Shown: positions 1 to 55,701 of the stretch, one piece after another
How the letters are laid out: every line of letters starts with the position of its first letter
Numbering within the stretch: position 1 is the first letter of the stretch
Program-made: the position numbers and the translations under genes
Virus record (IMG/VR): IMGVR_UViG_3300023269_000002
Coordinates: 1 to 55,701 of that record
Source of the DNA: a virus
Taxonomy: Duplodnaviria > Caudoviricetes
Reading direction: 5' to 3' (one strand)
Length of the DNA: 55,701 bases
The notes under the pieces: model-generated
The model's input: the letters and a program-made list of their open reading frames with translations, nothing else
Database searches by the model: none
Told to the model about the DNA's origin: nothing

Positions 1-139
1 GGGCGGGCGGGTAGTGCTGCAACGGATTGTCGCCCGTGGCGTCGTGCACCACCAGCAGCACGCGCGGGCGGTTGCTCTTGAACGGGTCATCGCGCCGGGG
101 CACCACCCGCTGCCAGGTGGTGAGCACGTGGCGACCGTT
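1..139. repeat. Terminal direct repeat, left copy (circular assembly overlap)
   Basis: 1-126 is identical to 55565-55690 and 129-139 to 55691-55701; the right copy lacks CG at 127-128. Confidence 0.92.
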
Positions 140-430
140 GTCGTCGACCAGGACGTGCGCGTCCCGCAGGCCGTCGATCGCGGCCTTCAACGTGGGGGCG
201 ATGTTGTCCGCGTCGGTCACCTTGTTGTCGCCGGGGTACCAGATCAAGCCCAGCGTGACGCGGTCGAGCTGAGGCAGGCGGGCGGCGAGGGCGAGCACGT
301 TCGTGTCGTTGCGAATGAGCCTGGTCAGGCTGGCGCGCTCGCGCATGTGGTGCCGGTCGTTGAGCGTGATGGGCGGGCGAGGCCACGGCATCTGGATTGC
401 CCAGTCGGTCGGTCGCGGGGCGAGGTGCAC
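1..430 (-). CDS. rusA: RusA-like Holliday junction resolvase (5' part; continues across the junction to stop at 55512)
   Basis: Not in the ORF track; translated by hand from GTG 430: ...WYPGDNKVTDADNIAPTLKAAIDGLRDAHVLVDDNGRHV..., the RusA DxDN...K...DGL...DD pattern; AAGGGGG RBS upstream. Confidence 0.8.
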   Translation of the reverse strand, partial: MHLAPRPTDWAIQMPWPRPPITLNDRHHMRERASLTRLIRNDTNVLALAARLPQLDRVTLGLIWYPGDNKVTDADNIAPTLKAAIDGLRDAHVLVDDNGRHVLTTWQRVVPRRDDPFKSNRPRVLLVVHDATGDNPLQHYPPA

Positions 431-453
431 GACACCCCCTTCGGAGAGGGGTC

Positions 454-486
454 AGCCCCCCGTGCACGGTGGGTGACGGGGGGCTG
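454..486 (-). terminator. Hairpin after endolysin
   Basis: CAGCCCCCCGT...ACGGGGGGCTG inverted repeat just beyond the lysin stop; no clear U-tract. Confidence 0.5.
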
Positions 487-509
487 ACCGGGTGGACTGA
501 CGGGCTAGG

Positions 510-1613
510 TCACGCCCCGCCGGTCGGCTTCTGCCGGAACGAGATCGTGCCCGCGACGGACACGAACGCGTTGATCATGTCCTGCACGCTGATCTGCGGG
601 GGCAGCTTGTCGGCCAGCTTCTCCGCCAGCTCGGACACGTCGATGTCGCCGGTCGCCAGCCCCTGCAGGATCGCGATGATGGCCTCGTCGCGCACGCGGT
701 CGGCGTCGTCGCGGGCCCGCTCGTCGACGTCGCGCTTCTGCTCGGCGACGGCGAGGTCCGCGAGCACCGTGGCCTGCAGGCGGTTGGACGCGATGAACTG
801 CTCGACGCGTGCGCGCAGGCTCATCACGTGACCGACCACGTCGTCCGCCTGGTCGATGGCGCGCGGCCGCTCGTCATCGGGGATGCGGTAGTTCGTCGTG
901 ACCTTGCGGGCCCCGGCGAGCAGGACGTCCAGGTCTTCCTGGCTGATGTTCGGCATGTCGTCGCTACCTCCGATGATGAGGTCGGCCATCGACCGACCTC
1001 GCAGTGTCACGTTCTTGTCGACCCGGTCCGGGATGCCGGGCACGATGCCGCTCGACGTGTGCTGGTGCAGCGCGTCGTTCGGGTGGTCCCAGCCCTGCAG
1101 GTTGCCGGGCTGGCCGTTGTAGAGGGCGATCCAGAGGAGCACGTTCTCGTCGGCCCACAGGTCCGGGTCGATCCAGCCGTCCTGCCACCAGGACAGGGAG
1201 CCGTAGACCAGGTGCCGGAGGACGCCCGTCTCCTCGCGCACCACGCGGATGTGCTCGGCGATGTGCGCGTTCAGGGTCTGGGGGTTCGGCCAGACCAGGC
1301 CGCCACCCTCCCAGTTCTCGGCGTCGTACATCGGGGCGAGCGCGTCCTCGGCGAACGCGCCGAGCGGGCGGGCGTTCGCGACGAAGTAGCTGGCCTGCCG
1401 TGCGGCCGACACCCTCGGGTCGCCGAAGTGGTAGCCGCCGGGGGCGACCCCCACAGACCGGGCCCCGGCGAACTGTGCCGCGGCGAGCGGGTTCAGGTAG
1501 TTGACCTGCTGGCTGACCTTGATGCTCGCGCCCTTGATGCCGTCGCGGGCGACCTGCGCCCAGTCGCGCACCTCGTTGTAAACGCTGATGTCGATCAGGT
1601 GGTCGACGTCCAT
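510..1613 (-). CDS. Endolysin, GH25 muramidase with helical C-terminal region
   Basis: IDIS(V)YN...KVSQ...GGYHF...YDAE...LWIALY...HQHTSSGIVPGI..VDKN fits the GH25 pattern; ATG 1613 follows AGAGGA. Confidence 0.85.
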   Translation of the reverse strand: MDVDHLIDISVYNEVRDWAQVARDGIKGASIKVSQQVNYLNPLAAAQFAGARSVGVAPGGYHFGDPRVSAARQASYFVANARPLGAFAEDALAPMYDAENWEGGGLVWPNPQTLNAHIAEHIRVVREETGVLRHLVYGSLSWWQDGWIDPDLWADENVLLWIALYNGQPGNLQGWDHPNDALHQHTSSGIVPGIPDRVDKNVTLRGRSMADLIIGGSDDMPNISQEDLDVLLAGARKVTTNYRIPDDERPRAIDQADDVVGHVMSLRARVEQFIASNRLQATVLADLAVAEQKRDVDERARDDADRVRDEAIIAILQGLATGDIDVSELAEKLADKLPPQISVQDMINAFVSVAGTISFRQKPTGGA

Positions 1614-1702
1614 GCGGGTTCCTCTCTGCGGTCGGGGGCGCACAGCCCCCGCGGGCTGGGGGGTGGCACCAGGGGAGGGTGCCGTCCCGCGGGGGCGTGC
1701 GG

Positions 1703-2440
1703 TCAGAACCCCTCGGGCATCTTGCGGATGCTCTGCCCGTGGGTGGCCACGACCTCGGCCCCGGCGAACAGGCGCTGAACGGTGCGCTGCTCGTAGCGCG
1801 CCTTGATCTCGTCCGGGGTGAGGTTCGTCGTCAGCACGATGGGAAGCTGCGCGTTCGCGCGGGCGTTGGCCAGCATGAACAACTGGTCGGACTCCCACTC
1901 CGTCAGGCGTTCGGTGCCGAGGTCGTCGAGCACGAGCACGGGCGGCACCGAGTAGGCCACCAGGTCGACGGACTCGTTACCGGGGCGCAGCGACTGCAGC
2001 ATCTCGTTCACCGCCATGAACCGCACGGGCACCGGCAGGGTGCCGGGCCCGGTCGGGTCGTGCGGTGCGGGGGCCCCGCGCAGCAGGAGTTCGCGGGCGA
2101 CGGCGGCAGCGATCCAGGTCTTGCCCGTGCCGACCGGGCCCATGATGGCCAGGGGTCGGCGGATGCCGCGCCGGTACTCGTCGCACCAGCCGAACGCCTT
2201 CCGGCCCTCGGCCGTGTTCGGGAACGTCGCATCCCGGTAGAGCGCGGGCAGCGTCGACAGCATGATCTCGGCCTTCGCCCGCTGCCACTCGCCGAAGGCG
2301 CGCGCCTCCTCGCTGCGCCTCTCCGCTTCGGTCAGGCGGGGCAGCTTGCGCGGGTCTAGGCCGCGGGACCGAAACCCCTGCGCCATCAGGCCGTGCGCGA
2401 GCTTGCCCACCCGGTCGTCAAGGCGGTCGCTGTCCTCCAT
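1703..2440 (-). CDS. DnaC/IstB-like AAA+ helicase loader
   Basis: Walker A GPVGTGKT, Walker B VLVLDDLG and TTN sensor; start chosen at the leaderless ATG 2440 (alternative 2488). Confidence 0.88.
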   Translation of the reverse strand: MEDSDRLDDRVGKLAHGLMAQGFRSRGLDPRKLPRLTEAERRSEEARAFGEWQRAKAEIMLSTLPALYRDATFPNTAEGRKAFGWCDEYRRGIRRPLAIMGPVGTGKTWIAAAVARELLLRGAPAPHDPTGPGTLPVPVRFMAVNEMLQSLRPGNESVDLVAYSVPPVLVLDDLGTERLTEWESDQLFMLANARANAQLPIVLTTNLTPDEIKARYEQRTVQRLFAGAEVVATHGQSIRKMPEGF

Positions 2441-2446
2441 GCGCCA

Positions 2447-2475
2447 ACCGTACCCCCAACCGTTAGGGGGTGCAA
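2447..2475 (-). promoter_or_regulatory. Operator-spacer promoter (variant) for the dnaC-like gene
   Basis: TTGCAC-CCCCTAACGGTTGGGGG(17)-TACGGT-6 nt-ATG. Confidence 0.7.
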
Positions 2476-2480
2476 CTAGG

Positions 2481-3401
2481 TCAGACATCGGCGACCCGCT
2501 CGAGGAAGGCGGCCTCGAGGTCCGCGTCGAACCCGTCGAAACGGTGCGTCTCCGCCAGCTCGCCCCAGACCGGTGCCTCATTCGGCAGCGCCGGAGCCAT
2601 GCCGGGGGCCCGACCGGGCTGCTGCCTGCGTCCGCCGTTGCGCTCGAACTTGAGCTGCTGGCCGAGGTTCGCCCACTCGGTACCGCCCAGCACGACAGCC
2701 GCGGCGAGGAGTTCCTCGACCGACGCCTGCCCGGAGTTCAGGATCTGCGCGGCATCGCGGCCGACCCGCCCCCGGTCGGCCTTGAGCGGCTCGCGGTCGG
2801 CGTGCTTCTCCCGGTAGGCGACGACGTAGGCAGCGACCACGTCCCCAGCGCCCTTCGGTCGGTCGGGCTTCGGCGGGCGAGGGACGTCGAACAAGGCTTC
2901 CTGCGGCACGGGGTCCTCCTGGGTGAGGTCGACTTCCGGAGCTGCGAGCGGCGGCGAAGCGCCGCCTCCCCCGGAGGGGGTTTTAGAAGGGTGTTCAGGG
3001 AAGGACGTTCTAGGGACAACAGTGTCCGCCCGTGGCGCAGGATTTGTCCGCCCGTGGCGAGGGCGATTTCCGCCCGTCTCGCAGCGCCCGGACACTGATG
3101 TCCGCCCGTTCTGACCTGCCATTTTCGGAAGGCGGTACAGGTGCGGTCGCCGGTCGCCGCGGGTGAAGTTCGTGCCTCCGCCGTGGCGGATCATCTGCAG
3201 CTCGCCGAGTTCGATCAGGTCGTCGACCAGTCGGCGCACGGTCCGAACGTCCACGCGCACCATGCGCGCGATGGTCTCCTGCTTCGGCCACGCGTTCTCA
3301 CCCTGAGCGTCGGCAGCATCGGCGATGGCGAGCAGCACGAGGCGCGCGTTCCCCTTCGCTTCGCTGTGCTCCCACACCCACGAGCTTGCCTGGACGCTCA
3401 C
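2481..3401 (-). CDS. Replication initiator (lambda O-like, N-terminal winged HTH)
   Basis: ARLVLLAIADAAD...AWPKQETIARMV...RTVRR...L.ELG HTH; lies upstream of the DnaC-like gene; has internal iterons; GTGA overlap with the upstream gene. Confidence 0.8.
   Translation of the reverse strand: MSVQASSWVWEHSEAKGNARLVLLAIADAADAQGENAWPKQETIARMVRVDVRTVRRLVDDLIELGELQMIRHGGGTNFTRGDRRPHLYRLPKMAGQNGRTSVSGRCETGGNRPRHGRTNPAPRADTVVPRTSFPEHPSKTPSGGGGASPPLAAPEVDLTQEDPVPQEALFDVPRPPKPDRPKGAGDVVAAYVVAYREKHADREPLKADRGRVGRDAAQILNSGQASVEELLAAAVVLGGTEWANLGQQLKFERNGGRRQQPGRAPGMAPALPNEAPVWGELAETHRFDGFDADLEAAFLERVADV
3023..3109. repeat. Four iteron-like direct repeats, candidate origin
   Basis: T(G/T)TCCGCCCGT at 3023, 3045, 3067 and 3099. 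Confidence 0.75.
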
Positions 3402-4138
3402 GCGTTGCCCTCGAGCTGCAGCAGCGCCTCGTCGAGGGCCCACGTCGGGTAGACGTTGATCTGCCCGAACGTGGCGTCCTGCCGCTTCCGCGGCTCCTCG
3501 CCCTCGGCGCGCATGGCCGCAGTTGCCGCCTTGCCCAACCGGATGAGGTACGGCCGGTCGGTCCGGAGCTTGTGCAGCTTCGCGTAGCCGAGCGCGGCGA
3601 ACTCGTCGTAGTGCCCCTCGATCGCGTCCAGCCGGGCAGAGGTCTCGCCCGCCTGGCGCACGGCCAAGGCGGCAGTCTCCTGCACCCGCTTCAACTCCTG
3701 AGCGGAGGCAATGATCATGTCCAGCGTCGAGAGCTGGGCAGGGATGGCGACCTCGGCCTGCATCGTGCGCGCCACGAAGTACGCCTGCGCGTCGGCGATC
3801 TCCTGCTTCCGCGGGTCGCCGTTCATGGCCACCAGGTAGGCAGCTTGGCGGGTGAGCTGGACGTCCTCCTGCGGGTTGCCGCCACCATGGGCCCGCGGCA
3901 CCACCTTCGCGGAGGCGCGAAACTGGCTGGTCACATCCATCCCGGTGTTCCGGGCTGCGATCTTCGCGCGCTCGATCGCGTCCGCGAAGCGCTCCCAGCG
4001 CCCGTAGCCCATCAGCGGACAGAGGTCGCGGGCCGACCAGAACTCGGTGCCGTCGGGGCGGTGCTGCCGAAGGGCGTCGAAGGGCGAGCCGGTTTCGTAG
4101 CTGCGCCGGACATCGGGTAGGGTGCTCAACGAGCACAC
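3398..4138 (-). CDS. BRO-N/DinD-like antirepressor-type protein
   Basis: SPFDAL...EFWSARDL..LMGY.RW..F..AIERAK...LTR.AAYLVAMNGDPRK.EIA.AQ.YF; start could be TTG 4129. Confidence 0.8.
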   Translation of the reverse strand: MCSLSTLPDVRRSYETGSPFDALRQHRPDGTEFWSARDLCPLMGYGRWERFADAIERAKIAARNTGMDVTSQFRASAKVVPRAHGGGNPQEDVQLTRQAAYLVAMNGDPRKQEIADAQAYFVARTMQAEVAIPAQLSTLDMIIASAQELKRVQETAALAVRQAGETSARLDAIEGHYDEFAALGYAKLHKLRTDRPYLIRLGKAATAAMRAEGEEPRKRQDATFGQINVYPTWALDEALLQLEGNA

Positions 4139-4266
4139 CCCCTTTCCTGTTCAGGGTGTCTCCAAGGGTCCGGACGTCGTCAGCGTCGCGGGCCCTTTAC
4201 TTTGCCTGCCGAACTTATCATGACCGATCTCGCATCCCCTGGACCGGCGCTGTACGCTCCGTCTGC

Positions 4267-4285
4267 ACCCCCTCGGATAGGGGGT
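4267..4285. promoter_or_regulatory. Operator palindrome variant
   Basis: ACCCCCT-CGGAT-AGGGGGT in the intergenic region. Confidence 0.65.
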
Positions 4286-4397
4286 GTGGTTGCTGGAACT
4301 GCAGTGCGAAGGTCGGAGCCCGTCCCCGCGGGCGGCGAGCGGTCAGCGGTGGATCACGCTGGCCGCTTGTTCCGTCTCTGACCTGCGAAGACTTACG

Positions 4398-4424
4398 CAA
4401 TACCCCCTCTGACAGGGGGTATTG
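4398..4424. promoter_or_regulatory. Operator palindrome variant with extended arms
   Basis: CAATACCCCCT-CTGAC-AGGGGGTATTG. Confidence 0.7.
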
Positions 4425-4425
4425 T

Positions 4426-4785
4426 TCAGCCGAGGATGCGGTACCCGCCCTCGTCGTCGAGCAGCAGCCAAGCGTCGTCGTATCGCCGGTACGGCCACGT
4501 GCCCGCGATGTCCACGTTCTTCGGGAGCAGCAGGCCGCGCCCCTCTGCCCAAGTGCGTCGCCCGTGCACCGACGCGGGCCCGCCGTTGTGGATGATCGGG
4601 TCGAGTGCCAGCAGGTTTGTCAGCCAGTCCCGGTCGGGGCGGCTCGTTCCGCCCATGCCCTTGTTCCGCCTGTGGTGGGCGTCGAAGGTCTCCGGGTCCA
4701 GCGGACGGCCGGACGCCTCGCATCGCCCTCCGCTGCGCGTCCAGAGCTTCTCGCGCAGGTCGGCCCAGTTGACGCGTGGTGGCAT
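4426..4785 (-). CDS. HNH endonuclease-like protein
   Basis: RCE.SG...DAHHRR.KGMGG...NLLALD..IH...VH; GAGGGAG RBS. Confidence 0.75.
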   Translation of the reverse strand: MPPRVNWADLREKLWTRSGGRCEASGRPLDPETFDAHHRRNKGMGGTSRPDRDWLTNLLALDPIIHNGGPASVHGRRTWAEGRGLLLPKNVDIAGTWPYRRYDDAWLLLDDEGGYRILG

Positions 4786-4803
4786 GTGCGTTGCTCCCTC
4801 GGG

Positions 4804-4833
4804 TTGCGTACCCCCCATCATAGGGGGTAAGGT
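4804..4833 (+). promoter_or_regulatory. Operator-spacer promoter at the divergent switch
   Basis: TTGCGT-ACCCCCCATCATAGGGGG(18)-TAAGGT upstream of the RHH gene. Confidence 0.75.
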
Positions 4834-4868
4834 CGGTGCAGTCGAGAACGAGAGGAGGGCACGAGCCC

Positions 4869-5222
4869 GTGGCACTGAAGCCCCCAGACGCGCCAGCCCT
4901 GCAGCGCGTCGAGGTAGAGATCCTGGACCGCGTCTACAGGGCAGCGCTTGCTGTCGCCGTGAGCCGGGGCGACCAGCTCTCGGCAGTGGCGCGGCAGATC
5001 ATGCACCGTGCCGACGAACCCGAGTACGCGTTCATGCTGAAGCACCTGCCCGCGGCCGACCGCGGGCCCGACGACACCCGCCGGAAGTTCCGCTTCGGGA
5101 TGCCGCGCGACCAGTACGGCGAGATGAAGGCCCTTGTCGGTGCCGCCGGGCAGAGTGTCGCCCGGTGGATCGAGTACAACCTCGAGCGCTACGCGGACCC
5201 GGACAAGCCGGGCAAGGTCTGA
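4869..5222 (+). CDS. Putative tandem ribbon-helix-helix DNA-binding regulator
   Basis: Two strand-helix-G-helix units: QRVEVEILDRVYRAALAVAVSRGDQLSAVARQIM and RKFRFGMPRDQYGEMKALVGAAGQSVARWIEYNLERY; GGAGG RBS before GTG 4869. Confidence 0.65.
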   Translation: MALKPPDAPALQRVEVEILDRVYRAALAVAVSRGDQLSAVARQIMHRADEPEYAFMLKHLPAADRGPDDTRRKFRFGMPRDQYGEMKALVGAAGQSVARWIEYNLERYADPDKPGKV

Positions 5223-5259
5223 CCTCCGCCCCACCCGTCTACCAGCAAGGGAACCCCCG

Positions 5260-6525
5260 ATGACTGCCCCCACTTCCGGCGCGCCGGTCGTGCCGCCGGC
5301 CAACGCCCGCCCGACGACCGCCACCCAGAAGGCCGACCTTGCCCTCGACCGGCTCGACGACCTCGAGCGCACCCTCGCCGCCGGCGGTCCCGCCGTCGGC
5401 GAGGGCGTGCCCGCCGGTACGCCGGAGATGGTCCAGCAGGTGCGGGCGCTCGACACCGACCTGAGCGCGCTCGCCGACGCGTTCAACGGACTGGCGGGGC
5501 GCGTCGACGCGCTGCAGCCCGACGGCCTCGAGAAGCTGCGCGAGGACATCCGGAGCACGCTCGCCGAGCTGCGCGCCAACACGGCCGAGGTGATCGGCGG
5601 CGACGTCGAAAAGCTGAACCGCGAGCAGACCGAACTCGACAAGGACGTCCAGCACCTGCGCGAGGAGCACGGCAGCTACGGCAGGGCGCTCGACGCGCTG
5701 ACGAAGAGGCTGGCCGAGGTCGAGCGTAGGCCGGTCGCCGTCGCGGGCGAGGTCGTAACCCTCGAGGACGGCACGCCCCGCGGTGCGCTGCGCAAGTTCC
5801 TCGCCCTGATGAACACCGTCGACAGCCTGGGCAAGGACAAGACGGCTGACGCGAAGATGGGCGGCTACGCGTTCCGCTCGATTGATGCGGCCATGGACGC
5901 GGTCGGCCACGGGATGCGCTCGGTCGGGTTGATCATGCGCTCCGAGGTGATCGACCACGCCGAGACGAAGACCGTCATCGGCGAGCGGGTCTGGACCAGC
6001 GTCGTCGCCCGCATGAGGTACGTGTTCGTCGACCCGGACGACGGCTCCGAGCACGGCGTCGAGATGGTCGGCGAGGGCCGCGACCTCGGCGACAAGGCCA
6101 CCAGCAAGGCCGTCAGCATGGCGCTGAAGTACGGCCTGCTGCAGTCGCTGTGCATCCCGTTCAACGCCCCGGAGTCCGACGGCGAGACCACGCCGCCGAT
6201 CGAGCGCCCGGAGCCCCGGCGGCAGGCGCAGCAGCGCCCCGCCCAGCAGGCCGAGCACGCGCCGGAACCGCCGGACGACACCCCGTCGCGCGAAGACCTG
6301 CAGGCCTCCGTCGAGGACGAGAAGAACGCGCAGGCGTTGCGCGCGGTGCAGGCAATCGACGCGCTCGGCCAGTTGTTCCCGCACGACCAGCCGACGCGCC
6401 TGCAGGCCATCGAGAAGCGCTGCCGCGAGCTGGGCATCGGGCACGTCGTGATCCGGGGCAGCACCGTCGCGCAGCACGTGCTCGGCGCGCGGGCGACCCT
6501 GCCGACGCCTGACGGGGGGTGGTGA
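5260..6525 (+). CDS. ERF-family ssDNA-annealing protein with N-terminal coiled coil
   Basis: GYAFRSID...Y.FVDPDDGS...GEGRD.GDKATSKAVSMALKY.LLQ.LCIP, the ERF signature. Confidence 0.85.
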   Translation: MTAPTSGAPVVPPANARPTTATQKADLALDRLDDLERTLAAGGPAVGEGVPAGTPEMVQQVRALDTDLSALADAFNGLAGRVDALQPDGLEKLREDIRSTLAELRANTAEVIGGDVEKLNREQTELDKDVQHLREEHGSYGRALDALTKRLAEVERRPVAVAGEVVTLEDGTPRGALRKFLALMNTVDSLGKDKTADAKMGGYAFRSIDAAMDAVGHGMRSVGLIMRSEVIDHAETKTVIGERVWTSVVARMRYVFVDPDDGSEHGVEMVGEGRDLGDKATSKAVSMALKYGLLQSLCIPFNAPESDGETTPPIERPEPRRQAQQRPAQQAEHAPEPPDDTPSREDLQASVEDEKNAQALRAVQAIDALGQLFPHDQPTRLQAIEKRCRELGIGHVVIRGSTVAQHVLGARATLPTPDGGW

Positions 6526-6526
6526 C

Positions 6527-7378
6527 GTGGGCGACTACGCGGACGCCGAAGTCGCCCGCCACTCCGACCCGGACATGGGCGGTCTCGGCGAGCGCTTCTA
6601 CCGGCGCTCCTCCGCCAGCACGGTCCCGCTGCCGGATGAACCGCCGTGGGACCTGCCCGACGACAGCCTCGCCACGGTCGTCGAGGACGACCCGTTCCGG
6701 ATCGAACCCGACAACACGGCGCGCGACATCGCGCAGAAGATCGCGACGAAGTACAGCGGCCGCGGCGAGGAGCTGCTCGCGCTGCACGGGCACACCAACT
6801 GCGCCCAGCTCAAGCGCGTGCAGTACCTGCCCGCCGACGCAAAGTACCCGGAGACCGCGCGGTGCGGGTGCAAGGTGCTCGTGACCGAGGGCGAGCCGCT
6901 CGGCGTGCAAGGGGAGACCGACCTCGTTCCGGCGATGGCCAACGGCGAGGCTGCGGTCGCGGGGCGCAAGACCTACCACCCGGACGACCCGATCGCGGCG
7001 ACCATCGCGCTGATCGATCCGACGAAGGTCTACACCCCGGAGGAGATCGAGCGGCAGATCCTGGACTGTGCCGCTCGCCTCGAGCGGGGCGCGCACTTCG
7101 AGCGGGCCGCCCTCGAGGAGGAAGGCCGAACCGAGCTGCTCTGGTCCAACGCCTACGACCTCGCCGTCCTGAACTCCGACAAGGGCGCAGCGGACACCCG
7201 CAAGGCGGACGCGATGGTCGAGACCCGCGAGCTGCACGACGCCTTCATCAACGCCCGCATGGTGCGCAAGGCCATCCAGTCCACGATGCACAACCTGCGG
7301 TCGGTGCTCTCCGGCTACCAGTCGGTAGGCAAGTCGATCGCGAACACCTACGGCGCAGCGAACACGCAGCACCGCTGA
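6527..7378 (+). CDS. Hypothetical protein; C-terminal helical domain possibly a recombination mediator
   Basis: Coupled to ERF; long amphipathic helices; function is a guess. Confidence 0.65.
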   Translation: MGDYADAEVARHSDPDMGGLGERFYRRSSASTVPLPDEPPWDLPDDSLATVVEDDPFRIEPDNTARDIAQKIATKYSGRGEELLALHGHTNCAQLKRVQYLPADAKYPETARCGCKVLVTEGEPLGVQGETDLVPAMANGEAAVAGRKTYHPDDPIAATIALIDPTKVYTPEEIERQILDCAARLERGAHFERAALEEEGRTELLWSNAYDLAVLNSDKGAADTRKADAMVETRELHDAFINARMVRKAIQSTMHNLRSVLSGYQSVGKSIANTYGAANTQHR

Positions 7379-7401
7379 CCCATCCAGAAGGGACCGACCC
7401 C

Positions 7402-7845
7402 TTGAAGTACGACCGACGCGCCCTCATCAAGGCCGCCGAGCAGGCGCTCTCCGAGGAGAAGGCGCACCACGTCCGCAAGGTCACCGACCAGGCGGACGAG
7501 TTCGCCCAGGCGCGAGTGCAGTGGATGGCCGCGCACGGCGAGGAGTGGCTCGAGACGCTGACCCGCCTGCGCAGGCAGCTCCGGAACGGCCAGCCGATCC
7601 GCGAAGCGGACCTGCCCGCAGACCGGAGCAGCCGCGGCTACCGCCGGACGGCGACCTTCGACGTCGCCACCCCGAAGCCGTTCGCCGACTACGAGCCGTC
7701 GCGTGAGCTGACCTCGTTCGTCCGCCTGCTCGGCACCGTGGTCGACGACCAGGTCTCGTCGGCTTCACTGCAGGAGATCGGCATCAGCCGCGCCGCCCTC
7801 CGCCAGGTCGTCGACAAGCTGGCTCCGAACACGATTCGGACCTGA
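7402..7845 (+). CDS. Hypothetical protein
   Basis: TTG start after AAGGGA; MKYDRRAL...; GC-rich third codon positions. Confidence 0.7.
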   Translation: MKYDRRALIKAAEQALSEEKAHHVRKVTDQADEFAQARVQWMAAHGEEWLETLTRLRRQLRNGQPIREADLPADRSSRGYRRTATFDVATPKPFADYEPSRELTSFVRLLGTVVDDQVSSASLQEIGISRAALRQVVDKLAPNTIRT

Positions 7846-7849
7846 CGCG

Positions 7850-7999
7850 ATGGGCTGGAAAAAGGGTCACGAGAACGAGCACCTGCCGGGCGTGCCCGTC
7901 TGCTCGCAGTGCGGGAACCACGTGCCCAGCGAAGGTCACGACCAGACGTGCGATTTCCACCCGGACAACGTGGCGCACAGCCGCGAGCACGACTCCTGA
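7850..7999 (+). CDS. Small Cys/His-rich protein (49 aa)
   Basis: Not in the track; MGWKKGHENEHLPGVPVCSQCGNH...H...C; fills a gap in the operon. Confidence 0.5.
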   Translation: MGWKKGHENEHLPGVPVCSQCGNHVPSEGHDQTCDFHPDNVAHSREHDS

Positions 8000-8051
8000 C
8001 CGCACCGCGGTCGACTCATCCACAGACCTATCCACAGGAGGTGCACAGCCG

Positions 8052-8432
8052 ATGGGCTGGTGCAGCGCAACCGAGATCATCGACAACGCCCTCGAGGCCG
8101 CCGAGCGCGTCGTCGCGGCCGCGTGGCAGATCGCCAGCGGCAACGAGGACGCCCGCACGCCGGAGTTCGCGAACGCGCTCAACGCGGACCCGGCGCTGCG
8201 CGGCAAGCTCGACGACATCCTCCGACCGTTCGTGGTCAAGATCGCCACGAAGCTCCGCGACGAGGACTGGGACTGCGAGCAGGACTCGGACTACTTCGAC
8301 CGGTTCCCGCAGGAGCTGACCGGGTGGACCGACACCGAGTACGCCGAGTGGCTCACGGAGCAGATCGCCGACGACCCGCTCAAGGCGGCGAAGTACACCG
8401 ACCGTCTTCACGTTCTGCAGATGAAGGGCTGA
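8052..8432 (+). CDS. Hypothetical protein
   Basis: AGGAGG RBS; operon context. Confidence 0.75.
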   Translation: MGWCSATEIIDNALEAAERVVAAAWQIASGNEDARTPEFANALNADPALRGKLDDILRPFVVKIATKLRDEDWDCEQDSDYFDRFPQELTGWTDTEYAEWLTEQIADDPLKAAKYTDRLHVLQMKG

Positions 8433-8435
8433 CCA

Positions 8436-8945
8436 GTGGCAGGCGAAACGACCATCACCATCGCGGGGAACCTGACCGCCGACCCGGAGCTGCGCTACAC
8501 CGCGTCCGGCGCGGGCGTCGCCAGCTTCACCGTCGCCAGCACGCCGCGCAGCTACAACAAGCAGACGCAGGCCTGGGAGGACGGGCAGGCGCTGTTCCTC
8601 CGGTGCAACGTCTGGCGGCAGGTGGCCGAGAACGTCGCCGAGTCCCTCACCCGCGGCTCGCGGGTGCTCGTGACCGGCACGCTCAAGCAGCGCAGCTTCG
8701 AGACCAAAGAGGGCGAGAAGCGCACGGTCATCGAGCTGGACGTCGAGGAGATCGGCCCGTCGCTGAAGTACGCCACGGCGAAGGTCCAGAAGGTCTCGCG
8801 CTCCGGGGGTGGTGGTGCCCAGGGGGGAGGCAGCGCGGGTGCGTCCGGGTCGGCAACGCGATCGTCTGCACCCGCTGACGACCCGTGGGCGTCCTCGCCC
8901 GCTCCGGCCGGACGTGGCGGGTTCGCCGACGAGCCGCCGTTCTGA
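8436..8945 (+). CDS. ssb: Single-stranded DNA-binding protein (actinobacterial type)
   Basis: [22 protein letters not shown]...[14 protein letters not shown]...GPSLKYA with acidic DEPPF tail. Confidence 0.97.
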
Positions 8946-8957
8946 TCGCCGCCCTAC

Positions 8958-8993
8958 CCCATCGCCCCCGGCACGCACGCCGGGGGCGATGGG
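8958..8993 (+). terminator. Hairpin after ssb
   Basis: CCCATCGCCCCCGGC...GCCGGGGGCGATGGG. Confidence 0.65.
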
Positions 8994-9090
8994 GGGTACG
9001 GGTGCGCGCGTCAGCACCAGCTCGCCACCGTGCGGTTAGGCCGTCTGCGCTGGTGGAACTCTGGGATTGGGCGTTCGGTCTCCGGATCGT

Positions 9091-9119
9091 TTGACACCCC
9101 CCACCATGGGGGGTAGTGT
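9091..9119 (+). promoter_or_regulatory. Operator-spacer promoter, leaderless
   Basis: TTGACA-CCCCCCACCATGGGGGG(17)-TAGTGT-7 nt-ATGACGAAC. Confidence 0.88.
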
Positions 9120-9126
9120 CACTCCC

Positions 9127-9633
9127 ATGACGAACCGCAAGCTCCTCCGGCCGTGGGACCGCACCGAGTGGACCATGCTCGGCCCGTGTGCCACCCCGCC
9201 AGGCATGAAGCCGGGCGACTGGTACGAGATCACCGACGGGAACATCACCGTCAAGGTGCAGCGCTCCGAACTCGAGCGCTCCTACGTCGCCCGCCGGAAC
9301 CTGATCGTCGGCGGCTACGCGGTCGGCGACGCGCTCCGGACCTACGCGGTCGAGTACCGCATCGTCGAGCGCGCCACCCCGATGGACCCGTGGGACCAGG
9401 ACAACTGGTGCACGATGCCCGATTGCCCCGGTCGCGTAGTCCACCACGCAGGCTTCGGCGGCAGCGACGAGCACCTCGCCGCCATCACCGACTGCACGGT
9501 GTACGCATACGACATGGACGGTCGCCCCCTGGAGACCGACTGCTGCAGCGCCTGCGTCCTGCAGGTGATCGACGGGGAGCACGACACCGACCCGTCGAGG
9601 AAGGTCATTGTCGAAAGGAGCGTGACCCCGTGA
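9127..9633 (+). CDS. Hypothetical protein (leaderless, MTNRK...; Cys-rich C-terminus)
   Basis: ATG at the predicted TSS; first of a chain of GTGA/ATGA-coupled genes. Confidence 0.7.
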   Translation: MTNRKLLRPWDRTEWTMLGPCATPPGMKPGDWYEITDGNITVKVQRSELERSYVARRNLIVGGYAVGDALRTYAVEYRIVERATPMDPWDQDNWCTMPDCPGRVVHHAGFGGSDEHLAAITDCTVYAYDMDGRPLETDCCSACVLQVIDGEHDTDPSRKVIVERSVTP

Positions 9634-10136
9634 CCGGCGACCACCACTACGAGCCCGACCTCGTCGACCGCCTGCGCAAGGCGGACGAGGACACCGAGCG
9701 GACCGAGATGCTCGAGCTGCTGAACGGTGGCTGCGTGGCCAGCGTGCAGGCCAGCTCGGACCCGGAGGACGGCGAGAACTGCGACGTCGACACCGTGCCA
9801 GGCACCGAGTACTGCGTCGACCACCAGCGTTACTGCGAGCCGCCCGCCGAGGTCGTCACCGACCCGACAGCGGAGTACCCCGCGCCCCTGCCGCCGGAGC
9901 CGCTCGACCAGCTCTCGACGCGCGCCCTCGAGCCGCTCATCCTGCCGCCTCCGCTGCGCTGGCCGAAGGGCGACTTCGGCGTCCTCGTGCTCACCATGCC
10001 GCAGATGCAGAGCACGCTCGCGTGGCTGACCGGCACCATCGGCGCAGCGGGCCCGCTCGACTCGGCCGCGTGGACCGAGCACCCCGCGGCCGCCCTGTGG
10101 GCCGAGCTGAACCAGCGCGTCGGGCGTGCGTCGTGA
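9630..10136 (+). CDS. Hypothetical protein (C..C..YC.DH motif)
   Basis: AAGGAG RBS, GTGA overlap. Confidence 0.7.
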   Translation: MTGDHHYEPDLVDRLRKADEDTERTEMLELLNGGCVASVQASSDPEDGENCDVDTVPGTEYCVDHQRYCEPPAEVVTDPTAEYPAPLPPEPLDQLSTRALEPLILPPPLRWPKGDFGVLVLTMPQMQSTLAWLTGTIGAAGPLDSAAWTEHPAAALWAELNQRVGRAS

Positions 10137-10597
10137 ACTGGATTCACGCGCTGATCAAGCGCGCACGCCAGCGTCCGCGCACCGCGACCACCCCGTCCGG
10201 CCTGATCGCGAGCGTCGACTCGGAGCTGAACGCCGAAGCTCGCGCCTACCTGCTGGCCAGCATCATCGGTCGCCAGCCGCACGAGGTGCTGGTCGGCTTG
10301 CACGGGCCCGCCGTCGCACCGCCGTCGCCCGTGAACCGGTTCCTCGAGCTGGGCGAGCACTGCACCTGCTGGCAGTACGGCGGCACGTGCTGCTCCTGCA
10401 GGCAGGGTGACTGCCCGGCGAACCTCGGCTACCAGACGCGCCAGTTTCGGCGAAGCGAGTACGAGGGGCGCTGGACTGCGCCGGACGGGCCGAGCGAGCG
10501 CCGCGCCGAAGAGTTGGGGCACCGCGCCCGCGAACGCCGGCGGTTCTCCGAGCGGCCGCGCATCGACCCGTTCCCCAGTCGACGGGGGACCTGGTGA
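10133..10597 (+). CDS. Hypothetical protein with Cys cluster
   Basis: GTGA overlaps at both ends; HCTC...TCCSC...C. Confidence 0.6.
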   Translation: MNWIHALIKRARQRPRTATTPSGLIASVDSELNAEARAYLLASIIGRQPHEVLVGLHGPAVAPPSPVNRFLELGEHCTCWQYGGTCCSCRQGDCPANLGYQTRQFRRSEYEGRWTAPDGPSERRAEELGHRARERRRFSERPRIDPFPSRRGTW

Positions 10598-10890
10598 GGC
10601 AGGTCGTCCTCGCGCACATTCCCGGCGCGCTGCCCGCCCTCGATGCGGTGCAGTACGTCGGGGGTGTGCTGCTCTCCCCCGACGCTGCCGAGCAGCTCGC
10701 GTTCGCTGCCCTGCACGCCGCCGACCCGCACATCCGGGCCGACCTGCTCGCCGACATCTCCGACGACGCCTACGAACAGGCGCTCGACCTCCTCGCGCTT
10801 GGCCACGTCGAGCGCGCCCTCACGCTGAACGAGTTCGGCTCGAGCCTCGACGAGGCCAGCCACGCAATCCGAGAGGCACTCGCACGATGA
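10594..10890 (+). CDS. Hypothetical protein
   Basis: Coupled overlaps. Confidence 0.65.
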   Translation: MRQVVLAHIPGALPALDAVQYVGGVLLSPDAAEQLAFAALHAADPHIRADLLADISDDAYEQALDLLALGHVERALTLNEFGSSLDEASHAIREALAR

Positions 10891-11624
10891 GCACCCCCCC
10901 CGAAGACGCCCCCGACGAGCCGGGTTTCCAGCTCGAGCCGGTCCCGACCGTGCTGTCCGGGATGCCGGAGCCAGCGCAGTTCAAAGACACCCTGCTCCGC
11001 GCGATCAACGAGGGCTACGCCGAGCTGACCACGGCGCGCGGCGAGGTCGTGTCGCGCGAGGACACCTACGACGTGCAGCGCAGGCTCGCCAACTCCCTCG
11101 AGAAGTGCACCGCGTTCGGCGCGGCCTTCACCGCGGCGAGCAAGCTGCTCAAGCAGTACGTCGAGGAGGAACTCATCCTCGCCGTCGGCGAACAGGACGG
11201 CTTGCCGGTCGGGCCGCTCAAGGTGCCCGACGCCCAGGGCGACGTGTCCATCACCCTGGACCAGACGCACACCTACGACATCGACACCGAGACGCTGTTC
11301 TCCGCCGTCGCCGCGACCGTGTCCACGCCGAGCGTCGACAACGCCGGCCACGACCTCGCCGCAGAGGTGACCGCGATCGTCGAGGGCGACCACGCCCGCG
11401 GGCCCGCCGACCTCCCGGACGTCCTCGCGCAAGCGATGATCGACGCGCAGCGCAAGCTCACCACGTGCGGCAAGTTCACGCCGCAGGTCAGCAAAGTCAG
11501 GGCCTACGCTGCGGAGATCGCGCGGCAGGGCTCCGACCCGCTGGCGGCAGTCGTCTCCGCGGCCATCACGAAGACCACGGAGCACAAGGGCGTGAAGATC
11601 ACGCGGAAGGGAACAAAGCCGTGA
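10887..11624 (+). CDS. Hypothetical protein
   Basis: GAGG RBS, ATGA overlap. Confidence 0.75.
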   Translation: MSTPPEDAPDEPGFQLEPVPTVLSGMPEPAQFKDTLLRAINEGYAELTTARGEVVSREDTYDVQRRLANSLEKCTAFGAAFTAASKLLKQYVEEELILAVGEQDGLPVGPLKVPDAQGDVSITLDQTHTYDIDTETLFSAVAATVSTPSVDNAGHDLAAEVTAIVEGDHARGPADLPDVLAQAMIDAQRKLTTCGKFTPQVSKVRAYAAEIARQGSDPLAAVVSAAITKTTEHKGVKITRKGTKP

Positions 11625-12247
11625 CGGCACCCGAAGAGACCAGCGCCGAGGTCGCCGAGAGCCTCGACCCGCGCGCCAGCTACACCCTGAACACGCCCGC
11701 CTGGCGCGACCAGGCGGGGCGCTGGATCGACCCGGACAGCCTCGAGCCCGTCGACTACGAGGTGCCCGACGGCGCGCCGGAAGGCATGGACGGCTGGCGC
11801 GTCACCGACCTGCGCCGGTTCCGCGACGAGGGCCCGACCGGGCCGACCGCGCCCTACGAGGACCCGGTCCGCAAGATGTCCCGCGAGGTCAAGGCCGCCG
11901 AGTTCGCCGCCTACATCGAGGCCGCCGAGCGCGAGCGGCAGGCCTGGTTCGACCAGGAGATGAGCCGCCCCCCGTCGAACGTCGACTACTCCAACCGCCC
12001 CCACTTCATCCTCAACGTCGAGGGCCGCGAGGTGTGCGGGCAGGACGGGATGCCGTGGCCGTGCGAGTGGTGGACCGGCGAGGTCAACCCGACCGCCGAG
12101 GAGCACTCGAGCGGAGTCGTCGCCGAGGAGCAGTCGCCCGCGCCGACGGATGAACAGATCCAGGGCGTCGCGAACGCACTCGGCATCAGCGTTGGCGACG
12201 CGGCCGCCCTGGTCGCGCGCACTCCGGCGGCAGGCCGGTCGTCGTGA
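11621..12247 (+). CDS. Hypothetical protein
   Basis: GTGA overlap, AAGGGA RBS; C..DG.PWPC motif. Confidence 0.7.
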   Translation: MTAPEETSAEVAESLDPRASYTLNTPAWRDQAGRWIDPDSLEPVDYEVPDGAPEGMDGWRVTDLRRFRDEGPTGPTAPYEDPVRKMSREVKAAEFAAYIEAAERERQAWFDQEMSRPPSNVDYSNRPHFILNVEGREVCGQDGMPWPCEWWTGEVNPTAEEHSSGVVAEEQSPAPTDEQIQGVANALGISVGDAAALVARTPAAGRSS

Positions 12248-12741
12248 GCGCCTCCGGTCCCGGCATAAGCCTGCAGGCCGTGCTTCGAGCCCGCGCCCTG
12301 CTCGTCGACCTCGACCGGTCGCGCCGTCCCGCCGACGTCGCCCAGGTGGTGCACGCCCTGTCGCACGAGCTGCAGCTCGCCGCGGCTGGCCTCGTCGAGT
12401 ACCTGACCGTCGAGGAGCCGGAGACGATGCCGGGCGCGCCGCGTCCGGTCGTGCTGGCCACCGGGACGCAGCGGTCCCGCGTGCTCGAGCAGCTCGCCCA
12501 CATGGCCGATTACGGGGCGACCGACTTCGAGCTGCAGGCCGACCTGTCCATCGGCATCAGCTCGGAGCGCCGTCGCCGCGGCGAGCTGGTCGACGCGGGC
12601 TACGTGCAGGCCGCCATGGACGGCGTGGGCCCCATGGTCCGGGTACACAACTCGTCGCCCTGGACGGTCTGGCAGGTCACCCACGAAGGGCGCGACGCGC
12701 TGAAGCGGATCGGCGCGGGCGAGCAGATCACCCTGTTGTAG
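12244..12741 (+). CDS. Putative winged-helix DNA-binding protein
   Basis: QRSRVLEQL...GATDFEL..L...SERRRRGELVDAGYV...VWQVTHEG. Confidence 0.65.
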   Translation: MSASGPGISLQAVLRARALLVDLDRSRRPADVAQVVHALSHELQLAAAGLVEYLTVEEPETMPGAPRPVVLATGTQRSRVLEQLAHMADYGATDFELQADLSIGISSERRRRGELVDAGYVQAAMDGVGPMVRVHNSSPWTVWQVTHEGRDALKRIGAGEQITLL

Positions 12742-12765
12742 GTTCGACCTGGCCGAGAAGTGACG

Positions 12766-12809
12766 ACGAAGGGCCCCCCGGTTCGCCTAGGAACCGAGGG
12801 GCCCTTCGT
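12766..12809. terminator. Hairpin at the convergence of transcription
   Basis: ACGAAGGGCCCC-CCGGTTC...GAACCGA-GGGGCCCTTCGT. Confidence 0.7.
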
Positions 12810-12814
12810 GCTCG

Positions 12815-12923
12815 CGTACCCGTCAGGAGTCGAACCTGCGCCTGCGGCTTCACCAGCCGCGCGACGGCTCCCGTTTGCTGTGGCGTTCCAGCTCGCGCCT
12901 ACCGCGCCACCCGAACCGGGCAC
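12815..12923 (-). ncRNA. tRNA-like element with enlarged D-arm region
   Basis: Minus strand: acceptor GTGCCCG/CGGGTAC, anticodon-like arm GCGGC-TGGTGAA-GCCGC, T arm CAGG-TTCGACT-CCTG; no CCA. Confidence 0.45.
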
Positions 12924-12940
12924 CAGGTGACCGTACAGCA

Positions 12941-12980
12941 GCAGACCCCCCGCCCGAACCGACTCGAGTGGGGGGTCTGC
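12941..12980 (-). terminator. Hairpin after the holin-like gene
   Basis: GCAGACCCCCCGC...GTGGGGGGTCTGC. Confidence 0.6.
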
Positions 12981-13011
12981 CAGGGGCCCCGAATGACCGC
13001 CAGGCCAGACA

Positions 13012-13413
13012 CTACCTCGGGTTCGGTCGTTCGCGCACCACGGCGAGAGCCTCGCCTTCCACGTAGACCGGAGCCGCGTTCGCGCCGAGCACGATGCGCG
13101 TCAGCCACGCGGGCAGGCGCGGCTCGACCCAGCGCATCACGGCGTACCAGCCCAGCGCCAGCGCGAACGTGATCGCGTTCGACAGGCCGACGACCTCCGG
13201 ACGCTCGAGCACGGGCTGCAGCGCGGGGATGAGCCCGACTAGCCAGGTCAGCACGTAGCCCCACGCGATTGGAACGCCCGTGCGCAGCAGCGAGACGCCG
13301 TAGTCGCGGGCGCGGTCGACGAGCACCGTGCTCCGAATCGTCGGCGACGGGACCGCCGTCGGGCCGCCGGTCTCGACGGGGCCGAACGGGTCGTCAGCGG
13401 GGAAACCGTTCAT
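13012..13413 (-). CDS. Putative holin
   Basis: Two hydrophobic segments; SLLRT.VP.AWG...WYAVMRWVE...LG.N..P.Y pattern typical of actinophage holin-like proteins. Confidence 0.6.
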   Translation of the reverse strand: MNGFPADDPFGPVETGGPTAVPSPTIRSTVLVDRARDYGVSLLRTGVPIAWGYVLTWLVGLIPALQPVLERPEVVGLSNAITFALALGWYAVMRWVEPRLPAWLTRIVLGANAAPVYVEGEALAVVRERPNPR

Positions 13414-13431
13414 GGGTGGTTGCTCCTGTCG

Positions 13432-14268
13432 TCAGCCGGACGGCGTTGGGACGCACGTCCAGATGTCCTGCGGAATCTGCTCCGCAGGGTTGTCCGGGTT
13501 CGGCCTGGTGAGCACACCGCGCACCAGCGTGAACGAGCCTTTCCCCGCGCACAGCAGAGATGGGTTCTCCTGCGCGGCCTGGCTGAACGCGGCCATGATC
13601 TCCGCGCCCGTGGGTGGCGGTCCGGTGTCGCCCTTGTCGCCCTTCGCGCCGGGGTCGCCGTTCTTTCCGTCCTCGCCGTCCTCGCCGTCCTCGCCGTCGG
13701 TGCCGTCTCGCCCGTCGGTTCCGTCCTCGCCGGGGGGTGGCGGGTTGCTCTGCAGGTAGTCGGCGACCCGCGCGGACACCAGCTCCGGCGGCACGGTAAC
13801 GGGGTTGGCCAGGAAGTAGGAGGCGACCGCGCGGCCGAGCGCCTGCGCGTCGCGGGTCGAGTCCTCCGACAGCGAGGCCAGCACGCGAGCCGTCGCCGCG
13901 GCGACGAGCGTCTCCGGCGCGTTGTCCTCCGACGGCGCGGGCAGCGCGACCGGCTCCTGCCCACGCCGCTTGAGTTCCTCGTTCGCGAGCTGAGCGGCCG
14001 CGTACGCCTGCTCGGCGCGCTGGCGCGACTCGTTACCCGCCTGCTGGGCAGCAGAGGCCACAGCGCGCGTGTTGGCCGCCGAGATGGCGGCAGGCACGGA
14101 GACCGCGATAGCCACGGCGGCAGCGAACAAGCCGCCGACCGTGACCATCTTCCACACGTCGGTGCGGTCGGCCTTCCGACTGAGCGCACCCCCAACGGTT
14201 CGGGATGCCGCAAGTCCGACACTGAGCGTGTCGCGTACCTCGTTCGGCTGGCGCTCGGTGTCCGTCAT
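13432..14268 (-). CDS. Membrane protein with collagen-like Gly-X-Y repeats
   Basis: N-terminal TM, coiled coil, GEDGTDGRDGTDGEDGEDG... repeats and C-terminal Cys pair. Confidence 0.75.
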   Translation of the reverse strand: MTDTERQPNEVRDTLSVGLAASRTVGGALSRKADRTDVWKMVTVGGLFAAAVAIAVSVPAAISAANTRAVASAAQQAGNESRQRAEQAYAAAQLANEELKRRGQEPVALPAPSEDNAPETLVAAATARVLASLSEDSTRDAQALGRAVASYFLANPVTVPPELVSARVADYLQSNPPPPGEDGTDGRDGTDGEDGEDGEDGKNGDPGAKGDKGDTGPPPTGAEIMAAFSQAAQENPSLLCAGKGSFTLVRGVLTRPNPDNPAEQIPQDIWTCVPTPSG

Positions 14269-14690
14269 GCTCGTCCCTCGGTGTGCCGTTGGCAGGACTC
14301 CAGTTGCCACGTGAGCCGCTGGCGTTCCCGCTCGTTGGCCTCGAGCAGGTGCGCCAGGCGCTGACGCTCCTCGCTGCAGGCCTCGAGCCGCTCGCGCAGC
14401 CGGTCGGCCTCGATGCGGGCGGCCGCGGACTCTGCCGCTTCCCGTTCCGCTACTGCGGCCAGGTGCATCAGCGCCGTCTGCGCGACGGTGTTGGCACTGT
14501 TGTCGGTGCTGGTCAGGGCTGACGGTACCGCGCCGGGCTCGAGCTGGCTCGCGCTCTGCGCCTCTTCGCCGTCCGCGACCTCTGGGCGGCCGCGGCGAAT
14601 CCACGTCACGCCGAGGGTTCCCGCGACGAACAGGAAGAACACCACCACCACCACCCAGGGCGGCTGACCAGCGAGGTCCGGCAAGTTCAC
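14265..14690 (-). CDS. Membrane protein with coiled coil (lysis cassette)
   Basis: WVVVVVFFLFVAGTLGVTW TM followed by heptads. Confidence 0.7.
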   Translation of the reverse strand: MNLPDLAGQPPWVVVVVFFLFVAGTLGVTWIRRGRPEVADGEEAQSASQLEPGAVPSALTSTDNSANTVAQTALMHLAAVAEREAAESAAARIEADRLRERLEACSEERQRLAHLLEANERERQRLTWQLESCQRHTEGRA

Positions 14691-14778
14691 GGGCGCTCCC
14701 TGGGATGGTCGGACGTATCTCCCCCGGAGTCTCGCACGCGGGACGTGGCACCGTAGTCGGCTGTTGCGCTACCCCCCA

Positions 14779-15555
14779 TCAAGGGGTGTAGCAGGTGAAC
14801 GCAATCGGAGTGCCCCGCACGTTGCCGACGGCGTTCGAGCGCTTCGCCTCGAGGAAGACCTGACAGGTCTGCCCGCGGGCGCTGGTCACGTTCACGAACC
14901 CGTCGAACACGTTGTTCGTGTTGGCCAGCAGCGAGTGCGTCGCGCTCACCAGGTCGCCGCCAGAGGTCACCACGCGGACCTGAAAGTCGCCGGTTGCGCC
15001 CGTGTCGGTCGCCGCCCAGAACCGGTAGTGCAGTTGGTTGCCGAGGATGTTCGCCTTGCCCTCGGCAAGAGTCCCGTACGTCCCGACCGTGGTGGTCGGC
15101 CAGAGCGCCGTGTTCCCGCCGGTCGGATTGATCGTGACCGGGAACTGTGGCCACTGCTGACCGCCGTCGCGGTGCTCGGAGAAGATCCGCTTATTGTCCC
15201 CGGAGGTGATGAACAGGATCTGCTTCAGCCCTGGGGACGCGGTCGGGTCCGGGTCGAACATGGCGATTGCGGACACGCCTCCGCGCGAGTCGTCGCGCAC
15301 GAGCGAGAAGCCACGCTGCGCCACCCCGCCGAGGTTCGGGTCTGCGGGGAAGAATTCGCCGATCCACAGGTAATTAATCTTGTCCGGTCCGGGGCCGGAG
15401 ATGTAGTTGCCAATCCAGCGAATCAATCCGCGCGATACCGTGGCGTCGGTCAGTGGGTTGTTTCGCAGAATCGACTCCGTCACCCGCTGGGTGTAGCCGA
15501 TGTTGTCGACCAGAGAAGGACTCTTCGGCGCGTAGCTATCCTGCGGTGCCGTCAT
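14779..15555 (-). CDS. Minor tail protein
   Basis: Beta-rich; last gene of the tail module. Confidence 0.7.
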   Translation of the reverse strand: MTAPQDSYAPKSPSLVDNIGYTQRVTESILRNNPLTDATVSRGLIRWIGNYISGPGPDKINYLWIGEFFPADPNLGGVAQRGFSLVRDDSRGGVSAIAMFDPDPTASPGLKQILFITSGDNKRIFSEHRDGGQQWPQFPVTINPTGGNTALWPTTTVGTYGTLAEGKANILGNQLHYRFWAATDTGATGDFQVRVVTSGGDLVSATHSLLANTNNVFDGFVNVTSARGQTCQVFLEAKRSNAVGNVRGTPIAFTCYTP

Positions 15556-16826
15556 CAGACCTGTCCTCCGCTGATCAGCAATTCGACGGTCTCGCTCGTG
15601 TCACCCTGCGGGGGAGTGATCGTCCACCCGAAGATGCGCGTCGACAGCTCGAGCCAGCCTTCCGCGTTGTACCAGCTCGGAGGCCAGGTGCGGTCGTTTG
15701 TCTCGAGGATGAGCGCGTCGCCGATGGTGTAGGTGTCGAAGTAGGGGAGCAGGTCGCCGCGCACCGTGAGGGACGCGAGGAATTGCTCACTGCCCAACCG
15801 GTCCCACATAAACCGGTAGCAGTAGTCGATCAACGTCGATTCAACGCTCACGTCCGGGTCGGAAAAACGCTGCTCCGTGATCAGGAAACCGTAGTCCCAT
15901 TCGTCATTTCCGTACGTGTCGACGTTCTGGATCTGCACGCGGGTCTGCAGATCCTCGTAACCCTTGCCCGTTCCCCATACCACGTTAGGGACGTCCGACC
16001 CGTCATAGGCGTAGTCGAACGTGGTCACGTTTCCGGAACCCGAAGTGTCGAAGCGAAATCGTGGCGCGGGGAAAGTCGAGCCCAGCGTCCGGCCGAGCTG
16101 GGGGAAGCCGAGTTCGAACACGGGACGGAACGCGGCAGCGCTCAGCGGGTCAGCGCCGGACAGCACACGGATGTTCGTCGTCCACTCGTAACTGTTGGTG
16201 CTGAGCTGCGAGCGCTTCTGGATGGCCTCGAGGAGGTTCGTCTCCTGGTGGTCTTCATACTCGAAGGTGCGCGGCACTCCGGTGAAGTTGGTCGGCGGGT
16301 CGATGGTCACCCAGCCTGGCCACATCGGGGAGCCCGCGGGCAGTAGCGACCAGATGGCGGGGTTCAGGAGGTCCGCGGCGAGCGTGGTCTGATCGACCCC
16401 TACCCAGCGCTTCCCCTTCGTGATGAGCCGTCGGGCCCAGTGGGACTCGATCGTCATCGCGGTGATCGACATGCGACCGTCGGCAGGGTTGCGAGGCGCT
16501 GCCCACACCGTCCCGTACCAGGGGATTGTGCTGTTCACCGCGCCCGTCTGCGGGTCGGTGACGGTGCGCACCGCGACGATGCCGGTCTTGCGGGCGACCA
16601 CCGTGGACCACGGGTCTTGCGCCCGCACCTCCTCGTCGGAGAGCTGCAGGGTCGCCTTCATCATGCCGACGCCCCGCATCACCTTCGACATCTTCACGCC
16701 CGACAGCGGCAGCGGGGTGTTCGCGATGACGGTCAGGTTCCCGAACGCGAAGTTGACCGGCCAGTACGTCCAGCGCACCTGCTGCTGTGCGCCGGTCGTG
16801 GCGTCGACCAGCAGCGGGTACGACAT
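15555..16826 (-). CDS. Minor tail protein (baseplate hub-like)
   Basis: Position after Dit and tail genes; actinophage minor-tail pattern. Confidence 0.75.
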   Translation of the reverse strand: MSYPLLVDATTGAQQQVRWTYWPVNFAFGNLTVIANTPLPLSGVKMSKVMRGVGMMKATLQLSDEEVRAQDPWSTVVARKTGIVAVRTVTDPQTGAVNSTIPWYGTVWAAPRNPADGRMSITAMTIESHWARRLITKGKRWVGVDQTTLAADLLNPAIWSLLPAGSPMWPGWVTIDPPTNFTGVPRTFEYEDHQETNLLEAIQKRSQLSTNSYEWTTNIRVLSGADPLSAAAFRPVFELGFPQLGRTLGSTFPAPRFRFDTSGSGNVTTFDYAYDGSDVPNVVWGTGKGYEDLQTRVQIQNVDTYGNDEWDYGFLITEQRFSDPDVSVESTLIDYCYRFMWDRLGSEQFLASLTVRGDLLPYFDTYTIGDALILETNDRTWPPSWYNAEGWLELSTRIFGWTITPPQGDTSETVELLISGGQV

Positions 16827-18043
16827 CAGGCGACCTCGAGGGCGAGCGCCGTGTCTCCGCCGCGGGGGGTGATCTCGAACGAGGACAGCCGGTCACCGTT
16901 GATGCCCAGCGTGCCGGTCCCTGCCGCGCGCTGCACGCTGACGTAGAAGTCCGCATCGACGTCGGTCGCCGTCGCGCGCCACGGCAGGTAGAACGTCTTC
17001 GAGTCGTCGAAGGTGTCCGGGGTGGCAGGCCGGATGACGAACATGCCGACCACCGGGCCCGACAGGGCGGTGTCCTTGCGGATGCGCACCGAGTAGGAGT
17101 CGCCCGCGGCCACGGTGACGAAGTTGTAGAACAGGCTGAGCGCGAACGTGTAGAAGAACCCGGACGTCACCCGGTAGTTCTCGATCGCGAGCTTCGGCAG
17201 GTTCAGCTCCGTAGTGCCGGAACTGGTGGCCATGAACCCTGCCGTCGTGGCGACGCGCAGCGCGACGAGGTTGTCCGGCACCCAGACGGCACCGTCCCAC
17301 GCGTAGCGCAGGCCGGTGGACGAGCAGTAGCCCTGCTGGCCGAGCGCCGGGTTCGTCACGGCCCCCGTCAGGTCCGCGAACGTGGTGGCGATGGCGGTCC
17401 CCTGCACGCGCCAGGCGGTGCCGTCGTAAATCTCCGTCCAGTCCCGATCGCGCCGGTAGACAGACAGGCCGTCCCAGGGGGCGACGAACGCGTTCCGCTC
17501 GGTCACGTCGTCGACCGGCAGCAGGCCGCCGTCGTTCGTGGTGCGCTTGACCATCGTGGTCAGCACTGGCGACGTCGCGGCCGCGCTCACCAGGGCGCGG
17601 TACACGGGGATGAACGACGCGGGCAGCGCCGGGTCGACGGGGGTTCCCGCGGAGTTCGCACCCTGGATGATCGCCGGAATGACCGTGTTCAGGCCGGACG
17701 AGTCGTAGAAATTGTCCTTCACCTGGAACCCGGCGATGTCGTGCCGGTTCAGGGTCGGACTGCTCGCCGCGTGGCTGACGAAGATGTTGTTGTCGTTGAC
17801 GAATTTGTAGTCGCCAGCGCCCGTCGCGAACGTGTTCTGGATGATGCCTGCGGTCTGGCTGATGATGCAGTCCATGCCGCTGGACACGATGAACGCCGGA
17901 ACACGTCCCGCGTAGAAGCCCTGCCGCGCGGTCGAGACGGTCGCCATGTTCGCGATCGAGTGCGCCGAGGTGATGTACTGCCGGTCGAGCTTCGCCGAGT
18001 AGGTGCCTGCCTGCACGTAGCCCGGTGGGGTGAGGACGGTCAT
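16826..18043 (-). CDS. Minor tail / receptor-binding protein
   Basis: AGGAG RBS; PTLNRHD...GTPV.PALPASFIPV and R.A..P..G..VY..D...YDGTAW fibre-type repeats. Confidence 0.75.
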   Translation of the reverse strand: MTVLTPPGYVQAGTYSAKLDRQYITSAHSIANMATVSTARQGFYAGRVPAFIVSSGMDCIISQTAGIIQNTFATGAGDYKFVNDNNIFVSHAASSPTLNRHDIAGFQVKDNFYDSSGLNTVIPAIIQGANSAGTPVDPALPASFIPVYRALVSAAATSPVLTTMVKRTTNDGGLLPVDDVTERNAFVAPWDGLSVYRRDRDWTEIYDGTAWRVQGTAIATTFADLTGAVTNPALGQQGYCSSTGLRYAWDGAVWVPDNLVALRVATTAGFMATSSGTTELNLPKLAIENYRVTSGFFYTFALSLFYNFVTVAAGDSYSVRIRKDTALSGPVVGMFVIRPATPDTFDDSKTFYLPWRATATDVDADFYVSVQRAAGTGTLGINGDRLSSFEITPRGGDTALALEVA

Positions 18044-18054
18044 CGGGGCTGCTC

Positions 18055-18996
18055 CTAGCTGTAGGTCGAGCGCCACTCGAGGCGCAGGCGGGCCGCTGGA
18101 TCGTAGCTGTCGAAGGCGCTGCGCCACTTGATCGTGTTCAGGCCGGGGGCGAGCGTGAACGGGCGGCCGATGATCCGGACCGTGCCGGGGGTGACCACGC
18201 CGGTCCGCGAGTCGACGGTGACCACGTCGCCCGCTGGCATGTTCCGGTTGATCGTGAACTCGCGCCCGGTGGTCACGTTGCCGATCACCGGATACGGGAC
18301 CGGCCCGGTCACCCGGAAGACGGGGTAGGCGTCGATGGTCCCCGTGTTGTTGACGACCATCTCCCCGCCGGGGTTGGTCGACACCCCGTAGGTGAAGTTG
18401 TACGTCTTGTCGTAGGTGCGCCCACCGAGCAGCGCCGGGTTCAGTAGGCCGACCTCGGCGGAGTCGACGAGCCCGCTGCTGTACTTCCACGGGGGGTTGG
18501 CCGCCACGAGCGTGAACGACATCGTGCACGCGACTCCGCCCTCTTCGTGACCGAAGGGCGGCGAGGGGTCGAACTTGCCGGACGGCCGAGTCAGCAGCGC
18601 GAGCCGCCGGTCCGCACCGAAGTCGTACTGCTCCCACACGATGAGCCCACGCACGCCGGTCAGGCTCTGCGGGCCCAGGATGCGCCTCACGCGGGCGATG
18701 TTCACTCGGAGGGTGTGCGGGTCCGGAGCGACCATCATCGCCACGCAGTCGAGCACACGGGGCCCGATGGACGGGGGTCCGGTGAGCGCGCCGTCGCGGC
18801 CGCCCACCTGGTCCAGCGGCGTGATGTAGTCCAGCCCTTCCCAGCCGCGCGGCTCCGCGCACACCGTGTAGGTGCCGTCGGCGAGCTGGGTGTTCCACCA
18901 GACATCGACGTCGTCCGGCACGTACAGCGGGCCCATCCGGTACTGCACGTTTGTGCTGGGGACGACGAACGTGGCCATCGGGTTCGGAACGGTCAT
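18055..18996 (-). CDS. Distal tail protein (Dit)-like
   Basis: Directly after the tape measure; GW.G...A.NPP.KY...N.GT..AYP...GP...L.PG.N pattern. Confidence 0.8.
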   Translation of the reverse strand: MTVPNPMATFVVPSTNVQYRMGPLYVPDDVDVWWNTQLADGTYTVCAEPRGWEGLDYITPLDQVGGRDGALTGPPSIGPRVLDCVAMMVAPDPHTLRVNIARVRRILGPQSLTGVRGLIVWEQYDFGADRRLALLTRPSGKFDPSPPFGHEEGGVACTMSFTLVAANPPWKYSSGLVDSAEVGLLNPALLGGRTYDKTYNFTYGVSTNPGGEMVVNNTGTIDAYPVFRVTGPVPYPVIGNVTTGREFTINRNMPAGDVVTVDSRTGVVTPGTVRIIGRPFTLAPGLNTIKWRSAFDSYDPAARLRLEWRSTYS

Positions 18997-19002
18997 GGCT
19001 GG

Positions 19003-21900
19003 TCAGACTCCCCTTACTCCGAAAATGGCGTCGGGGGAGGACATGCCCGACTGGACGTTGCCCAGGCTGACCGCGGACAGCGAGCCTGCCGCCTGCAGGT
19101 CGTAGAGCCCGTTGCGGTAGACCGCGTCGGCGAAGCGCTCGAGGTCGGAGCCGGGCTGCATGACGTTCGTCTGCTGCAGCACCAGCGGGCGACCGTCCGC
19201 CCCGGTGCTCGAGCCGGTCGAGCCCGCGCCGTTGGCCAGGCTGGTGAGCGACAGGTTCGCCGCGGGAACCGCGAGCGCTCCGGCCATGCTCGCCGCGACG
19301 TCCGTGGTCGCCGCCACCACGGCTGGCGTGATGCGCTCGAGGCCGACCACCAGGCCGCGCCCGGTGTCGACACCGATCTCGGCGAAGAGCTTCGACGGCG
19401 AGCTGATGCCGAGGAACGACTTCACCCCGGCGACGGCGTTCTTGATCGGCGCGAGCACGGCGTCGGCGATGCCGGCGGCCGCAGCCTTCACGCCGTTGAT
19501 CAGGCCGTTGATCAGGTCCCGTCCGGCGGAGGCCAGCAGCGAGCCGAGCGAGCCGAGCGCCGACATGATGTTGCCCGGCAGGTTGCGGAAGAACGAGATG
19601 ACGCTGTCGACGCCGGACGAGACGGCCGAGGAGATTGCCGACCACGCAGACTTGACCAGCGAAACGGCCGCGTTGAACGTGCTCGAGACCACCGAAACGA
19701 CAATGTTAAGCGCGCCCTGCACAATGGAAACAATCAGGTTCACCGCGCCGCGCACGATGTTTTGAATACCGGTCCAGACTCGATCGAAATCGCCGGAAAT
19801 CAATCCGAGTACGACGTCGATAATTCCCTGCACGATTTGCATCGCAGCAGTGATCACCTGAGCGATTGCATTAAAGACCGTGGTCACCACGGGTAGCAGG
19901 TTGGTAATGATCGGAATCAGCGCGTTCGCGATGATCTCAATAACAGGCGCGACCGCCGCGACGATAAGGCCGAGCACATCGGCGGCCTGCATCACGATCG
20001 GAATCAGAGAATTGATGATCGGCACGAGCGCCGCAATTACCGGCGGCAAAACAGCCGAAAGCAAATTTGCCACGGTCGTAATGATTGGCGCTAGCGCGGT
20101 TCCGAGCTGGGAAATCAGCGGACCGATAGCGCCGATGATCGCGTCGAACGCAGGCATCAGGGCCGAGACGAGCTGACCGACCAGCCCACCAATGACCGAG
20201 ACCAGGCCGAGCACGGCGTTCCGGAAGTCCTCCGACCCGGCGAACAGCGCGACCAGCAGGCCGATGACCAGGCCGACCGGACCGGTCAACAGGCTGAACA
20301 CCCTGCCGAAGCCGCCGACCTTCGTCACCAGGTCGCCGATCAGGCTGCCCACGGTGGACAGCACGGGCGAGAGCGGACCGAGCGCCAGGCCGATCGCGCC
20401 TGCGGCCGCGGCGAACCCGGCGAGCGCCCCTGGGTTGGCTACCAGGAAGTTGATGAAGGTCGTCAGGGGTCCGACAGCCGCGTTCAGGGCGGACGCCAGG
20501 CCGGTCGCGATCTTGCCGATCAGCTCGCCGATTGCAGGCAGGATCGGGGCGACGGCGGTCAGCACCCGACCGAAGGCCTCGCCGAGCGCCGACATGCCGG
20601 GCGTCAGCGCCGTCACGGTCTCGCGTAGCTGGCCGATGACGGCGACCACGCCGGGCCCGACGCCTGCCGCGATGTTCGACAGCAGCGGGGCGATGTCGCC
20701 GCCGATGAGCAGCGCCAGCTCGCGCAGCACGGGGAACGCGGCCTCGCCCACGGTGGCGATCGAGCCGAAGAACGCGGCGAGCGCATCCTGCCCCTGGGCG
20801 CTCTTGAAGAACGTCTCGGCCGCACCGGTCAGCTTCTCCAGAGAGTTGAGCAGACCTCCGCCCGCGGCCTGCCCGGCGCTGAACACGGCACCGATCGCAC
20901 CGCCCAGGTTGCCCAGGATGCGGCCGAGCTGGGAGGCCACGTCCAGCGACTTCGAGAAGAACGCCTCGAGCGAGCCGGACTCGGCACCCGCGCGGATGAA
21001 GTTCGCGAACCGGGTGGCGAGCGTGTTCACCGCGTCGCCGAGCCGCGGCAGTTGGCTCGAGCCTGCCTTGACGATGTCGAGCACGGCCTGCGTCATCGGC
21101 AGTGCCGCCTGGCGGGCGTTGGAGAACCCGACGACGATGCCCTCAGTGCTGGCCTTGATCCGGTCGAAGGCCTCCGGGCTGTCGAGGATCGCGCCGACGT
21201 TCTTCACCGTCGAGTTGATCTCGCTCGCAAGCAGCTTGAACCCGGCGCTCGCCAGCGGCAGGTACCGCGCGGCCAACGACTGCACGGTGCTGCCCAGTCC
21301 GTCGAACAGCGCGTCCTGCACGCCGAGCTGCATCCGGTCGAATTCCGGCTTTATCCCCTGGATCGACCGGACGAAGTCGCGGGCGTTCGGCGACAGCTTC
21401 TCGAGCGCCTTGTTCAGCGCCTCCGCGTCGCCGGAGCCAACCGCCTTGAGCGCATCGCCGACGCCCTTCATGCCCAGCTTGAGGGTCGCCGCCACGGCGA
21501 CCACCCCAGCGAGCGCGGCAGGCAGGATGCCTATCGCGCCCGCTGCCTGCGCGGCCGCCCCGACGAGGGCGATCACCCCAGCCGAGAGCGCGCCGACCGC
21601 AGACAGGGCTGTGCCTGCAGCGGACGCCAGGAGGAGCAGCCTCCCGCCGGACAGGGCCGCGCCGAGCAGGCTCGAGCCGAGCTTGCCGACGGACTGGAAC
21701 ATCGACGAGAAGATTTGCTTGACGCGCCGACTGGTCTTCTCCGCGTCCTTTTCGACGCCCGCCGTGCTGTCCTCGCCCAGCCCGACGGTCGCCTCCGCGA
21801 GCGCCTTGCGGATCGTGTTGCGGAACGAGAGGGCGAGCCCGCGTTCACTGGCCGTGAGCCGGATGGCCGCCGTGCCGATGATCTTCGCGATGCTCGCCAC
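19003..21900 (-). CDS. Tape measure protein
   Basis: 965 aa Ala/Gly-rich amphipathic repeats with C-terminal GISSPSK motif. Confidence 0.92.
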   Translation of the reverse strand: MASIAKIIGTAAIRLTASERGLALSFRNTIRKALAEATVGLGEDSTAGVEKDAEKTSRRVKQIFSSMFQSVGKLGSSLLGAALSGGRLLLLASAAGTALSAVGALSAGVIALVGAAAQAAGAIGILPAALAGVVAVAATLKLGMKGVGDALKAVGSGDAEALNKALEKLSPNARDFVRSIQGIKPEFDRMQLGVQDALFDGLGSTVQSLAARYLPLASAGFKLLASEINSTVKNVGAILDSPEAFDRIKASTEGIVVGFSNARQAALPMTQAVLDIVKAGSSQLPRLGDAVNTLATRFANFIRAGAESGSLEAFFSKSLDVASQLGRILGNLGGAIGAVFSAGQAAGGGLLNSLEKLTGAAETFFKSAQGQDALAAFFGSIATVGEAAFPVLRELALLIGGDIAPLLSNIAAGVGPGVVAVIGQLRETVTALTPGMSALGEAFGRVLTAVAPILPAIGELIGKIATGLASALNAAVGPLTTFINFLVANPGALAGFAAAAGAIGLALGPLSPVLSTVGSLIGDLVTKVGGFGRVFSLLTGPVGLVIGLLVALFAGSEDFRNAVLGLVSVIGGLVGQLVSALMPAFDAIIGAIGPLISQLGTALAPIITTVANLLSAVLPPVIAALVPIINSLIPIVMQAADVLGLIVAAVAPVIEIIANALIPIITNLLPVVTTVFNAIAQVITAAMQIVQGIIDVVLGLISGDFDRVWTGIQNIVRGAVNLIVSIVQGALNIVVSVVSSTFNAAVSLVKSAWSAISSAVSSGVDSVISFFRNLPGNIMSALGSLGSLLASAGRDLINGLINGVKAAAAGIADAVLAPIKNAVAGVKSFLGISSPSKLFAEIGVDTGRGLVVGLERITPAVVAATTDVAASMAGALAVPAANLSLTSLANGAGSTGSSTGADGRPLVLQQTNVMQPGSDLERFADAVYRNGLYDLQAAGSLSAVSLGNVQSGMSSPDAIFGVRGV

Positions 21901-21909
21901 CCCCTTCGT

Positions 21910-22296
21910 CTACCGGTGCTGGCGCACCGTCCGTTGAATCGCGGGCGGCAGCGGCGAGCCGGGCGCACCGTGCCCTGCCGCTTCCAACCCCGGTCCCGCC
22001 TGCAGTCTGCCGCCGAGCGCCTGCTGCTCTGGCGTGATGCCCCACGTGTCGCGGTTCGGTCGAAGCTTCGCGCTGCTGATCACCATCGTGCGCGAGGCCT
22101 TCTCGAACTTCTCCGACGGGGCGTCGAGCCAGATGGCGTAGACCGCATCTAGCCACTGCCGGAGCGGGGTGTGCAACCCGATGCCCGCAAGTGCCAGTCT
22201 GCCCCTGAAGTACGGCCCGGAGATCGGGTCCGTTGTCATCCCGTGCAGAAGGATGACTACCGCGTAGGGCGCTCCGCGGCCAACCCCATGAGCCAC
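21910..22296 (-). CDS. Tail assembly chaperone, downstream (T) frame
   Basis: Overlaps the chaperone 3' end in the -1 frame, just before the tape measure. Confidence 0.65.
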   Translation of the reverse strand: MAHGVGRGAPYAVVILLHGMTTDPISGPYFRGRLALAGIGLHTPLRQWLDAVYAIWLDAPSEKFEKASRTMVISSAKLRPNRDTWGITPEQQALGGRLQAGPGLEAAGHGAPGSPLPPAIQRTVRQHR

Positions 22297-22859
22297 TCGA
22301 ACAGCTCGGTGATCGCCTCCTGCTTCACGCTCACCTCGTCGTCGTCGAGGAGCACCTCGCGCCAGCGGCGACGCGACGATCCGGCCTCGTGTGCGAGGAA
22401 CTCCTCGGCGCGCTCGAAGGGCAGGAGTTCACCCTTCTCCGGGCCGCACGGCGCGCGGAAGACGGCGGGCAGCTCCTCGTCCTCGTCGACCTCCGGCTCG
22501 ACGGGCAGCGTGCCGACCTCGCCCGACCAGTGCGAGGTACTCCGGCCGGGGCCGAGTTCGACCTCGACCACCTGGGGGACGCGCTCACGCTTCGGCGGCT
22601 TGACGACTTCGGGAGCCCACTTGTTCGGGGTGCCGTCCGTGTTGTCGAGCATCTTCGCGATCGTGACGAGCATTCCCTGACCGGCCATGCTGGGATCGTT
22701 CTTCGAGTTCCACAGCATCTGGACGAGACCGACGAAATCGAGGTTCACCACTGCGGTGAACGTGTGCACCTCGTCCAGCCCGTCGCGCTGGACGGCGAAT
22801 TCGAAATCCTCGCGCCGAGCTGGGGGCGCATTCCTTTTGGTCGCACCGAAACGCTTCAC
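22257..22859 (-). CDS. Tail assembly chaperone (G)
   Basis: AAAGG RBS before GTG 22859; ends ...ERPTR; canonical position. Confidence 0.75.
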   Translation of the reverse strand: MKRFGATKRNAPPARREDFEFAVQRDGLDEVHTFTAVVNLDFVGLVQMLWNSKNDPSMAGQGMLVTIAKMLDNTDGTPNKWAPEVVKPPKRERVPQVVEVELGPGRSTSHWSGEVGTLPVEPEVDEDEELPAVFRAPCGPEKGELLPFERAEEFLAHEAGSSRRRWREVLLDDDEVSVKQEAITELFEWLMGLAAERPTR

Positions 22860-22906
22860 GTGGCGTGGCCTTTCGTCCTCATGGGATGGGTGAGAATGGG
22901 TGAAGC

Positions 22907-23317
22907 CTAGCCGCCCGCGGCTGGCAGGGCGTTGATCAGGAAGTGCGTCCCTCTCGTGCCGGGGTGCCACACGGAGCGGCGAAAGATGACGCGCCCGTTC
23001 TGGATGTAGCGCAGGCTCTTGCGTCGCCGTGCCGTGATCCGATGCGGCACCGTGCCGTCGTGCTCGAACATCGTGTATCGAACGCGGCCGCCCCCGGCGA
23101 TGACGTCCGTGTAGATGCCCCGCGAGTTCAGGCCGTTGTTCTTCCGGATGGTCGAGAGCAGCGAGCCGGTCCGGACCCGCACGAGGCCGCGGGCGGCGAG
23201 CTGCACACGGGTCATGCGCAGCTCGAGTTCGCGCCCGACGCTGCCCTCGGTCCGCACCCAGATGTAGGGCTGGCCAGGGTCGAGCGTGACGCGCTCCGGG
23301 CGCAGGTGCAGGCTCAC
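22907..23317 (-). CDS. Neck/tail completion protein (HK97 gp10-like)
   Basis: VRTGSL..TI...FEHDGT.PH.I...L.Y...V.HPGT.G..FL..AL. Confidence 0.75.
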   Translation of the reverse strand: MSLHLRPERVTLDPGQPYIWVRTEGSVGRELELRMTRVQLAARGLVRVRTGSLLSTIRKNNGLNSRGIYTDVIAGGGRVRYTMFEHDGTVPHRITARRRKSLRYIQNGRVIFRRSVWHPGTRGTHFLINALPAAGG

Positions 23318-23319
23318 GG

Positions 23320-23859
23320 CTACACCAGCGCCCCGACCGTGAACGCGATCGGCGCGACCAGCGCGACGAACTGCCCGTCCGGCCCGACCGGCGCAACCTC
23401 GCCCGCTTGGACGGTCTGCCCCACCGGGAGGTTCTCGCGGAGCTGCGAGACCAGCTCGACGAGCGCCTGCGATAGCAGCCCCATGTCGCGGGCGAACACG
23501 ACGCCCGCGGCCTCGAGGGCGGCGACCGGGGGCGGGTTGCCGGAGTCGTCCTGCACGGGGTGGCAGCGCACCAGCGAGACCACGTAGGTCACGCTGCGCA
23601 CGAGGGAGACGCCCGCGGGCGTGCCTGAGCGGGGCGACAGCGGGCGCGCGTCGACAGCCGCACCCGTGGTCACCCCCTGCATGGTGACGGTGAGCTGCTC
23701 GCAGTCCCAGGCCACAGCGAGCGGGTCGCCCGCGCCGACGTAGCGCCGACCAGGCAGGTCCACGTCGTTCGGGTTGGTCGACGCGGCGAAGTGGGCGACC
23801 ACGGCGGCGAGGATCTTCGTCCCCATCGCGTGCACGTCCAGCCCCTGACCGGCGCTCAC
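23320..23859 (-). CDS. Tail terminator-like protein
   Basis: AWDC.QL.V...LVRC.P...GP.G pattern; position. Confidence 0.65.
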   Translation of the reverse strand: MSAGQGLDVHAMGTKILAAVVAHFAASTNPNDVDLPGRRYVGAGDPLAVAWDCEQLTVTMQGVTTGAAVDARPLSPRSGTPAGVSLVRSVTYVVSLVRCHPVQDDSGNPPPVAALEAAGVVFARDMGLLSQALVELVSQLRENLPVGQTVQAGEVAPVGPDGQFVALVAPIAFTVGALV

Positions 23860-24437
23860 GAGCGCGCCGCTGCCAGCTCGCGGGTCCGGGCCTTGAGCAC
23901 GTCGACCGTCATCGCCTCCGCGTCCTCGTCGCTGACCTCCGGGTCCAGCGCGCGGAGGTGCGCCTTCCACGCAGCCTTAGGCGCGCTCGCCACGGGACGC
24001 ACGAGCGCCTCCGCCGAGATCGCGTCGAGGTCGGCAGCGAGCGCCCCGCCCTCTTCCACGTCGACGTGCTCGTCCGCCTGGCGGGCGCGCAAGTCGCGCA
24101 GCGTCGGCGCGTTGTCGCCGTACTCGTCCTCGTCCTCTTCGCCCTCGGCGAGGCTCGTCTCGTCGAGTTCCTCGTCGGTGCCGTACCGCTGCAACAGGTC
24201 GCGGTACTCGGCGCGCCGGTTGAGCAGCTCCTCGGCGAGCCACGGGTCGAACTCGCGCGCCTGCTCGTCCTCGAGGCCGAACGTGGCCAACATGAACGGC
24301 CACAGCTCGAGCAGCGACTGCAGCTCGGCGTCGGTGATGTCCGGTGGCGGCACCTCGCCGCGCGGCCGCACCTGCCTCCCCGCGTTCACGGGGTGGTGCG
24401 GCGAGTCGTACGGGGCGAACGGGTCGACGAACGTCAC
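23856..24437 (-). CDS. Hypothetical acidic virion-module protein
   Basis: GGAGG RBS; GTGA overlaps. Confidence 0.65.
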   Translation of the reverse strand: MTFVDPFAPYDSPHHPVNAGRQVRPRGEVPPPDITDAELQSLLELWPFMLATFGLEDEQAREFDPWLAEELLNRRAEYRDLLQRYGTDEELDETSLAEGEEDEDEYGDNAPTLRDLRARQADEHVDVEEGGALAADLDAISAEALVRPVASAPKAAWKAHLRALDPEVSDEDAEAMTVDVLKARTRELAAARS

Positions 24438-25990
24438 GGCAGGTTCCTCCGGTTGGTGCGCGGGACATCGGGGCTGTAGACGCGGGCCCGTTGCGGGCGG
24501 TTGTGGGGGTTGATGGCCTTCACCCACAGGTCGACGGAGCGCAGGCCGGTGAGCCCTTTCTCGAGGAACTCGTTCGGGTCCGCGTAGGTGGTGGTGACCT
24601 CTTGGCGGGTCAGGCTGGTGACGTTGCTCGGCAGGCGGCACCCGGCGATGCCGTGGAAGTCGCGGGCGAACTCGACCCCCAGGGTCACCGCGGCGTCGCG
24701 ACCTCCTGCGGGGGGCGCTTCGCCGTAGGTGTAGACGATGACGGTCTCGCCTGCGCACACCTGCCAGAGGCCGCCGTCCGTGCGCTCGAGCACGCCAGCG
24801 TGGTTCAGCCGGTAGGCGGTCGGGTCGAGCAGGACGCCCTCGACCGTCACGGAGGTGATGGCCTGAACGGGCGAACGGGGCAGCTTGACCCGACGCGGCT
24901 GGGCGATGTGGTCGACGACCGAACCGGACGTCATCCAGCATGGGCACTCCCCCCATGACGAGTGGGTGATCCAGTCGCCGCGCCACGGTGCGGAGGTCGG
25001 CAGCGAGCGCAGCGTGACCTCCTCGCTGCAGCCGATGCCGTACCAGATGCGGCCGGTCAGCATCCACAGCAGCTCGCTCGCCCGCATGAGCTGCACGGCG
25101 AGCTGGTCGTCGGTGATGCCGAGTTCGGTGCGGATGGCCGCGGGCACGTCGGCGGGCGTCGCCCAGGGGGCGCACAGGACCGGCGACACCACGGCGGGAA
25201 TCGGTCCGGTCACTGGTCCCCCTGTCGATGAACTGGCCAGCACGAGCGCGCTGGTCCGGGCAGAACCGCGGATCGACTCGCCGAGCGCGGCACCCCCCAG
25301 CGTAAGGGGTGATGTCCGGGCGGAGGCCGCCCGCTTCTCGCCGACCTCGAGCGTGGTCAGGGTGAGGCTGGTGCCCGTGGTCGAGTCGACCCGTTTCGCT
25401 CCGCCGATCGTGGTCGCGAGCACCACGGTTGTGGTGCCTGCGCCGGTCGGTTCCTCGGCGGTCGGGTCTACGTCGGTGACGGAGACGTCCATCCAGTAGT
25501 TCCCACCCCCGAACGAGTTGTCCGGCATCCGGGGCACGGCGTCGTAGTTGAACGAGCCCTGATCGGACGCGGTCGCCGTGGCATCGTCCGGCGCGACGAG
25601 GAACCCGTTCGTGATACCGGAGCCGCCTGGTCCCGCCCCGGTCCAGTAGCCGCCGGTCGCGGTGTAGTTGGACGGGAAGTGACCGGCCACCCGGTAGGCC
25701 TGCCCAACCGTCAGCGGCACAGGGGTCACGAGCGGGAACTCACGCCACCCAAGGGTGGCACCCAGCACGGGCGCGGACAGCTCGGCGAGCACGGTGCCCG
25801 TGGTGGCCGAGTCCACCCGGTACAGCCGCAGGTTGTCCGGCTGGACGTCGATCGTGCCGCGGTAGAACCACAGCGAGGTCACCCAGGCGGGAACGGTCAC
25901 CTCGAACTCGGTAGCCAGGTTGATTGCCTGGCCGTCGCTGCCGGAGGTGTTCGGTCCGTTGATGGCCGGCCAGATCCTCTGGACCGTCAC
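24434..25990 (-). CDS. Head-tail adaptor fused to an N-terminal DUF4082-like beta domain
   Basis: N-term NLATEF.V...LWFY...GWREFPL..PV.L...NYWMDV; C-term ASELLW.LTGR...C.LPSNVTSLTRQ.V...TGL..VDLW...NP. Confidence 0.75.
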   Translation of the reverse strand: MTVQRIWPAINGPNTSGSDGQAINLATEFEVTVPAWVTSLWFYRGTIDVQPDNLRLYRVDSATTGTVLAELSAPVLGATLGWREFPLVTPVPLTVGQAYRVAGHFPSNYTATGGYWTGAGPGGSGITNGFLVAPDDATATASDQGSFNYDAVPRMPDNSFGGGNYWMDVSVTDVDPTAEEPTGAGTTTVVLATTIGGAKRVDSTTGTSLTLTTLEVGEKRAASARTSPLTLGGAALGESIRGSARTSALVLASSSTGGPVTGPIPAVVSPVLCAPWATPADVPAAIRTELGITDDQLAVQLMRASELLWMLTGRIWYGIGCSEEVTLRSLPTSAPWRGDWITHSSWGECPCWMTSGSVVDHIAQPRRVKLPRSPVQAITSVTVEGVLLDPTAYRLNHAGVLERTDGGLWQVCAGETVIVYTYGEAPPAGGRDAAVTLGVEFARDFHGIAGCRLPSNVTSLTRQEVTTTYADPNEFLEKGLTGLRSVDLWVKAINPHNRPQRARVYSPDVPRTNRRNLP

Positions 25991-25994
25991 GGGC

Positions 25995-26333
25995 TCAGCC
26001 CGTCGCCGTCTCGGTCGGAGTCAGGCCGTAGGTGCCCGGCGCGCCGTAGGTCTCCGGCGCGGGCAGCGCTCCGCCCGTGACGAAGCTGCCGCCGGAGGCC
26101 AGCGACCAGACGCTGTAGTGGGTGTATGGACCCCCCGCGGGCACGGGGATGAGCGCCTGTGTGCCGACCGAGCTGCCGCCGGAAGGCGCGCCCCAGGTGG
26201 TCTGGGTGCGGGTCACCCCTGCGCCCTCGTTCGCGCCGGTCGTTCCGGGGTCGCCCGTGTTCAGGCTGCACCAGTTGCCGAGCGCCGTCACCGCGGCAAC
26301 AGCCGCGTTGCGGGCGGCTACGGAGTGGGACAT
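25995..26333 (-). CDS. Small virion structural protein
   Basis: SL.TGDPGTTGANE...R....W...THYSVW....GG.F motif common in phage virion modules. Confidence 0.7.
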   Translation of the reverse strand: MSHSVAARNAAVAAVTALGNWCSLNTGDPGTTGANEGAGVTRTQTTWGAPSGGSSVGTQALIPVPAGGPYTHYSVWSLASGGSFVTGGALPAPETYGAPGTYGLTPTETATG

Positions 26334-26360
26334 CGTCGGAGCCTTCCTCTGCTGTCGGGA

Positions 26361-26391
26361 AGGGGGCGACGGCCCATGAACCGTCGCCCCC
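26361..26391 (-). terminator. Hairpin after the major tail gene
   Basis: AGGGGCGACGG...CCGTCGCCCC(C). Confidence 0.6.
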
Positions 26392-26435
26392 TCATCTCAC
26401 CCATCCTGTCCCGCCCCGTGGCGCGAGACCAGGCC

Positions 26436-27407
26436 TTACGCGACCGTCACGAAACCCGGAGACAGGTCCGGAACATCGGCGACGCGCGCGTACTGCCAGA
26501 CGCGGTCGGAGGGGAAGGCCCATGCGCCGGGCAGCGGACCGTCACCCCAGTTCGCGTTCTGGTTCGAGAACCCTTCGAATCCGGGCAGCATCGGGTCGGA
26601 GCCCGAAGCGGTCCAGCCCTCGGAGGGCTTGAGGTACACCCGCGGCAGGACCCAGTGGAAGTACGGCAGGTCGGCCGCGTAGGCGGAGTCGACCACGGCG
26701 CGCGTCCACAGCTCGAGCGAGATGCCGTTCGGGTTGGCCGTGACGCCCACCTGCGGGGCGCGGTAGCCGATCGTCGAGGCCGCCACGCCAGGCGTCACGG
26801 TGGTGACGGTGACCGTCGGCGCAACACCGCCGGTCAGGCCTGCGCCCGATGCCGTCATCTGCGCGACGTTGCCCAGCGCCGGGATGAACGTGACCACGTA
26901 CGGCGTGCCGGGACCGGGACCGCCGGTCACCGCCACGTCGCCGGGGGCGATGTTCGACAGCGCCTCGAGAGCCGCGTCGACCACGCTGGCGATGGCGTCG
27001 AACGCGATCGGGGCCGTGGTCTGACCCGCGTAGGTCAGGGTGAAAGTCCCGCCGGTCGGCGTGCCCGTGATGGTGACGTTCTGCACCTCGGCCACTGCTG
27101 CCCGCTCGATCACGTCGCCGCCGATGAAGAACGACTGCACGTTCGGGTCGGGGGTGCAGAGCTGCAGGTCGGAGATCGTGCCCTGCTTGAGCGTGTCCGG
27201 CGCGCGGTAGGCGAGGCAGACCACGCCCGAACCGTTCGTCTGGCTGATCTCCTCGGCCTCGTTGTACTCGAGTCCGATGGTCGCCGCGACCAGTGCGTCT
27301 GTCGTGTAGCACGTGGTGTCGCCCGCGAGGGGCGCGCCGGTCGCGTCGAGGAGGGTGGCCCGGAGGCCGAGCGCAAAGAGAGACCCTGCGCCGTCGTAGT
27401 CCGCCAC
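26436..27407 (-). CDS. Major tail (tube) protein with inserted decoration module
   Basis: AAGGAG RBS; R.T.LD..G...G..C...L.LC..DP...LELW...Y.HWVLP...N.NWGDGP. Confidence 0.8.
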   Translation of the reverse strand: MADYDGAGSLFALGLRATLLDATGAPLAGDTTCYTTDALVAATIGLEYNEAEEISQTNGSGVVCLAYRAPDTLKQGTISDLQLCTPDPNVQSFFIGGDVIERAAVAEVQNVTITGTPTGGTFTLTYAGQTTAPIAFDAIASVVDAALEALSNIAPGDVAVTGGPGPGTPYVVTFIPALGNVAQMTASGAGLTGGVAPTVTVTTVTPGVAASTIGYRAPQVGVTANPNGISLELWTRAVVDSAYAADLPYFHWVLPRVYLKPSEGWTASGSDPMLPGFEGFSNQNANWGDGPLPGAWAFPSDRVWQYARVADVPDLSPGFVTVA

Positions 27408-27418
27408 AGCGGTTCTCC

Positions 27419-28588
27419 TTACGGGGTGGGTTCGGGCAGCGTCACGGTCAGGCCGTGAACGATGCAGGGGTCGAAGTAGGCAGCGCCCATCCGCTCCGCC
27501 GTGACGAGGCGCAGGTTCTCCCGGTGGTTGATCAGCTCCTCGGTCACGATCGGCGAGAGGCGCACGGCGACCGGACCGGTCCCGTACATCCACAGGCCAG
27601 CCGCGACCGCGGGGGCGACGCCCGCCGTGGTGGTCGTGACGGCGACGGCCGGAGCCGTGCCGCCCGTGAGCAGCGCGCCGGACCCGGTCATCTGGGCGAC
27701 GTTGCCGAGCGCCACGTTCCACGTCACCACGTAGGCCGTGCCCGGTCCGGGGCCGCCGGTCACCGCGAGGTCGCCGGGGGCGATGTTCGACAGCGCGATC
27801 AGCGCCGTCTGCACCGCCCCAGCGGTCGCGTTGAACGCGATGGGGCCGGTCGTCTGGCCGGAGTAGGTGAGCGTGAACGTGCCGCCCGTGGGTCCGCCCG
27901 TGATGGCGACGTTCTGCACCTCGGCGGTGCCCGTGTCGAACGGGCCCGTGCCGGGGTAACCCGCGTCGGCGATCACGCGCGCGCCCGTCATGGTCTTGAG
28001 CAGGTTGCCGTCGAGCACGAGCGCGTGAGCGATGTGCGGGACGACCTCGACGGGCACGTGCAGCACGACGTCCATCCCGAGGGCCGCGTCGCGCGTGGCC
28101 TCCTCGAGGAACCCCAGCGCCTCCGACGGGGTGCGGGAACCCGCGTGCACGGTCACCCGTGACTCGTCGGCGAGGTAGGCGTTCACCACGCCTGCCGTGC
28201 CCTCCGGGTCGGTGTAGGAGTGCGTCCTCGTCCAGTCGCCCGACCAGAGTTCGCGGGCGAGGAACCAGGACGTCGTTCCCTCGAGCTGTCGGCGCACGCG
28301 CGCCTGGTCGTCGTTGCTGTCGCCGTAGCGGGTGCTGCAGCGGTCCTCGACGCGCAAGGGCGACGGGACGTAGTAGACGACGCCCTCGTCCCCCTCACCT
28401 ACGAGCGGGCCGAATCCGGTCGCGTCGTCGCACGGGTCGAAGAGTCGCCCTTGCGGGCAGCGCTCCGGACGCCAGGCGATGCCGTTTTCCCAGCGCGCCC
28501 CGTCGCTGGACGGGGTGAGCGCGGACGTGACCAGACTCCGTGCCGGAGCCTGCGCGGGCGCTGGCGGCGACACTGGTGCGAACTGCAT
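27419..28588 (-). CDS. Minor capsid/decoration protein with inserted module
   Basis: Directly after the capsid gene; RWENG...ARELW.G...GYPG...WMY.TGPV...AER. Confidence 0.7.
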   Translation of the reverse strand: MQFAPVSPPAPAQAPARSLVTSALTPSSDGARWENGIAWRPERCPQGRLFDPCDDATGFGPLVGEGDEGVVYYVPSPLRVEDRCSTRYGDSNDDQARVRRQLEGTTSWFLARELWSGDWTRTHSYTDPEGTAGVVNAYLADESRVTVHAGSRTPSEALGFLEEATRDAALGMDVVLHVPVEVVPHIAHALVLDGNLLKTMTGARVIADAGYPGTGPFDTGTAEVQNVAITGGPTGGTFTLTYSGQTTGPIAFNATAGAVQTALIALSNIAPGDLAVTGGPGPGTAYVVTWNVALGNVAQMTGSGALLTGGTAPAVAVTTTTAGVAPAVAAGLWMYGTGPVAVRLSPIVTEELINHRENLRLVTAERMGAAYFDPCIVHGLTVTLPEPTP

Positions 28589-28609
28589 CCCAGTCTCCTT
28601 TCGGGAGCG

Positions 28610-28645
28610 CCGTCCCGCCCCCGTTGCAGCCGGGGGCGGGACGGC
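28610..28645 (-). terminator. Hairpin after major capsid
   Basis: CGTCCCGCCCCCG...CGGGGGCGGGACG. Confidence 0.65.
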
Positions 28646-28654
28646 GGTCGTCTG

Positions 28655-30352
28655 CTAGTCGGCGGCCGATGCGGTCGTGACGGTAGCCGCGGACTGGCCG
28701 GTCGGCTGTACGGCCATGTTGATCGACATGGACTCGATGCCGCGGTTCGCCGCGATCTCGAAGGACTCCGAGAACGTCTGGAACCGGTTGTCCGCGTTGA
28801 GCGTGCTGTCGCGGACGAGGCCGAGGTTCAGCTCGCCGCCGTCCAGGTAGAGCCAGGAGCCCTCCTGGAACAGCATCATCTCGACGACGTCCGGGAAGCC
28901 GGGCACCTCGGCCTGCGCCGCGGCGAGCGCGTAGAACTGGTTCGGGATGACGACGTCCGGCTCCGGGGTCGCGAGGGTGCGACCGGCGAGGCCGTCCAGG
29001 TGCCACGTGATGTTGACGTTGCGCGCCCGGAACCAGTCGTTGATCATGGCGTCCGCGATGGCCAGCACGACCGGGCCGTCTCCGACCATCTGTCGCACCA
29101 TGTCGGCGCGCATCAGGTTGCGGGCCCACGCCGGGAGGATGGCGCGCAGGGCGGCGTCCTCGGCCAGGCGGTGCACGTTGCGGAAGTACGCGGTCACCTT
29201 GTCCAGGGTGGCCAGGATGTCGCGCACCGCGCCGAGCAGGCGGGTCGTGTAGAGCGGCTTGCTGCCCGCGCGGAGCTGGGTGAGCAGCTTGTTCTCCGAG
29301 AATCGGGCGTGCGCGATCCGCTGCGCGCGGATGCTCGCGTCCATCTGCTCGGGGTCGAACCGCGAGGACATGTTCGAGAACGTGAGGCACATGTACGTGG
29401 CCTCGACCTCGGCGGTCAGGATGCCGGGGCAGGCGATCTCGACGCAGGTCTTCGGCACCAGCGGGTCGGCGACGTCGTTCGCCTTCGTCCAGGTGCCGAT
29501 GCCGCCGGTCTGGGTGACACCGTCGAGCGCCGGGCGGTAGGTGATGCCGCCACGGTCCGCGCCGAAGCGGGTCAGCGCGTCGCGCACGGGACGGTCTTCG
29601 TCGCCCAGCACGGGGATGTCGTAGAGCACCTCGAGCGGGGCGCACAGGCCAGCCGCGACGAGCGCGTTCTGCTGCGCGTTGCGGCTGAGCACGTCGCTCT
29701 GGACGCGTTCCACCTTCTCGATGTTGGTGAAGGCGTCCGCGTTCGCGCCGAGGTGCCGCCCCTCCGGGTACCGCGTGACGATGCGGACCATGTCCGCCCG
29801 CACGCTGGACGGCGCACGGCGGAGCTGGTCGTTCCGGCGCGCGAAGGCCTCCGCGATGCCGCGCCGGGTGAGCTGCTGCTCGCCCTCGAGGCTCGAGCCG
29901 GGCAGCGCCACCGTGGTCGCGGTCGCCCGCGGGCGCGCGATGGGAGCGATCGGCGTCTGCGGCTGGGTGCCGCCCAGTCGACGCCCTGCAGCCGTGACGG
30001 CCTGCGGGTCGGCCGCGGGCTCGACCGGTGCCGGGTCGCCCTCGGGTGCCGGGTCGGCCGCGGGCGGGTCGGCCTGCGGCTCCGGGACCACTTCGGGCTC
30101 CGGGGCGGGCGTCTCCGTCAGCGCCTGCAGCTCGGCGAGCTGCGCGGCCTGGGTGGTGGCCAGCTCGGCGCGCCGGGACAGTTCGCCCGACACCTGCCGC
30201 GCCTGCGTCGCCAGCTCGGTCACGGCGGCCGCGGACTCCGCGGTCGGGGTGCCGGTGTACTGGGCGCTGGCCGTGCGAATGGCGGCGAGTGCCGCGTTCA
30301 GCTCCTGGGGGGTGGCGTCCTGGAGCCGAGTCAGGATTTCCGCGATGTCCAC
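28655..30352 (-). CDS. Major capsid protein with N-terminal scaffold-like region
   Basis: ALVAAG.CAPLE..YD...RPVRDAL..F.ADRGGI...K.C.EI.C...LNLG.VRDSTLN..N.F..F.E.FE; GGAGAGG RBS. Confidence 0.88.
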   Translation of the reverse strand: MDIAEILTRLQDATPQELNAALAAIRTASAQYTGTPTAESAAAVTELATQARQVSGELSRRAELATTQAAQLAELQALTETPAPEPEVVPEPQADPPAADPAPEGDPAPVEPAADPQAVTAAGRRLGGTQPQTPIAPIARPRATATTVALPGSSLEGEQQLTRRGIAEAFARRNDQLRRAPSSVRADMVRIVTRYPEGRHLGANADAFTNIEKVERVQSDVLSRNAQQNALVAAGLCAPLEVLYDIPVLGDEDRPVRDALTRFGADRGGITYRPALDGVTQTGGIGTWTKANDVADPLVPKTCVEIACPGILTAEVEATYMCLTFSNMSSRFDPEQMDASIRAQRIAHARFSENKLLTQLRAGSKPLYTTRLLGAVRDILATLDKVTAYFRNVHRLAEDAALRAILPAWARNLMRADMVRQMVGDGPVVLAIADAMINDWFRARNVNITWHLDGLAGRTLATPEPDVVIPNQFYALAAAQAEVPGFPDVVEMMLFQEGSWLYLDGGELNLGLVRDSTLNADNRFQTFSESFEIAANRGIESMSINMAVQPTGQSAATVTTASAAD

Positions 30353-30513
30353 GGTTCCCGTCCTCTCCGTTCGATTCGGTAGGGCGGCTCCCAGCTAGGC
30401 CGGAAAGCGTGGTCGTGCAGCTAGGCCGACGTCCGCGCGGGTCTTGCCCCGTTCGAGCGTGATCGTAGGGGAGGCCGCGGGAGCGGGTCGCGGACTTGCG
30501 TGGTTACGCGCAG

Positions 30514-30547
30514 AACGCCCCCCGTAGGTGCCACTACGGGGGGCGTT
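30514..30547 (-). terminator. Hairpin ending the inserted cassette
   Basis: AACGCCCCCGTAG...CTACGGGGGCGTT. Confidence 0.65.
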
Positions 30548-30585
30548 CGCGGTGCGGGATTGACCAGTTTCTGTCCCGCTTTTGT

Positions 30586-31089
30586 CTAGTTCTGGCTGGC
30601 CTTCTGCCCGGCCTTGACGACGTCGCGCATGATCTCGCAGAGGTAGGGCGCGAAGACCTGGATGCCCATGCTCAGCACGTCGACTTCCTCCACGGGCGGC
30701 GACTCGATCAGCTTGTCGAGCGCCTCCATTCCGGGCCGGTAGTCACCCTGCAGCGCGGCCACGCGGACCGCGTCGCAGGTGTCCCGGTCCCAGTCGTGGT
30801 CGTGCGGGCAGTTGCACGGGTTGTTCTTCGCGTTGTACTCGCTGAGCAAGAGGCCGCGGGCGTACAGGCCGGCCAGCAGGTTGTGCATCTCCCAGCCGAG
30901 AACCCGAAGCATTCTCGGGTTCGGCACGAGCGCGGACGCCACAGCCGCGGCGTACCGCATCACGAGGTACGGCTCGACGAGGACGGTCAGCGCGCCGGAG
31001 CGCACCACGCCGAGCAGCACGGAGTAGATGTGCGGGCCCGCCGTCTCGTCGAGGGGGTTGGGTTGACGCTTGAACGCGGTCTCGGTCAT
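30586..31089 (-). CDS. Hypothetical protein (CxC-H-H cluster)
   Basis: AGGAG RBS before ATG 31089. Confidence 0.65.
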   Translation of the reverse strand: MTETAFKRQPNPLDETAGPHIYSVLLGVVRSGALTVLVEPYLVMRYAAAVASALVPNPRMLRVLGWEMHNLLAGLYARGLLLSEYNAKNNPCNCPHDHDWDRDTCDAVRVAALQGDYRPGMEALDKLIESPPVEEVDVLSMGIQVFAPYLCEIMRDVVKAGQKASQN

Positions 31090-31102
31090 CGGGGCCGGTC
31101 TC

Positions 31103-31573
31103 CTACGGGGTCGGGTTGATGGTCGGGTTGATGGCCTCCGCCGGGTTGGGCAGCGGGGGCGGAGTGGTCGGGCCGAGTTCGCCGTTCGGGCCGTTGGGCT
31201 GGGCACCGTTGTACGGGTCGGTCGGGGTCGGCTCCGGGGTGGCGTTCGGGCCCGACGTGGGTGCCGGGTCGTCGGCGTTCACCGCGACGGGCGCGGCCTG
31301 TCCGGCGGGCGTGCCGATCGTCCCCTGGGTGGCGGAGCTGCTCGTCGGGTCGGGCGTCGCGCTGGGCGAGGTCAGCATCACGCCGGGGTCGTCCGGGGTG
31401 AGGTTCACCAACGGGGCGTCGGTGCTGAGCTGGTGCGTGTCGGCGACCTCGACCGCGGGCGGGTCGGCGGGGCGCTGGCCGAACGCGGGGACCGCGAACA
31501 CCAGCAGCAGGATGGAGACGACGGCGATGGCGGCGAGCGCCAGCGCACCGTGTCGCCGGAACAGAACGTCCAT
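31103..31573 (-). CDS. Secreted/membrane-anchored Pro-Thr-rich protein
   Basis: Signal peptide-like N-terminus, low-complexity P/T/D body; AAAGGA RBS. Confidence 0.7.
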   Translation of the reverse strand: MDVLFRRHGALALAAIAVVSILLLVFAVPAFGQRPADPPAVEVADTHQLSTDAPLVNLTPDDPGVMLTSPSATPDPTSSSATQGTIGTPAGQAAPVAVNADDPAPTSGPNATPEPTPTDPYNGAQPNGPNGELGPTTPPPLPNPAEAINPTINPTP

Positions 31574-31603
31574 GACGGGTTTTTCCTTTCGTGGGTGCGC
31601 TGG

Positions 31604-31879
31604 TTAGCGCTGGGGTGGGCACTTGTGCGGCATGTGGAACACGTGGCCTGCGTTGCGGAGCGCCTCGCGCTGCAGTCTGCTCGTCGGCAGGCCGGCCGTG
31701 TAGACGTCGCCGGTCACGGCGAGCAGGTAGGAGTCGTTGGGCTTGTCGTTGACGGTGTCCTCTTCGGGCACCAGGGCGACGATGACGGGCCTGCCCTTCG
31801 ACATGCGAGCCGTTTTCGCGTTGACGACGCGACCCTTGCAGCGCTCGCACCGCTGCTGGTCGTAGGTGGGGACGCGCAC
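31604..31879 (-). CDS. Small putative Zn-binding protein
   Basis: CERC...H.C. Confidence 0.65.
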   Translation of the reverse strand: MRVPTYDQQRCERCKGRVVNAKTARMSKGRPVIVALVPEEDTVNDKPNDSYLLAVTGDVYTAGLPTSRLQREALRNAGHVFHMPHKCPPQR

Positions 31880-31880
31880 G

Positions 31881-32147
31881 TCAGGCCGCCTCGTCGAGTC
31901 GCCGGACGATCGCGGTCAGGGTGCCGTCGCTGTTCCGCGTGAGCGTGAAGCTTGTGCGGTAGGGCAGCGTCTGCAGTGCGGCCATCCAGTCAGCCTCGAC
32001 CACGGCGCGGGTCGTGCTGGTGACGGCGACGTAGTCCCTCATCGCGACGACGTTCAGGGTCGCGCCCGGTGCCTCGACCCGCTGGCCGATGAGGTGCCGG
32101 GCAATGCCGCTGGCCGCGGCTCGCATGGTCTTCGGGAAGGCGCTCAT
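31881..32147 (-). CDS. Hypothetical protein
   Basis: First gene after the operator promoter; GAGGG RBS. Confidence 0.65.
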   Translation of the reverse strand: MSAFPKTMRAAASGIARHLIGQRVEAPGATLNVVAMRDYVAVTSTTRAVVEADWMAALQTLPYRTSFTLTRNSDGTLTAIVRRLDEAA

Positions 32148-32177
32148 CCGGGCTACCCCTCTCTGTCGGTAGCCCGG

Positions 32178-32206
32178 ACCTTACCCCCCATGGTGGGGGG
32201 TGTCAA
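32178..32206 (-). promoter_or_regulatory. Operator-spacer promoter
   Basis: TTGACA-CCCCCCACCATGGGGGG(17)-TAAGGT. Confidence 0.88.
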
Positions 32207-32264
32207 ACGGGCACGACCACGACGGCTAGAGTCAGCGCGCGGAAGTGGTAGCCGTCGAGGTGCA

Positions 32265-32302
32265 GAAGGGCCCGCGCCCCTGGGGAGAGGCGCGGGCCCT
32301 TC
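32265..32302 (-). terminator. Hairpin
   Basis: GAAGGGCCCGCGCC...GGCGCGGGCCCTTC. Confidence 0.65.
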
Positions 32303-32312
32303 GTCGTGCCGA

Positions 32313-32528
32313 TCAGTCCTTCGCGAACGTCAGCGTGAACGCGTCGCCGACCTCGACCTCTTCGGCGACCTCGCTCTTCACCGTCATGCCCAGGCTGAGC
32401 GCCGGGGTCGCCTCCGCCCACTCCGCGTTGCGACCCTGGTCGTAGTCGGGCCGGAACTGCAGGCTGACCTGTTGCCCGTGCTCGAGCTTCGACTCGACGA
32501 CCACCTTCGCCGTGAACCTCTTCGACAT
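32313..32528 (-). CDS. Small beta-rich hypothetical protein
   Basis: GGAGGAG RBS; N.EWA.ATP..L.M.V...G..F.L.F. Confidence 0.7.
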   Translation of the reverse strand: MSKRFTAKVVVESKLEHGQQVSLQFRPDYDQGRNAEWAEATPALSLGMTVKSEVAEEVEVGDAFTLTFAKD

Positions 32529-32530
32529 GG

Positions 32531-34942
32531 TCACTCCTCCGTAGCCTTTGCCTTCTTGGCTTCCCACTCCTCGACCGCGGCACACGCCTCCGCGCGACTT
32601 CCCGCGTTCACCTCCTGGCTACCGGGCCAGTTGGTGTCGCCGGTCGAGCACATCTTCTTGGCCGCGTTCACCGCCGTGGCGATGGCCTGCGACTGGTCCA
32701 TCCCCTTTTCCTGCAGGTGCTTCGCGATGCGCTTGATGTACTTCGGCAGGCCGCCCGCCTTCTCCACCCAGTTGGCGAGGTCGTCGACCAGCGGAGGCCA
32801 GTCCGCGAACACCTCGTCCAGCTCGGCGAGCGCGCCCTCGTGCAGCGCGCCCACGTCGACGAGCGCGTCCAGCTCGGCGAGGGCGGCCGCCTGGCGCTCG
32901 GCGAGCATCTTCTCGCGGGCCCAGGCGAGCAGCTCGCGGTCGGCCCGGCTGAGGCCGAGCTGCCCGTCCGGCACGTTCGCGGGCAGAGCGCCAGCGGCGA
33001 CGAGCGAGATGGGTGCGCCGGACGCGACACGGGCCCGCGGCACGGGGAAGCCGGGCACGTTGACGCTGAGCACGGCCACCATCTCGAGCTGTCCGCGCAC
33101 CGCTCGCCAGTCGCCGGACGCGGCGGACGCTCGGAACCGGTGAAGCTGCTCGGCCGTGAGCGTGCCGCGCACCACCCCGGATGCCCAGATGCCGTGCTCG
33201 CCGTCGGTCAGCCGGACGTCGGCGGCCGCGGTGCCGGTGTGGTCGTAGTGTCGCGCGGCCATCTGCGCGTTACTGGTCAGCTCGGCGTGGCTGGCGTCGA
33301 GCGTGATCTGCCCGACCGCCAGCTCGCCCGCGTCGGTGAGCACCGCGCCCGTGTGGAAGTACGCATACCCGGACGGCGACCGGGGGGCGGTGCGGCACTG
33401 ACCGGGGAAGCCGATGTGACACACCCCCCAGGCCGCGATGTGGCCGGACAGGTAGTGCCTGCCGTCGGGCCCCTCGGTAATGGCCAGCGCCTGCGGGCCG
33501 TCGGGCTCCGGGATGTGGAAGGCCTCCGCCGGCAGGGGCGGGGGGGCGATGGCGGCGACCATCGGCTCGCCCCCGCCGAGCGGGTAGTCGGTGACGTTCC
33601 CGCCGAGTGCGACGCGCAGCCGGTCGAAGGTCACGGGACCGGTGAAGTTGAGCGCGCTCGGCTCAACTCCGTAGCCCGCGGTGACGTGGGGCTCCCAGCG
33701 CTCGTGCTGCTCCGGGAATCGCAGCTCGCCGAGCAGCTCGCGCAGTCGGTAGACGACCTCCGACTGAATCGCTTCCGCCGTGCCACGCTGCTCCGACCCG
33801 TCGAAGAGGTAGACCGTCGCCGGGTCCTGCCCGTCCGCACCGCCGTTCGGGTTGAACAGGGCGTGCGCGAACACGTTCAACGTGACCGGCCCCATCTGGC
33901 CAGGGCCGCGGTAGTCGCCGACGGCGACCTCCTCGACGGGCCCGCCGGGCGCGCCCTCGAGCGAGTGATCCGTGATGCTCAGCGCTCGCTGATGCACCGC
34001 GGCGACGATCTCGCCATCCCAGCCGGTGACGTCGTCGCCGAGGTAGGCCAGCGTCATGTGCAGCTCTTCGGCCGGGTCGCCGCCGGGCACGGCCAGCAGC
34101 GTCGGGTCGGCTGGCACGAGCGCCACCATGCCGCCCGTGTGGGCAGGCTTCTCGTCCGGCTCGACCTGCACGTCCGGGTCGGCCTCGCTGCCCGGAACGA
34201 TGTCCTCCTCGCCGTCCGCCAGGCCCAGGCCGAGCGCGCACGGGGCGCAGTGCGAGTCCAGGCCGATCGCGCGGAACGACACGGCGGACGCCGTGATCAC
34301 CTGCCCGCCGTCCGGGACCATCAGCTCGCCGTCGACCTCGACGTACGCGTCCGCGAACGCAGGCTGCGCGACCAGGGTGCTCGCCGCGATGACGGCCTGC
34401 ATCATCCGCATCCGCGAGGGACGCTCGTTCGGGTCGTCCGGGTTGGAGTCCTCCGGGTACTCGAGTTCCACGACCAGGTCCGACAAGTCGACGGAGTTCC
34501 CGGAGAGCGCCCGGTCCATCACCATCTGGTAGGCGCTCTTGCCCTCCGGCACGTCCGGGTACATCCAGCCTTTCCCGGACCAGACGAAGGTGCCTTCGGG
34601 GAACGGCTGGCCGGTCGTCTTCTGCACGACCTCCGGGCCCGGTCGGCGAACCATCTCGGTGATCGCGCCGACGATGTAGGCGTTGTCGTGGCCTCCGCCC
34701 CCGCCGTCCGGGGTGCGCACCTGGGCGAGCAGCGACAGGGGCAGCGCCCGGTGGCTGATGCCTCCGGGCTCGAGCCAACGGCCGTCGGCGGTGTCCATCC
34801 CCTCGATCGCCATCACGGGCAGGCTGATCGGCTTCGCGCCCTCCGGCATCGTGGTCGGAGCCGCGGGCAGCTCCTCGGCCGGGACGTCCTCGACGGGCAG
34901 CTCCTCGTCGACTTCGGGCGCTTCGATCGTAGGTGCCGTCAT
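32531..34942 (-). CDS. Multidomain capsid maturation protease with embedded 2H phosphoesterase domain
   Basis: Between portal and capsid; N-term EG..T.DGR...LPL...H...VG.I...SVD...PAF..A domain; HMTLAY and HVTAGY motifs; further domain GHIAAW..CH...SGDWR...VN.PGF. Confidence 0.75.
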   Translation of the reverse strand: MTAPTIEAPEVDEELPVEDVPAEELPAAPTTMPEGAKPISLPVMAIEGMDTADGRWLEPGGISHRALPLSLLAQVRTPDGGGGGHDNAYIVGAITEMVRRPGPEVVQKTTGQPFPEGTFVWSGKGWMYPDVPEGKSAYQMVMDRALSGNSVDLSDLVVELEYPEDSNPDDPNERPSRMRMMQAVIAASTLVAQPAFADAYVEVDGELMVPDGGQVITASAVSFRAIGLDSHCAPCALGLGLADGEEDIVPGSEADPDVQVEPDEKPAHTGGMVALVPADPTLLAVPGGDPAEELHMTLAYLGDDVTGWDGEIVAAVHQRALSITDHSLEGAPGGPVEEVAVGDYRGPGQMGPVTLNVFAHALFNPNGGADGQDPATVYLFDGSEQRGTAEAIQSEVVYRLRELLGELRFPEQHERWEPHVTAGYGVEPSALNFTGPVTFDRLRVALGGNVTDYPLGGGEPMVAAIAPPPLPAEAFHIPEPDGPQALAITEGPDGRHYLSGHIAAWGVCHIGFPGQCRTAPRSPSGYAYFHTGAVLTDAGELAVGQITLDASHAELTSNAQMAARHYDHTGTAAADVRLTDGEHGIWASGVVRGTLTAEQLHRFRASAASGDWRAVRGQLEMVAVLSVNVPGFPVPRARVASGAPISLVAAGALPANVPDGQLGLSRADRELLAWAREKMLAERQAAALAELDALVDVGALHEGALAELDEVFADWPPLVDDLANWVEKAGGLPKYIKRIAKHLQEKGMDQSQAIATAVNAAKKMCSTGDTNWPGSQEVNAGSRAEACAAVEEWEAKKAKATEE

Positions 34943-37803
34943 GGCCGCTTACCTCCGAGGAATCGTGCCTGCAGGGTCTGAATCTGCTCGTGCTGGTCGC
35001 GCATGATCTGCGCCGTGGTGCCGGTCCGACCTGCCGCGTCGTCGCTCTCGGCGAGCTTGATCAGGTCCGCCATCTCGCGGGTGGGGACCGCCAGGCGCTC
35101 GCGCACCTGCTCGGCGTAGGCCGGTACCGCGTAGGCCGGGACGAAGTCGCACATGCAGCCGCGGTGATCGCCGGGCCGGAAGTGCGTGCCCACCCACGCG
35201 AATTTTCCGCTGTAGACGGTGGCCGTCTCGAGCTTCGGGTCCGACCAGTCGGCGAACTTCGCGCCCTCGAGGTCCCAGTGCGGGTCGAACTTCCGCGGGT
35301 CCAGGGTGATGCCGTACACCCACAGGTAGCCCAGCTCGACCGCGCCGTGCTGTTCCATCTCGCGCCGGACGGTGTCCCCGTTGGCGAGCCCGCCGACGGG
35401 TTCCCCGGTGACCGACCGGCCGTAGTCGTCGAGCCCGCCGGAGGTCTCCGGGAGGCCACCGACGATGGCGAGCGCGGTGCGCAGCAGGTACGGCGGGACC
35501 GCGCCGGGGGGGATTTCGCCGGGCAGCTCCTCGTCGTCCTCGCCGTCGAAGAGCAGCTTCGACGCCCGGTCGCGCAGGCCGTCGTGCAGCCGCGACCAGC
35601 CGTCGTCGACCCTGCTGCTCATGTCGTCGCGCATCCGCTTCGCCGCGGCGCGTCCGGCGCGCGACTCGGCGTCGAGGCCGAGGAGCTGCAGCACGCGCTC
35701 GACGACGTTCTCGATCGCGGCGAGCACCCACTTCGCGAACAGGGTGCCGAGTTGGGCGAACGCCTCGCGCAGCAGGTGGTCGTCGTCGGCGTTGAGCGCG
35801 AGGGCACGCTCGCGGCCGATGCGCTGGCCGAGCACGAGCACGCTCATGCCGCGCAGGCTGGCGGACAGCTCGGCGTCGGCGGTCGCCTTGCCGCGCAGGC
35901 GAGCCCCGGCGACCTCGAGCGCACGGGTCATGGCCGCGTCGCAGGCGGCGAGGAGGGTGTCGCGCAGGGTGCGGTCTACCTCCATGAGTCGGCGGGACTC
36001 GTCGAGGGCGACGCGGTACTGCTCCTCGTCCTGGTGCTGGCGTCCACTTGGAACGGTCGCGAAGGCCTGTCCGGACAAGCCGAGATAGGGCACCTGAGGT
36101 GCAGTGACCCTCATGAGAGCGCTCTCATGGGCACTCGCCGCGATGGCAGGTGGTGCCGTGCTCGGCACCGTGCCGGGCCCATCCGCCGGACCGGCCGGAG
36201 CGGGTGCCGGCGCGGCCGAGGGGAGAGCCTGGCGCGGGGCATCCTGCTCGCCCACCGCGGGAAACTCGAACGGCTGGTCCGGGTCGTTGGCTACCAGGTA
36301 GCGCAGCAGCGCGGTCGCCGTGGCCTGGTCGAAACCGGCCTTGAGGGCGACCATCTCGACGACCTCCTGCGGCGTCGGCGCGTCGCCGTCGTTGAAGCCG
36401 AGCGCGCGCCGGAACGACGCGTTGCCGATCGCGCCCTCGCGGCGTGCGTCGAGCGCGTCCTGCCGCCGGTTCGGGTTCTCGGTCAGGGTGCCGAGGTCGT
36501 ACCAGGTCCGGACCTGCCGCACCTGGTCGATGGGGAAACCGCGCTTGAGCAGAGCCGCGCGCAGCAGCGCCCCGGTCAGGCTGTCCGCCATGAGCCGGAC
36601 GCCGGGCTCGATGTGGTGGCGCGCGGTCGAGGCGTCGATCTGCCACGCGGTCCAGTGGTTCGCGTCCCCCATCCCCTTGAGGATCTCCGGGGGGATGTCC
36701 ATCCCAGCGGCCAGGCGGCCGAGACATGCGGCGAGCTTGTCGTTCAGCTCCTCCGAGTCCTCGCGCTCGAGCCGCTCGTGACGCCACGCCTGGATGTCCT
36801 CGATGCTGCCGGTCAGCACCACGGGCACCGTGCCGCCGGGGTCGCCCTCGTTCGCGATCGGCGCGTTGATCGCTTCGGTGAACTCGGCCATGAACGGCGA
36901 GTCCTCTTCGTCGCCGTCCGCGTCCTCGCGCACGTTGCGCATCATCGTCATGCCATCGGGCATCAGGATTACGCCGTTGGCCATGATCCGGGACCGCATC
37001 ACGGCGCGCATCTCGCGGCCGATGAGGCAGATGTCCTCCATGGTGCCGATCATCGCGTGCAGCGCCGAGTCGGCGAGGTGGCTCCGGCGCGGGTGCGGCA
37101 CCCACAGCCGGTACAGCTCCTCGCCGCCCTCGTCGGACAGGTCGATCCGCCGGCCGATTCCGCCGGGCACGGTCTCGTCGATCAGGTGCACGGTCCGGCC
37201 GTCGGTGCCGAACTCGACCTCGTCGACCGAGCGGATCTTCCACTGCTCCTCGCCGGTCCACTCGTCGTAGAACCCGTGCAGGTAGCACTCGCCCGCGACG
37301 TCGAAGTTCTCCGACCAGACGCCGAGGAACTGGTACCCCGCGTCGAGCGGCAGGCGGGCGAGTTCCTCCTCGGCGGCCGCGCACAGAGCTGGCGGCAGGG
37401 TGATCCGGGCGCGCTTCTCGGCGTCCTCGTCGTTGCGCAGGGACAGCGGGATGGGCTCGTCGTCGTCGCCGATGATCTGGGCGGCGAAGAACCGCACGCG
37501 GCTGATCGCGCGGGCCCGGTACTGCAGGCCGTAGCGCAGTTCGCCGATCATGTCCCGGTAGCCCCAGGCCAGTGCCTGCCACTGCTGGCTGCGCCTGCCC
37601 GCGATCAGCGAGCGCACGGCGTCCGGGTTGCTGCTGTCGATGCGGGCCCCGGACGCGCGCATCACCTTCGGAGCCGTGCGCCGTGGCTCGCCTGGGCGCG
37701 CGGCGAAGGCCGCGGCTGCAGGCTCCCTGGGCAGGGGGGCGGCCGCGGTAGCCGCCTGGCGGTAGGCCTGGGCGGCTACTCGGCCCCGTTCGGTCACGGG
37801 CAC
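34939..37803 (-). CDS. Portal protein fused to MuF-like domain
   Basis: WQ..AW...IGEL.Y...V.GE.Y...R.W.PHP...ADS...D.PPE.L.G...NHW.AW portal pattern; C-term DH.GC.C; AGGAG before GTG 37803 (alternative ATG 37839). Confidence 0.85.
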   Translation of the reverse strand: MPVTERGRVAAQAYRQAATAAAPLPREPAAAAFAARPGEPRRTAPKVMRASGARIDSSNPDAVRSLIAGRRSQQWQALAWGYRDMIGELRYGLQYRARAISRVRFFAAQIIGDDDEPIPLSLRNDEDAEKRARITLPPALCAAAEEELARLPLDAGYQFLGVWSENFDVAGECYLHGFYDEWTGEEQWKIRSVDEVEFGTDGRTVHLIDETVPGGIGRRIDLSDEGGEELYRLWVPHPRRSHLADSALHAMIGTMEDICLIGREMRAVMRSRIMANGVILMPDGMTMMRNVREDADGDEEDSPFMAEFTEAINAPIANEGDPGGTVPVVLTGSIEDIQAWRHERLEREDSEELNDKLAACLGRLAAGMDIPPEILKGMGDANHWTAWQIDASTARHHIEPGVRLMADSLTGALLRAALLKRGFPIDQVRQVRTWYDLGTLTENPNRRQDALDARREGAIGNASFRRALGFNDGDAPTPQEVVEMVALKAGFDQATATALLRYLVANDPDQPFEFPAVGEQDAPRQALPSAAPAPAPAGPADGPGTVPSTAPPAIAASAHESALMRVTAPQVPYLGLSGQAFATVPSGRQHQDEEQYRVALDESRRLMEVDRTLRDTLLAACDAAMTRALEVAGARLRGKATADAELSASLRGMSVLVLGQRIGRERALALNADDDHLLREAFAQLGTLFAKWVLAAIENVVERVLQLLGLDAESRAGRAAAKRMRDDMSSRVDDGWSRLHDGLRDRASKLLFDGEDDEELPGEIPPGAVPPYLLRTALAIVGGLPETSGGLDDYGRSVTGEPVGGLANGDTVRREMEQHGAVELGYLWVYGITLDPRKFDPHWDLEGAKFADWSDPKLETATVYSGKFAWVGTHFRPGDHRGCMCDFVPAYAVPAYAEQVRERLAVPTREMADLIKLAESDDAAGRTGTTAQIMRDQHEQIQTLQARFLGGKRP

Positions 37804-37813
37804 GTCGTCGCTC

Positions 37814-38143
37814 CTATTCGTCGTGCGCGGATGCGACACCGACCACGGCGCTCACGGCGAGCACGGTGGACAGCGGCCTCCACAGGGGAGCCAGCTCGGG
37901 CGTGCTGGCGACGGCGACCACGGCGGCCGAGATCCAGAAGCCAGCGCACCAGGCGCAGTAGGTGAGCGGCAGCAGCGGGTGCTCCTCGCCGTCGGGGGCT
38001 CGCTCCTCGAGCGCGGCGACGGCGGCCTCGCGGGCGTGGATCACTCCGGGGAGGCTGTCGCGCAACCACAGGCGGGTGAGCCGAAAGGCCGCGGCCGCGG
38101 TCACGGCGACGGTGAGCGCGTCGCGGGTCCACCTGAGGTTCAC
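37814..38143 (-). CDS. DUF1360-like membrane protein
   Basis: A.FRLTRL..D...L..C.WC.GFW. Confidence 0.75.
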   Translation of the reverse strand: MNLRWTRDALTVAVTAAAAFRLTRLWLRDSLPGVIHAREAAVAALEERAPDGEEHPLLPLTYCAWCAGFWISAAVVAVASTPELAPLWRPLSTVLAVSAVVGVASAHDE

Positions 38144-38592
38144 GCCTGCGCCTCCTGTTCCACCTGGTCCGGCCACGCCTGGATGACGCTCGCCCACGGG
38201 GGGGTCCACGACTTCATCCGGTGCGCCGAGCAGGGTGCGCAGATGGCCTGCGGCAGGATGCTCGGCGTGCCGTACTCGGTCTCGATCGTGAACCCGCTTG
38301 CCGCAATCGTGCCGGACGGCGGGCGGGGCGTCTTGTCGTAAGCGACCGGCGCGTACCAGGTGGGCTCGTTCATCGAGTCGCGCGGGTTGTCCGGCGCGCG
38401 GCCGAACACGTAGAGCCCGGTGTCCGCGGCGAAGACCTTCGCCTTCCGCACGACTTCGCCGCCGGGAAGCGTGACGATGGCGGGGAACCACGATGCGTAG
38501 ATGTGGTTCGGCATCGGGGCGGGCGGGCGGGGTGGGTCCACCGTGAGAGCGGTTCCACGGCGGGGGGTCGGGCGGGGCACGCGTTGCGGCAT
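38140..38592 (-). CDS. Hypothetical protein, first gene of the virion operon
   Basis: GAGGAG RBS before ATG 38592. Confidence 0.65.
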   Translation of the reverse strand: MPQRVPRPTPRRGTALTVDPPRPPAPMPNHIYASWFPAIVTLPGGEVVRKAKVFAADTGLYVFGRAPDNPRDSMNEPTWYAPVAYDKTPRPPSGTIAASGFTIETEYGTPSILPQAICAPCSAHRMKSWTPPWASVIQAWPDQVEQEAQA

Positions 38593-38635
38593 CCGGAACT
38601 CCTCGAGTCGGGGGTCCGGTGATCGTAACGGCAAA

Positions 38636-38664
38636 CACCCCCGACCCTGTGGGGGTCGGGGGTG
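38636..38664 (-). terminator. Hairpin
   Basis: CACCCCCGACCC...GGGTCGGGGGTG. Confidence 0.6.
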
Positions 38665-38670
38665 CGAGGT

Positions 38671-38701
38671 GGGATGCATTCATAGCCGATGAATACATCC
38701 C
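38671..38701. repeat. AT-rich palindrome A
   Basis: GGGATGCATTCAT-AGCCG-ATGAATACATCCC. Confidence 0.85.
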
Positions 38702-38712
38702 CTTCGGGCGGG

Positions 38713-39174
38713 TCAGTCGCAGAAGTGAAGCTGCTCCCAGGCCAGCCACATCGGCCGGTCGCGCCCCTCGAACGCGACCATCGCGCCGGGGCCCGCCTTC
38801 TTCACGATGGTGCCGAGGGGGAGTTCGGCGGCAAGGTCGCCGTCGTGCTCGCCCGTGGCGACCACCTGGACGATGTCGCCGGGGCGCGGATCGTTCGCCC
38901 GGACCCGGAGGTCGAGCGCGAAGTCCTCGGCCGTCTGGCACTGCGCCTCGAGGCAGCAGTCCTGCTTCTGCCCGTGCTCGCACACGGCGACGAAGTAGGC
39001 GCAGAAGTCGCCGAGGAAGACCATCGCCTCGCGGCCGCTGGCGACGTCGACCAGGTAGACACTCCGGTCGGCAGGGTGGCCTCCGGCCTCCTCGATGGTG
39101 TCGACCGCGGCGAAGCGGTAGACCGTCTTGCTGTCGTAGGGGCGGACGTGGAGGGCGGGCGTCGTGTTCGTCAT
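38713..39174 (-). CDS. Hypothetical protein (leaderless, MTNTTPA...)
   Basis: ATG 6 nt after the -10; Cys-rich middle, SH3-like C-terminus. Confidence 0.7.
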   Translation of the reverse strand: MTNTTPALHVRPYDSKTVYRFAAVDTIEEAGGHPADRSVYLVDVASGREAMVFLGDFCAYFVAVCEHGQKQDCCLEAQCQTAEDFALDLRVRANDPRPGDIVQVVATGEHDGDLAAELPLGTIVKKAGPGAMVAFEGRDRPMWLAWEQLHFCD

Positions 39175-39180
39175 GTGGCA

Positions 39181-39209
39181 ACCATACCCCCCACCGTGGG
39201 GGGTGTCAA
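39181..39209 (-). promoter_or_regulatory. Operator-spacer promoter, leaderless
   Basis: TTGACA-CCCCCCACGGTGGGGGG(17)-TATGGT-6 nt-ATG. Confidence 0.88.
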
Positions 39210-39220
39210 ATCGGGAGGGG

Positions 39221-39245
39221 AGTACATTCATAGCCAATGAATACA
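39221..39245. repeat. AT-rich palindrome B
   Basis: AGTACATTCAT-AGCCA-ATGAATACA. Confidence 0.8.
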
Positions 39246-39261
39246 ACGCCCGCCAAGCAAA

Positions 39262-39290
39262 TGCCCCGCCGGAGGGTCTCCGGCGGGGCA
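39262..39290 (-). terminator. Hairpin
   Basis: TGCCCCGCCGGAG...CTCCGGCGGGGCA followed by TTTG on the minus strand. Confidence 0.7.
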
Positions 39291-39304
39291 GGCGGGCAGA
39301 TGGC

Positions 39305-39541
39305 CTAGCGGATCATCTCGCGAGGCAGGCGAACGATGTGGTCCACCCCGTCCGCGTCGCGCAGGGTAGCGGTCGTCATCCGGGCCCCCGCGGGGGCGGG
39401 GTCGACGGCGATGATGGTCCCGGTCACGACGGCCGTGCCGCGACGGGTGCCGACCAGCTCGAGGCCTGCGGTGATGCCGATGACCTTGCTCGTGTCCGGG
39501 AAGGGGAGGGGGGCGGGGGCTGCGTTCTCGTTGTTGGCCAT
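39305..39541 (-). CDS. Hypothetical protein (leaderless, MANNE...)
   Basis: ATG 6 nt after the -10; followed by a hairpin. Confidence 0.7.
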   Translation of the reverse strand: MANNENAAPAPLPFPDTSKVIGITAGLELVGTRRGTAVVTGTIIAVDPAPAGARMTTATLRDADGVDHIVRLPREMIR

Positions 39542-39547
39542 GAGAGA

Positions 39548-39577
39548 ACCATACCCCCCACGGTGGGGGGGTGTCAA
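39548..39577 (-). promoter_or_regulatory. Operator-spacer promoter, leaderless
   Basis: TTGACA-CCCCCCCACCGTGGGGGG(18)-TATGGT-6 nt-ATG. Confidence 0.88.
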
Positions 39578-39614
39578 ACCAGAGTGTTCCACGTCACAAG
39601 GTTGGGATCTGGTG

Positions 39615-39643
39615 TTGACACCCCCCACGGTGGGGGGTATGGT
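39615..39643 (+). promoter_or_regulatory. Operator-spacer promoter, leaderless
   Basis: TTGACA-CCCCCCACGGTGGGGGG(17)-TATGGT-6 nt-ATG. Confidence 0.88.
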
Positions 39644-39649
39644 TTGGGT

Positions 39650-39862
39650 ATGACGAAGAACGAGATCCTCGCAGCCGCCACTTCCGCCCAGCGCACCCAG
39701 GTCGCCCGCACCGAGAAGGACATCATCGGGACCGGGTCGAAGATCCGCCTCAGCATCCCGCAGGAGGGCTTCGTGCGCATCACCGAGACGCCCGCCGAGG
39801 GCGACCGGATGGCCTTCGACATCTACCCGGACGGCGCGGTCAGCGACCCGTTCTACGTCTAG
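39650..39862 (+). CDS. Hypothetical protein (leaderless, MTKNE...)
   Basis: ATG at the predicted TSS; hairpin after the stop. Confidence 0.7.
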   Translation: MTKNEILAAATSAQRTQVARTEKDIIGTGSKIRLSIPQEGFVRITETPAEGDRMAFDIYPDGAVSDPFYV

Positions 39863-39875
39863 CCAGCAGCCCACC

Positions 39876-39907
39876 AGGGCCCGCCCCCAGCTCAAGGGGC
39901 GGGCCCT
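39876..39907 (+). terminator. Hairpin
   Basis: AGGGCCCGCCCC...GGGGCGGGCCCT. Confidence 0.65.
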
Positions 39908-39920
39908 TCCGTCTGACCTG

Positions 39921-39950
39921 GATTTGATTCATGTCAAATGAATACATCCC
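39921..39950. repeat. AT-rich palindrome C
   Basis: GATTTGATTCAT-GTCAA-ATGAATACATCCC. Confidence 0.8.
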
Positions 39951-39959
39951 CCTCCCGAT

Positions 39960-39989
39960 TTGACACCCCCCACCATGGGGGGGTACGCT
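39960..39989 (+). promoter_or_regulatory. Operator-spacer promoter, leaderless
   Basis: TTGACA-CCCCCCACCATGGGGGGG(18)-TACGCT-6 nt-ATGACGAAC. Confidence 0.85.
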
Positions 39990-39995
39990 ATGGGT

Positions 39996-40316
39996 ATGAC
40001 GAACACGACGCCCGCCACCGAGACCGACGCCCCGCTCGCACCGTGCGGCCGCCCGAACCGCTGCATGATGAGCAAGCGCTGCGAGCCCTGCACCATGCTC
40101 ACCCTGTCGACCATGCGCCTCGAGCTGGTCGAGCTGTGGCACGAGCACGGCGTGATCTCGACCGACGCCCGCGACGCTTACCGCCACGTGTGGGCCATCT
40201 CGGCCACCCGGAGCAAGGCCTACGACCACTGGATGGGCCTGCCGGACGGCGAGGACGCCCAGCGCATGGCGAAGATTCTGGTCGAGATCCTGCCCAGTGG
40301 CCGCGGCTACGCCTAG
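39996..40316 (+). CDS. Hypothetical protein (leaderless, MTNTTPA...; four Cys)
   Basis: ATG at the predicted TSS; hairpin after the stop. Confidence 0.7.
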   Translation: MTNTTPATETDAPLAPCGRPNRCMMSKRCEPCTMLTLSTMRLELVELWHEHGVISTDARDAYRHVWAISATRSKAYDHWMGLPDGEDAQRMAKILVEILPSGRGYA

Positions 40317-40322
40317 AACTGA

Positions 40323-40365
40323 ACGCCAGCCCCCCCGACCGCGGCATGGTCGGGGGGGCTGGCGT
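40323..40365 (+). terminator. Hairpin
   Basis: ACGCCAGCCCCCCCGACC...GGTCGGGGGGGCTGGCGT. Confidence 0.7.
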
Positions 40366-40376
40366 GTCCGCCTGGC

Positions 40377-40403
40377 GATGCATTCATCGGCTATGAATGC
40401 ATC
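40377..40403. repeat. AT-rich palindrome D (inverted copy of A)
   Basis: GATGCATTCAT-CGGCT-ATGAATGCATC. Confidence 0.85.
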
Positions 40404-41050
40404 TACCGTTCGAACTTGATCGGGTTCTCCCGCTCGCCTTCGTCATCCTGCGCCGTCGCCCGGAGCACGCACTTCCACCGGGTGCGCAGGTGCAGGCCAT
40501 CCCAGTCGCGCGCCTGCTCGTCCTCGTCCACGAGCTGCAGGCGCTGGCCGTTGATGAGCGTCCACCACCAGCGCCCGTCGGGCAGGCGCGAGGCCTGGTC
40601 GCCCTCCTCGTCCTCGACGCGCAGCACCTCGTCCGACGGGCGCACCTTCGACCCGTGCCAGCGCACGGCCAGCCGCGAGGGCTGGTCGAGCTTCTCGGCG
40701 AGGGCCGCGGCCTGCTCAACGGCAGGCGTTTCAGCAACGCGGTTATAATTCGCGTTCGGCACCCACCCCCGGTCAGCGCGCAGCACGGCCTCGCTCACGG
40801 GCGGCACGACCTCCGGCGCGACCGGCTCCGGGTTCAGCCGCGCGCGCAGCTCGCCGAGACGGCGCTCGCGGATGGACGCCACCCACTCGAGCGAGCCGTT
40901 CGCCTTCCGGCCGATCTCGCGCAGCAGGGGGCCGCTGGCGTGCGCCCTCACGGCCAGCTCGGCGAACGCGTCGAACAGCTCGAGGGCACGGTTCTCGACG
41001 TCCTCGCAGCGCGCGGTCAGCTCGACCACGCGCTCGGCCTCGCCGGTCAC
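40403..41050 (-). CDS. Hypothetical protein
   Basis: GTGA overlap with the upstream gene. Confidence 0.6.
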   Translation of the reverse strand: MTGEAERVVELTARCEDVENRALELFDAFAELAVRAHASGPLLREIGRKANGSLEWVASIRERRLGELRARLNPEPVAPEVVPPVSEAVLRADRGWVPNANYNRVAETPAVEQAAALAEKLDQPSRLAVRWHGSKVRPSDEVLRVEDEEGDQASRLPDGRWWWTLINGQRLQLVDEDEQARDWDGLHLRTRWKCVLRATAQDDEGERENPIKFER

Positions 41051-41478
41051 GGGCGGCCGCCGTTCCACGCGGCCATCACGAGACGAGCGGCAGCGCGCCG
41101 GTTGGGCGGCGAACACGGCAGCACCTCGGAGGCCATGCCGTCCGCGCGCCCGACGACCCGCACCTCTGCTTCCCAGGTACCGTCGGCGAGCTGACGCACC
41201 AGGCCTGCCCAGTCGTCCGGCCTGCCGCCCTTCGGCCGCACGCTGAACGAGCCGGACGGGTCCGCCGTGGGGTGCAGCTCCGGACGGTTGAGCGCGTCCT
41301 CGAGCGCGTCGCCGGGGGCGTCGACCAACTCGACCATGAGGCGCTCCTCGTCGCGCTGGACCGCGTCCCGCGACGGGTACAGGTACAGCTCGTAGGCGCG
41401 GGTGAGGCGCTGGACGTCTTCGTCCGTGGCGTCCTCCGGCAGGGCGAGCACGAGGTGTCGCCGGCGGTTGTTCTCCAT
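41047..41478 (-). CDS. Hypothetical protein
   Basis: AAGGA RBS. Confidence 0.65.
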   Translation of the reverse strand: MENNRRRHLVLALPEDATDEDVQRLTRAYELYLYPSRDAVQRDEERLMVELVDAPGDALEDALNRPELHPTADPSGSFSVRPKGGRPDDWAGLVRQLADGTWEAEVRVVGRADGMASEVLPCSPPNRRAAARLVMAAWNGGRP

Positions 41479-41497
41479 CGGGGTCCTTCCAACGAGG

Positions 41498-41532
41498 GCG
41501 GGCCCTGCTCCGGGGAAGGGAGCAGGGCCCGC
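41498..41532 (-). terminator. Hairpin
   Basis: GCGGGCCCTGCTCC...GGAGCAGGGCCCGC. Confidence 0.65.
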
Positions 41533-41542
41533 GGGTGGATGA

Positions 41543-41773
41543 TCAGGCGGCGAGGATCACGTACACGTCGGTGCCCAGACGCTCGAACTCGAAGGCGCGG
41601 CCGCCCTGGGTGAGGGTGGTGCGCAGTCGGTTCCGCAGGCGGTAGAAGGCGAGGACGATCTCGTCCGCGTAGATGCCCATGTCCAGCAGCATCCGGAACC
41701 CCTGGTCTTCGGTGACCGCGTTCGCGGGGATGCTGGCGGGGGCGATGGTCTGGGTGCTGCTCGTGTTCGTCAT
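41543..41773 (-). CDS. Hypothetical protein (leaderless, MTNTSS...)
   Basis: Single gene with its own promoter and hairpin. Confidence 0.7.
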   Translation of the reverse strand: MTNTSSTQTIAPASIPANAVTEDQGFRMLLDMGIYADEIVLAFYRLRNRLRTTLTQGGRAFEFERLGTDVYVILAA

Positions 41774-41779
41774 GGCAGT

Positions 41780-41809
41780 AGCGTAACCCCCCACCGTGGG
41801 GGGTGTCAA
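41780..41809 (-). promoter_or_regulatory. Operator-spacer promoter, leaderless
   Basis: TTGACA-CCCCCCACGGTGGGGGGT(18)-TACGCT-6 nt-ATG. Confidence 0.85.
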
Positions 41810-41817
41810 CACCTGGA

Positions 41818-41916
41818 CTAGCCCCTCCTCCTGGCCCGCCTGGCGGACGCCTGGCGCATCGCCTCCCGGAGCTGGTGCAGGCCGAGGTACGCGCGGAACA
41901 GGTAGAAGGCGCTCAC
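41818..41916 (-). CDS. Very small hypothetical protein
   Basis: GTGA overlap; fills the gap before the promoter. Confidence 0.35.
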   Translation of the reverse strand: MSAFYLFRAYLGLHQLREAMRQASARRARRRG

Positions 41917-42347
41917 CGCTCCGCGTCCTCTGCCGCATCCGCGATGCCGAGCGCGTCGACCACGCCCGCGAGGCGCGTCATCGTGGCCGAGAACAGCGGG
42001 CCCCAGGCCTTCGCCAGTCGGGGCAGCACCGTCGCGGCAACCGCGTCGATGGCCTGCACGAGGGCGCGCTCGCTGCCGTCCAGCAGGATGCCGGTCGCCG
42101 CGGTGCGCCCCTTGCGCGGCTGAACGTAGTAGATCCACAGCACGTAGCCGCCGAGCGTCAGGTCCGCCGGGTCGAGGTCGGGCGTGTCCGTGGTGGCGGT
42201 CTCGTAGCCCCAGCCGTACGGCTCGTTGAGGCTGTCCGCCGGACGCAGGTCGCGCCGGAACGCCTCGACCGAGGTGTGCAGGGTGTGGAAGTCCGCGGGG
42301 AACGACGCCTCGTGCAGCGCGTCGGACAGCGGGAGTTCGATCTTCAT
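41913..42347 (-). CDS. Hypothetical protein
   Basis: ATGA overlap, GGAAGG RBS. Confidence 0.65.
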   Translation of the reverse strand: MKIELPLSDALHEASFPADFHTLHTSVEAFRRDLRPADSLNEPYGWGYETATTDTPDLDPADLTLGGYVLWIYYVQPRKGRTAATGILLDGSERALVQAIDAVAATVLPRLAKAWGPLFSATMTRLAGVVDALGIADAAEDAER

Positions 42348-42691
42348 CGGGGCCCTTCCTGATCTTGAACGGCGATCACTGCTTGACGGGGGTCCGTCGC
42401 TCGGCGAGCGGCGAGCACCACCCACGGGACTCCGGTCTCGACGTCGACCAGGCCGAGCGGCACCGTGTTCTGCATCTGCCACGCGCGGTCGGCGCACGCG
42501 GCCATGACGTCGGGGCCGAGGTGCCCCGCGGCCTTCATCGAGCCGAGCGCCAGCCCGTCGGTCAACGTCGACCAGGCCGCGGCCGCGCGGGGCACGCTGT
42601 CCTTGAGCGTGCCGAGCTGGCGGGCGGCCTGCTCGAACATGGCGCTCATCCGCACGCCGAACGCGTGGATGTCGTCCGCCGAGATGCTCAC
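42344..42691 (-). CDS. Hypothetical protein
   Basis: GAGG before GTG; coupled to the next gene. Confidence 0.6.
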   Translation of the reverse strand: MSISADDIHAFGVRMSAMFEQAARQLGTLKDSVPRAAAAWSTLTDGLALGSMKAAGHLGPDVMAACADRAWQMQNTVPLGLVDVETGVPWVVLAARRATDPRQAVIAVQDQEGPR

Positions 42692-42702
42692 CTGCAGCGG
42701 CC

Positions 42703-43296
42703 TCACGGCGTGGCCACCTGCCCGCCCCACTGCGCGGCCATCGCCAGCGCGACCCCCTGGTACGTCCTCGAGCGGGCCCTCGCCCGCCCCTTGCTGTCCG
42801 GCATCCGCCATGCCCGTTGCTCCCTTCCCTCGACGACGTCCGTGGCCTCGAGCCGCGGCAGGCCGCGCAACCACAGGCACGTGGTCTTGACCTCGCCGTG
42901 CCCGAACTGCCACGGCTGGATGATCTGGTCCGGCCTGCGCCACGCGGTCGACAGGTAGCCGACCGGGTTCTCGATCGCGACCCGGTCCGCGTTCGGGTGC
43001 TCGGCGAGCGCGAGCGCGAACTCGACCGCGCGCTGCTGCGCCCCGCTCTCCCGCTTCGCCGGCCACCAGCGAGCGCCGGACGCGGCGAGGTCGGTGCACG
43101 GCGGGAAGCCGAGGACGAGGTCCCACTGCCCGCCGTTGTCGAGCACCTCGAGCACGTCGCCCTGCAGGTGCCGTTCGGGGTCGCCGTCGGTCGGCTCGAG
43201 GTCGCACGACCACGCGTCGTGGCCGAGCGCGAGGAACGCGTCCCGGACCACGGCGCTGAACTCGCACGCGGCGAGCACCCGGAGGCGTGCCGTCAC
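42703..43296 (-). CDS. Short DNA cytosine-C5 methyltransferase-like protein
   Basis: VLAACEFS..VR.AF...G.DAWSCDL, GFPPCT (motif IV), IENPV (motif VI), RSRTY.G.A.AMA.QW. Confidence 0.8.
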   Translation of the reverse strand: MTARLRVLAACEFSAVVRDAFLALGHDAWSCDLEPTDGDPERHLQGDVLEVLDNGGQWDLVLGFPPCTDLAASGARWWPAKRESGAQQRAVEFALALAEHPNADRVAIENPVGYLSTAWRRPDQIIQPWQFGHGEVKTTCLWLRGLPRLEATDVVEGREQRAWRMPDSKGRARARSRTYQGVALAMAAQWGGQVATP

Positions 43297-43577
43297 TGGC
43301 CGGACCGGCGCAGGCGCTCGGCCGCCGTGGCGAGCGAGACCCGCGGGGCGTCGTCCCGACGGACGGCCGTCCACCTGGGGTTGTAGCGCAGCTCGTCCGT
43401 GCTGACGATCTCGACGAAGTCGCCGGAGGAGTCGAGGAGGGCGACGTGCCCCTCGGGGGCGTCCGCCTGGTCCTGGTCGATGGCGAACTCGATGCCGTCC
43501 CGCCTGTCCAGGATGACCCCCGGAAGGACCAGGTAGGCGTGCTCGTCGGCGCTGTAGATGTTCTCGGTGTGCGTCAT
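43293..43577 (-). CDS. Hypothetical protein (leaderless, MTHTE...)
   Basis: ATG 7 nt after the -10. Confidence 0.7.
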   Translation of the reverse strand: MTHTENIYSADEHAYLVLPGVILDRRDGIEFAIDQDQADAPEGHVALLDSSGDFVEIVSTDELRYNPRWTAVRRDDAPRVSLATAAERLRRSGQ

Positions 43578-43584
43578 GTGGGCA

Positions 43585-43613
43585 ACAGTACCCCCCATGG
43601 TGGGGGGTGTCAA
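43585..43613 (-). promoter_or_regulatory. Operator-spacer promoter, leaderless
   Basis: TTGACA-CCCCCCACCATGGGGGG(17)-TACTGT-7 nt-ATG. Confidence 0.88.
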
Positions 43614-43713
43614 CACGGCTCGCATGTTCGGTTCTCCGGTCCGTGAGAGGTCGAGACTTCCCGCAGGTCGGCGCGTCGGACCCTGCTCGAGGGCGACGCG
43701 CCGACCACACCCC

Positions 43714-44091
43714 CTACCCCTGGGGGTCGAGAGCCTGCCGCAGGTCTGCCATGGGGACAGTCTTGCGCCGGACGTCCAGCAGGGACCGCGCGCGGGCGAG
43801 CGCCACCAGCTCGGCGGCGACCTGCTCGCGAGCCCTGCGCGTGACCTCCTGCAGCTCCTCCTGGTGCCGCGCGAACTCGGCGCGCTGGCGCTGGGCGCAG
43901 CCCTCGTTCGCCTCGCCCAGCTCGTCGCGGGGCACCACGCGGGCCCACAGGGCGCGCACCCCGGCGAGGAAGACCGGCTCGCCCTCGCGCCCCTTGCCGT
44001 GGTGCGTGGCGTCCGTGAGCGCTTTGTTCATGGCCGCGACCAGGTACGACGGCACCTCGTCGCCGAGCGAGTCGAAATAGCTGCGACTCAT
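43714..44091 (-). CDS. Hypothetical protein
   Basis: AAGGGA RBS, ATGA overlap. Confidence 0.6.
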   Translation of the reverse strand: MSRSYFDSLGDEVPSYLVAAMNKALTDATHHGKGREGEPVFLAGVRALWARVVPRDELGEANEGCAQRQRAEFARHQEELQEVTRRAREQVAAELVALARARSLLDVRRKTVPMADLRQALDPQG

Positions 44092-44189
44092 GCCCAGTCC
44101 CTTCGGGTCTTCCACCAGATGAGCAGTTCGCGGGCGAACGTCGCCCCCGACAGCACGGGGGCGACGACGCCGAGCAGCACGGTCAGCAT
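44088..44189 (-). CDS. Small membrane peptide
   Basis: MLTVLLGVVAPVLSGATFARELLIWW; AGGAG upstream. Confidence 0.45.
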   Translation of the reverse strand: MLTVLLGVVAPVLSGATFARELLIWWKTRRDWA

Positions 44190-45703
44190 CCGGCGCGCTC
44201 CTGCAGCATGGCCGCGCGGCGGGCGGCGGACACCGTGACGGCAACGCTGGCGATGTACTCGGCCAGCGTCATCGTGACCACGCGCTGCCCGGTCGATCGG
44301 TGCTGGTGGGTGCAGCCGTCCGCGCACGAGGAGTCGTGCTCGCCCTCCTGCGGGGCGTCGACCCCGTAGAACTCACGGACGACCGGGTCCGTCGACTTCT
44401 GGCGTGCCTCGTCGAACATGCGTTCCAGTCCGCGCTTGTCCTCGGCCAGCTCGGCGGGCGTCTTCGGTCGGCCGCGCGGGTCCGCCCGCGGGGCGCTCGG
44501 CACGGCGTCCGCGCGTTCCAGCTCGTCGGCCTCGTGCTCCCACACCTCGCCGTCGACGGTGCGGGCGAACACTGTCTCGCCGACGACCTCGAACACTTCG
44601 GCCGTTGCCCCGTCGAGCTGGCGCACCTGCTCGCCCACGGCGAACGGGACCGGCCTGGTCACGGACGAGACCACGCGGCAGGGGTAGCTAGCGTCGGCGT
44701 ATTCCTGCTGCTTGTGCTCGGCTAGGCAGCGGGTCGCGTACGGGCCCAGCACGTCGTGTCGGTCGGTGAGGCGCTGGCCGACCAGGGGCACGACCCAGTA
44801 GCTCGAGTCGATGCCCAACCGGACCGGCTTGGCGCGCGGCACCTCGCCAACCAGGTGGCAGTCATCCTTTTCGAGCACGCCTTCGAGAGCGTGCGCCGGG
44901 TGGCCGGGAAACGCAGCGCCCGTGCACGCGCTACCCGCGGGGCAACCGGCCGTGAGTTGGGCGACGGTCTTCGCGAGCGCGTTGTTCGCCCCGGCGACCC
45001 ACGACCGGAGCGCCTGCCGCGCCTGCCCGACGCCCTCGTGATCGGTCGCGATCCAGTCGTCCTCGATCAGCGCGTCCAGGTCGCGGTGCAGCTCGTAACG
45101 CTCGTCGCTCTCGGCGACCAGGTTGACGCCCTCGGCGTCACTGCCCAGCACGCGGAACAGCAGGCCGGAGTCGCTGCGTCGCATGTAGACGGGCGCGGGC
45201 CGACCCTCGGCGCGGGCGAAGACGACGTTCATCATCTCCGGGGTCGCGTCGACCCACTTCGGGGACTGGTCGGGCTCGTCGAGGTCGACGGTCCACAGCC
45301 GCGTGCGCCCGTTGACCAGCTCGGTTCCGACCGCTGCGATGCGCTTGAGGTGCGGGTCGATCAGCACCTGCGAGTCACGGAGCTGCGCGGCCGCGAGCGC
45401 GGTGTGCATGGCCGCGTCGTTGACCCGGCGCAGGTGCTCGATCACGGCGAAGCACTCGGCGGAACGGACGTTGCTCACGTAGGTGGGCTTCACGCCCGCG
45501 GCCGCGCAGCCCTCGTCCGTCAGCCTGAACATGCCGCGTTCCGTGGCGCTTTCCTGCACCAGGCCAGCGGCGACCAGCGACCGCCACGTGTTCGGCCGCA
45601 CGAAGGACAGGCCGACGTACTCGTGCCCCAGGTACCCCGCCAGGCGGTCGAGGGTCTCGCGCTGCTTCTCGGTCAGCTTCACCGTTGCTCCCTTGTTCGT
45701 CAT
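44183..45703 (-). CDS. Large multidomain hypothetical protein (leaderless, MTNKG...)
   Basis: N-terminal KLTEKQ...L...GLV...F.LT.EG winged-helix-like segment. Confidence 0.75.
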   Translation of the reverse strand: MTNKGATVKLTEKQRETLDRLAGYLGHEYVGLSFVRPNTWRSLVAAGLVQESATERGMFRLTDEGCAAAGVKPTYVSNVRSAECFAVIEHLRRVNDAAMHTALAAAQLRDSQVLIDPHLKRIAAVGTELVNGRTRLWTVDLDEPDQSPKWVDATPEMMNVVFARAEGRPAPVYMRRSDSGLLFRVLGSDAEGVNLVAESDERYELHRDLDALIEDDWIATDHEGVGQARQALRSWVAGANNALAKTVAQLTAGCPAGSACTGAAFPGHPAHALEGVLEKDDCHLVGEVPRAKPVRLGIDSSYWVVPLVGQRLTDRHDVLGPYATRCLAEHKQQEYADASYPCRVVSSVTRPVPFAVGEQVRQLDGATAEVFEVVGETVFARTVDGEVWEHEADELERADAVPSAPRADPRGRPKTPAELAEDKRGLERMFDEARQKSTDPVVREFYGVDAPQEGEHDSSCADGCTHQHRSTGQRVVTMTLAEYIASVAVTVSAARRAAMLQERAGC

Positions 45704-45710
45704 AGGAGTG

Positions 45711-45740
45711 ACCCTACCCCCCTACCGTGGGGGGTGTCAA
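45711..45740 (-). promoter_or_regulatory. Operator-spacer promoter, leaderless
   Basis: TTGACA-CCCCCCACGGTAGGGGGG(18)-TAGGGT-7 nt-ATG. Confidence 0.85.
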
Positions 45741-45830
45741 ATCTGGGGGCAAACCAAACGGCCGAGGGGTCCGGGGTCCAACCCGAAACACCTCGGCCGC
45801 AGGTCAGCGGGCGTGACCGCTGAGGGTCGT

Positions 45831-46457
45831 CTACTTTTGCCGCGTGGTTTGAGGGGCGCTGGTGGTGCTGGGCTGGTCTTCGGCGGTCCCCGTGGTGGGG
45901 GTGTCGATGGTGCGCCACGGGGCGAGGTAGACGTCGCGGGCGATGAGGGTCAGGTTCTGCCAGCTTGTCTGGGCGAGCTGGTCGGGGGCGGACTGTTTGG
46001 CGTGCCAGGTGCGGGCGAGGCGTTCGGCGTGTGCTCCGGTGCCGATGGTCTCGACGCGCTCCTCGCCTTCCCGCCCGTACTGCAGGGCCCACTCGGTGAT
46101 GTGGGCGACGGGCTGGCGCTGGTCGCCCTGCTCGACGCCGAGGGCGTGGCGCTGGTCGGCGGTCAGGTAGTCGACCGCCTGGCGGGCGACGGCGTACACG
46201 AGGGTGCCGGAGCACTGCGGCTGGATGGCCTCCTGATCAGGCCGCAGGGGGGCCGAGTAGGACAGGTCGGCGAGGCTGTCGTCGGCGAACCGGTACACCC
46301 GGTGCTGGCGGACCTCCCACCGTCCGGCCGTGCCGCGGTACTCGCGGACGAGGTCGGGCAGCGCGTCCGGGAACAGCTCGGCGAGCAGGTCGTCGAGCGA
46401 CTGGTGCTGGCCACGCAGCCCGTTGACCACGTCGATGATGCGCTCCGCGTCGCTCAC
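45831..46457 (-). CDS. Hypothetical protein
   Basis: GTGA overlap; followed by hairpin CGGCCGAGG...CCTCGGCCG at 45759-45799. Confidence 0.6.
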   Translation of the reverse strand: MSDAERIIDVVNGLRGQHQSLDDLLAELFPDALPDLVREYRGTAGRWEVRQHRVYRFADDSLADLSYSAPLRPDQEAIQPQCSGTLVYAVARQAVDYLTADQRHALGVEQGDQRQPVAHITEWALQYGREGEERVETIGTGAHAERLARTWHAKQSAPDQLAQTSWQNLTLIARDVYLAPWRTIDTPTTGTAEDQPSTTSAPQTTRQK

Positions 46458-47026
46458 TGCCCGCCCCCCTGTCGCTTCTCCTCGGCCTCGACCAGCTTCT
46501 CGAGTTCCTCGCGGGCGTCCTTCGTGCCCGCGAGCTCTTCGCCTCCGGACATCCGGGGCGGGGTGTTGATCTTCATCGGCGCTTCCTCCCTCGTCTCCTG
46601 CTGAACCTGACCTCGCTCGCGCACGGCGCGCAGAGCGGCTGTGTAGGGCACGCCGTGCTCCTGCTGGTACCGGCGCGCTGCCCGCTTGAGCTGGGTGCTG
46701 GGCACGGGGTGACCTCGCTTCGACCTCTTCGTGACTGGCGCTGGCGACGGGTGCCACCAGCTCGGGTGGACGAACACGTCCTCGCGGACCGCGGTCGACG
46801 TGGGCGTCCAGGTGAGACCGCCGTAGCGCTCCGGCGGGTAGTCGCCAACCCAGTAGACCTGCGCGTCCGGCGGGACGAACTCGGCGTGCAGCAGAGGACG
46901 GATCGAGCCGTCGCGCCGGGCGACGTGGCGTGACCAGGTGGCGGACAGCTCGCGCGCCTCCGCCCGACGAGCCACCGTCTCCGTCCAGCGGTCGAACCTC
47001 GCCCGGTCCCTGCGCGTGCTGCTCAC
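46454..47026 (-). CDS. Hypothetical protein
   Basis: GTGA overlaps; LKRAARRYQQEHGVPYTAALRAV segment. Confidence 0.55.
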   Translation of the reverse strand: MSSTRRDRARFDRWTETVARRAEARELSATWSRHVARRDGSIRPLLHAEFVPPDAQVYWVGDYPPERYGGLTWTPTSTAVREDVFVHPSWWHPSPAPVTKRSKRGHPVPSTQLKRAARRYQQEHGVPYTAALRAVRERGQVQQETREEAPMKINTPPRMSGGEELAGTKDAREELEKLVEAEEKRQGGGQ

Positions 47027-47355
47027 GAGGACGACGCCCGCTCGGCCGCGGCGAGGATGCGCTGCAGGTGCCGGACTTTCGTCCCGACCTCCGCCAGCTC
47101 GCCCGCGAAGTCGGGGCCCTCCGCCCCCTCGGTGAACTCCACCCAGTACAGGCGCGAGGACATGAGCGCCTGCGTCGACTGGCCGATCTGGTCCAGCTCG
47201 GCCGTGATGGTGAGCAGCCCCTGCCGGATGTCGCGCAGGTGGTCGTCGATCTCGGCCCCGTGCTCGTCGACCTCCTCGAGCGCACCGCCGAGGGACTCCG
47301 GCAGGGGTACGCCAGGCGGGCGGGCGTCGGTGCTGAAGTCCGTCACGTCGGACAT
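47023..47355 (-). CDS. Hypothetical coiled-coil protein
   Basis: GGAGG RBS. Confidence 0.7.
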   Translation of the reverse strand: MSDVTDFSTDARPPGVPLPESLGGALEEVDEHGAEIDDHLRDIRQGLLTITAELDQIGQSTQALMSSRLYWVEFTEGAEGPDFAGELAEVGTKVRHLQRILAAAERASSS

Positions 47356-47364
47356 GAGCCCTCC

Positions 47365-47808
47365 TCAGAACCAGTAGGGGCGGCCGTCGGCGTAGCCGTC
47401 CGGCTCGCGCTCGCGGTAGGTCGCCATCGGCCAGGCCGCGGTGCGGGTGCTGCCCTCCCACACGTGGTGCTGCAGCTTCCACACCATGCGCAGCTCGTCG
47501 CCCTCGTAACCGGAGATCGACAGCACGCGGAACCGCACGTCGGCGAAGTCGACGGGCCCCTCGTGCGTGAGCGCCATCTCGGGTGCGCAGACGAGCGGCA
47601 CCTGCGCGATGTCGCCCGCTCGCGTCCGGACGTCGAGGAAGAACTGCGACTCGAACGGCAGCAGCTTCGGCACGCTGGGGTGCGCGTCGGAGCCGGGCGG
47701 CACCTCGACCGAGCACGACCTCGTCGGAGGCATGGCCGGTTCGGTCGGCAGCTCGGCGGCGACGGCGATCGGGTGCGGTGCCGCGGTGAACCTGACGCCC
47801 TCCCTCAT
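47365..47808 (-). CDS. Hypothetical protein
   Basis: ATGA overlap. Confidence 0.6.
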   Translation of the reverse strand: MREGVRFTAAPHPIAVAAELPTEPAMPPTRSCSVEVPPGSDAHPSVPKLLPFESQFFLDVRTRAGDIAQVPLVCAPEMALTHEGPVDFADVRFRVLSISGYEGDELRMVWKLQHHVWEGSTRTAAWPMATYREREPDGYADGRPYWF

Positions 47809-48209
47809 CGCGGCACCCGGCATCCCGCGAGGTGGTGCTCGAGGGCGAGGGCGACCAGGTGCGGGAGTCCGGCGGCATCGGGGTAGCCGTCAACCGTCTC
47901 GCGCCAGGTGCAGGGGTCGTGCCCGATGGTGACCGCCTGCGGGCTCACATCCGCCGAGGGGTGAACCCGGTACTCGGCGAGCTTCTGCGCCAGCGGCACG
48001 ACGCCGATCACGGAGCCTGACGCGGCCGCCAGCGCCTCGCCGAGCGTCTGGGAGGGCGCGGGGGTCGGAGGGGCGTCGACGCGCCGGAGCGTGATGCTGA
48101 GGGCGTTCGGGTCGACAGGGTCCGGGGCGATGGCCTCGACCCGGAACGTCTGCGCCGAGCCGTCGGGCGTGGTGACGGTGAGCGCGTCGCCCTTGCGGTA
48201 GTCGATCAT
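47805..48209 (-). CDS. Hypothetical protein
   Basis: GAGGAG RBS, ATGA overlap. Confidence 0.65.
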   Translation of the reverse strand: MIDYRKGDALTVTTPDGSAQTFRVEAIAPDPVDPNALSITLRRVDAPPTPAPSQTLGEALAAASGSVIGVVPLAQKLAEYRVHPSADVSPQAVTIGHDPCTWRETVDGYPDAAGLPHLVALALEHHLAGCRVPR

Positions 48210-49159
48210 GAACGGATCTCCTCTGCGTCGAGACGGATCTGCGCCTCCGGCCAGGCCGCGGTGTCCACGCCGAGCAGCGCCCCGCGGACGGTCCACGTGT
48301 GGAACGTCAGGCTCGCGTCGTCGCCGTAGGTGTAGTCGCCGTCGACCGCCGTCACCTCGAGACCGACCGCGGCGTCCTCGCCGCGCAGCAAGCGCTCGAG
48401 GAGGTCCGGCGCGTGCTCGGTCAGGTAGTCGACGCGCAGCACCCCGTGCGCCACGACGTGCTGATCGAGCAGGCCGACACCCAGGATGGTGCCGCCGATG
48501 TGCGCCTGCCCATCACCGTTGCGCACCGTCAGCGGCAACGGGGTGTCGCGGTAGGCGACGAACATCTCCGGCCGTGCCAGCGTCCGGCCGTCGACGCTGG
48601 GCTGCTCGACCATGCCGAGCGTGCCGGACCAGCGGACGACCTTGCGCTCTACCGCGCCGGCGGCTTCGGCTTGTCCAGCTCCTCGTGCAGGCGCTCCTGG
48701 ATCTTGTCCACCAGGTCCGCCGGGGGCGGGTCGTTCGGGGGCGTCGGGTTCGACATCGGGCGTGGCCTCCACTGGGTAGCGGTTGAGCAGGGCTTTCACT
48801 TGCGGGTAGGCGCAGTTGCCGTGCGCGTCCCTCGGCCAGTGCGCGGAGCACTCGCCGAACAGGTCGACGCGGCACTCGCCGAGGTCGGTGTCGATGTGGC
48901 ACTCGAGCAGGTAGAGCGCCTCCTGCAGGGCGCGCTCGTGCTCGCACCGGTCGCGGCTCCGGCCGTGCTGCCAGCGCCGGTACTGCAGGACGGTGTAGTC
49001 CGCCAGCAGGTACAGCGCGACGGACGCGACGAGCAGGACCAACAGGCTGATCGGGCCGTCCTCGACGAACATGCGGCGAGCGCCCACGATCGTGAGGAAG
49101 GCCAGGAAGACGAACGTCAGCACGTCGAGCGTGCGGAGGATCTTGTCGCGCAGGCTCAC
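48206..49159 (-). CDS. Membrane protein with C-terminal domain resembling the prohead-protease N-terminal domain
   Basis: Two TM segments, a Cys/His cluster, then W.G.LG.VE.PSVDGR.L...R.TPLPL...IGG.I...A.G...VRGALL...AAW.EA.I. Confidence 0.65.
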   Translation of the reverse strand: MSLRDKILRTLDVLTFVFLAFLTIVGARRMFVEDGPISLLVLLVASVALYLLADYTVLQYRRWQHGRSRDRCEHERALQEALYLLECHIDTDLGECRVDLFGECSAHWPRDAHGNCAYPQVKALLNRYPVEATPDVEPDAPERPAPGGPGGQDPGAPARGAGQAEAAGAVERKVVRWSGTLGMVEQPSVDGRTLARPEMFVAYRDTPLPLTVRNGDGQAHIGGTILGVGLLDQHVVAHGVLRVDYLTEHAPDLLERLLRGEDAAVGLEVTAVDGDYTYGDDASLTFHTWTVRGALLGVDTAAWPEAQIRLDAEEIRS

Positions 49160-49341
49160 CGGACACGCGCCACGGTGCGGAACCCGGCGACGGCCAGCGC
49201 CAGCGGGAAGCTCACGGCGGCGACGCTGCCCCACAGCGGGAGCCAGCCGGACAGGATGAGCGAGGCGCTGAGGCCGCCCAGCAGGACGAGCACGGACAGC
49301 GGCTCCGCGATGGTGGTGCGCTTCGGGGGGTTTGTGGTCAC
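49156..49341 (-). CDS. Small membrane protein
   Basis: Two hydrophobic segments; GTGA overlaps. Confidence 0.55.
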   Translation of the reverse strand: MTTNPPKRTTIAEPLSVLVLLGGLSASLILSGWLPLWGSVAAVSFPLALAVAGFRTVARVR

Positions 49342-49442
49342 CGGAGTGCCTTCCGGACGAGGCCGAACGTCACGAGGACGGCGGCGAGGGCGGTCGCGAT
49401 GGAAGCGAAGCAGCCCTTCTTCGGGGCTGCGTGCTGCAGCAC
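49338..49442 (-). CDS. Small membrane peptide
   Basis: Not in the track; AAAGGA RBS; MLQHAAPKKGCFASIATALAAVLVTFGLVRKALR. Confidence 0.5.
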   Translation of the reverse strand: MLQHAAPKKGCFASIATALAAVLVTFGLVRKALR

Positions 49443-49464
49443 GTCGGGTCCTTTCGGGGTAGCG

Positions 49465-49497
49465 ACACTCTACCACCCATCATGGGGGGTAGAGTGG
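49465..49497 (-). promoter_or_regulatory. Operator palindrome with extended arms and TAGAGT -10
   Basis: CACTCTACCACCC-ATCAT-GGGGGGTAGAGTG; -35 poor. Confidence 0.7.
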
Positions 49498-49835
49498 CTG
49501 GGTTGACGGTAGGTTGCGCCAAGCGCGTCGAGCACGTCCTCGGCGACGGCCTGGTCCCGCGCCGCGCCGAGGGTGGCGGCGACGGCGCGCTGCTCGCGCC
49601 AGTAGGTGATGTCGCGTGCACGCTGCACGGACTGCTCACGGAGCTGGGCGAACCGCTGTTCTGCGATCCGGGCGCGACGTGCGCGAACGCCCCGCGTAAT
49701 GGTCCACACCCAGGAGACGAGCGGGACGAACAGCACGAGGGCGACGAGCGCGACGCGCTGGCGGCCTGTGGTGAATCCGGGCCACGACAGCCAGAGCGCC
49801 CCGCCGATCATGAGCCAGCCGATGAGCGTGTCCAC
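49470..49835 (-). CDS. Membrane protein
   Basis: AGGAGG RBS; two TM segments. Confidence 0.65.
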   Translation of the reverse strand: MDTLIGWLMIGGALWLSWPGFTTGRQRVALVALVLFVPLVSWVWTITRGVRARRARIAEQRFAQLREQSVQRARDITYWREQRAVAATLGAARDQAVAEDVLDALGATYRQPSHSTPHDGW

Positions 49836-49873
49836 GGGTTGCCTCCTGGGGTTCGGGTGCCTTGCTGCCGCGA

Positions 49874-49903
49874 ACTCTACCCCCCATCGTGGGGGGTACG
49901 CAA
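49874..49903 (-). promoter_or_regulatory. Operator-spacer promoter
   Basis: TTGCGT-ACCCCCCACGATGGGGGG(18)-TAGAGT. Confidence 0.8.
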
Positions 49904-50090
49904 CTCGCGTAGGCCAGACACGCCACCAGCACGACCGAGCAGAACGCCACCATCACGGGCGGATGCCACTCCGGGAGCCAGTACCGCGAGGCCGCCACCT
50001 GCGCCCACAGCCGCGAGAACATCATCGTCAGGCCGATGCCGTAGAGCAGCGCGTGCAGGAAACGAGTCACCCGCACGGCGCAGCGGACGG

Positions 50091-50198
50091 CTAGATCCAC
50101 CGGAACTGGGTGGCGAAGTACAGCAGCAGCAGGCCGACCGCGAGGCCACAGCCGATCGTCGCAGCCGCCACGGCCAGCGCCTTGAGGATCTCCCTCAC
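50091..50198 (-). CDS. Small membrane peptide
   Basis: GTGA overlap; one TM segment. Confidence 0.5.
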   Translation of the reverse strand: MREILKALAVAAATIGCGLAVGLLLLYFATQFRWI

Positions 50199-50401
50199 CG
50201 CTTCGCCGCCTTCTGCCGCCCGCGGAACACGTGCACCGCGAGCAGCGCGTCCGCCAGCACGTGCAGGCGGTCCCCCTGAAGCTGAACCAAGTTGTCCCAT
50301 GAGTCCCCCACCCAGACCGTGCCGTCCTCGTGCAGCGTCACGGTCATGTCGGTCCCGCCGTCTCGCAGCGGGAAGTGCCGGACGACCGGCGAGCTGGTCA
50401 C
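50195..50401 (-). CDS. Small hypothetical protein
   Basis: GTGA overlaps. Confidence 0.55.
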   Translation of the reverse strand: MTSSPVVRHFPLRDGGTDMTVTLHEDGTVWVGDSWDNLVQLQGDRLHVLADALLAVHVFRGRQKAAKR

Positions 50402-50577
50402 GACGCGTTCCGGAACAGGTAGCCGTGCGCCTCGAGGATGCCCAGGGTTGACGTGTCCTCCGGGTCTCCGCCGATCAGCTCGAGCGTCTGGTCCGGGTCG
50501 CCGTGGTTGACCCACTCGCTGCCGTCGTCGGCGATCATCACGCAAGGCAGGTCAGCGCCTGCTCGCGGGGTGAACAT
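50398..50577 (-). CDS. Small acidic hypothetical protein
   Basis: Coupled to the upstream stop. Confidence 0.55.
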   Translation of the reverse strand: MFTPRAGADLPCVMIADDGSEWVNHGDPDQTLELIGGDPEDTSTLGILEAHGYLFRNAS

Positions 50578-50825
50578 CACATCCCCACGACGGGGCCGGA
50601 GTAGCAGGCCAGGCCGTCGTGCGTCATGCCCGTGAAACGGAGGCCGCCGACCGGCGCGACCGCGGGGCGGCCGAGCTGGCGAGGGGCGGTGTAGGCCATC
50701 GGCCGGGCGAGCGCCGCGCGGGCCGCGGCGTAGACCTGCGGGCCGTTCGGGTCGATGAGCAGCGCGAGCGCGTACTCGTCGGTCAGGTCGCCGGAGAAGG
50801 TGGGGAAGTCGCCTGCGTTCGTCAT
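50577..50825 (-). CDS. Hypothetical protein (leaderless, MTNAG...)
   Basis: ATG 6 nt after the -10. Confidence 0.7.
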   Translation of the reverse strand: MTNAGDFPTFSGDLTDEYALALLIDPNGPQVYAAARAALARPMAYTAPRQLGRPAVAPVGGLRFTGMTHDGLACYSGPVVGM

Positions 50826-50831
50826 GCGCCC

Positions 50832-50861
50832 ACCTTAACCCCCCATCATGGGGGGTGTCAA
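50832..50861 (-). promoter_or_regulatory. Operator-spacer promoter, leaderless
   Basis: TTGACA-CCCCCCATGATGGGGGGT(18)-TAAGGT-6 nt-ATG. Confidence 0.87.
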
Positions 50862-50867
50862 ATAGTT

Positions 50868-50900
50868 GGGCCCCCTCGGTCGCAGCGAACGAGGGGGCCC
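50868..50900 (-). terminator. Hairpin closing the non-coding locus
   Basis: GGGCCCCCTCG...CGAGGGGGCCC. Confidence 0.65.
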
Positions 50901-51253
50901 TGCTCGGCACGTTGTGCGACCAACGGCCGTCCCGCTGGCGGGCGGGGAACCTAGGTGCTCGGCCGCCCCCGTTGCTTGATGAGCCTCAAGGGCCCTCGCT
51001 GCTTGGCGGGCGGCCGAGCTGGTGTGACCTAACGCGGCGAGCCCGCGAACAGGCTGACGGCGAAGCCACACCGTGCACCGGGCCAACTCCGTCCCCCGGT
51101 GCTGCCGCTGGCCATCTGCGTCAGGCCCAACCCAGCGGTTCCCAAACCATCCGCCCCTGCACCTAGCGGTTCGATGCGAGCGCCCTTCGGTGCTCGGCCC
51201 CCCGCTTGACGTGGCAGGTTATGGATTCCGTGGTCGCGATCACCTGCGACCAG

Positions 51254-51348
51254 CGAGCGAGCAGGGGGTCGAACCCTGCAACAGCACGCGGTTCGCGGGG
51301 GCGTGACTACCCGCTACTGTGCGCGCCGACGTCCAATGTCAGCCGCTC
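51254..51348 (-). ncRNA. tRNA-like element with extended anticodon arm
   Basis: GAGCGG/TCGCTC acceptor, D-like arm CTGAC-ATTGGAC-GTCGG, T arm GCAGGG-TTCGACC-CCCTGC. Confidence 0.5.
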
Positions 51349-51395
51349 TGCTTGCCGGCTACTTGCGGCTTCACGGGCCACGTTCACCTACTGCG

Positions 51396-51487
51396 TGTGC
51401 GACCGGGATTTGATACCCGGATTTCCCCACCTTGTGAACTCGGTTGCCCGAGTCCAACCCGGAGGCGTCCTGCTTGGACGACCGCAC
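51396..51487 (-). ncRNA. tRNA-like element with hairpin replacing the anticodon loop
   Basis: GTGCGG/TCGCAC acceptor, D arm GTCC-AAGCA-GGAC, T arm CCGGG-TATCAAAT-CCCGG. Confidence 0.5.
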
Positions 51488-51587
51488 TCCTGCGCGCTGG
51501 CGCTGGCTGTTCCATGACCGGGACGAGCGCCCTTTGTCCGGAGTTCTCCTCCGACCCCATGGCCTGCGCTGCGCTGCAACGGTGCCA

Positions 51588-51617
51588 ACCCTACCCGCCC
51601 ACCGTGGGGGGGCGCAA
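51588..51617 (-). promoter_or_regulatory. Operator-spacer promoter driving the non-coding locus
   Basis: TTGCGC-CCCCCCACGGTGGGCGGG(18)-TAGGGT. Confidence 0.75.
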
Positions 51618-51626
51618 GTCGGCAGT

Positions 51627-51803
51627 CTAGTCGGGCAACGCCGGGGGCTCCCAGCCCTCCGGGCGCTCGTTGTCCCGCACGTCTGCCAGCTCGTTCAACT
51701 CGCGCTGACCGGCGCGGGACGATCCGCCCCGGTACTCGGGTGCCTCGCGCGGACCGATCGAGTTCGGCGGCAGACTGACTGCGCGCTCCTCTCGGCGGGT
51801 CAC
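51627..51803 (-). CDS. Small hypothetical protein
   Basis: GTGA overlap. Confidence 0.4.
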   Translation of the reverse strand: MTRREERAVSLPPNSIGPREAPEYRGGSSRAGQRELNELADVRDNERPEGWEPPALPD

Positions 51804-51898
51804 TTGCACGGCCCCATGTGTCCGGCCACGCGCCAGCAGTACGGGCACGTCGGCGGCTCGAGCTGGATGTTCGAGCGCTTGCGCTTGCGCTTGCGCAC
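51800..51898 (-). CDS. Small basic Zn-finger peptide
   Basis: AAGGGA RBS; RKRKRKR...CPYC....H...C. Confidence 0.5.
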   Translation of the reverse strand: MRKRKRKRSNIQLEPPTCPYCWRVAGHMGPCK

Positions 51899-51944
51899 TA
51901 GGTTCCCTTCTCGTTGTCGGGCGATTCGCGAATCACGAATCACG

Positions 51945-52220
51945 TCAGCGGGTGAAGGTCTCGCCCTCGTCCGCCTCGTCCCAGACCTTCTGGCTGGGCG
52001 CGCAGACGTACCACTTGCCCTCGGTCGCGGTGACCCAGAAGCCACCGTAGGTGCACTTCTGGCCGCTGCCGCTGGCCGGGACGTCCGGGCCGAACTTGAG
52101 GCCGATGGTGCCGGTCAGCTTCTCCGGGCCGTCGTCGTTCGCGGCCTCGCCGCACTTCGCCGCCATGAGCAGCGGGGCGGCGAGTGCCAGCGCGAGTGCG
52201 ATCCTCTTGCGGGTGATCAT
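51945..52220 (-). CDS. Putative lipoprotein
   Basis: MITRKRIALALALAAPLLMAAK-C signal with lipobox-like Cys; GAGGA RBS. Confidence 0.7.
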   Translation of the reverse strand: MITRKRIALALALAAPLLMAAKCGEAANDDGPEKLTGTIGLKFGPDVPASGSGQKCTYGGFWVTATEGKWYVCAPSQKVWDEADEGETFTR

Positions 52221-52257
52221 TCGGGAAGTTCCTCTCGGTTGCTTGCCGTGCTCCGCA

Positions 52258-52287
52258 ACCGTACCCCCCATCGTTGGGGGGTGTCAA
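52258..52287 (-). promoter_or_regulatory. Operator-spacer promoter
   Basis: TTGACA-CCCCCCAACGATGGGGGG(18)-TACGGT. Confidence 0.85.
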
Positions 52288-52294
52288 GTCGGAA

Positions 52295-52621
52295 CTAGTC
52301 GCCGCCGTACCCCCAGTAGGCATCGACGTTGCGAGCGAACGCCAGCGCTGCGCGGGCGACCTCGCCGCTGGTGCGCGGGTCGTCGAACTTTGCGGCCTGC
52401 TCGGAACGGGTGATGTCCACATAGGCACCGCGGCTGTCCCGCATGGCGATCGTAAGCACGGCATTGTTCCCGGACATCGCCGACCAGGACGCGCGGATGC
52501 GGAATAACCCGGTCGTCAGCGTGTACGTGGATCGGCCGCTCCGGGTCTTGTGCCCGAACCCGTAGTCCTCGAGTGCCGCGATGGCTCCCTTGCGCGGGAG
52601 GGCGACTGCTGCAGTTTCCAT
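52295..52621 (-). CDS. Hypothetical protein (leaderless)
   Basis: ATG 6 nt after TACCGT. Confidence 0.65.
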   Translation of the reverse strand: METAAVALPRKGAIAALEDYGFGHKTRSGRSTYTLTTGLFRIRASWSAMSGNNAVLTIAMRDSRGAYVDITRSEQAAKFDDPRTSGEVARAALAFARNVDAYWGYGGD

Positions 52622-52627
52622 GTCACC

Positions 52628-52657
52628 ACGGTAACACCCCCCACGGTGGGGGGTCTA
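52628..52657 (-). promoter_or_regulatory. Operator with extended -10 promoter
   Basis: TAG-ACCCCCCACCGTGGGGGGT-GT-TACCGT-6 nt-ATG. Confidence 0.75.
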
Positions 52658-53098
52658 GATGGGGAGGCCGAGCGCCGTCCGCTTGGCGACCATGTTGCGC
52701 ACCGTGGCCGTGTCCTCGCGGTACATCCGCCCCGACGGCGAGCGCCAGCGGGTGCCGGACTGGTCGGTCATCTTCGACCAGTCCGCAGGCGAGTGGGTGC
52801 GCCGGGTGTTCGGGTTGCGCGGCCGGCGGATGCGCTGCTGTGGCGCGGCCGCCAGGGGGTCGCCGGGCACGTGCGCCGTGAGCGCGTCCAGGTCGTAGAC
52901 CTCGGCGCGGGCCCGCGCGTAGGACGCGATCTGCACCTCCTGAAAGGCCGTGTGCAGGCTGCGCAGGACGTCGCCGGGGTTTGCTGCCACAGCAGCCCAG
53001 CCGCGCGCCTGCGGGCTGCTGAACCGGTAGCCGCCGGTCGGCAGGGTCTCGACCTGCAGCATGATCGCGGACGGCTGGTGTGGAACTCGGCGGGTCAT
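52655..53098 (-). CDS. Hypothetical protein downstream of terminase
   Basis: ATGA overlap with terL; W.SPSGR.Y motif. Confidence 0.7.
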   Translation of the reverse strand: MTRRVPHQPSAIMLQVETLPTGGYRFSSPQARGWAAVAANPGDVLRSLHTAFQEVQIASYARARAEVYDLDALTAHVPGDPLAAAPQQRIRRPRNPNTRRTHSPADWSKMTDQSGTRWRSPSGRMYREDTATVRNMVAKRTALGLPI

Positions 53099-54894
53099 CG
53101 CCACCCCCTGCTGCCGACGCTGGTCGTGGGCACCTGCTGCGCCTGGCGGACACCCCCGTGCCGCTGCAGGTCCGGGCCGGACGCCCGCTGCAGTGAGCCG
53201 CCGTCGGAGCGCGACAGCTCCGTGAGCAGGTGGACGTTCGCGTCCATCCGGTTGGGCGACTTCTGGGTGACCTGCCACGTGGACATTTCGTGTTCGAGCT
53301 GGGCGAGGTGCCCGACGTGGGACACCTCGCGGTTGTCGTACAGCGGGGCGATGAACTCGGCGCGCTGCGTCTTGCTGCCCTTCGCCGTGACCGACTTGAG
53401 CGGGGGCCCCGTGCGCGGGGCAGAGCGGATGGCTCGCACGTACGGCCAGAGCTGGACCAGCTTCTGCCGCTGCGCCATCGCGTCCTGCTTGTCGTCCTCC
53501 TCGCGGGCGAGCATCTCGCAGGCGACCACCAGCACGGCGGCACGCGGGTGCTGATCGCGCTCCGGGAACACGGCGTCTTCCCCGTGCACGTGCTTCCACG
53601 CGGCGACCAGCACGCGCGCCTCCTCGCGGACGCGCTTCCACGTCGAGGCCGCCGAGCGGCGAAGGCCCGAGAGGCTGGCCTCCCAGCACACGGCGGAGGC
53701 GTCGAACTCGAAGCACGCGAGGTAGGCGCGCCGGAACCACTGGTCGATCGTGTAGTGCCCTGACCAGTCGGCGAGCACGGCATACCGGCCGTCGGTCGAC
53801 ACGCCGCCGACGATGATGCCAGCCTCGTCGCCGTCGCCCTCGTTGTCCGCGGGGTCCACCATCACGAGGGTGCGCTTCATCGGCGGCCGCTCGGTGAGCC
53901 GGTCGCGCCGGAACCACTCGCGCTGGAACACCCCGCCCGCGGGCGGAGCCGGGCGCTGCTGGTACATCGCGAACCACCAGCGCGAAGTGCCGCGGCCCTG
54001 GGCTTTCTTGATCTTCTCCCAGTCCTCGGCGGTCCGACCTCGAGCCGAGACCATGAACTCGCCCGGCTTGCGGCCGAGGGGGTCCTCGCCGATCGGGGGC
54101 TGCGCCTCCGGGTCCGGCTTCATCGCCTGCGCGGCGACGGCCACCTTCCGCCAGGCGGGTGCGTCCGGGTCGTCCTCGGCCTCGAGCCACCCCGCGAGAT
54201 CCTGCTCGTGCCACCTGGTCTGAACCACGATCACGATCGCGTCGGAGGACAGGCGGGTCGACGCGACGGCGAGATACCAGTCGATGACGTTCTGCCGGAT
54301 CTTCGGGGAGTCCGCGGCCTGCGCGTCCTTGATCGGGTCGTCGATGAACAGGACGTCCGCCGGACGCCCGGTGAAGCCGGAGCCCACACCGACGCTGATC
54401 ACACCTCCGGGCAGCGGCAACGTGGGCGTCTTCGCGAGAGCCCACTTCGTCGCCTCGCCGCGGACCGGGTCCAGCGCGAGGCCGAGGACGTCCTTACGGT
54501 CCGCGTCGCGGCGAGCGCCGAGGTAGCCGGAGCCGTGCGTCTCGAGGTACTGGCGCACGGCGAGGCCGGACACGCGGGCGAGCGACTGCTCGTAGGAGGC
54601 GAACGCGATGCGCCTGGTCGGGTCGCGCAGCAGCAGCCACAGCGCGGCCGCCTGGGCGCGGGTGCTCTTGCCCTCCTGCGGGGGGCAGTTGATGATCCAA
54701 CGCCGCTGCTCGCCCTTGTCGGCGAGGACGATGGCCTCGTCGAACTTGTCCAGCATCGGGGTCTGGACCGTGTCGTTTCGGACGAAGCGCGCCAGCTCGC
54801 CGGGGGTGGGGAAGCGGAGCAGGGTCTCGTTCGGCTTCGGGTTCACCCGTTGTTCGAACCGGTCCGCGAGGCGCGAGAACAGCGCGGACGTCAC
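53095..54894 (-). CDS. terL: Terminase large subunit
   Basis: INCPPQEGKS (Walker A), TGRPADVLFIDDPIKD, QTRWH..DL.G, YQQ.P, nuclease VDPA...DEAG...PNR.DA. Confidence 0.93.
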   Translation of the reverse strand: MTSALFSRLADRFEQRVNPKPNETLLRFPTPGELARFVRNDTVQTPMLDKFDEAIVLADKGEQRRWIINCPPQEGKSTRAQAAALWLLLRDPTRRIAFASYEQSLARVSGLAVRQYLETHGSGYLGARRDADRKDVLGLALDPVRGEATKWALAKTPTLPLPGGVISVGVGSGFTGRPADVLFIDDPIKDAQAADSPKIRQNVIDWYLAVASTRLSSDAIVIVVQTRWHEQDLAGWLEAEDDPDAPAWRKVAVAAQAMKPDPEAQPPIGEDPLGRKPGEFMVSARGRTAEDWEKIKKAQGRGTSRWWFAMYQQRPAPPAGGVFQREWFRRDRLTERPPMKRTLVMVDPADNEGDGDEAGIIVGGVSTDGRYAVLADWSGHYTIDQWFRRAYLACFEFDASAVCWEASLSGLRRSAASTWKRVREEARVLVAAWKHVHGEDAVFPERDQHPRAAVLVVACEMLAREEDDKQDAMAQRQKLVQLWPYVRAIRSAPRTGPPLKSVTAKGSKTQRAEFIAPLYDNREVSHVGHLAQLEHEMSTWQVTQKSPNRMDANVHLLTELSRSDGGSLQRASGPDLQRHGGVRQAQQVPTTSVGSRGWR

Positions 54895-54895
54895 G

Positions 54896-55468
54896 TCAGC
54901 TCGCAGCCAGCGCGCGCAGGTGCACGACGGTCGCGCCGATGGTCTTCTCCATCAGCGCTGGCGGCAGGTGGGCGTCGTACATTCCGGCCATGAGCGCCTG
55001 CTCGACCAGCTCGGCCTGCCGCTCGCTGATGCGCACGAGGCGCGCGTCGATGTCGAGCCGGGCCATCGCCGTGAGCACGCTCGCGGCACGATCCATCGAG
55101 CGTTCAAACAGGAGGACTTCGCCGCGAATCTGCTCGGTGTCGATGCCGCGGTAACGCACCTCGGCCAGGTCGTTGACCATCTTCTGCATGACCTTCTGCC
55201 AGGCGAGCACCGTGCCTGCCAGGTCGTGCAGCGCCTGCAGCGGGTTCTCGACGGGCTCGATCTTCATCTTCCGGAGCAGGCGCAGCGCGCCCTCCTCGAC
55301 GCGCTCCTCCTCGAGGTGTGCCGCGGCCTTCGCCTTCACCTGCGGCGAGCGTCCACCGTGGAAGCGGCAGCGGTTGGTGCCCTTCTCCGGCCACTGCCCA
55401 CACGGGTGCTTGTCCTCGGTGCGCGTCTTCGCTCCGCACTTCTGCCGTGGCACGAGCCGATCACTCAT
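54896..55468 (-). CDS. terS: Terminase small subunit (HGG-type Zn motif)
   Basis: CGAKTR....C....RCRFHGG.SP; directly upstream of terL. Confidence 0.75.
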   Translation of the reverse strand: MSDRLVPRQKCGAKTRTEDKHPCGQWPEKGTNRCRFHGGRSPQVKAKAAAHLEEERVEEGALRLLRKMKIEPVENPLQALHDLAGTVLAWQKVMQKMVNDLAEVRYRGIDTEQIRGEVLLFERSMDRAASVLTAMARLDIDARLVRISERQAELVEQALMAGMYDAHLPPALMEKTIGATVVHLRALAAS

Positions 55469-55511
55469 CGTTGGCACGCTCCTCGGTCGAACGGATCTTG
55501 ATGCGTCGAGA

Positions 55512-55564
55512 TTACCCCCCATCGCAGCCCGGTCCCAAGCTGCCGGAGACCAGGCTTCCCGTGT
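55512..55564 (-). CDS. rusA: 3' end of the RusA-like gene across the circular junction
   Basis: In-frame continuation ...HTGSLVSGSLGPGCDGG* ending at TAA 55514-55512. Confidence 0.7.
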
Positions 55565-55701
55565 GGGCGGGCGGGTAGTGCTGCAACGGATTGTCGCCCG
55601 TGGCGTCGTGCACCACCAGCAGCACGCGCGGGCGGTTGCTCTTGAACGGGTCATCGCGCCGGGGCACCACCCGCTGCCAGGTGGTGAGCATGGCGACCGT
55701 T
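55565..55701. repeat. Terminal direct repeat, right copy
   Basis: Matches 1-139 apart from a 2-nt gap; the RusA-like ORF reads in frame across the junction. Confidence 0.92.

Follow-up and report, generated by a model that had tools for sequence, protein, structure and literature searches.

Four copies of one AT-rich palindrome lie among a few small genes upstream of the portal operon of this phage, and the question they raise is what such sites are for: regulation, recombination, the ending of transcripts, or a function tied to genome ends. Allowing at most one mismatch, the pattern ATTCAT-N5-ATGAAT matches exactly four times in the window (the whole stretch of DNA analysed, 55,701 nucleotides, or 55.7 kb), with starts at 38678, 39226, 39927 and 40382, so that all copies cluster at 38.67-40.40 kb. 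The chance expectation is 0, and none of 100 shuffles gave a match. Because the window is the whole virus record, no further copy exists elsewhere in the phage genome, which bears out the preliminary description in treating the motif as confined to this island. A limited search of the literature on actinobacteriophage promoters and on ATTCAT/ATGAAT operators found no description of the element.

The two outer sites are the longest and best palindromes of the four, with arms of 11-13 bp. Site A (38673-38699) is a 27-bp palindrome having 11-bp arms with one mismatch and the centre AGCCG; it follows the stop codon of the minus-strand gene 38713-39174 and lies 7 nt from a GC-rich hairpin, hpA. Site D (40377-40403) is a perfect 11-5-11 palindrome with the centre CGGCT, abutting the stop codon of the minus-strand gene 40403-41050. 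The inner sites, B (39221-39247, core 39226-39242, centre AGCCA) and C (39922-39948, core 39927-39943, centre GTCAA), have short arms of 7-8 bp. All four centres read as first described, as does the 26/27 identity between A and the reverse complement of D, a pair that the repeat comparison of the window extends to 30 nt at 93% (pair I6). Since the sites are themselves palindromic, A and D can also be aligned head to tail, with 23 of 27 positions agreeing, and just three centre bases decide that they are 'inverted'. Moreover, both lie to the right of their own hairpins (hpA at 38635-38665, hpD at 40323-40365), so that each site together with its hairpin forms one half of a direct repeat (families D1 and D5); the hairpins resemble each other at 71% in direct (D5) and 77% in inverted orientation (pair I8). 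Thus, the mirror symmetry first ascribed to the island is partial: A stands between a stop codon and its hairpin, D after its hairpin.

Between these sites lie four small cassette genes, all leaderless. On the minus strand, 38713-39174 encodes a 153-aa protein that is conserved in two relatives, L005 and L126, and matches no family (the best score of an Atlas search, 0.85, is at chance level), while 39305-39541 encodes 78 aa, is driven by promoter P2 and has no counterpart at this place in either relative. On the plus strand, 39650-39862 encodes 70 aa and 39996-40316, downstream of promoter P4, encodes 106 aa. These two had been called the only plus-strand genes between 13 and 55 kb; in a GC3-based map of open reading frames they are the only convincing ones, with short plus-strand frames at 26149-26379 and 32245-32445 still possible. 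A GC-rich hairpin adjoins every palindrome (z -4.7 to -8.2). On the minus strand, hpA has a 13-bp stem, precedes the structural operon with gene 38140-38592 and, after it, the portal, and is identical in L005 and L126, and hpB (39262-39290) is the terminator-like hairpin of gene 39305-39541. The plus-strand hpC (39876-39907) is that of gene 39650-39862, and hpD, with a 19-bp stem, is related to hpA. The variable region is thus one of repeated promoter and stem-loop motifs set between small genes.

P1 (39181-39209, minus strand), P2 (39548-39577, minus) and its divergent neighbour P3 (39615-39643, plus) each match the sigma-70 consensus at 10 of 12 positions, and P4 (39960-39989, plus; TTGACA, 18-nt spacer, TACGCT) is recognised from its sequence and from the promoter alignment, so the promoters first noted all stand. 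P1 consists of TTGACA, the 17-nt spacer CCCCCCACGGTGGGGGG and TATGGT, and an ATG follows 6 nt past the -10 box, so that its mRNA is predicted to be leaderless. Sites B and C are centred at -60 of P1 and -61 of P4, respectively, and from each it is exactly 16 nt down to the -35 box of this promoter, which is repeated through the phage. The same gap from core to -35 box is found in all five promoter-linked copies (B and C of the window, B of L005, and A' and B' of L126), and the B-P1 and C-P4 modules form 56-nt inverted repeats at 80% (pair I2). The repeated module reads palindrome, 16 nt, TTGACA, a palindromic C6/G6 spacer, TAnGGT, 6 nt and then ATGACGAAC. Only 2 of the 11 aligned promoters of the window bear the palindrome, which makes it an optional element, and A and D of the window as well as D of L005 have no promoter attached. 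The constant spacing may in part reflect common descent of duplicated modules instead of an independent constraint.

We see about an even chance that the palindromes are protein-binding operators carried on a mobile promoter module, within a hyperplastic array that resembles the PeSL regions known from T4-type phages. Each site has a 17-bp core with two-fold symmetry, in which two half-sites of 6 bp are spaced 11 bp from centre to centre, as suits a dimeric binding protein, and the fixed 16 nt that separate B, C and the A site of L126 from a -35 box suit a regulator site. A dimeric DNA-binding protein of phage or host would recognise all four palindromes, which would be an optional upstream part of the repeated promoter module; at B and C it would sit at -60/-61 of two leaderless promoters and could act as an upstream activator or as a looping repressor. 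A and D would be the same element without a promoter; they may have been left behind when a cassette was lost or changed strand, or may serve as outer anchors or roadblocks. That A and D, the best palindromes, adjoin no promoter speaks against operators, since a pure promoter element explains only half of the sites.

A candidate for the binding protein stands next to D: the conserved two-domain protein of 215 aa encoded at 40403-41050 on the minus strand, whose start (GTG at 41050) is inferred from its homologues and which matches no family. It is a candidate from a helix-turn-helix-like stretch recognised by eye alone. The 11 homologues all fall within this phage group, and a search for related loci returned none with the 215-aa sequence and the L005 contig alone with its alignment. 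On the side against operators, none of the phage proteins matches a helix-turn-helix family at the thresholds used (Pfam and PHROGs for the 76 predicted proteins, NCBIfam for 51 of them), and the structure model of the 215-aa protein is of low confidence (mean pLDDT 50.7).

Comparison with relatives, which covered three related genomes plus contig fragments, bears on both the sites and the array. The closest, L005, has a portal 97% identical to that of the window and keeps two of the four sites: A and C are absent, with an extra gene at the place of A, and D lies at the same place with the centre CGTCT. Its B shares the 17-bp core with the window at 17/17 positions, while the 16-nt linker to the promoter differs at 6 of 16 without any change in length, a pattern that points to selection on the site. 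In L126 (portal 93% identical) the distal arm of B has decayed, and the orthologous A accompanies the promoter of an extra gene, 16 nt ahead of its -35 box, and has its centre flipped, CGGCT instead of AGCCG, a difference that tells neither for nor against a symmetric dimer.

What lies between the sites varies, as the comparison proposed with the preliminary description makes clear: the genes differ, one cassette has changed strand, and the breakpoints fall at palindromes. Similarity to the relatives stops at the right edge of B and resumes at the left edge of D, where homology with L005 begins; with contigs of two runs, X2 and X7, it begins at 40377/40379. Insertions, deletions and replacements among close relatives are thus bounded by the motifs. 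The gene that changed strand is 39650-39862: both L005 and L126 encode its homologue on the other strand, adjoining B, and in L005 this homologue is 46% identical (E 1e-20). Since this cassette is 46% and the portal 97% identical, the change is a replacement and not a recent flip. The shuffling is probably evolutionary and not a programmed switch. On this reading the island is a hyperplastic array of single-gene units, each of promoter, leaderless gene and hairpin, which relatives gain, lose, replace and flip; recombination probably acts at the promoters, hairpins and palindromes, modules that recur and are in part palindromic.

Contigs of the runs add one rearranged form. One contig of run X2 carries a homologue of 39996-40316 turned the other way round and fused to hpA and the beginning of gene 38140-38592; the joint falls at 38662/40316, and 42 of 339 letters differ. 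Site A is present in this run. The depth of the X2 flank contig (30.5) is close to the sum of two alternative continuations (14 + 16.9). This sum is only a hint of co-existing genotypes, as the second contig is about 88% identical and may stem from a more distant phage.

More distant relatives (portal about 50% identical) have their own arrays of repeated promoters upstream of the portal, without this palindrome. By megablast, the island has no match in a set of 50,697 phage records, and the best tblastn identity of the portal among cultured phages is at most 31%, so that there is no annotated close relative among them. A pattern scan of viral contigs returned 40 loci; one is the L005 contig, and the other 39, all single-copy, are probably chance matches in AT-rich contigs.

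One bacterial genome does share the palindrome, and it opens an alternative that we regard as unlikely: that the sites are REP-like nucleic-acid hairpins, copied from or shared with a host-type dispersed repeat, which together with the GC-rich hairpins form twin stem-loops that end or stabilise transcripts and insulate the cassettes. In Labedaea rhizosphaerae (Pseudonocardiaceae) the same palindrome (9 exact copies and 8 with one mismatch) forms one box of an extragenic repeat that is dispersed in about 17-19 copies. A second palindrome follows at a distance of about 78 bp, and some copies stand in tandem with a period near 146 bp; the copies are not obviously promoter-linked. The arms of site D equal those of one Labedaea copy, L210, at 22 of 22 bases, and both lie between convergent genes. 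A box of this kind is as much in keeping with a REP-like or mobile element as with an operator. The reading also gains from the hairpins, since every palindrome lies 7-18 nt from one, and A and D fold with theirs as twin stem-loops on the minus-strand transcripts of 38713-39174 and 40403-41050 (z -6.5 to -8.2). However, B and C each follow a terminator-like hairpin and precede a promoter, and would therefore be transcribed by read-through only; their arms are short for a hairpin, and an RNA hairpin has no need of exactly 16 nt to a -35 box. Rfam has no family near the sites. The tie to Labedaea is itself tentative: the second box does not occur in the phage, and neither the phage promoter motif nor a homologue of the 215-aa protein was found in the Labedaea genome. 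Matches to the palindrome turn up in only 5 genomes among the 151 examined from its order and in 5 among the 401 from its class. A pattern scan of genomes gave 20 loci, one of them in Labedaea and 19 treated as chance matches in taxa that, going by their names and with one actually inspected, we take to be low-GC.

The preliminary description had inferred an invertible or cassette-shuffling segment served by a host or unrecognised recombinase. In the evolutionary sense this part stands, given the variable content and the breakpoints at palindromes. That the palindromes are crossover sites of an inverting or cassette-exchanging system of the shufflon or integron kind, worked by a recombinase of the host or by an unrecognised phage enzyme, seems to us decidedly unlikely. 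Much of what has been set out would fit it: the inverted match of A and D includes the asymmetric centre, the centre of A is flipped in L126, homology with relatives stops exactly at the outer edges of B and D as site-specific exchange would leave it, the strand-switched cassette is followed each time by a hairpin and then a palindrome, and the palindrome recurs within a dispersed, possibly mobile, repeat in Labedaea. On the other side, no recombinase, invertase, integrase or transposase was found among the 76 predicted proteins (Pfam, PHROGs) or in the 51 of them searched with NCBIfam, many being of unknown function, in agreement with the earlier reading of the window. The core sites of tyrosine recombinases have centres of 6-8 nt, and serine recombinases use an even centre with a 2-nt central stagger. 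The odd 5-nt centre here is therefore unusual for the former and unfit for the latter, and the centres (AGCCG, AGCCA, GTCAA) are not the same, whereas an identical asymmetric overlap of suitable length is expected of a core site. Moreover, the left breakpoint lies between the divergent P2 and P3, where there is no palindrome, and the divergence of the flipped cassette from its homologue and the fixed, regulator-like promoter spacing also argue against crossover sites. The likely source run, X1, yields one Logan contig with the island in one orientation, a weak test since contigs drop rare variants.

A bolder version, which we hold to be more doubtful still, makes the palindrome the recognition and crossover site of a small mobile or recombining element common to an actinomycete chromosome, in which it forms a dispersed repeat, and its phages, with an unrecognised host or phage recombinase inverting, excising and inserting promoter-gene-hairpin cassettes. 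If true, a lytic-type actinophage would possess a gene-cassette system akin to integrons or shufflons.

Clusters of repeated palindromes are typical of centromeres and replication origins, and four lie together here just upstream of the portal operon, yet a physical genome end or packaging site, a plasmid-type centromere or an origin is very improbable: two independent assemblies pass straight across the island and add nothing to the earlier suggestion of genome ends (one is a 55,456-nt contig from run X7, the other the Logan contig that the likely source run yields, which is circularly permuted relative to the window), the assembly terminal repeats of the L005 record lie elsewhere, the large terminase (53095-54894) and its upstream partner are 13 kb away, the replication genes (Erf, SSB, DnaC-like) lie at 1.7-9 kb, no ParA or ParB was found (Pfam and PHROGs, and NCBIfam for 51 of the 76 proteins), and the closest relative keeps just two of the four sites.

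If operators on a mobile promoter module are the right reading, the early or accessory region of this uncultured actinophage group is assembled out of leaderless gene units that are each self-contained, some of them under one extra palindrome-binding factor. The regulation and exchange of accessory genes in high-GC phages would then have a compact and testable model. In addition, the identical palindrome in a dispersed repeat of one Pseudonocardiaceae genome gives a starting point in the search for the host and the binding protein, and one may ask whether phages take over repeats of their hosts as signals for regulation or recombination.

Among known systems, the classical 17-bp operators of dimeric helix-turn-helix regulators such as lambda CI and Cro offer a similar geometry, and class I type activator sites lie at about -61.5. 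The palindromes share with the former a 17-bp two-fold core, an odd centre and half-site centres one helical turn apart, and B and C share with the latter a fixed place about 60 nt upstream of the start. They differ from lambda-type operators in that no cognate protein was found, two of four sites lack a promoter and the arms reach 11-13 bp at A and D. With Hin/Gin/Cin, the Rci shufflons, integrons and Xer/dif they have in common inverted arms around an asymmetric centre and cassettes variable in content and orientation; unlike these, the phage has no recombinase gene and its odd 5-nt centres are not identical, while contigs give one orientation and cannot show minor forms. Like REP/BIME elements and the Labedaea repeat, they are extragenic palindromes often found between convergent genes or after stop codons, though the phage has only the first Labedaea box. 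ATGAAT and ATTCAT also serve as half-sites in the operator of the Bacillus TetR-family regulator FadR, bound by a dimer, as far as the consulted part of that report goes (PMC5397183); the order and spacing of the half-sites differ and the organisms are unrelated, so the parallel shows only that regulators use such half-sites.

The array itself is nearest to the PeSL (promoter-early stem-loop) system, in which promoter-plus-stem-loop elements shuffle in hyperplastic regions of T4-type phages. On the parts of the two reports consulted (PMC2839356, PMC4122927), both have composite promoter and stem-loop repeats between small genes of unknown function, and in both these motifs mark the limits of the insertions, deletions and replacements that set very close relatives apart. 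On the same partial basis, the present island differs in its high-GC, actinomycete-type host and long, non-contractile-type tail module, in promoters that serve leaderless genes and have a palindromic spacer, in the extra AT-rich palindrome on some modules only, and in one cassette that is found on both strands. If our reading is correct, the PeSL idea would extend from T4-type phages of Gram-negative hosts to actinophages.

Within the window, the palindrome ATTCAT-N5-ATGAAT occurs four times (starts 38678, 39226, 39927 and 40382) against a chance expectation of 0, and no further copy appears in the whole stretch with one mismatch allowed, in agreement with the preliminary description, which had seen it only at sites A (38673-38699), B (39221-39247), C (39922-39948) and D (40377-40403). 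That description also took A and D as an inverted repeat bounding a mirror-symmetric island. Their reverse-complement identity of 26 of 27 positions stands, but because the arms are palindromic the two sites are also alike as direct repeats (23/27), only three centre bases separating the two readings. The palindrome is perfect at D (11-5-11), one arm base is mismatched at A, and in B and C just 7-8 bases pair in each arm. A GC-rich hairpin lies 7-18 nt from every site. Mirror symmetry holds for B with promoter P1 (39181-39209, minus strand) against C with P4 (39960-39989, plus strand), a 56-nt inverted repeat at 80% identity, and fails for A and D: their hairpins, hpA and hpD, both lie to the left of the site, so that the A-hpA and D-hpD pairs are repeated in direct orientation.

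The island promoters belong to a repeated module of TTGACA, a palindromic spacer (CCCCCCACNGTGGGGGG, of the form C6-N5-G6) and TAnGGT, with 12 matches at 11 places of the window and a twelfth place, P2, from a separate search (9091, 32206, 39209, 39577, 39615, 39960, 41809, 43613, 45740, 50861, 52287 and 52631/52659). The palindrome in this spacer might also serve as an operator in its own right. In most copies the -10 box stands 6 nt from the ATG, and the transcripts are therefore predicted to be leaderless; the opening codons, ATGACGAAC (Met-Thr-Asn), are conserved across otherwise unrelated genes behind the module. Among 193 loci, the promoter motif was found only in the window and in the two close relatives that a search of metagenome and viral contigs with the portal had yielded: L005 (97% portal identity), whose record of 55,553 bp carries assembly terminal repeats, and L126 (93%), a contig of 13.2 kb. 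We aligned 11 promoters from the window (10 of the 11 module places plus P2, leaving out the overlapping pair 52631/52659) and two from these relatives. The palindrome accompanies only P1 and P4 of the window, P1 of L005 and an extra promoter, Px, of L126. At all four, and at a decayed copy of B in L126, the gap between core and -35 box is exactly 16 nt, which therefore places the palindrome centre at -60 (P1) or -61 (P4) relative to the predicted start. L005 and the window share every base of the 17-bp core of B, while the adjoining 16-nt linker carries six differences and no indels, which points to selection on both site B and its promoter distance.

In their geometry, A-D match operators of dimeric helix-turn-helix proteins: the core spans 17 bp, its half-sites are centred 11 bp from each other, and the odd-length centre is indifferent to orientation. 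Class I activator positions and the lambda operators are the basis of comparison here. Because operator geometry, the fixed -60/-61 position and a core kept against a drifting linker occur together, B, C and the L126 copy of A are best read as predicted protein-binding regulatory sites. The 215-aa protein encoded beside D (40403-41050, minus) is a candidate binder, as helices at residues 40-49 and 54-72 of a low-confidence model look helix-turn-helix-like by eye. It has strongly conserved N- and C-terminal domains, a variable linker and 11 homologues, in this phage group only. Elsewhere, a Bro-N domain protein (3398-4138, minus) resembles DNA-damage-inducible protein D (NCBIfam E 3.6e-35, under the curated cut-off) and is among the few predicted DNA-binding proteins of this genome.

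The complete 55,701-bp virus record (about 70% G+C) was mapped by third-position G+C gene calling and profile searches, with 76 proteins compared with Pfam and PHROGs and 51 of these also with NCBIfam. The large terminase (53095-54894, minus) precedes about 30 small minus-strand genes of unknown function (52.6 to 40.4 kb), the island, the portal (34939-37839, minus) and, as far as 13 kb, the genes for capsid and tail; a plus-strand block with Erf and SSB occupies 5-12.7 kb, and a DnaC-like loader and endolysin 0.5-2.6 kb. Some 13-15 kb of the unknown small genes, with their own promoters, lie between terminase and portal, a separation that is unusual among tailed phages. Cultured phages are distant relatives only (portal identity at most 31%). 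Two large structural proteins are composite: one of 803 aa (32531-34942, minus) matches portal, maturation-protease and RNA-ligase PHROG families, and one of 518 aa (24434-25990, minus) fuses DUF4082 to a head-tail adaptor.

Cassette content between the sites, whose comparison in relatives had been proposed, is not fixed: in a comparison that covered three related genomes plus fragments of contigs, L005 and L126 differ in genes, strand and sites. The whole L005 genome carries only B and D. It lacks A; between hpA and the 153-aa gene (38713-39174, minus) stands an extra gene whose promoter is weakened; the cassette beside B is a homologue of the window gene at 39650-39862 (plus), on the opposite strand (46% identity, E 1e-20); C and the 106-aa gene (39996-40316, plus) are missing, and the place before D is taken by another plus-strand gene. 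In L126 the extra gene has a full promoter, with a copy of A 16 nt upstream of the -35 box; this copy has one arm mismatch and the centre CGGCT, the reverse complement of AGCCG in the window. The decay of B in L126 affects its distal arm. In the alignments, similarity between window and relative ends directly past B and resumes at D's left edge. The A junction of the window looks like the L126 arrangement minus the extra gene and promoter, a comparison that supports A as a remnant that may have lost its promoter. A and D may both be what is left of modules that lost their promoter or had it turned in the other direction; alternatively, they might be outer high-affinity looping sites, or roadblocks between convergent units.

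Assembled contigs from sequencing runs show further arrangements in nature, with no bearing on switching inside one population. Run X7 holds a 55,456-nt L005-like contig. In run X2, a 208-nt contig carries a window-like A junction with two differences, one of which turns A into a perfect palindrome; on a 1,292-nt contig, hpA and the first part of the gene at 38140-38592 adjoin an oppositely oriented homologue of the 106-aa gene, which differs at 42 of 339 positions; and on another contig the left side of D is L005-like.

The remaining relatives from the portal search are many, all with at most 55% portal identity. Four with portals about 50% identical lack the palindrome, even with two mismatches. 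In the two examined for repeats (L007 3142-7270, L012 3800-8786), repeated promoters of their own form arrays upstream of the portal and all point the same way as it does; these promoters, of the form TTGACACCC...GGGGGTACAGT, are leadered, and the leader and ribosome-binding region are conserved. Cassette arrays with several promoters are thus shared by the wider group, and the palindrome is an addition within one small clade.

When one genome per species was scanned for the extended palindrome, 20 loci were found. We set 19 aside as chance (one of these loci was inspected directly), since their taxa, going by their names, are presumably low-GC. The other lies between convergent genes in the high-GC actinomycete Labedaea rhizosphaerae, with arms identical to D at 22 of 22 positions. 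That genome holds nine exact and eight one-mismatch copies of the 17-bp pattern (control 0), as one box of a dispersed extragenic repeat whose second palindrome, about 78 bp off, has 19 copies with up to three mismatches (control 0). The two-box repeat, at 17-19 copies genome-wide, has no Rfam match, and at one place three units stand in tandem with a spacing of about 146 bp (L218 1480-1900; G006 contig 3, ~737.2-737.7 kb). The proposed search of host genomes gave this match and no widespread regulon: within the order and the class of Labedaea, the samples searched contain the motif in five of 151 and five of 401 genomes, with more than two copies in Labedaea alone. The phage lacks the second box, and Labedaea in turn lacks the phage promoter motif and the 215-aa protein. 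The shared palindrome is a lead to host lineage and host factor, and proof of neither.

The dispersed repeat would suit a hairpin role like that of REP elements, as would A and D, twin stem-loops past stop codons; such a role is unlikely, as it leaves unexplained why B and C stand at an exact distance from their promoters. Site-specific recombination at the palindromes would account for breakpoints that coincide with site edges, the flipped A centre in L126, cassettes on either strand among relatives and the copy family in a bacterial genome. We nonetheless regard it as quite improbable. The centres are 5 nt long and non-identical, which counts against it given the centre lengths of recombinase sites; the P2/P3 breakpoint has no site; and the flipped cassette is only 46% identical where the portals share 97%. 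As the preliminary description had held, no recombinase is recognisable, and the profile scans (76 proteins against Pfam and PHROGs, 51 also against NCBIfam) returned no integrase, invertase, transposase, ParA/ParB or recognisable repressor.

A role of the sites as a packaging signal, physical ends of the genome, an origin or a centromere is highly improbable and unsupported. Neither of two assemblies has an end within the island. In X1, the likely source run, one 55,592-nt contig contains the entire stretch in window orientation and, from its coordinates, begins near 13.67 kb; it is so a different circular permutation, and the window ends are therefore probably assembly ends and not physical ones. 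The X1 break (~13.56-13.67 kb) lies near a collagen-repeat tail-fibre-like gene (13432-14157).

The island as a unit resembles the hyperplastic regions of T4-type phages, in which repeated cassettes of promoter and stem-loop (PeSLs) drive insertion, deletion and replacement of small genes (PMC2839356, PMC4122927). A feature of the island is that its repeated elements (the promoter spacer, hpA and hpD, and the AT-rich sites) are palindromic, and it is tempting to speculate that this could permit cassette exchange in both orientations.

Follow-up and report, generated by a model that had tools for sequence, protein, structure and literature searches.

The window, that is, the whole stretch of 55,701 nucleotides that was analysed, is a complete 55.7-kb genome, actinophage-like and with a GC content of 70%; the phage is an uncultured, non-integrating, high-GC actinophage of soil. 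The genome is densely packed with genes apart from a non-coding gap of ~800 bases (positions 50826-51626), which lies internally, downstream of the terminase gene at a distance of 1.5 kb, between two minus-strand genes (51627-51848 and 50577-50825). Codon-position GC periodicity is absent across ~50840-51560, and the longest low-periodicity stretch genome-wide (50786-51605, 819 nt) compares with a runner-up of 429 nt (25 stretches of at least 200 nt), which bears out the preliminary description of this region as the largest gene-free stretch in a packed genome. The gap has a GC content of 0.67-0.70, and the ten lowest-GC windows of the genome all lie elsewhere.

No coding signal was detected in the gap. 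Comparison of its seven ORFs with PHROG yielded no match at E ≤ 1, and the GC3 of the start-proximal ORF is ~62% by our own count, as opposed to 82-97% in the ORFs accepted as genes. The reference for divergence was G001, a relative that is 91% identical; additional variants (X2, X18 and X5) come from four sequencing runs, out of 24 listed, all of them made up of DNA-type contigs, and for X2 and X18 the changes considered are those among the matches listed. Uncovered parts in X4 and X5 carry no weight. The X18 run, which is labelled as a single organism, contains a related 18-kb contig at ~95-fold depth. In G001, one nucleotide is deleted at 51366 and both minus-strand ORFs are interrupted by stops; within the frame opening at the predicted transcription start, its 12 substitutions comprise four synonymous, seven non-synonymous and one nonsense change, and its substitutions are distributed over the codon phases as 7/11/5 (p = 0.30). 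Moreover, X2 and X18 show 1-2-nt indels at at least 12 places among the changes listed. Because of these short indels, the stop codons and the substitutions without codon phase, a conserved reading frame is ruled out; the relatives thus do not show the pattern that the preliminary description had named as adverse to an RNA, namely homologues that keep a frame rather than base pairs. The candidate of a protein-coding gene in the gap was rejected on the combined grounds of absent GC3 periodicity, low GC3, the negative PHROG search and the frame-breaking changes.

Promoter-like and terminator-like elements flank the gap on the minus strand (Table 1). A 17-bp palindrome, CCCCCCAnnnTGGGGGG, has 16 copies in the genome at up to one mismatch and 28 matches at up to three mismatches, compared with 8.0 ± 2.6 in shuffled sequences, and in the family alignment 14 of the 16 copies are located between a TTGACA-like -35 element and a TAnnGT -10 element. 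A degenerate copy (51611-51595) occupies the spacer of a promoter of this family type at the upstream edge of the gap, in keeping with the claim that the locus has a promoter of its own, and the transcription start is accordingly predicted at ~51581, as previously proposed. The -10 element is TAGGGT in this phage, TATGGT in G001 and TAAGGT in X2 and X18, all of which fit the family pattern. As for the description of the locus as operator-controlled, the palindrome is indeed present at the promoter, but control through it would be an extrapolation from a copy that is the most degenerate of those associated with promoters and has lost one base in G001. A generic scan for sigma-70 promoters and terminators across 50300-52300 returned no sites; therefore, both the promoter and the terminator calls are based on family resemblance within the genome and not on a generic consensus. 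At the opposite edge, the terminal hairpin of the preliminary description is present as claimed and, at -45 kcal/mol, folds more strongly than any other of the 70-nt windows taken upstream of the 14 promoters. It is unchanged in G001 (0/41 differences) and presumably is a factor-independent terminator, one that has no U-run.

Table 1. Predicted features of the locus and its flanks, in the order of minus-strand transcription
Feature	Position	Strand	Description
Unit promoter	51588..51617	(-)	-35 TTGCGC 51617-51612, 18-nt spacer, -10 TAGGGT 51593-51588; family alignment of 16 palindrome sites
5'-terminal hairpin	51567..51581	(-)	6 bp, 3-nt loop; pairing probability 0.91
Cloverleaf-shaped module	51397..51487	(-)	MFE and alifold structures; local z -2.56; second 'tRNA-like fold' of the preliminary description, reported by ARAGORN at relaxed thresholds only
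GNRA hairpin	51436..51455	(-)	8 bp, GCAA tetraloop; pairing probability 0.82
T-arm-resembling hairpin	51261..51279	(-)	6 bp, loop UUCGACC; inside the first 'tRNA-like fold' of the preliminary description (51255-51327)
Core	50955..51241	(-)	287 nt, identical in G001
Block C1	51103..51168	(-)	kept in every relative seen; predicted imperfect 65-nt hairpin including CCGCUGG/CCAGCGG (MFE/alifold)
Variable module V2	51023..51102	(-)	two complete predicted hairpins, 51102-51075 and 51072-51021
Long hairpin	50957..51019	(-)	perfect 12-bp helix 51019-51008/50968-50957, pairing probability 0.99; within block C2 (50928-51022)
Fast-evolving spacer	50906..50954	(-)	14/48 positions differ in G001 (29%)
Terminal hairpin	50868..50900	(-)	14-16 bp; arms 16 nt, 94% complementary; pairing probability 0.99
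Next promoter	50832..50861	(-)	TTGACA, palindrome, TAAGGT; drives leaderless gene 50825-50577; 3' limit of the unit

The sequence between these elements evolves more slowly than synonymous sites. Against 426 differences from G001 at the 3128 four-fold degenerate sites (13.6%), there are 24 in the 340 positions of the 5' part of the gap (7.1%; P = 1e-4 against the four-fold rate) and none in the 287 of the core, a run of identity longer than any other in the genome comparison (the second longest is 209 nt). This run may reflect the recent exchange of a tract and not per-base constraint; blocks C1 and C2 differ by 6-9.5% in the more distant X18, with four changes in X2 record 6. A 127-nt end repeat of G001 that falls inside the locus was rejected as a physical genome end, being instead an exact assembly overlap. 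A recombination tract would be the natural explanation of the core if the locus were a functionless remnant, i.e., a leaderless gene or tRNA genes that have decayed behind a still-active promoter, a scenario that we regard as unlikely. It fits with the ATG that G001 has at the predicted start, opening an ORF with a stop at codon 43, as well as with weak tRNA-like folds, the mosaic of swapped segments described below and the divergence of the spacer, but it is at odds with the evolution of the 5' part at half the four-fold rate and with the persistence of the blocks in X18 at a divergence of 6-9.5%. The tight packing of the remainder of the genome also speaks against a relic, as do the lack of a protein-family match for the ORFs of the gap and of an Rfam tRNA match for the locus at E ≤ 10.

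The stems named in the preliminary description are all present in the gap on the minus strand, as seen from an inverted-repeat search and from pairing probabilities, and several of the predicted helices can be followed through the relatives. In the 5' hairpin of G001, U-A replaces C-G at the pair 51581-51567, and U-G replaces U-A at 51578-51570. The cloverleaf-shaped module consists of a closing stem (51487-51482/51402-51397) and three hairpins (51480-51466, 51455-51436 and 51420-51403), of which the middle one carries the GNRA loop; this loop is GUAA in G001 and X2, a change at 51454 in G001 converts G-U to A-U, and X18 lacks the pair 51451/51440, one G of 51447-49 and one C of 51442-43, resulting in a 6-bp stem with the same loop. 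In the T-arm-resembling hairpin, a change at 51277 turns A-U into G-U in G001, and X2 record 7 is missing one G and one C (51276, 51268); in X18, this hairpin is not retained, the alignment stopping at 51275 and the next 106 nt (51169-51274) being replaced.

In block C1, X18 has four differences in 66 nt; the alignment of X2 record 7 starts at 51103, and a 151-nt contig from X5 is identical to 51093-51241. Module V2, the first hairpin of which has an 8-bp stem, GCACCGGG/CCCGGUGC, with a pairing probability of 0.99, is exchanged between relatives: X18 has 92 other letters there, X2 record 7 has 118 letters in place of 50950-51102, and the borders of the swap match the two complete predicted hairpins to within 1-2 nt. 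Block C2 is kept in X18 with nine differences in 95 nt, and a change at 50994 converts G-U to A-U in both X2 and X18. Its long hairpin contains an inner 5-bp helix (50995-50991/50985-50981), and the enclosing 12-bp helix belongs to a set of 15 perfect inverted repeats in the genome with arms of 12 bp or longer; it has 39 nt between the arms, compared with 3-21 nt in 13 of the 14 others and 37 nt in the fourteenth. The fast-evolving spacer forms a small hairpin (50928-50906), altered in sequence in G001 with the folding retained, and RNAalifold reports two compensatory pairs within this spacer. The two repeats that had been noticed do occur twice each, GGTGCTCGGCCsCCC over 15 nt with one mismatch and CGAGCGCCCTT over 11 nt exactly.

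The statement that the minus strand is dense in stems holds only for the 3' third of the gap, and stems of 7-8 bp occur in the gap at background density. The gap has six perfect stems of at least 7 bp in 0.716 kb (8.4/kb) and the genome 518 (9.3/kb); for stems of at least 8 bp, the densities are 4.2/kb and 3.4/kb, respectively. Enrichment is confined to stems of at least 10 bp, of which the gap has two, the terminator and the 12-bp helix, compared with 0.54/kb in the genome. The whole 714 nt fold with z -2.6 (20 shuffles). Locally, the fold beats shuffles only at 50750-51100 (z ~-3, minus strand) and 51350-51499 (z -2.6), the other windows ranging from ~-1.8 to +1 with none below -2; at 50900-51099, z is -3.0 to -3.2 on the minus strand versus -1.1 to -1.2 on the plus strand. 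Windows in 51100-51350 have z of -1.2 to +0.8, although the most conserved block is located there. In the MFE structure, seven of 32 substitutions break pairs compared with a null of 9.2 ± 1.9 (p = 0.17, not significant), and tests confined to high-probability pairs were likewise not significant (p = 0.09 for G001 and 0.33 for X2/X18); where such pairs changed, pairing was kept in four of five cases in G001 and in three of three among the X2/X18 changes listed. Change of an RNA type is thus seen in a few helices, in the form of paired deletions in the GNRA hairpin, one C-G to U-A replacement and several wobble changes, with the formal tests non-significant.

Extreme identity of the core combined with a most conserved block that is not significantly structured is what might be expected of an element acting in cis at the level of DNA (an origin of replication, a site for packaging or clustered regulator sites, for example), with transcription incidental or merely activating. 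The 15-nt motif, present as two direct copies and one partial inverted copy and found exactly only at the locus, is compatible with this explanation, as is the proximity of the terminase gene and of the global GC-skew maximum (49781), 1-2 kb away. That maximum, however, sits on a broad plateau at 40-55 kb, and the locus contains neither an iteron array or other tandem repeat nor an AT-rich unwinding element, the features by which a replication origin was sought. Together with the RNA-type helix changes, including the retained GNRA loop, and with the exact framing of the locus by promoter-like and terminator-like elements, this makes a DNA element improbable in our assessment.

Another option is a cis-regulatory 3' UTR or attenuator, in which the locus would be the tail of the operon 52621-51627 and would control read-through into the gene 50825-50577 through alternative pairings. 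Between the stop of the gene 51848-51627 and the gap there is no hairpin, and 51019-51008 could pair with either 50968-50957 or 51205-51192; the three partners are not kept together, however, given that X18 replaces 51169-51274 and X2 record 7 replaces 50950-51102. Because of this lack of co-conservation, attenuation by alternative pairing was rejected, and with the locus having its own conserved promoter and the downstream gene a strong one directly after the hairpin, we consider a regulatory tail of this kind quite unlikely.

The two tRNA-like folds of the preliminary description proved to be at chance level by both ARAGORN and Rfam. ARAGORN in default mode found no tRNA in the whole genome; at ps80 it reported 176 in the genome (3.2/kb) and four in the gap (5/kb), the 'Val' fold appearing only at this noise level and not being kept in X18. 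The 'Pro' fold (51393-51489) is one of seven matches in the genome at ps90; this module is conserved in the relatives and has a middle arm of 39 nt. The Rfam tRNA clan had no match to 771 nt of the locus even at E ≤ 10. Given that the tRNA-like units do not exceed chance and that a relative has not retained one of them, the suggested processing by RNase P or Z is without basis. A polycistronic precursor cut at such units, or a Y RNA, could draw on the cloverleaf-shaped module, with its local z and its changes that fit the fold, and on the single T-arm-like hairpin, but the ARAGORN results, the absence of tRNA, tmRNA and Y RNA matches in Rfam at E ≤ 10, the absence of that hairpin from X18 and the lack of a TROVE/Ro gene render it highly implausible. 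With all families of Rfam 15, among them GOLLD, ROOL, OLE, raiA and HEARO, the whole genome gave no match at the gathering score and the locus, at E ≤ 10, only noise (miRNA, P10 and frameshift-site models), without a tmRNA-type or Y-RNA-type match; this agrees with the characterization of the putative RNA as undescribed. Several further candidates were rejected: an attP site over a tRNA 3' end, because the genome has no integrase (no PF00589 or PF00239 match in six frames); a retron msr-msd or DGR template, with no match to reverse transcriptase (PF00078) in the genome; and a type III toxin-antitoxin RNA or CRISPR-like array, with no TRF rows at a minimum score of 30 and only dispersed two-copy repeats.

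The locus is known only from close relatives. Terminase-anchored scans recovered only G001, its twin record L026 and fragments that stop short of the locus, such as L027, which breaks off 64 nt past the terminase gene, and a search of viral contigs with the 73-aa neighbour and a 22-nt core pattern matched only G001. A search by nhmmer of all other collected loci, among them those of phages whose terminases are 28-53% identical, found nothing at E ≤ 10. Against 50,697 phage records, blastn in its distant mode gave nothing at 1e-5 and only two 31-nt chance matches at E = 2, with near-identical records possibly masked, and 72,556 plasmids gave no match, with the same possible masking of records very near the window. 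A query of 699 nt against 401 Streptosporangiales genomes produced matches of 34-63 nt in eight genomes (E 1e-5 to 1e-3 per genome), which are short, scattered over different parts of the query and read as chance, so that a host-derived sequence was rejected. Three genomes with prophage terminases 45-48% identical and two viral fragments yielded nothing better than E = 0.03. In the distant relatives L006, L040, L005 and L004, large non-periodic stretches are found near the terminases; they share no sequence with the locus and match no Rfam family except for one ordinary tRNA in L006.

To our knowledge, few phage ncRNAs of such size exist, and no function is known for any of them; the only studied actinophage case that we know of is the Pleft RNA of L5/D29, which is abundant, toxic and unexplained. 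With respect to organization, the locus resembles phage morons, the autonomous promoter-gene-terminator cassettes inserted between phage genes, in having its own promoter and terminator-like hairpin between two unrelated genes and in its mosaic content exchanged between relatives; it differs in that the cargo is non-coding and the promoter belongs to the general family of the phage rather than being foreign. TRNA-like Y RNAs (YrlA), which work with Ro/Rsr, share with the locus one cloverleaf-shaped module, but Rfam provides no match and PF05731 (TROVE) has none in the genome, so that a YrlA RNA was rejected. GOLLD and ROOL often adjoin tRNAs. The locus falls in their size class of 0.6-0.8 kb and is likewise phage-borne and non-coding, but has no covariance-model match at E ≤ 10, no adjoining tRNA genes and little ornate structure outside the 3' third; the kinship with GOLLD/ROOL or Y RNAs that had been suggested was therefore not borne out. 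GOLLD and ROOL are reported to form RNA-only assemblies (PMC12286853).

The closest parallel comes from L5, D29 and StarStuff, for which Dedrick et al. (2017, PMC5712189) describe abundant stable ncRNAs from ~500 bp downstream of a repressor-controlled early promoter. As in that Pleft region, the phage is an actinobacteriophage, a repressor-type site in the promoter is followed by ~0.5-0.7 kb without a conserved ORF, and many 1-2-bp indels distinguish relatives (PMC5712189); the present locus indeed lies directly downstream of a palindrome-bearing promoter and has no conserved ORF. Unlike L5 Pleft, it shows no similarity by blastn to the Cluster A right-end region. Furthermore, the L5 RNA region occupies the far right end of its genome and runs into gene 89, whereas the present locus is internal and closed by its own hairpin, and the L5 case is defined by abundance, stability and toxicity (PMC5712189), whereas the RNA of the present locus is predicted.

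Because no gene was found, the region is framed by a promoter and a terminator and its constancy between relatives is unusual, we consider an ncRNA most likely, ahead of junk or a set of tRNA-like genes; and because the unit is conserved, non-coding, bounded by promoter and hairpin and without an Rfam match, the proposal of an undescribed ncRNA is the best reading, as a prediction. We infer that the locus is transcribed and acts as RNA. Specifically, with slightly better than even confidence, we propose a self-contained minus-strand ncRNA transcription unit, moron-like with RNA as its predicted cargo. The phage-family promoter at 51617-51588 would start an RNA of ~715 nt near 51581, which would end at the strong hairpin 50900-50868. 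This RNA would be modular, composed of the 5' hairpin, the GNRA cloverleaf module, the conserved centre C1, exchangeable hairpin modules and the 12-bp-helix hairpin of C2, with the two terminal hairpins conferring stability. By analogy, a stable RNA of this kind may act in trans, binding or titrating a host or phage factor during infection, the role put forward for the abundant L5/D29 Pleft ncRNAs (PMC5712189). More tentatively, and as a possibility that falls well short of probable, the locus could be the first representative of a hitherto undescribed class of large (~0.7 kb) modular soil-actinophage RNAs, in which exchangeable hairpin modules would connect the conserved blocks C1 and C2 and the GNRA cloverleaf. 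Made as an autonomous unit, such an RNA would act in trans on a host factor; it might, for instance, be a decoy for a nuclease or for a defence system, or titrate an RNA-binding protein.

Should the locus not be transcribed, it would still stand out as the non-coding DNA that is most strongly conserved in this phage, and it would merit mapping as a likely cis site. If the predicted RNA is made, it would be a second, unrelated actinophage ncRNA, the clean boundaries, slow evolution and natural hairpin-module swaps of which would offer a compact system for addressing function, and the X18 contig suggests that a culturable system may exist.

The 801 nt between the genes at 50577-50825 (-) and 51627-51848 (-) are best read, with moderate confidence, as an undescribed non-coding RNA. 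As had been claimed in the preliminary description, the gap is large and holds no credible gene: codon-position GC periodicity is absent, making it the longest non-periodic stretch of the genome (819 nt vs. 429 nt for the next). No reading frame is conserved among relatives. In G001, the one near-complete relative found (55,553 bp), the 5' part has lost 1 nt at 51366 and both of its minus-strand ORFs are interrupted by stop codons, and among the changes listed for X2 and X18, variants from public sequencing runs, 1- and 2-base indels occur at at least 12 places. The substitutions in the locus fall 7/11/5 by phase (p=0.30); in the flanking genes, change is concentrated at third positions. Furthermore, the seven ORFs in the gap have no match in PHROG at E<=1. 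A protein-coding locus is thus rejected. Three substitutions in G001, at the equivalent of 51581-51583, yield an ATG just where transcription is predicted to begin, a place at which the window has no start codon; the resulting leaderless ORF ends at codon 43, and manual reading of the 12 differences in its frame gives four synonymous, seven non-synonymous and one nonsense.

The virus record is complete (55,701 bp, GC 70%), and its first ~135 nt recur imperfectly, with a small indel, at its end (1-140 vs. 55563-55701), so that the record is a terminally redundant or circular assembly, whose termini are arbitrary and stem from the assembly. The minus strand carries most of the genes; those for Erf and SSB are on the plus strand. 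Amino-acid identity to the nearest cultured phages is ~35% for terminase and ~31% for portal, and prophage terminases in Microbispora and Spirillospora genomes are 45-48% identical to that of the window. Between terminase and portal lie ~15 kb of small genes (37840-53094), where a block of this kind is unusual; those scanned gave no Pfam match and one weak PHROG match. The 108-aa product of 51945-52271 (-), which has no family match, begins with an N-terminus judged by eye to be hydrophobic and signal-peptide-like, followed by a cysteine, and may be a secreted protein or lipoprotein. The 803-aa protein encoded downstream of the portal gene, at 32531-34942 (-), is probably a multidomain head protein of the MuF-like type; it matches several PHROGs, whose annotations are portal, virion structural protein, head maturation protease and RNA ligase.

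Coordinates of genes, control elements and conserved segments (variant rows are contigs, among the changes listed)
Feature	Position	Strand	Remark
Terminase large subunit	53095-54894	minus	
Portal	34939-37839	minus	
Major capsid	28655-30352	minus	
Tape measure	19003-21900	minus	
Endolysin	510-1898	minus	
Palindrome sites (examples)	9097-9113, 39187-39203, 39554-39570, 39621-39637, 39966-39982, 41787-41803, 43591-43607, 45718-45734, 50839-50855, 52264-52280		
Promoter copy of gap	51617-51588	minus	TTGCGC + TAGGGT, no start codon behind
Terminal hairpin, 14-16 bp	50900-50868	minus	opposite end of gap from promoter
5' part	51242-51581		24/340 differ in G001 (7.1%, P=1e-4)
Core	50955-51241		0/287 differ in G001
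Terminal hairpin region			0/41 differ in G001
Spacer	50907-50954		14/48 differ in G001 (29%)
X18, 18,112-nt contig	50928-51022		9 differences
X18, same contig	51103-51168		4 differences
X18, same contig	51275-51779		58 differences, 6 gaps
X2 variant one	50928-51507		15 differences
X2 variant two	51103-51507		40 differences, 11 gaps
X5 short contig	51093-51241		identical
X4 short contig	51196-51410		identical

The promoter and terminal hairpin that had been proposed to frame the gap are likewise borne out. The promoter follows a design shared across the genome, with a TTGACA-like -35 element, an 18-nt spacer occupied by the 17-bp palindrome CCCCCCAnnnTGGGGGG, and a TAnnGT -10 element. Sixteen copies of the palindrome with at most one mismatch are present in the genome; manual reading of the site alignment places promoter flanks on 14 of them, and in 9 of these 14 an ATG, usually ATGACGAAC, lies 5-7 nt further on and marks leaderless genes. 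This arrangement suggests that one dimeric regulator gates many of these promoters; it resembles the conserved inverted repeats of phiC31 or the Cluster A stoperators. Four palindrome promoters in both orientations are packed into 800 nt at 39187-39982, around stretches whose GC content is among the lowest in the genome (39472, 39809), in what looks like a divergent control region. Immediately past the terminal hairpin of the gap comes the next family promoter with its leaderless gene. The -10 element of the gap promoter varies but stays within the family pattern, with TAGGGT in the window, TATGGT in G001 and TAAGGT in both X2 and X18; a generic promoter and terminator scan around the gap returned no calls.

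With respect to conservation, G001 is 91.4% identical to the window over 51,879 aligned nt, and the longest identical run of the comparison is the 287-nt core of the locus (runner-up 209 nt, in the portal gene). The ends of G001 share an exact 127-nt overlap that falls by chance inside the locus and is an assembly artefact. Four-fold degenerate sites in 12 genes, which serve as the neutral reference, differ at 426 of 3128 positions (13.6%; 13.7-25.6% in adjacent genes). Contigs from four public runs (X2, X4, X5, X18) provide further variants: X18 has 92 other letters in exchange for 51023-51102 and 99 for 51169-51274, and the second X2 variant has 118 in place of 50950-51102. Given these kept and exchanged segments, the locus is a mosaic. 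Since the kept blocks of X18 have diverged by 6-9.5%, the perfect identity of the G001 core may stem in part from recent sharing of the tract and not from per-base constraint, and the lower divergence of the 5' part, together with the persistence of blocks, is the safer evidence of function.

Several points favor a putative RNA with the minus strand as its source. The promoter-like and terminator-like elements framing the unit count toward RNA, in the 3' third the minus strand gives a better fold than the plus strand, and individual helices change in the manner of RNA helices. The hairpin at 51455-51436 has the loop GCAA in the window and GUAA in G001 and X2, both GNRA; G001 shows a G-U to A-U change in it, and in X18 four single-base deletions remove exactly 2 bp, leaving a 6-bp stem and an unchanged loop. 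Moreover, G001 keeps 6/6 pairs of the 5'-terminal hairpin via a C-G to U-A swap and a U-A to U-G change, and the small hairpin in the fast-evolving spacer still forms in G001, with two compensatory pairs. Substitutions at 51477, 51277, 51055 and 50994 are all wobble-compatible, and the exchanged module 51023-51102 corresponds to two complete predicted hairpins, with boundaries within 1-2 nt. Formal structure tests are weak: 7 of 32 substitutions break pairs of the single-sequence MFE fold (null 9.2 +/- 1.9, p=0.17), and among pairs with probability >0.7, one of five touched is broken in G001 (p=0.09) and none of three in X2/X18, among the changes listed (p=0.33). The lack of significant structure relative to shuffles in the best-conserved block (C1) would suit a locus acting as a DNA site; however, iterons, tandem repeats and an AT-rich stretch are all absent from it and the GC-skew maximum lies on a broad plateau, and we consider such a role less probable than an RNA.

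As to the non-coding RNA that we prefer, the stems and repeats named in the preliminary description, including a 12-bp helix, are all present, but the stem density and the two tRNA-like folds do not exceed chance. Stems of at least 7 bp occur at 8.4/kb in the gap vs. 9.3/kb in the genome, those of at least 8 bp at 4.2/kb vs. 3.4/kb, and folding is better than that of shuffles in 50750-51100 and 51350-51499 only. Both tRNA-like folds belong to the relaxed-threshold ARAGORN matches of the genome (176 at ps80, 7 at ps90) and have no Rfam tRNA match even at E<=10, which leaves the suggested processing at tRNA-like units unsupported. Rfam 15 gave no match in the whole genome at gathering thresholds and, for the locus, noise only at E<=10; GOLLD, ROOL, Y RNA, tmRNA and tRNA are therefore rejected. 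Genes for Ro, reverse transcriptase and integrase of the tyrosine or serine type are absent from the genome.

A published account describes an abundant, stable and toxic non-coding RNA in mycobacteriophages L5, D29 and StarStuff, made from the ~500 bp that follow Pleft, a promoter under repressor control (PMC5712189). It is the nearest functional analogue of the putative RNA here, whose layout it shares and which likewise has no conserved ORFs. In contrast, no sequence similarity between the two was found, and the predicted unit here is internal and has its own closing hairpin. The locus is a fresh example of phage non-coding RNA units, a kind already known and of obscure role; its interest would grow if transcripts and covariation were found in variants, which the public runs evidently contain.
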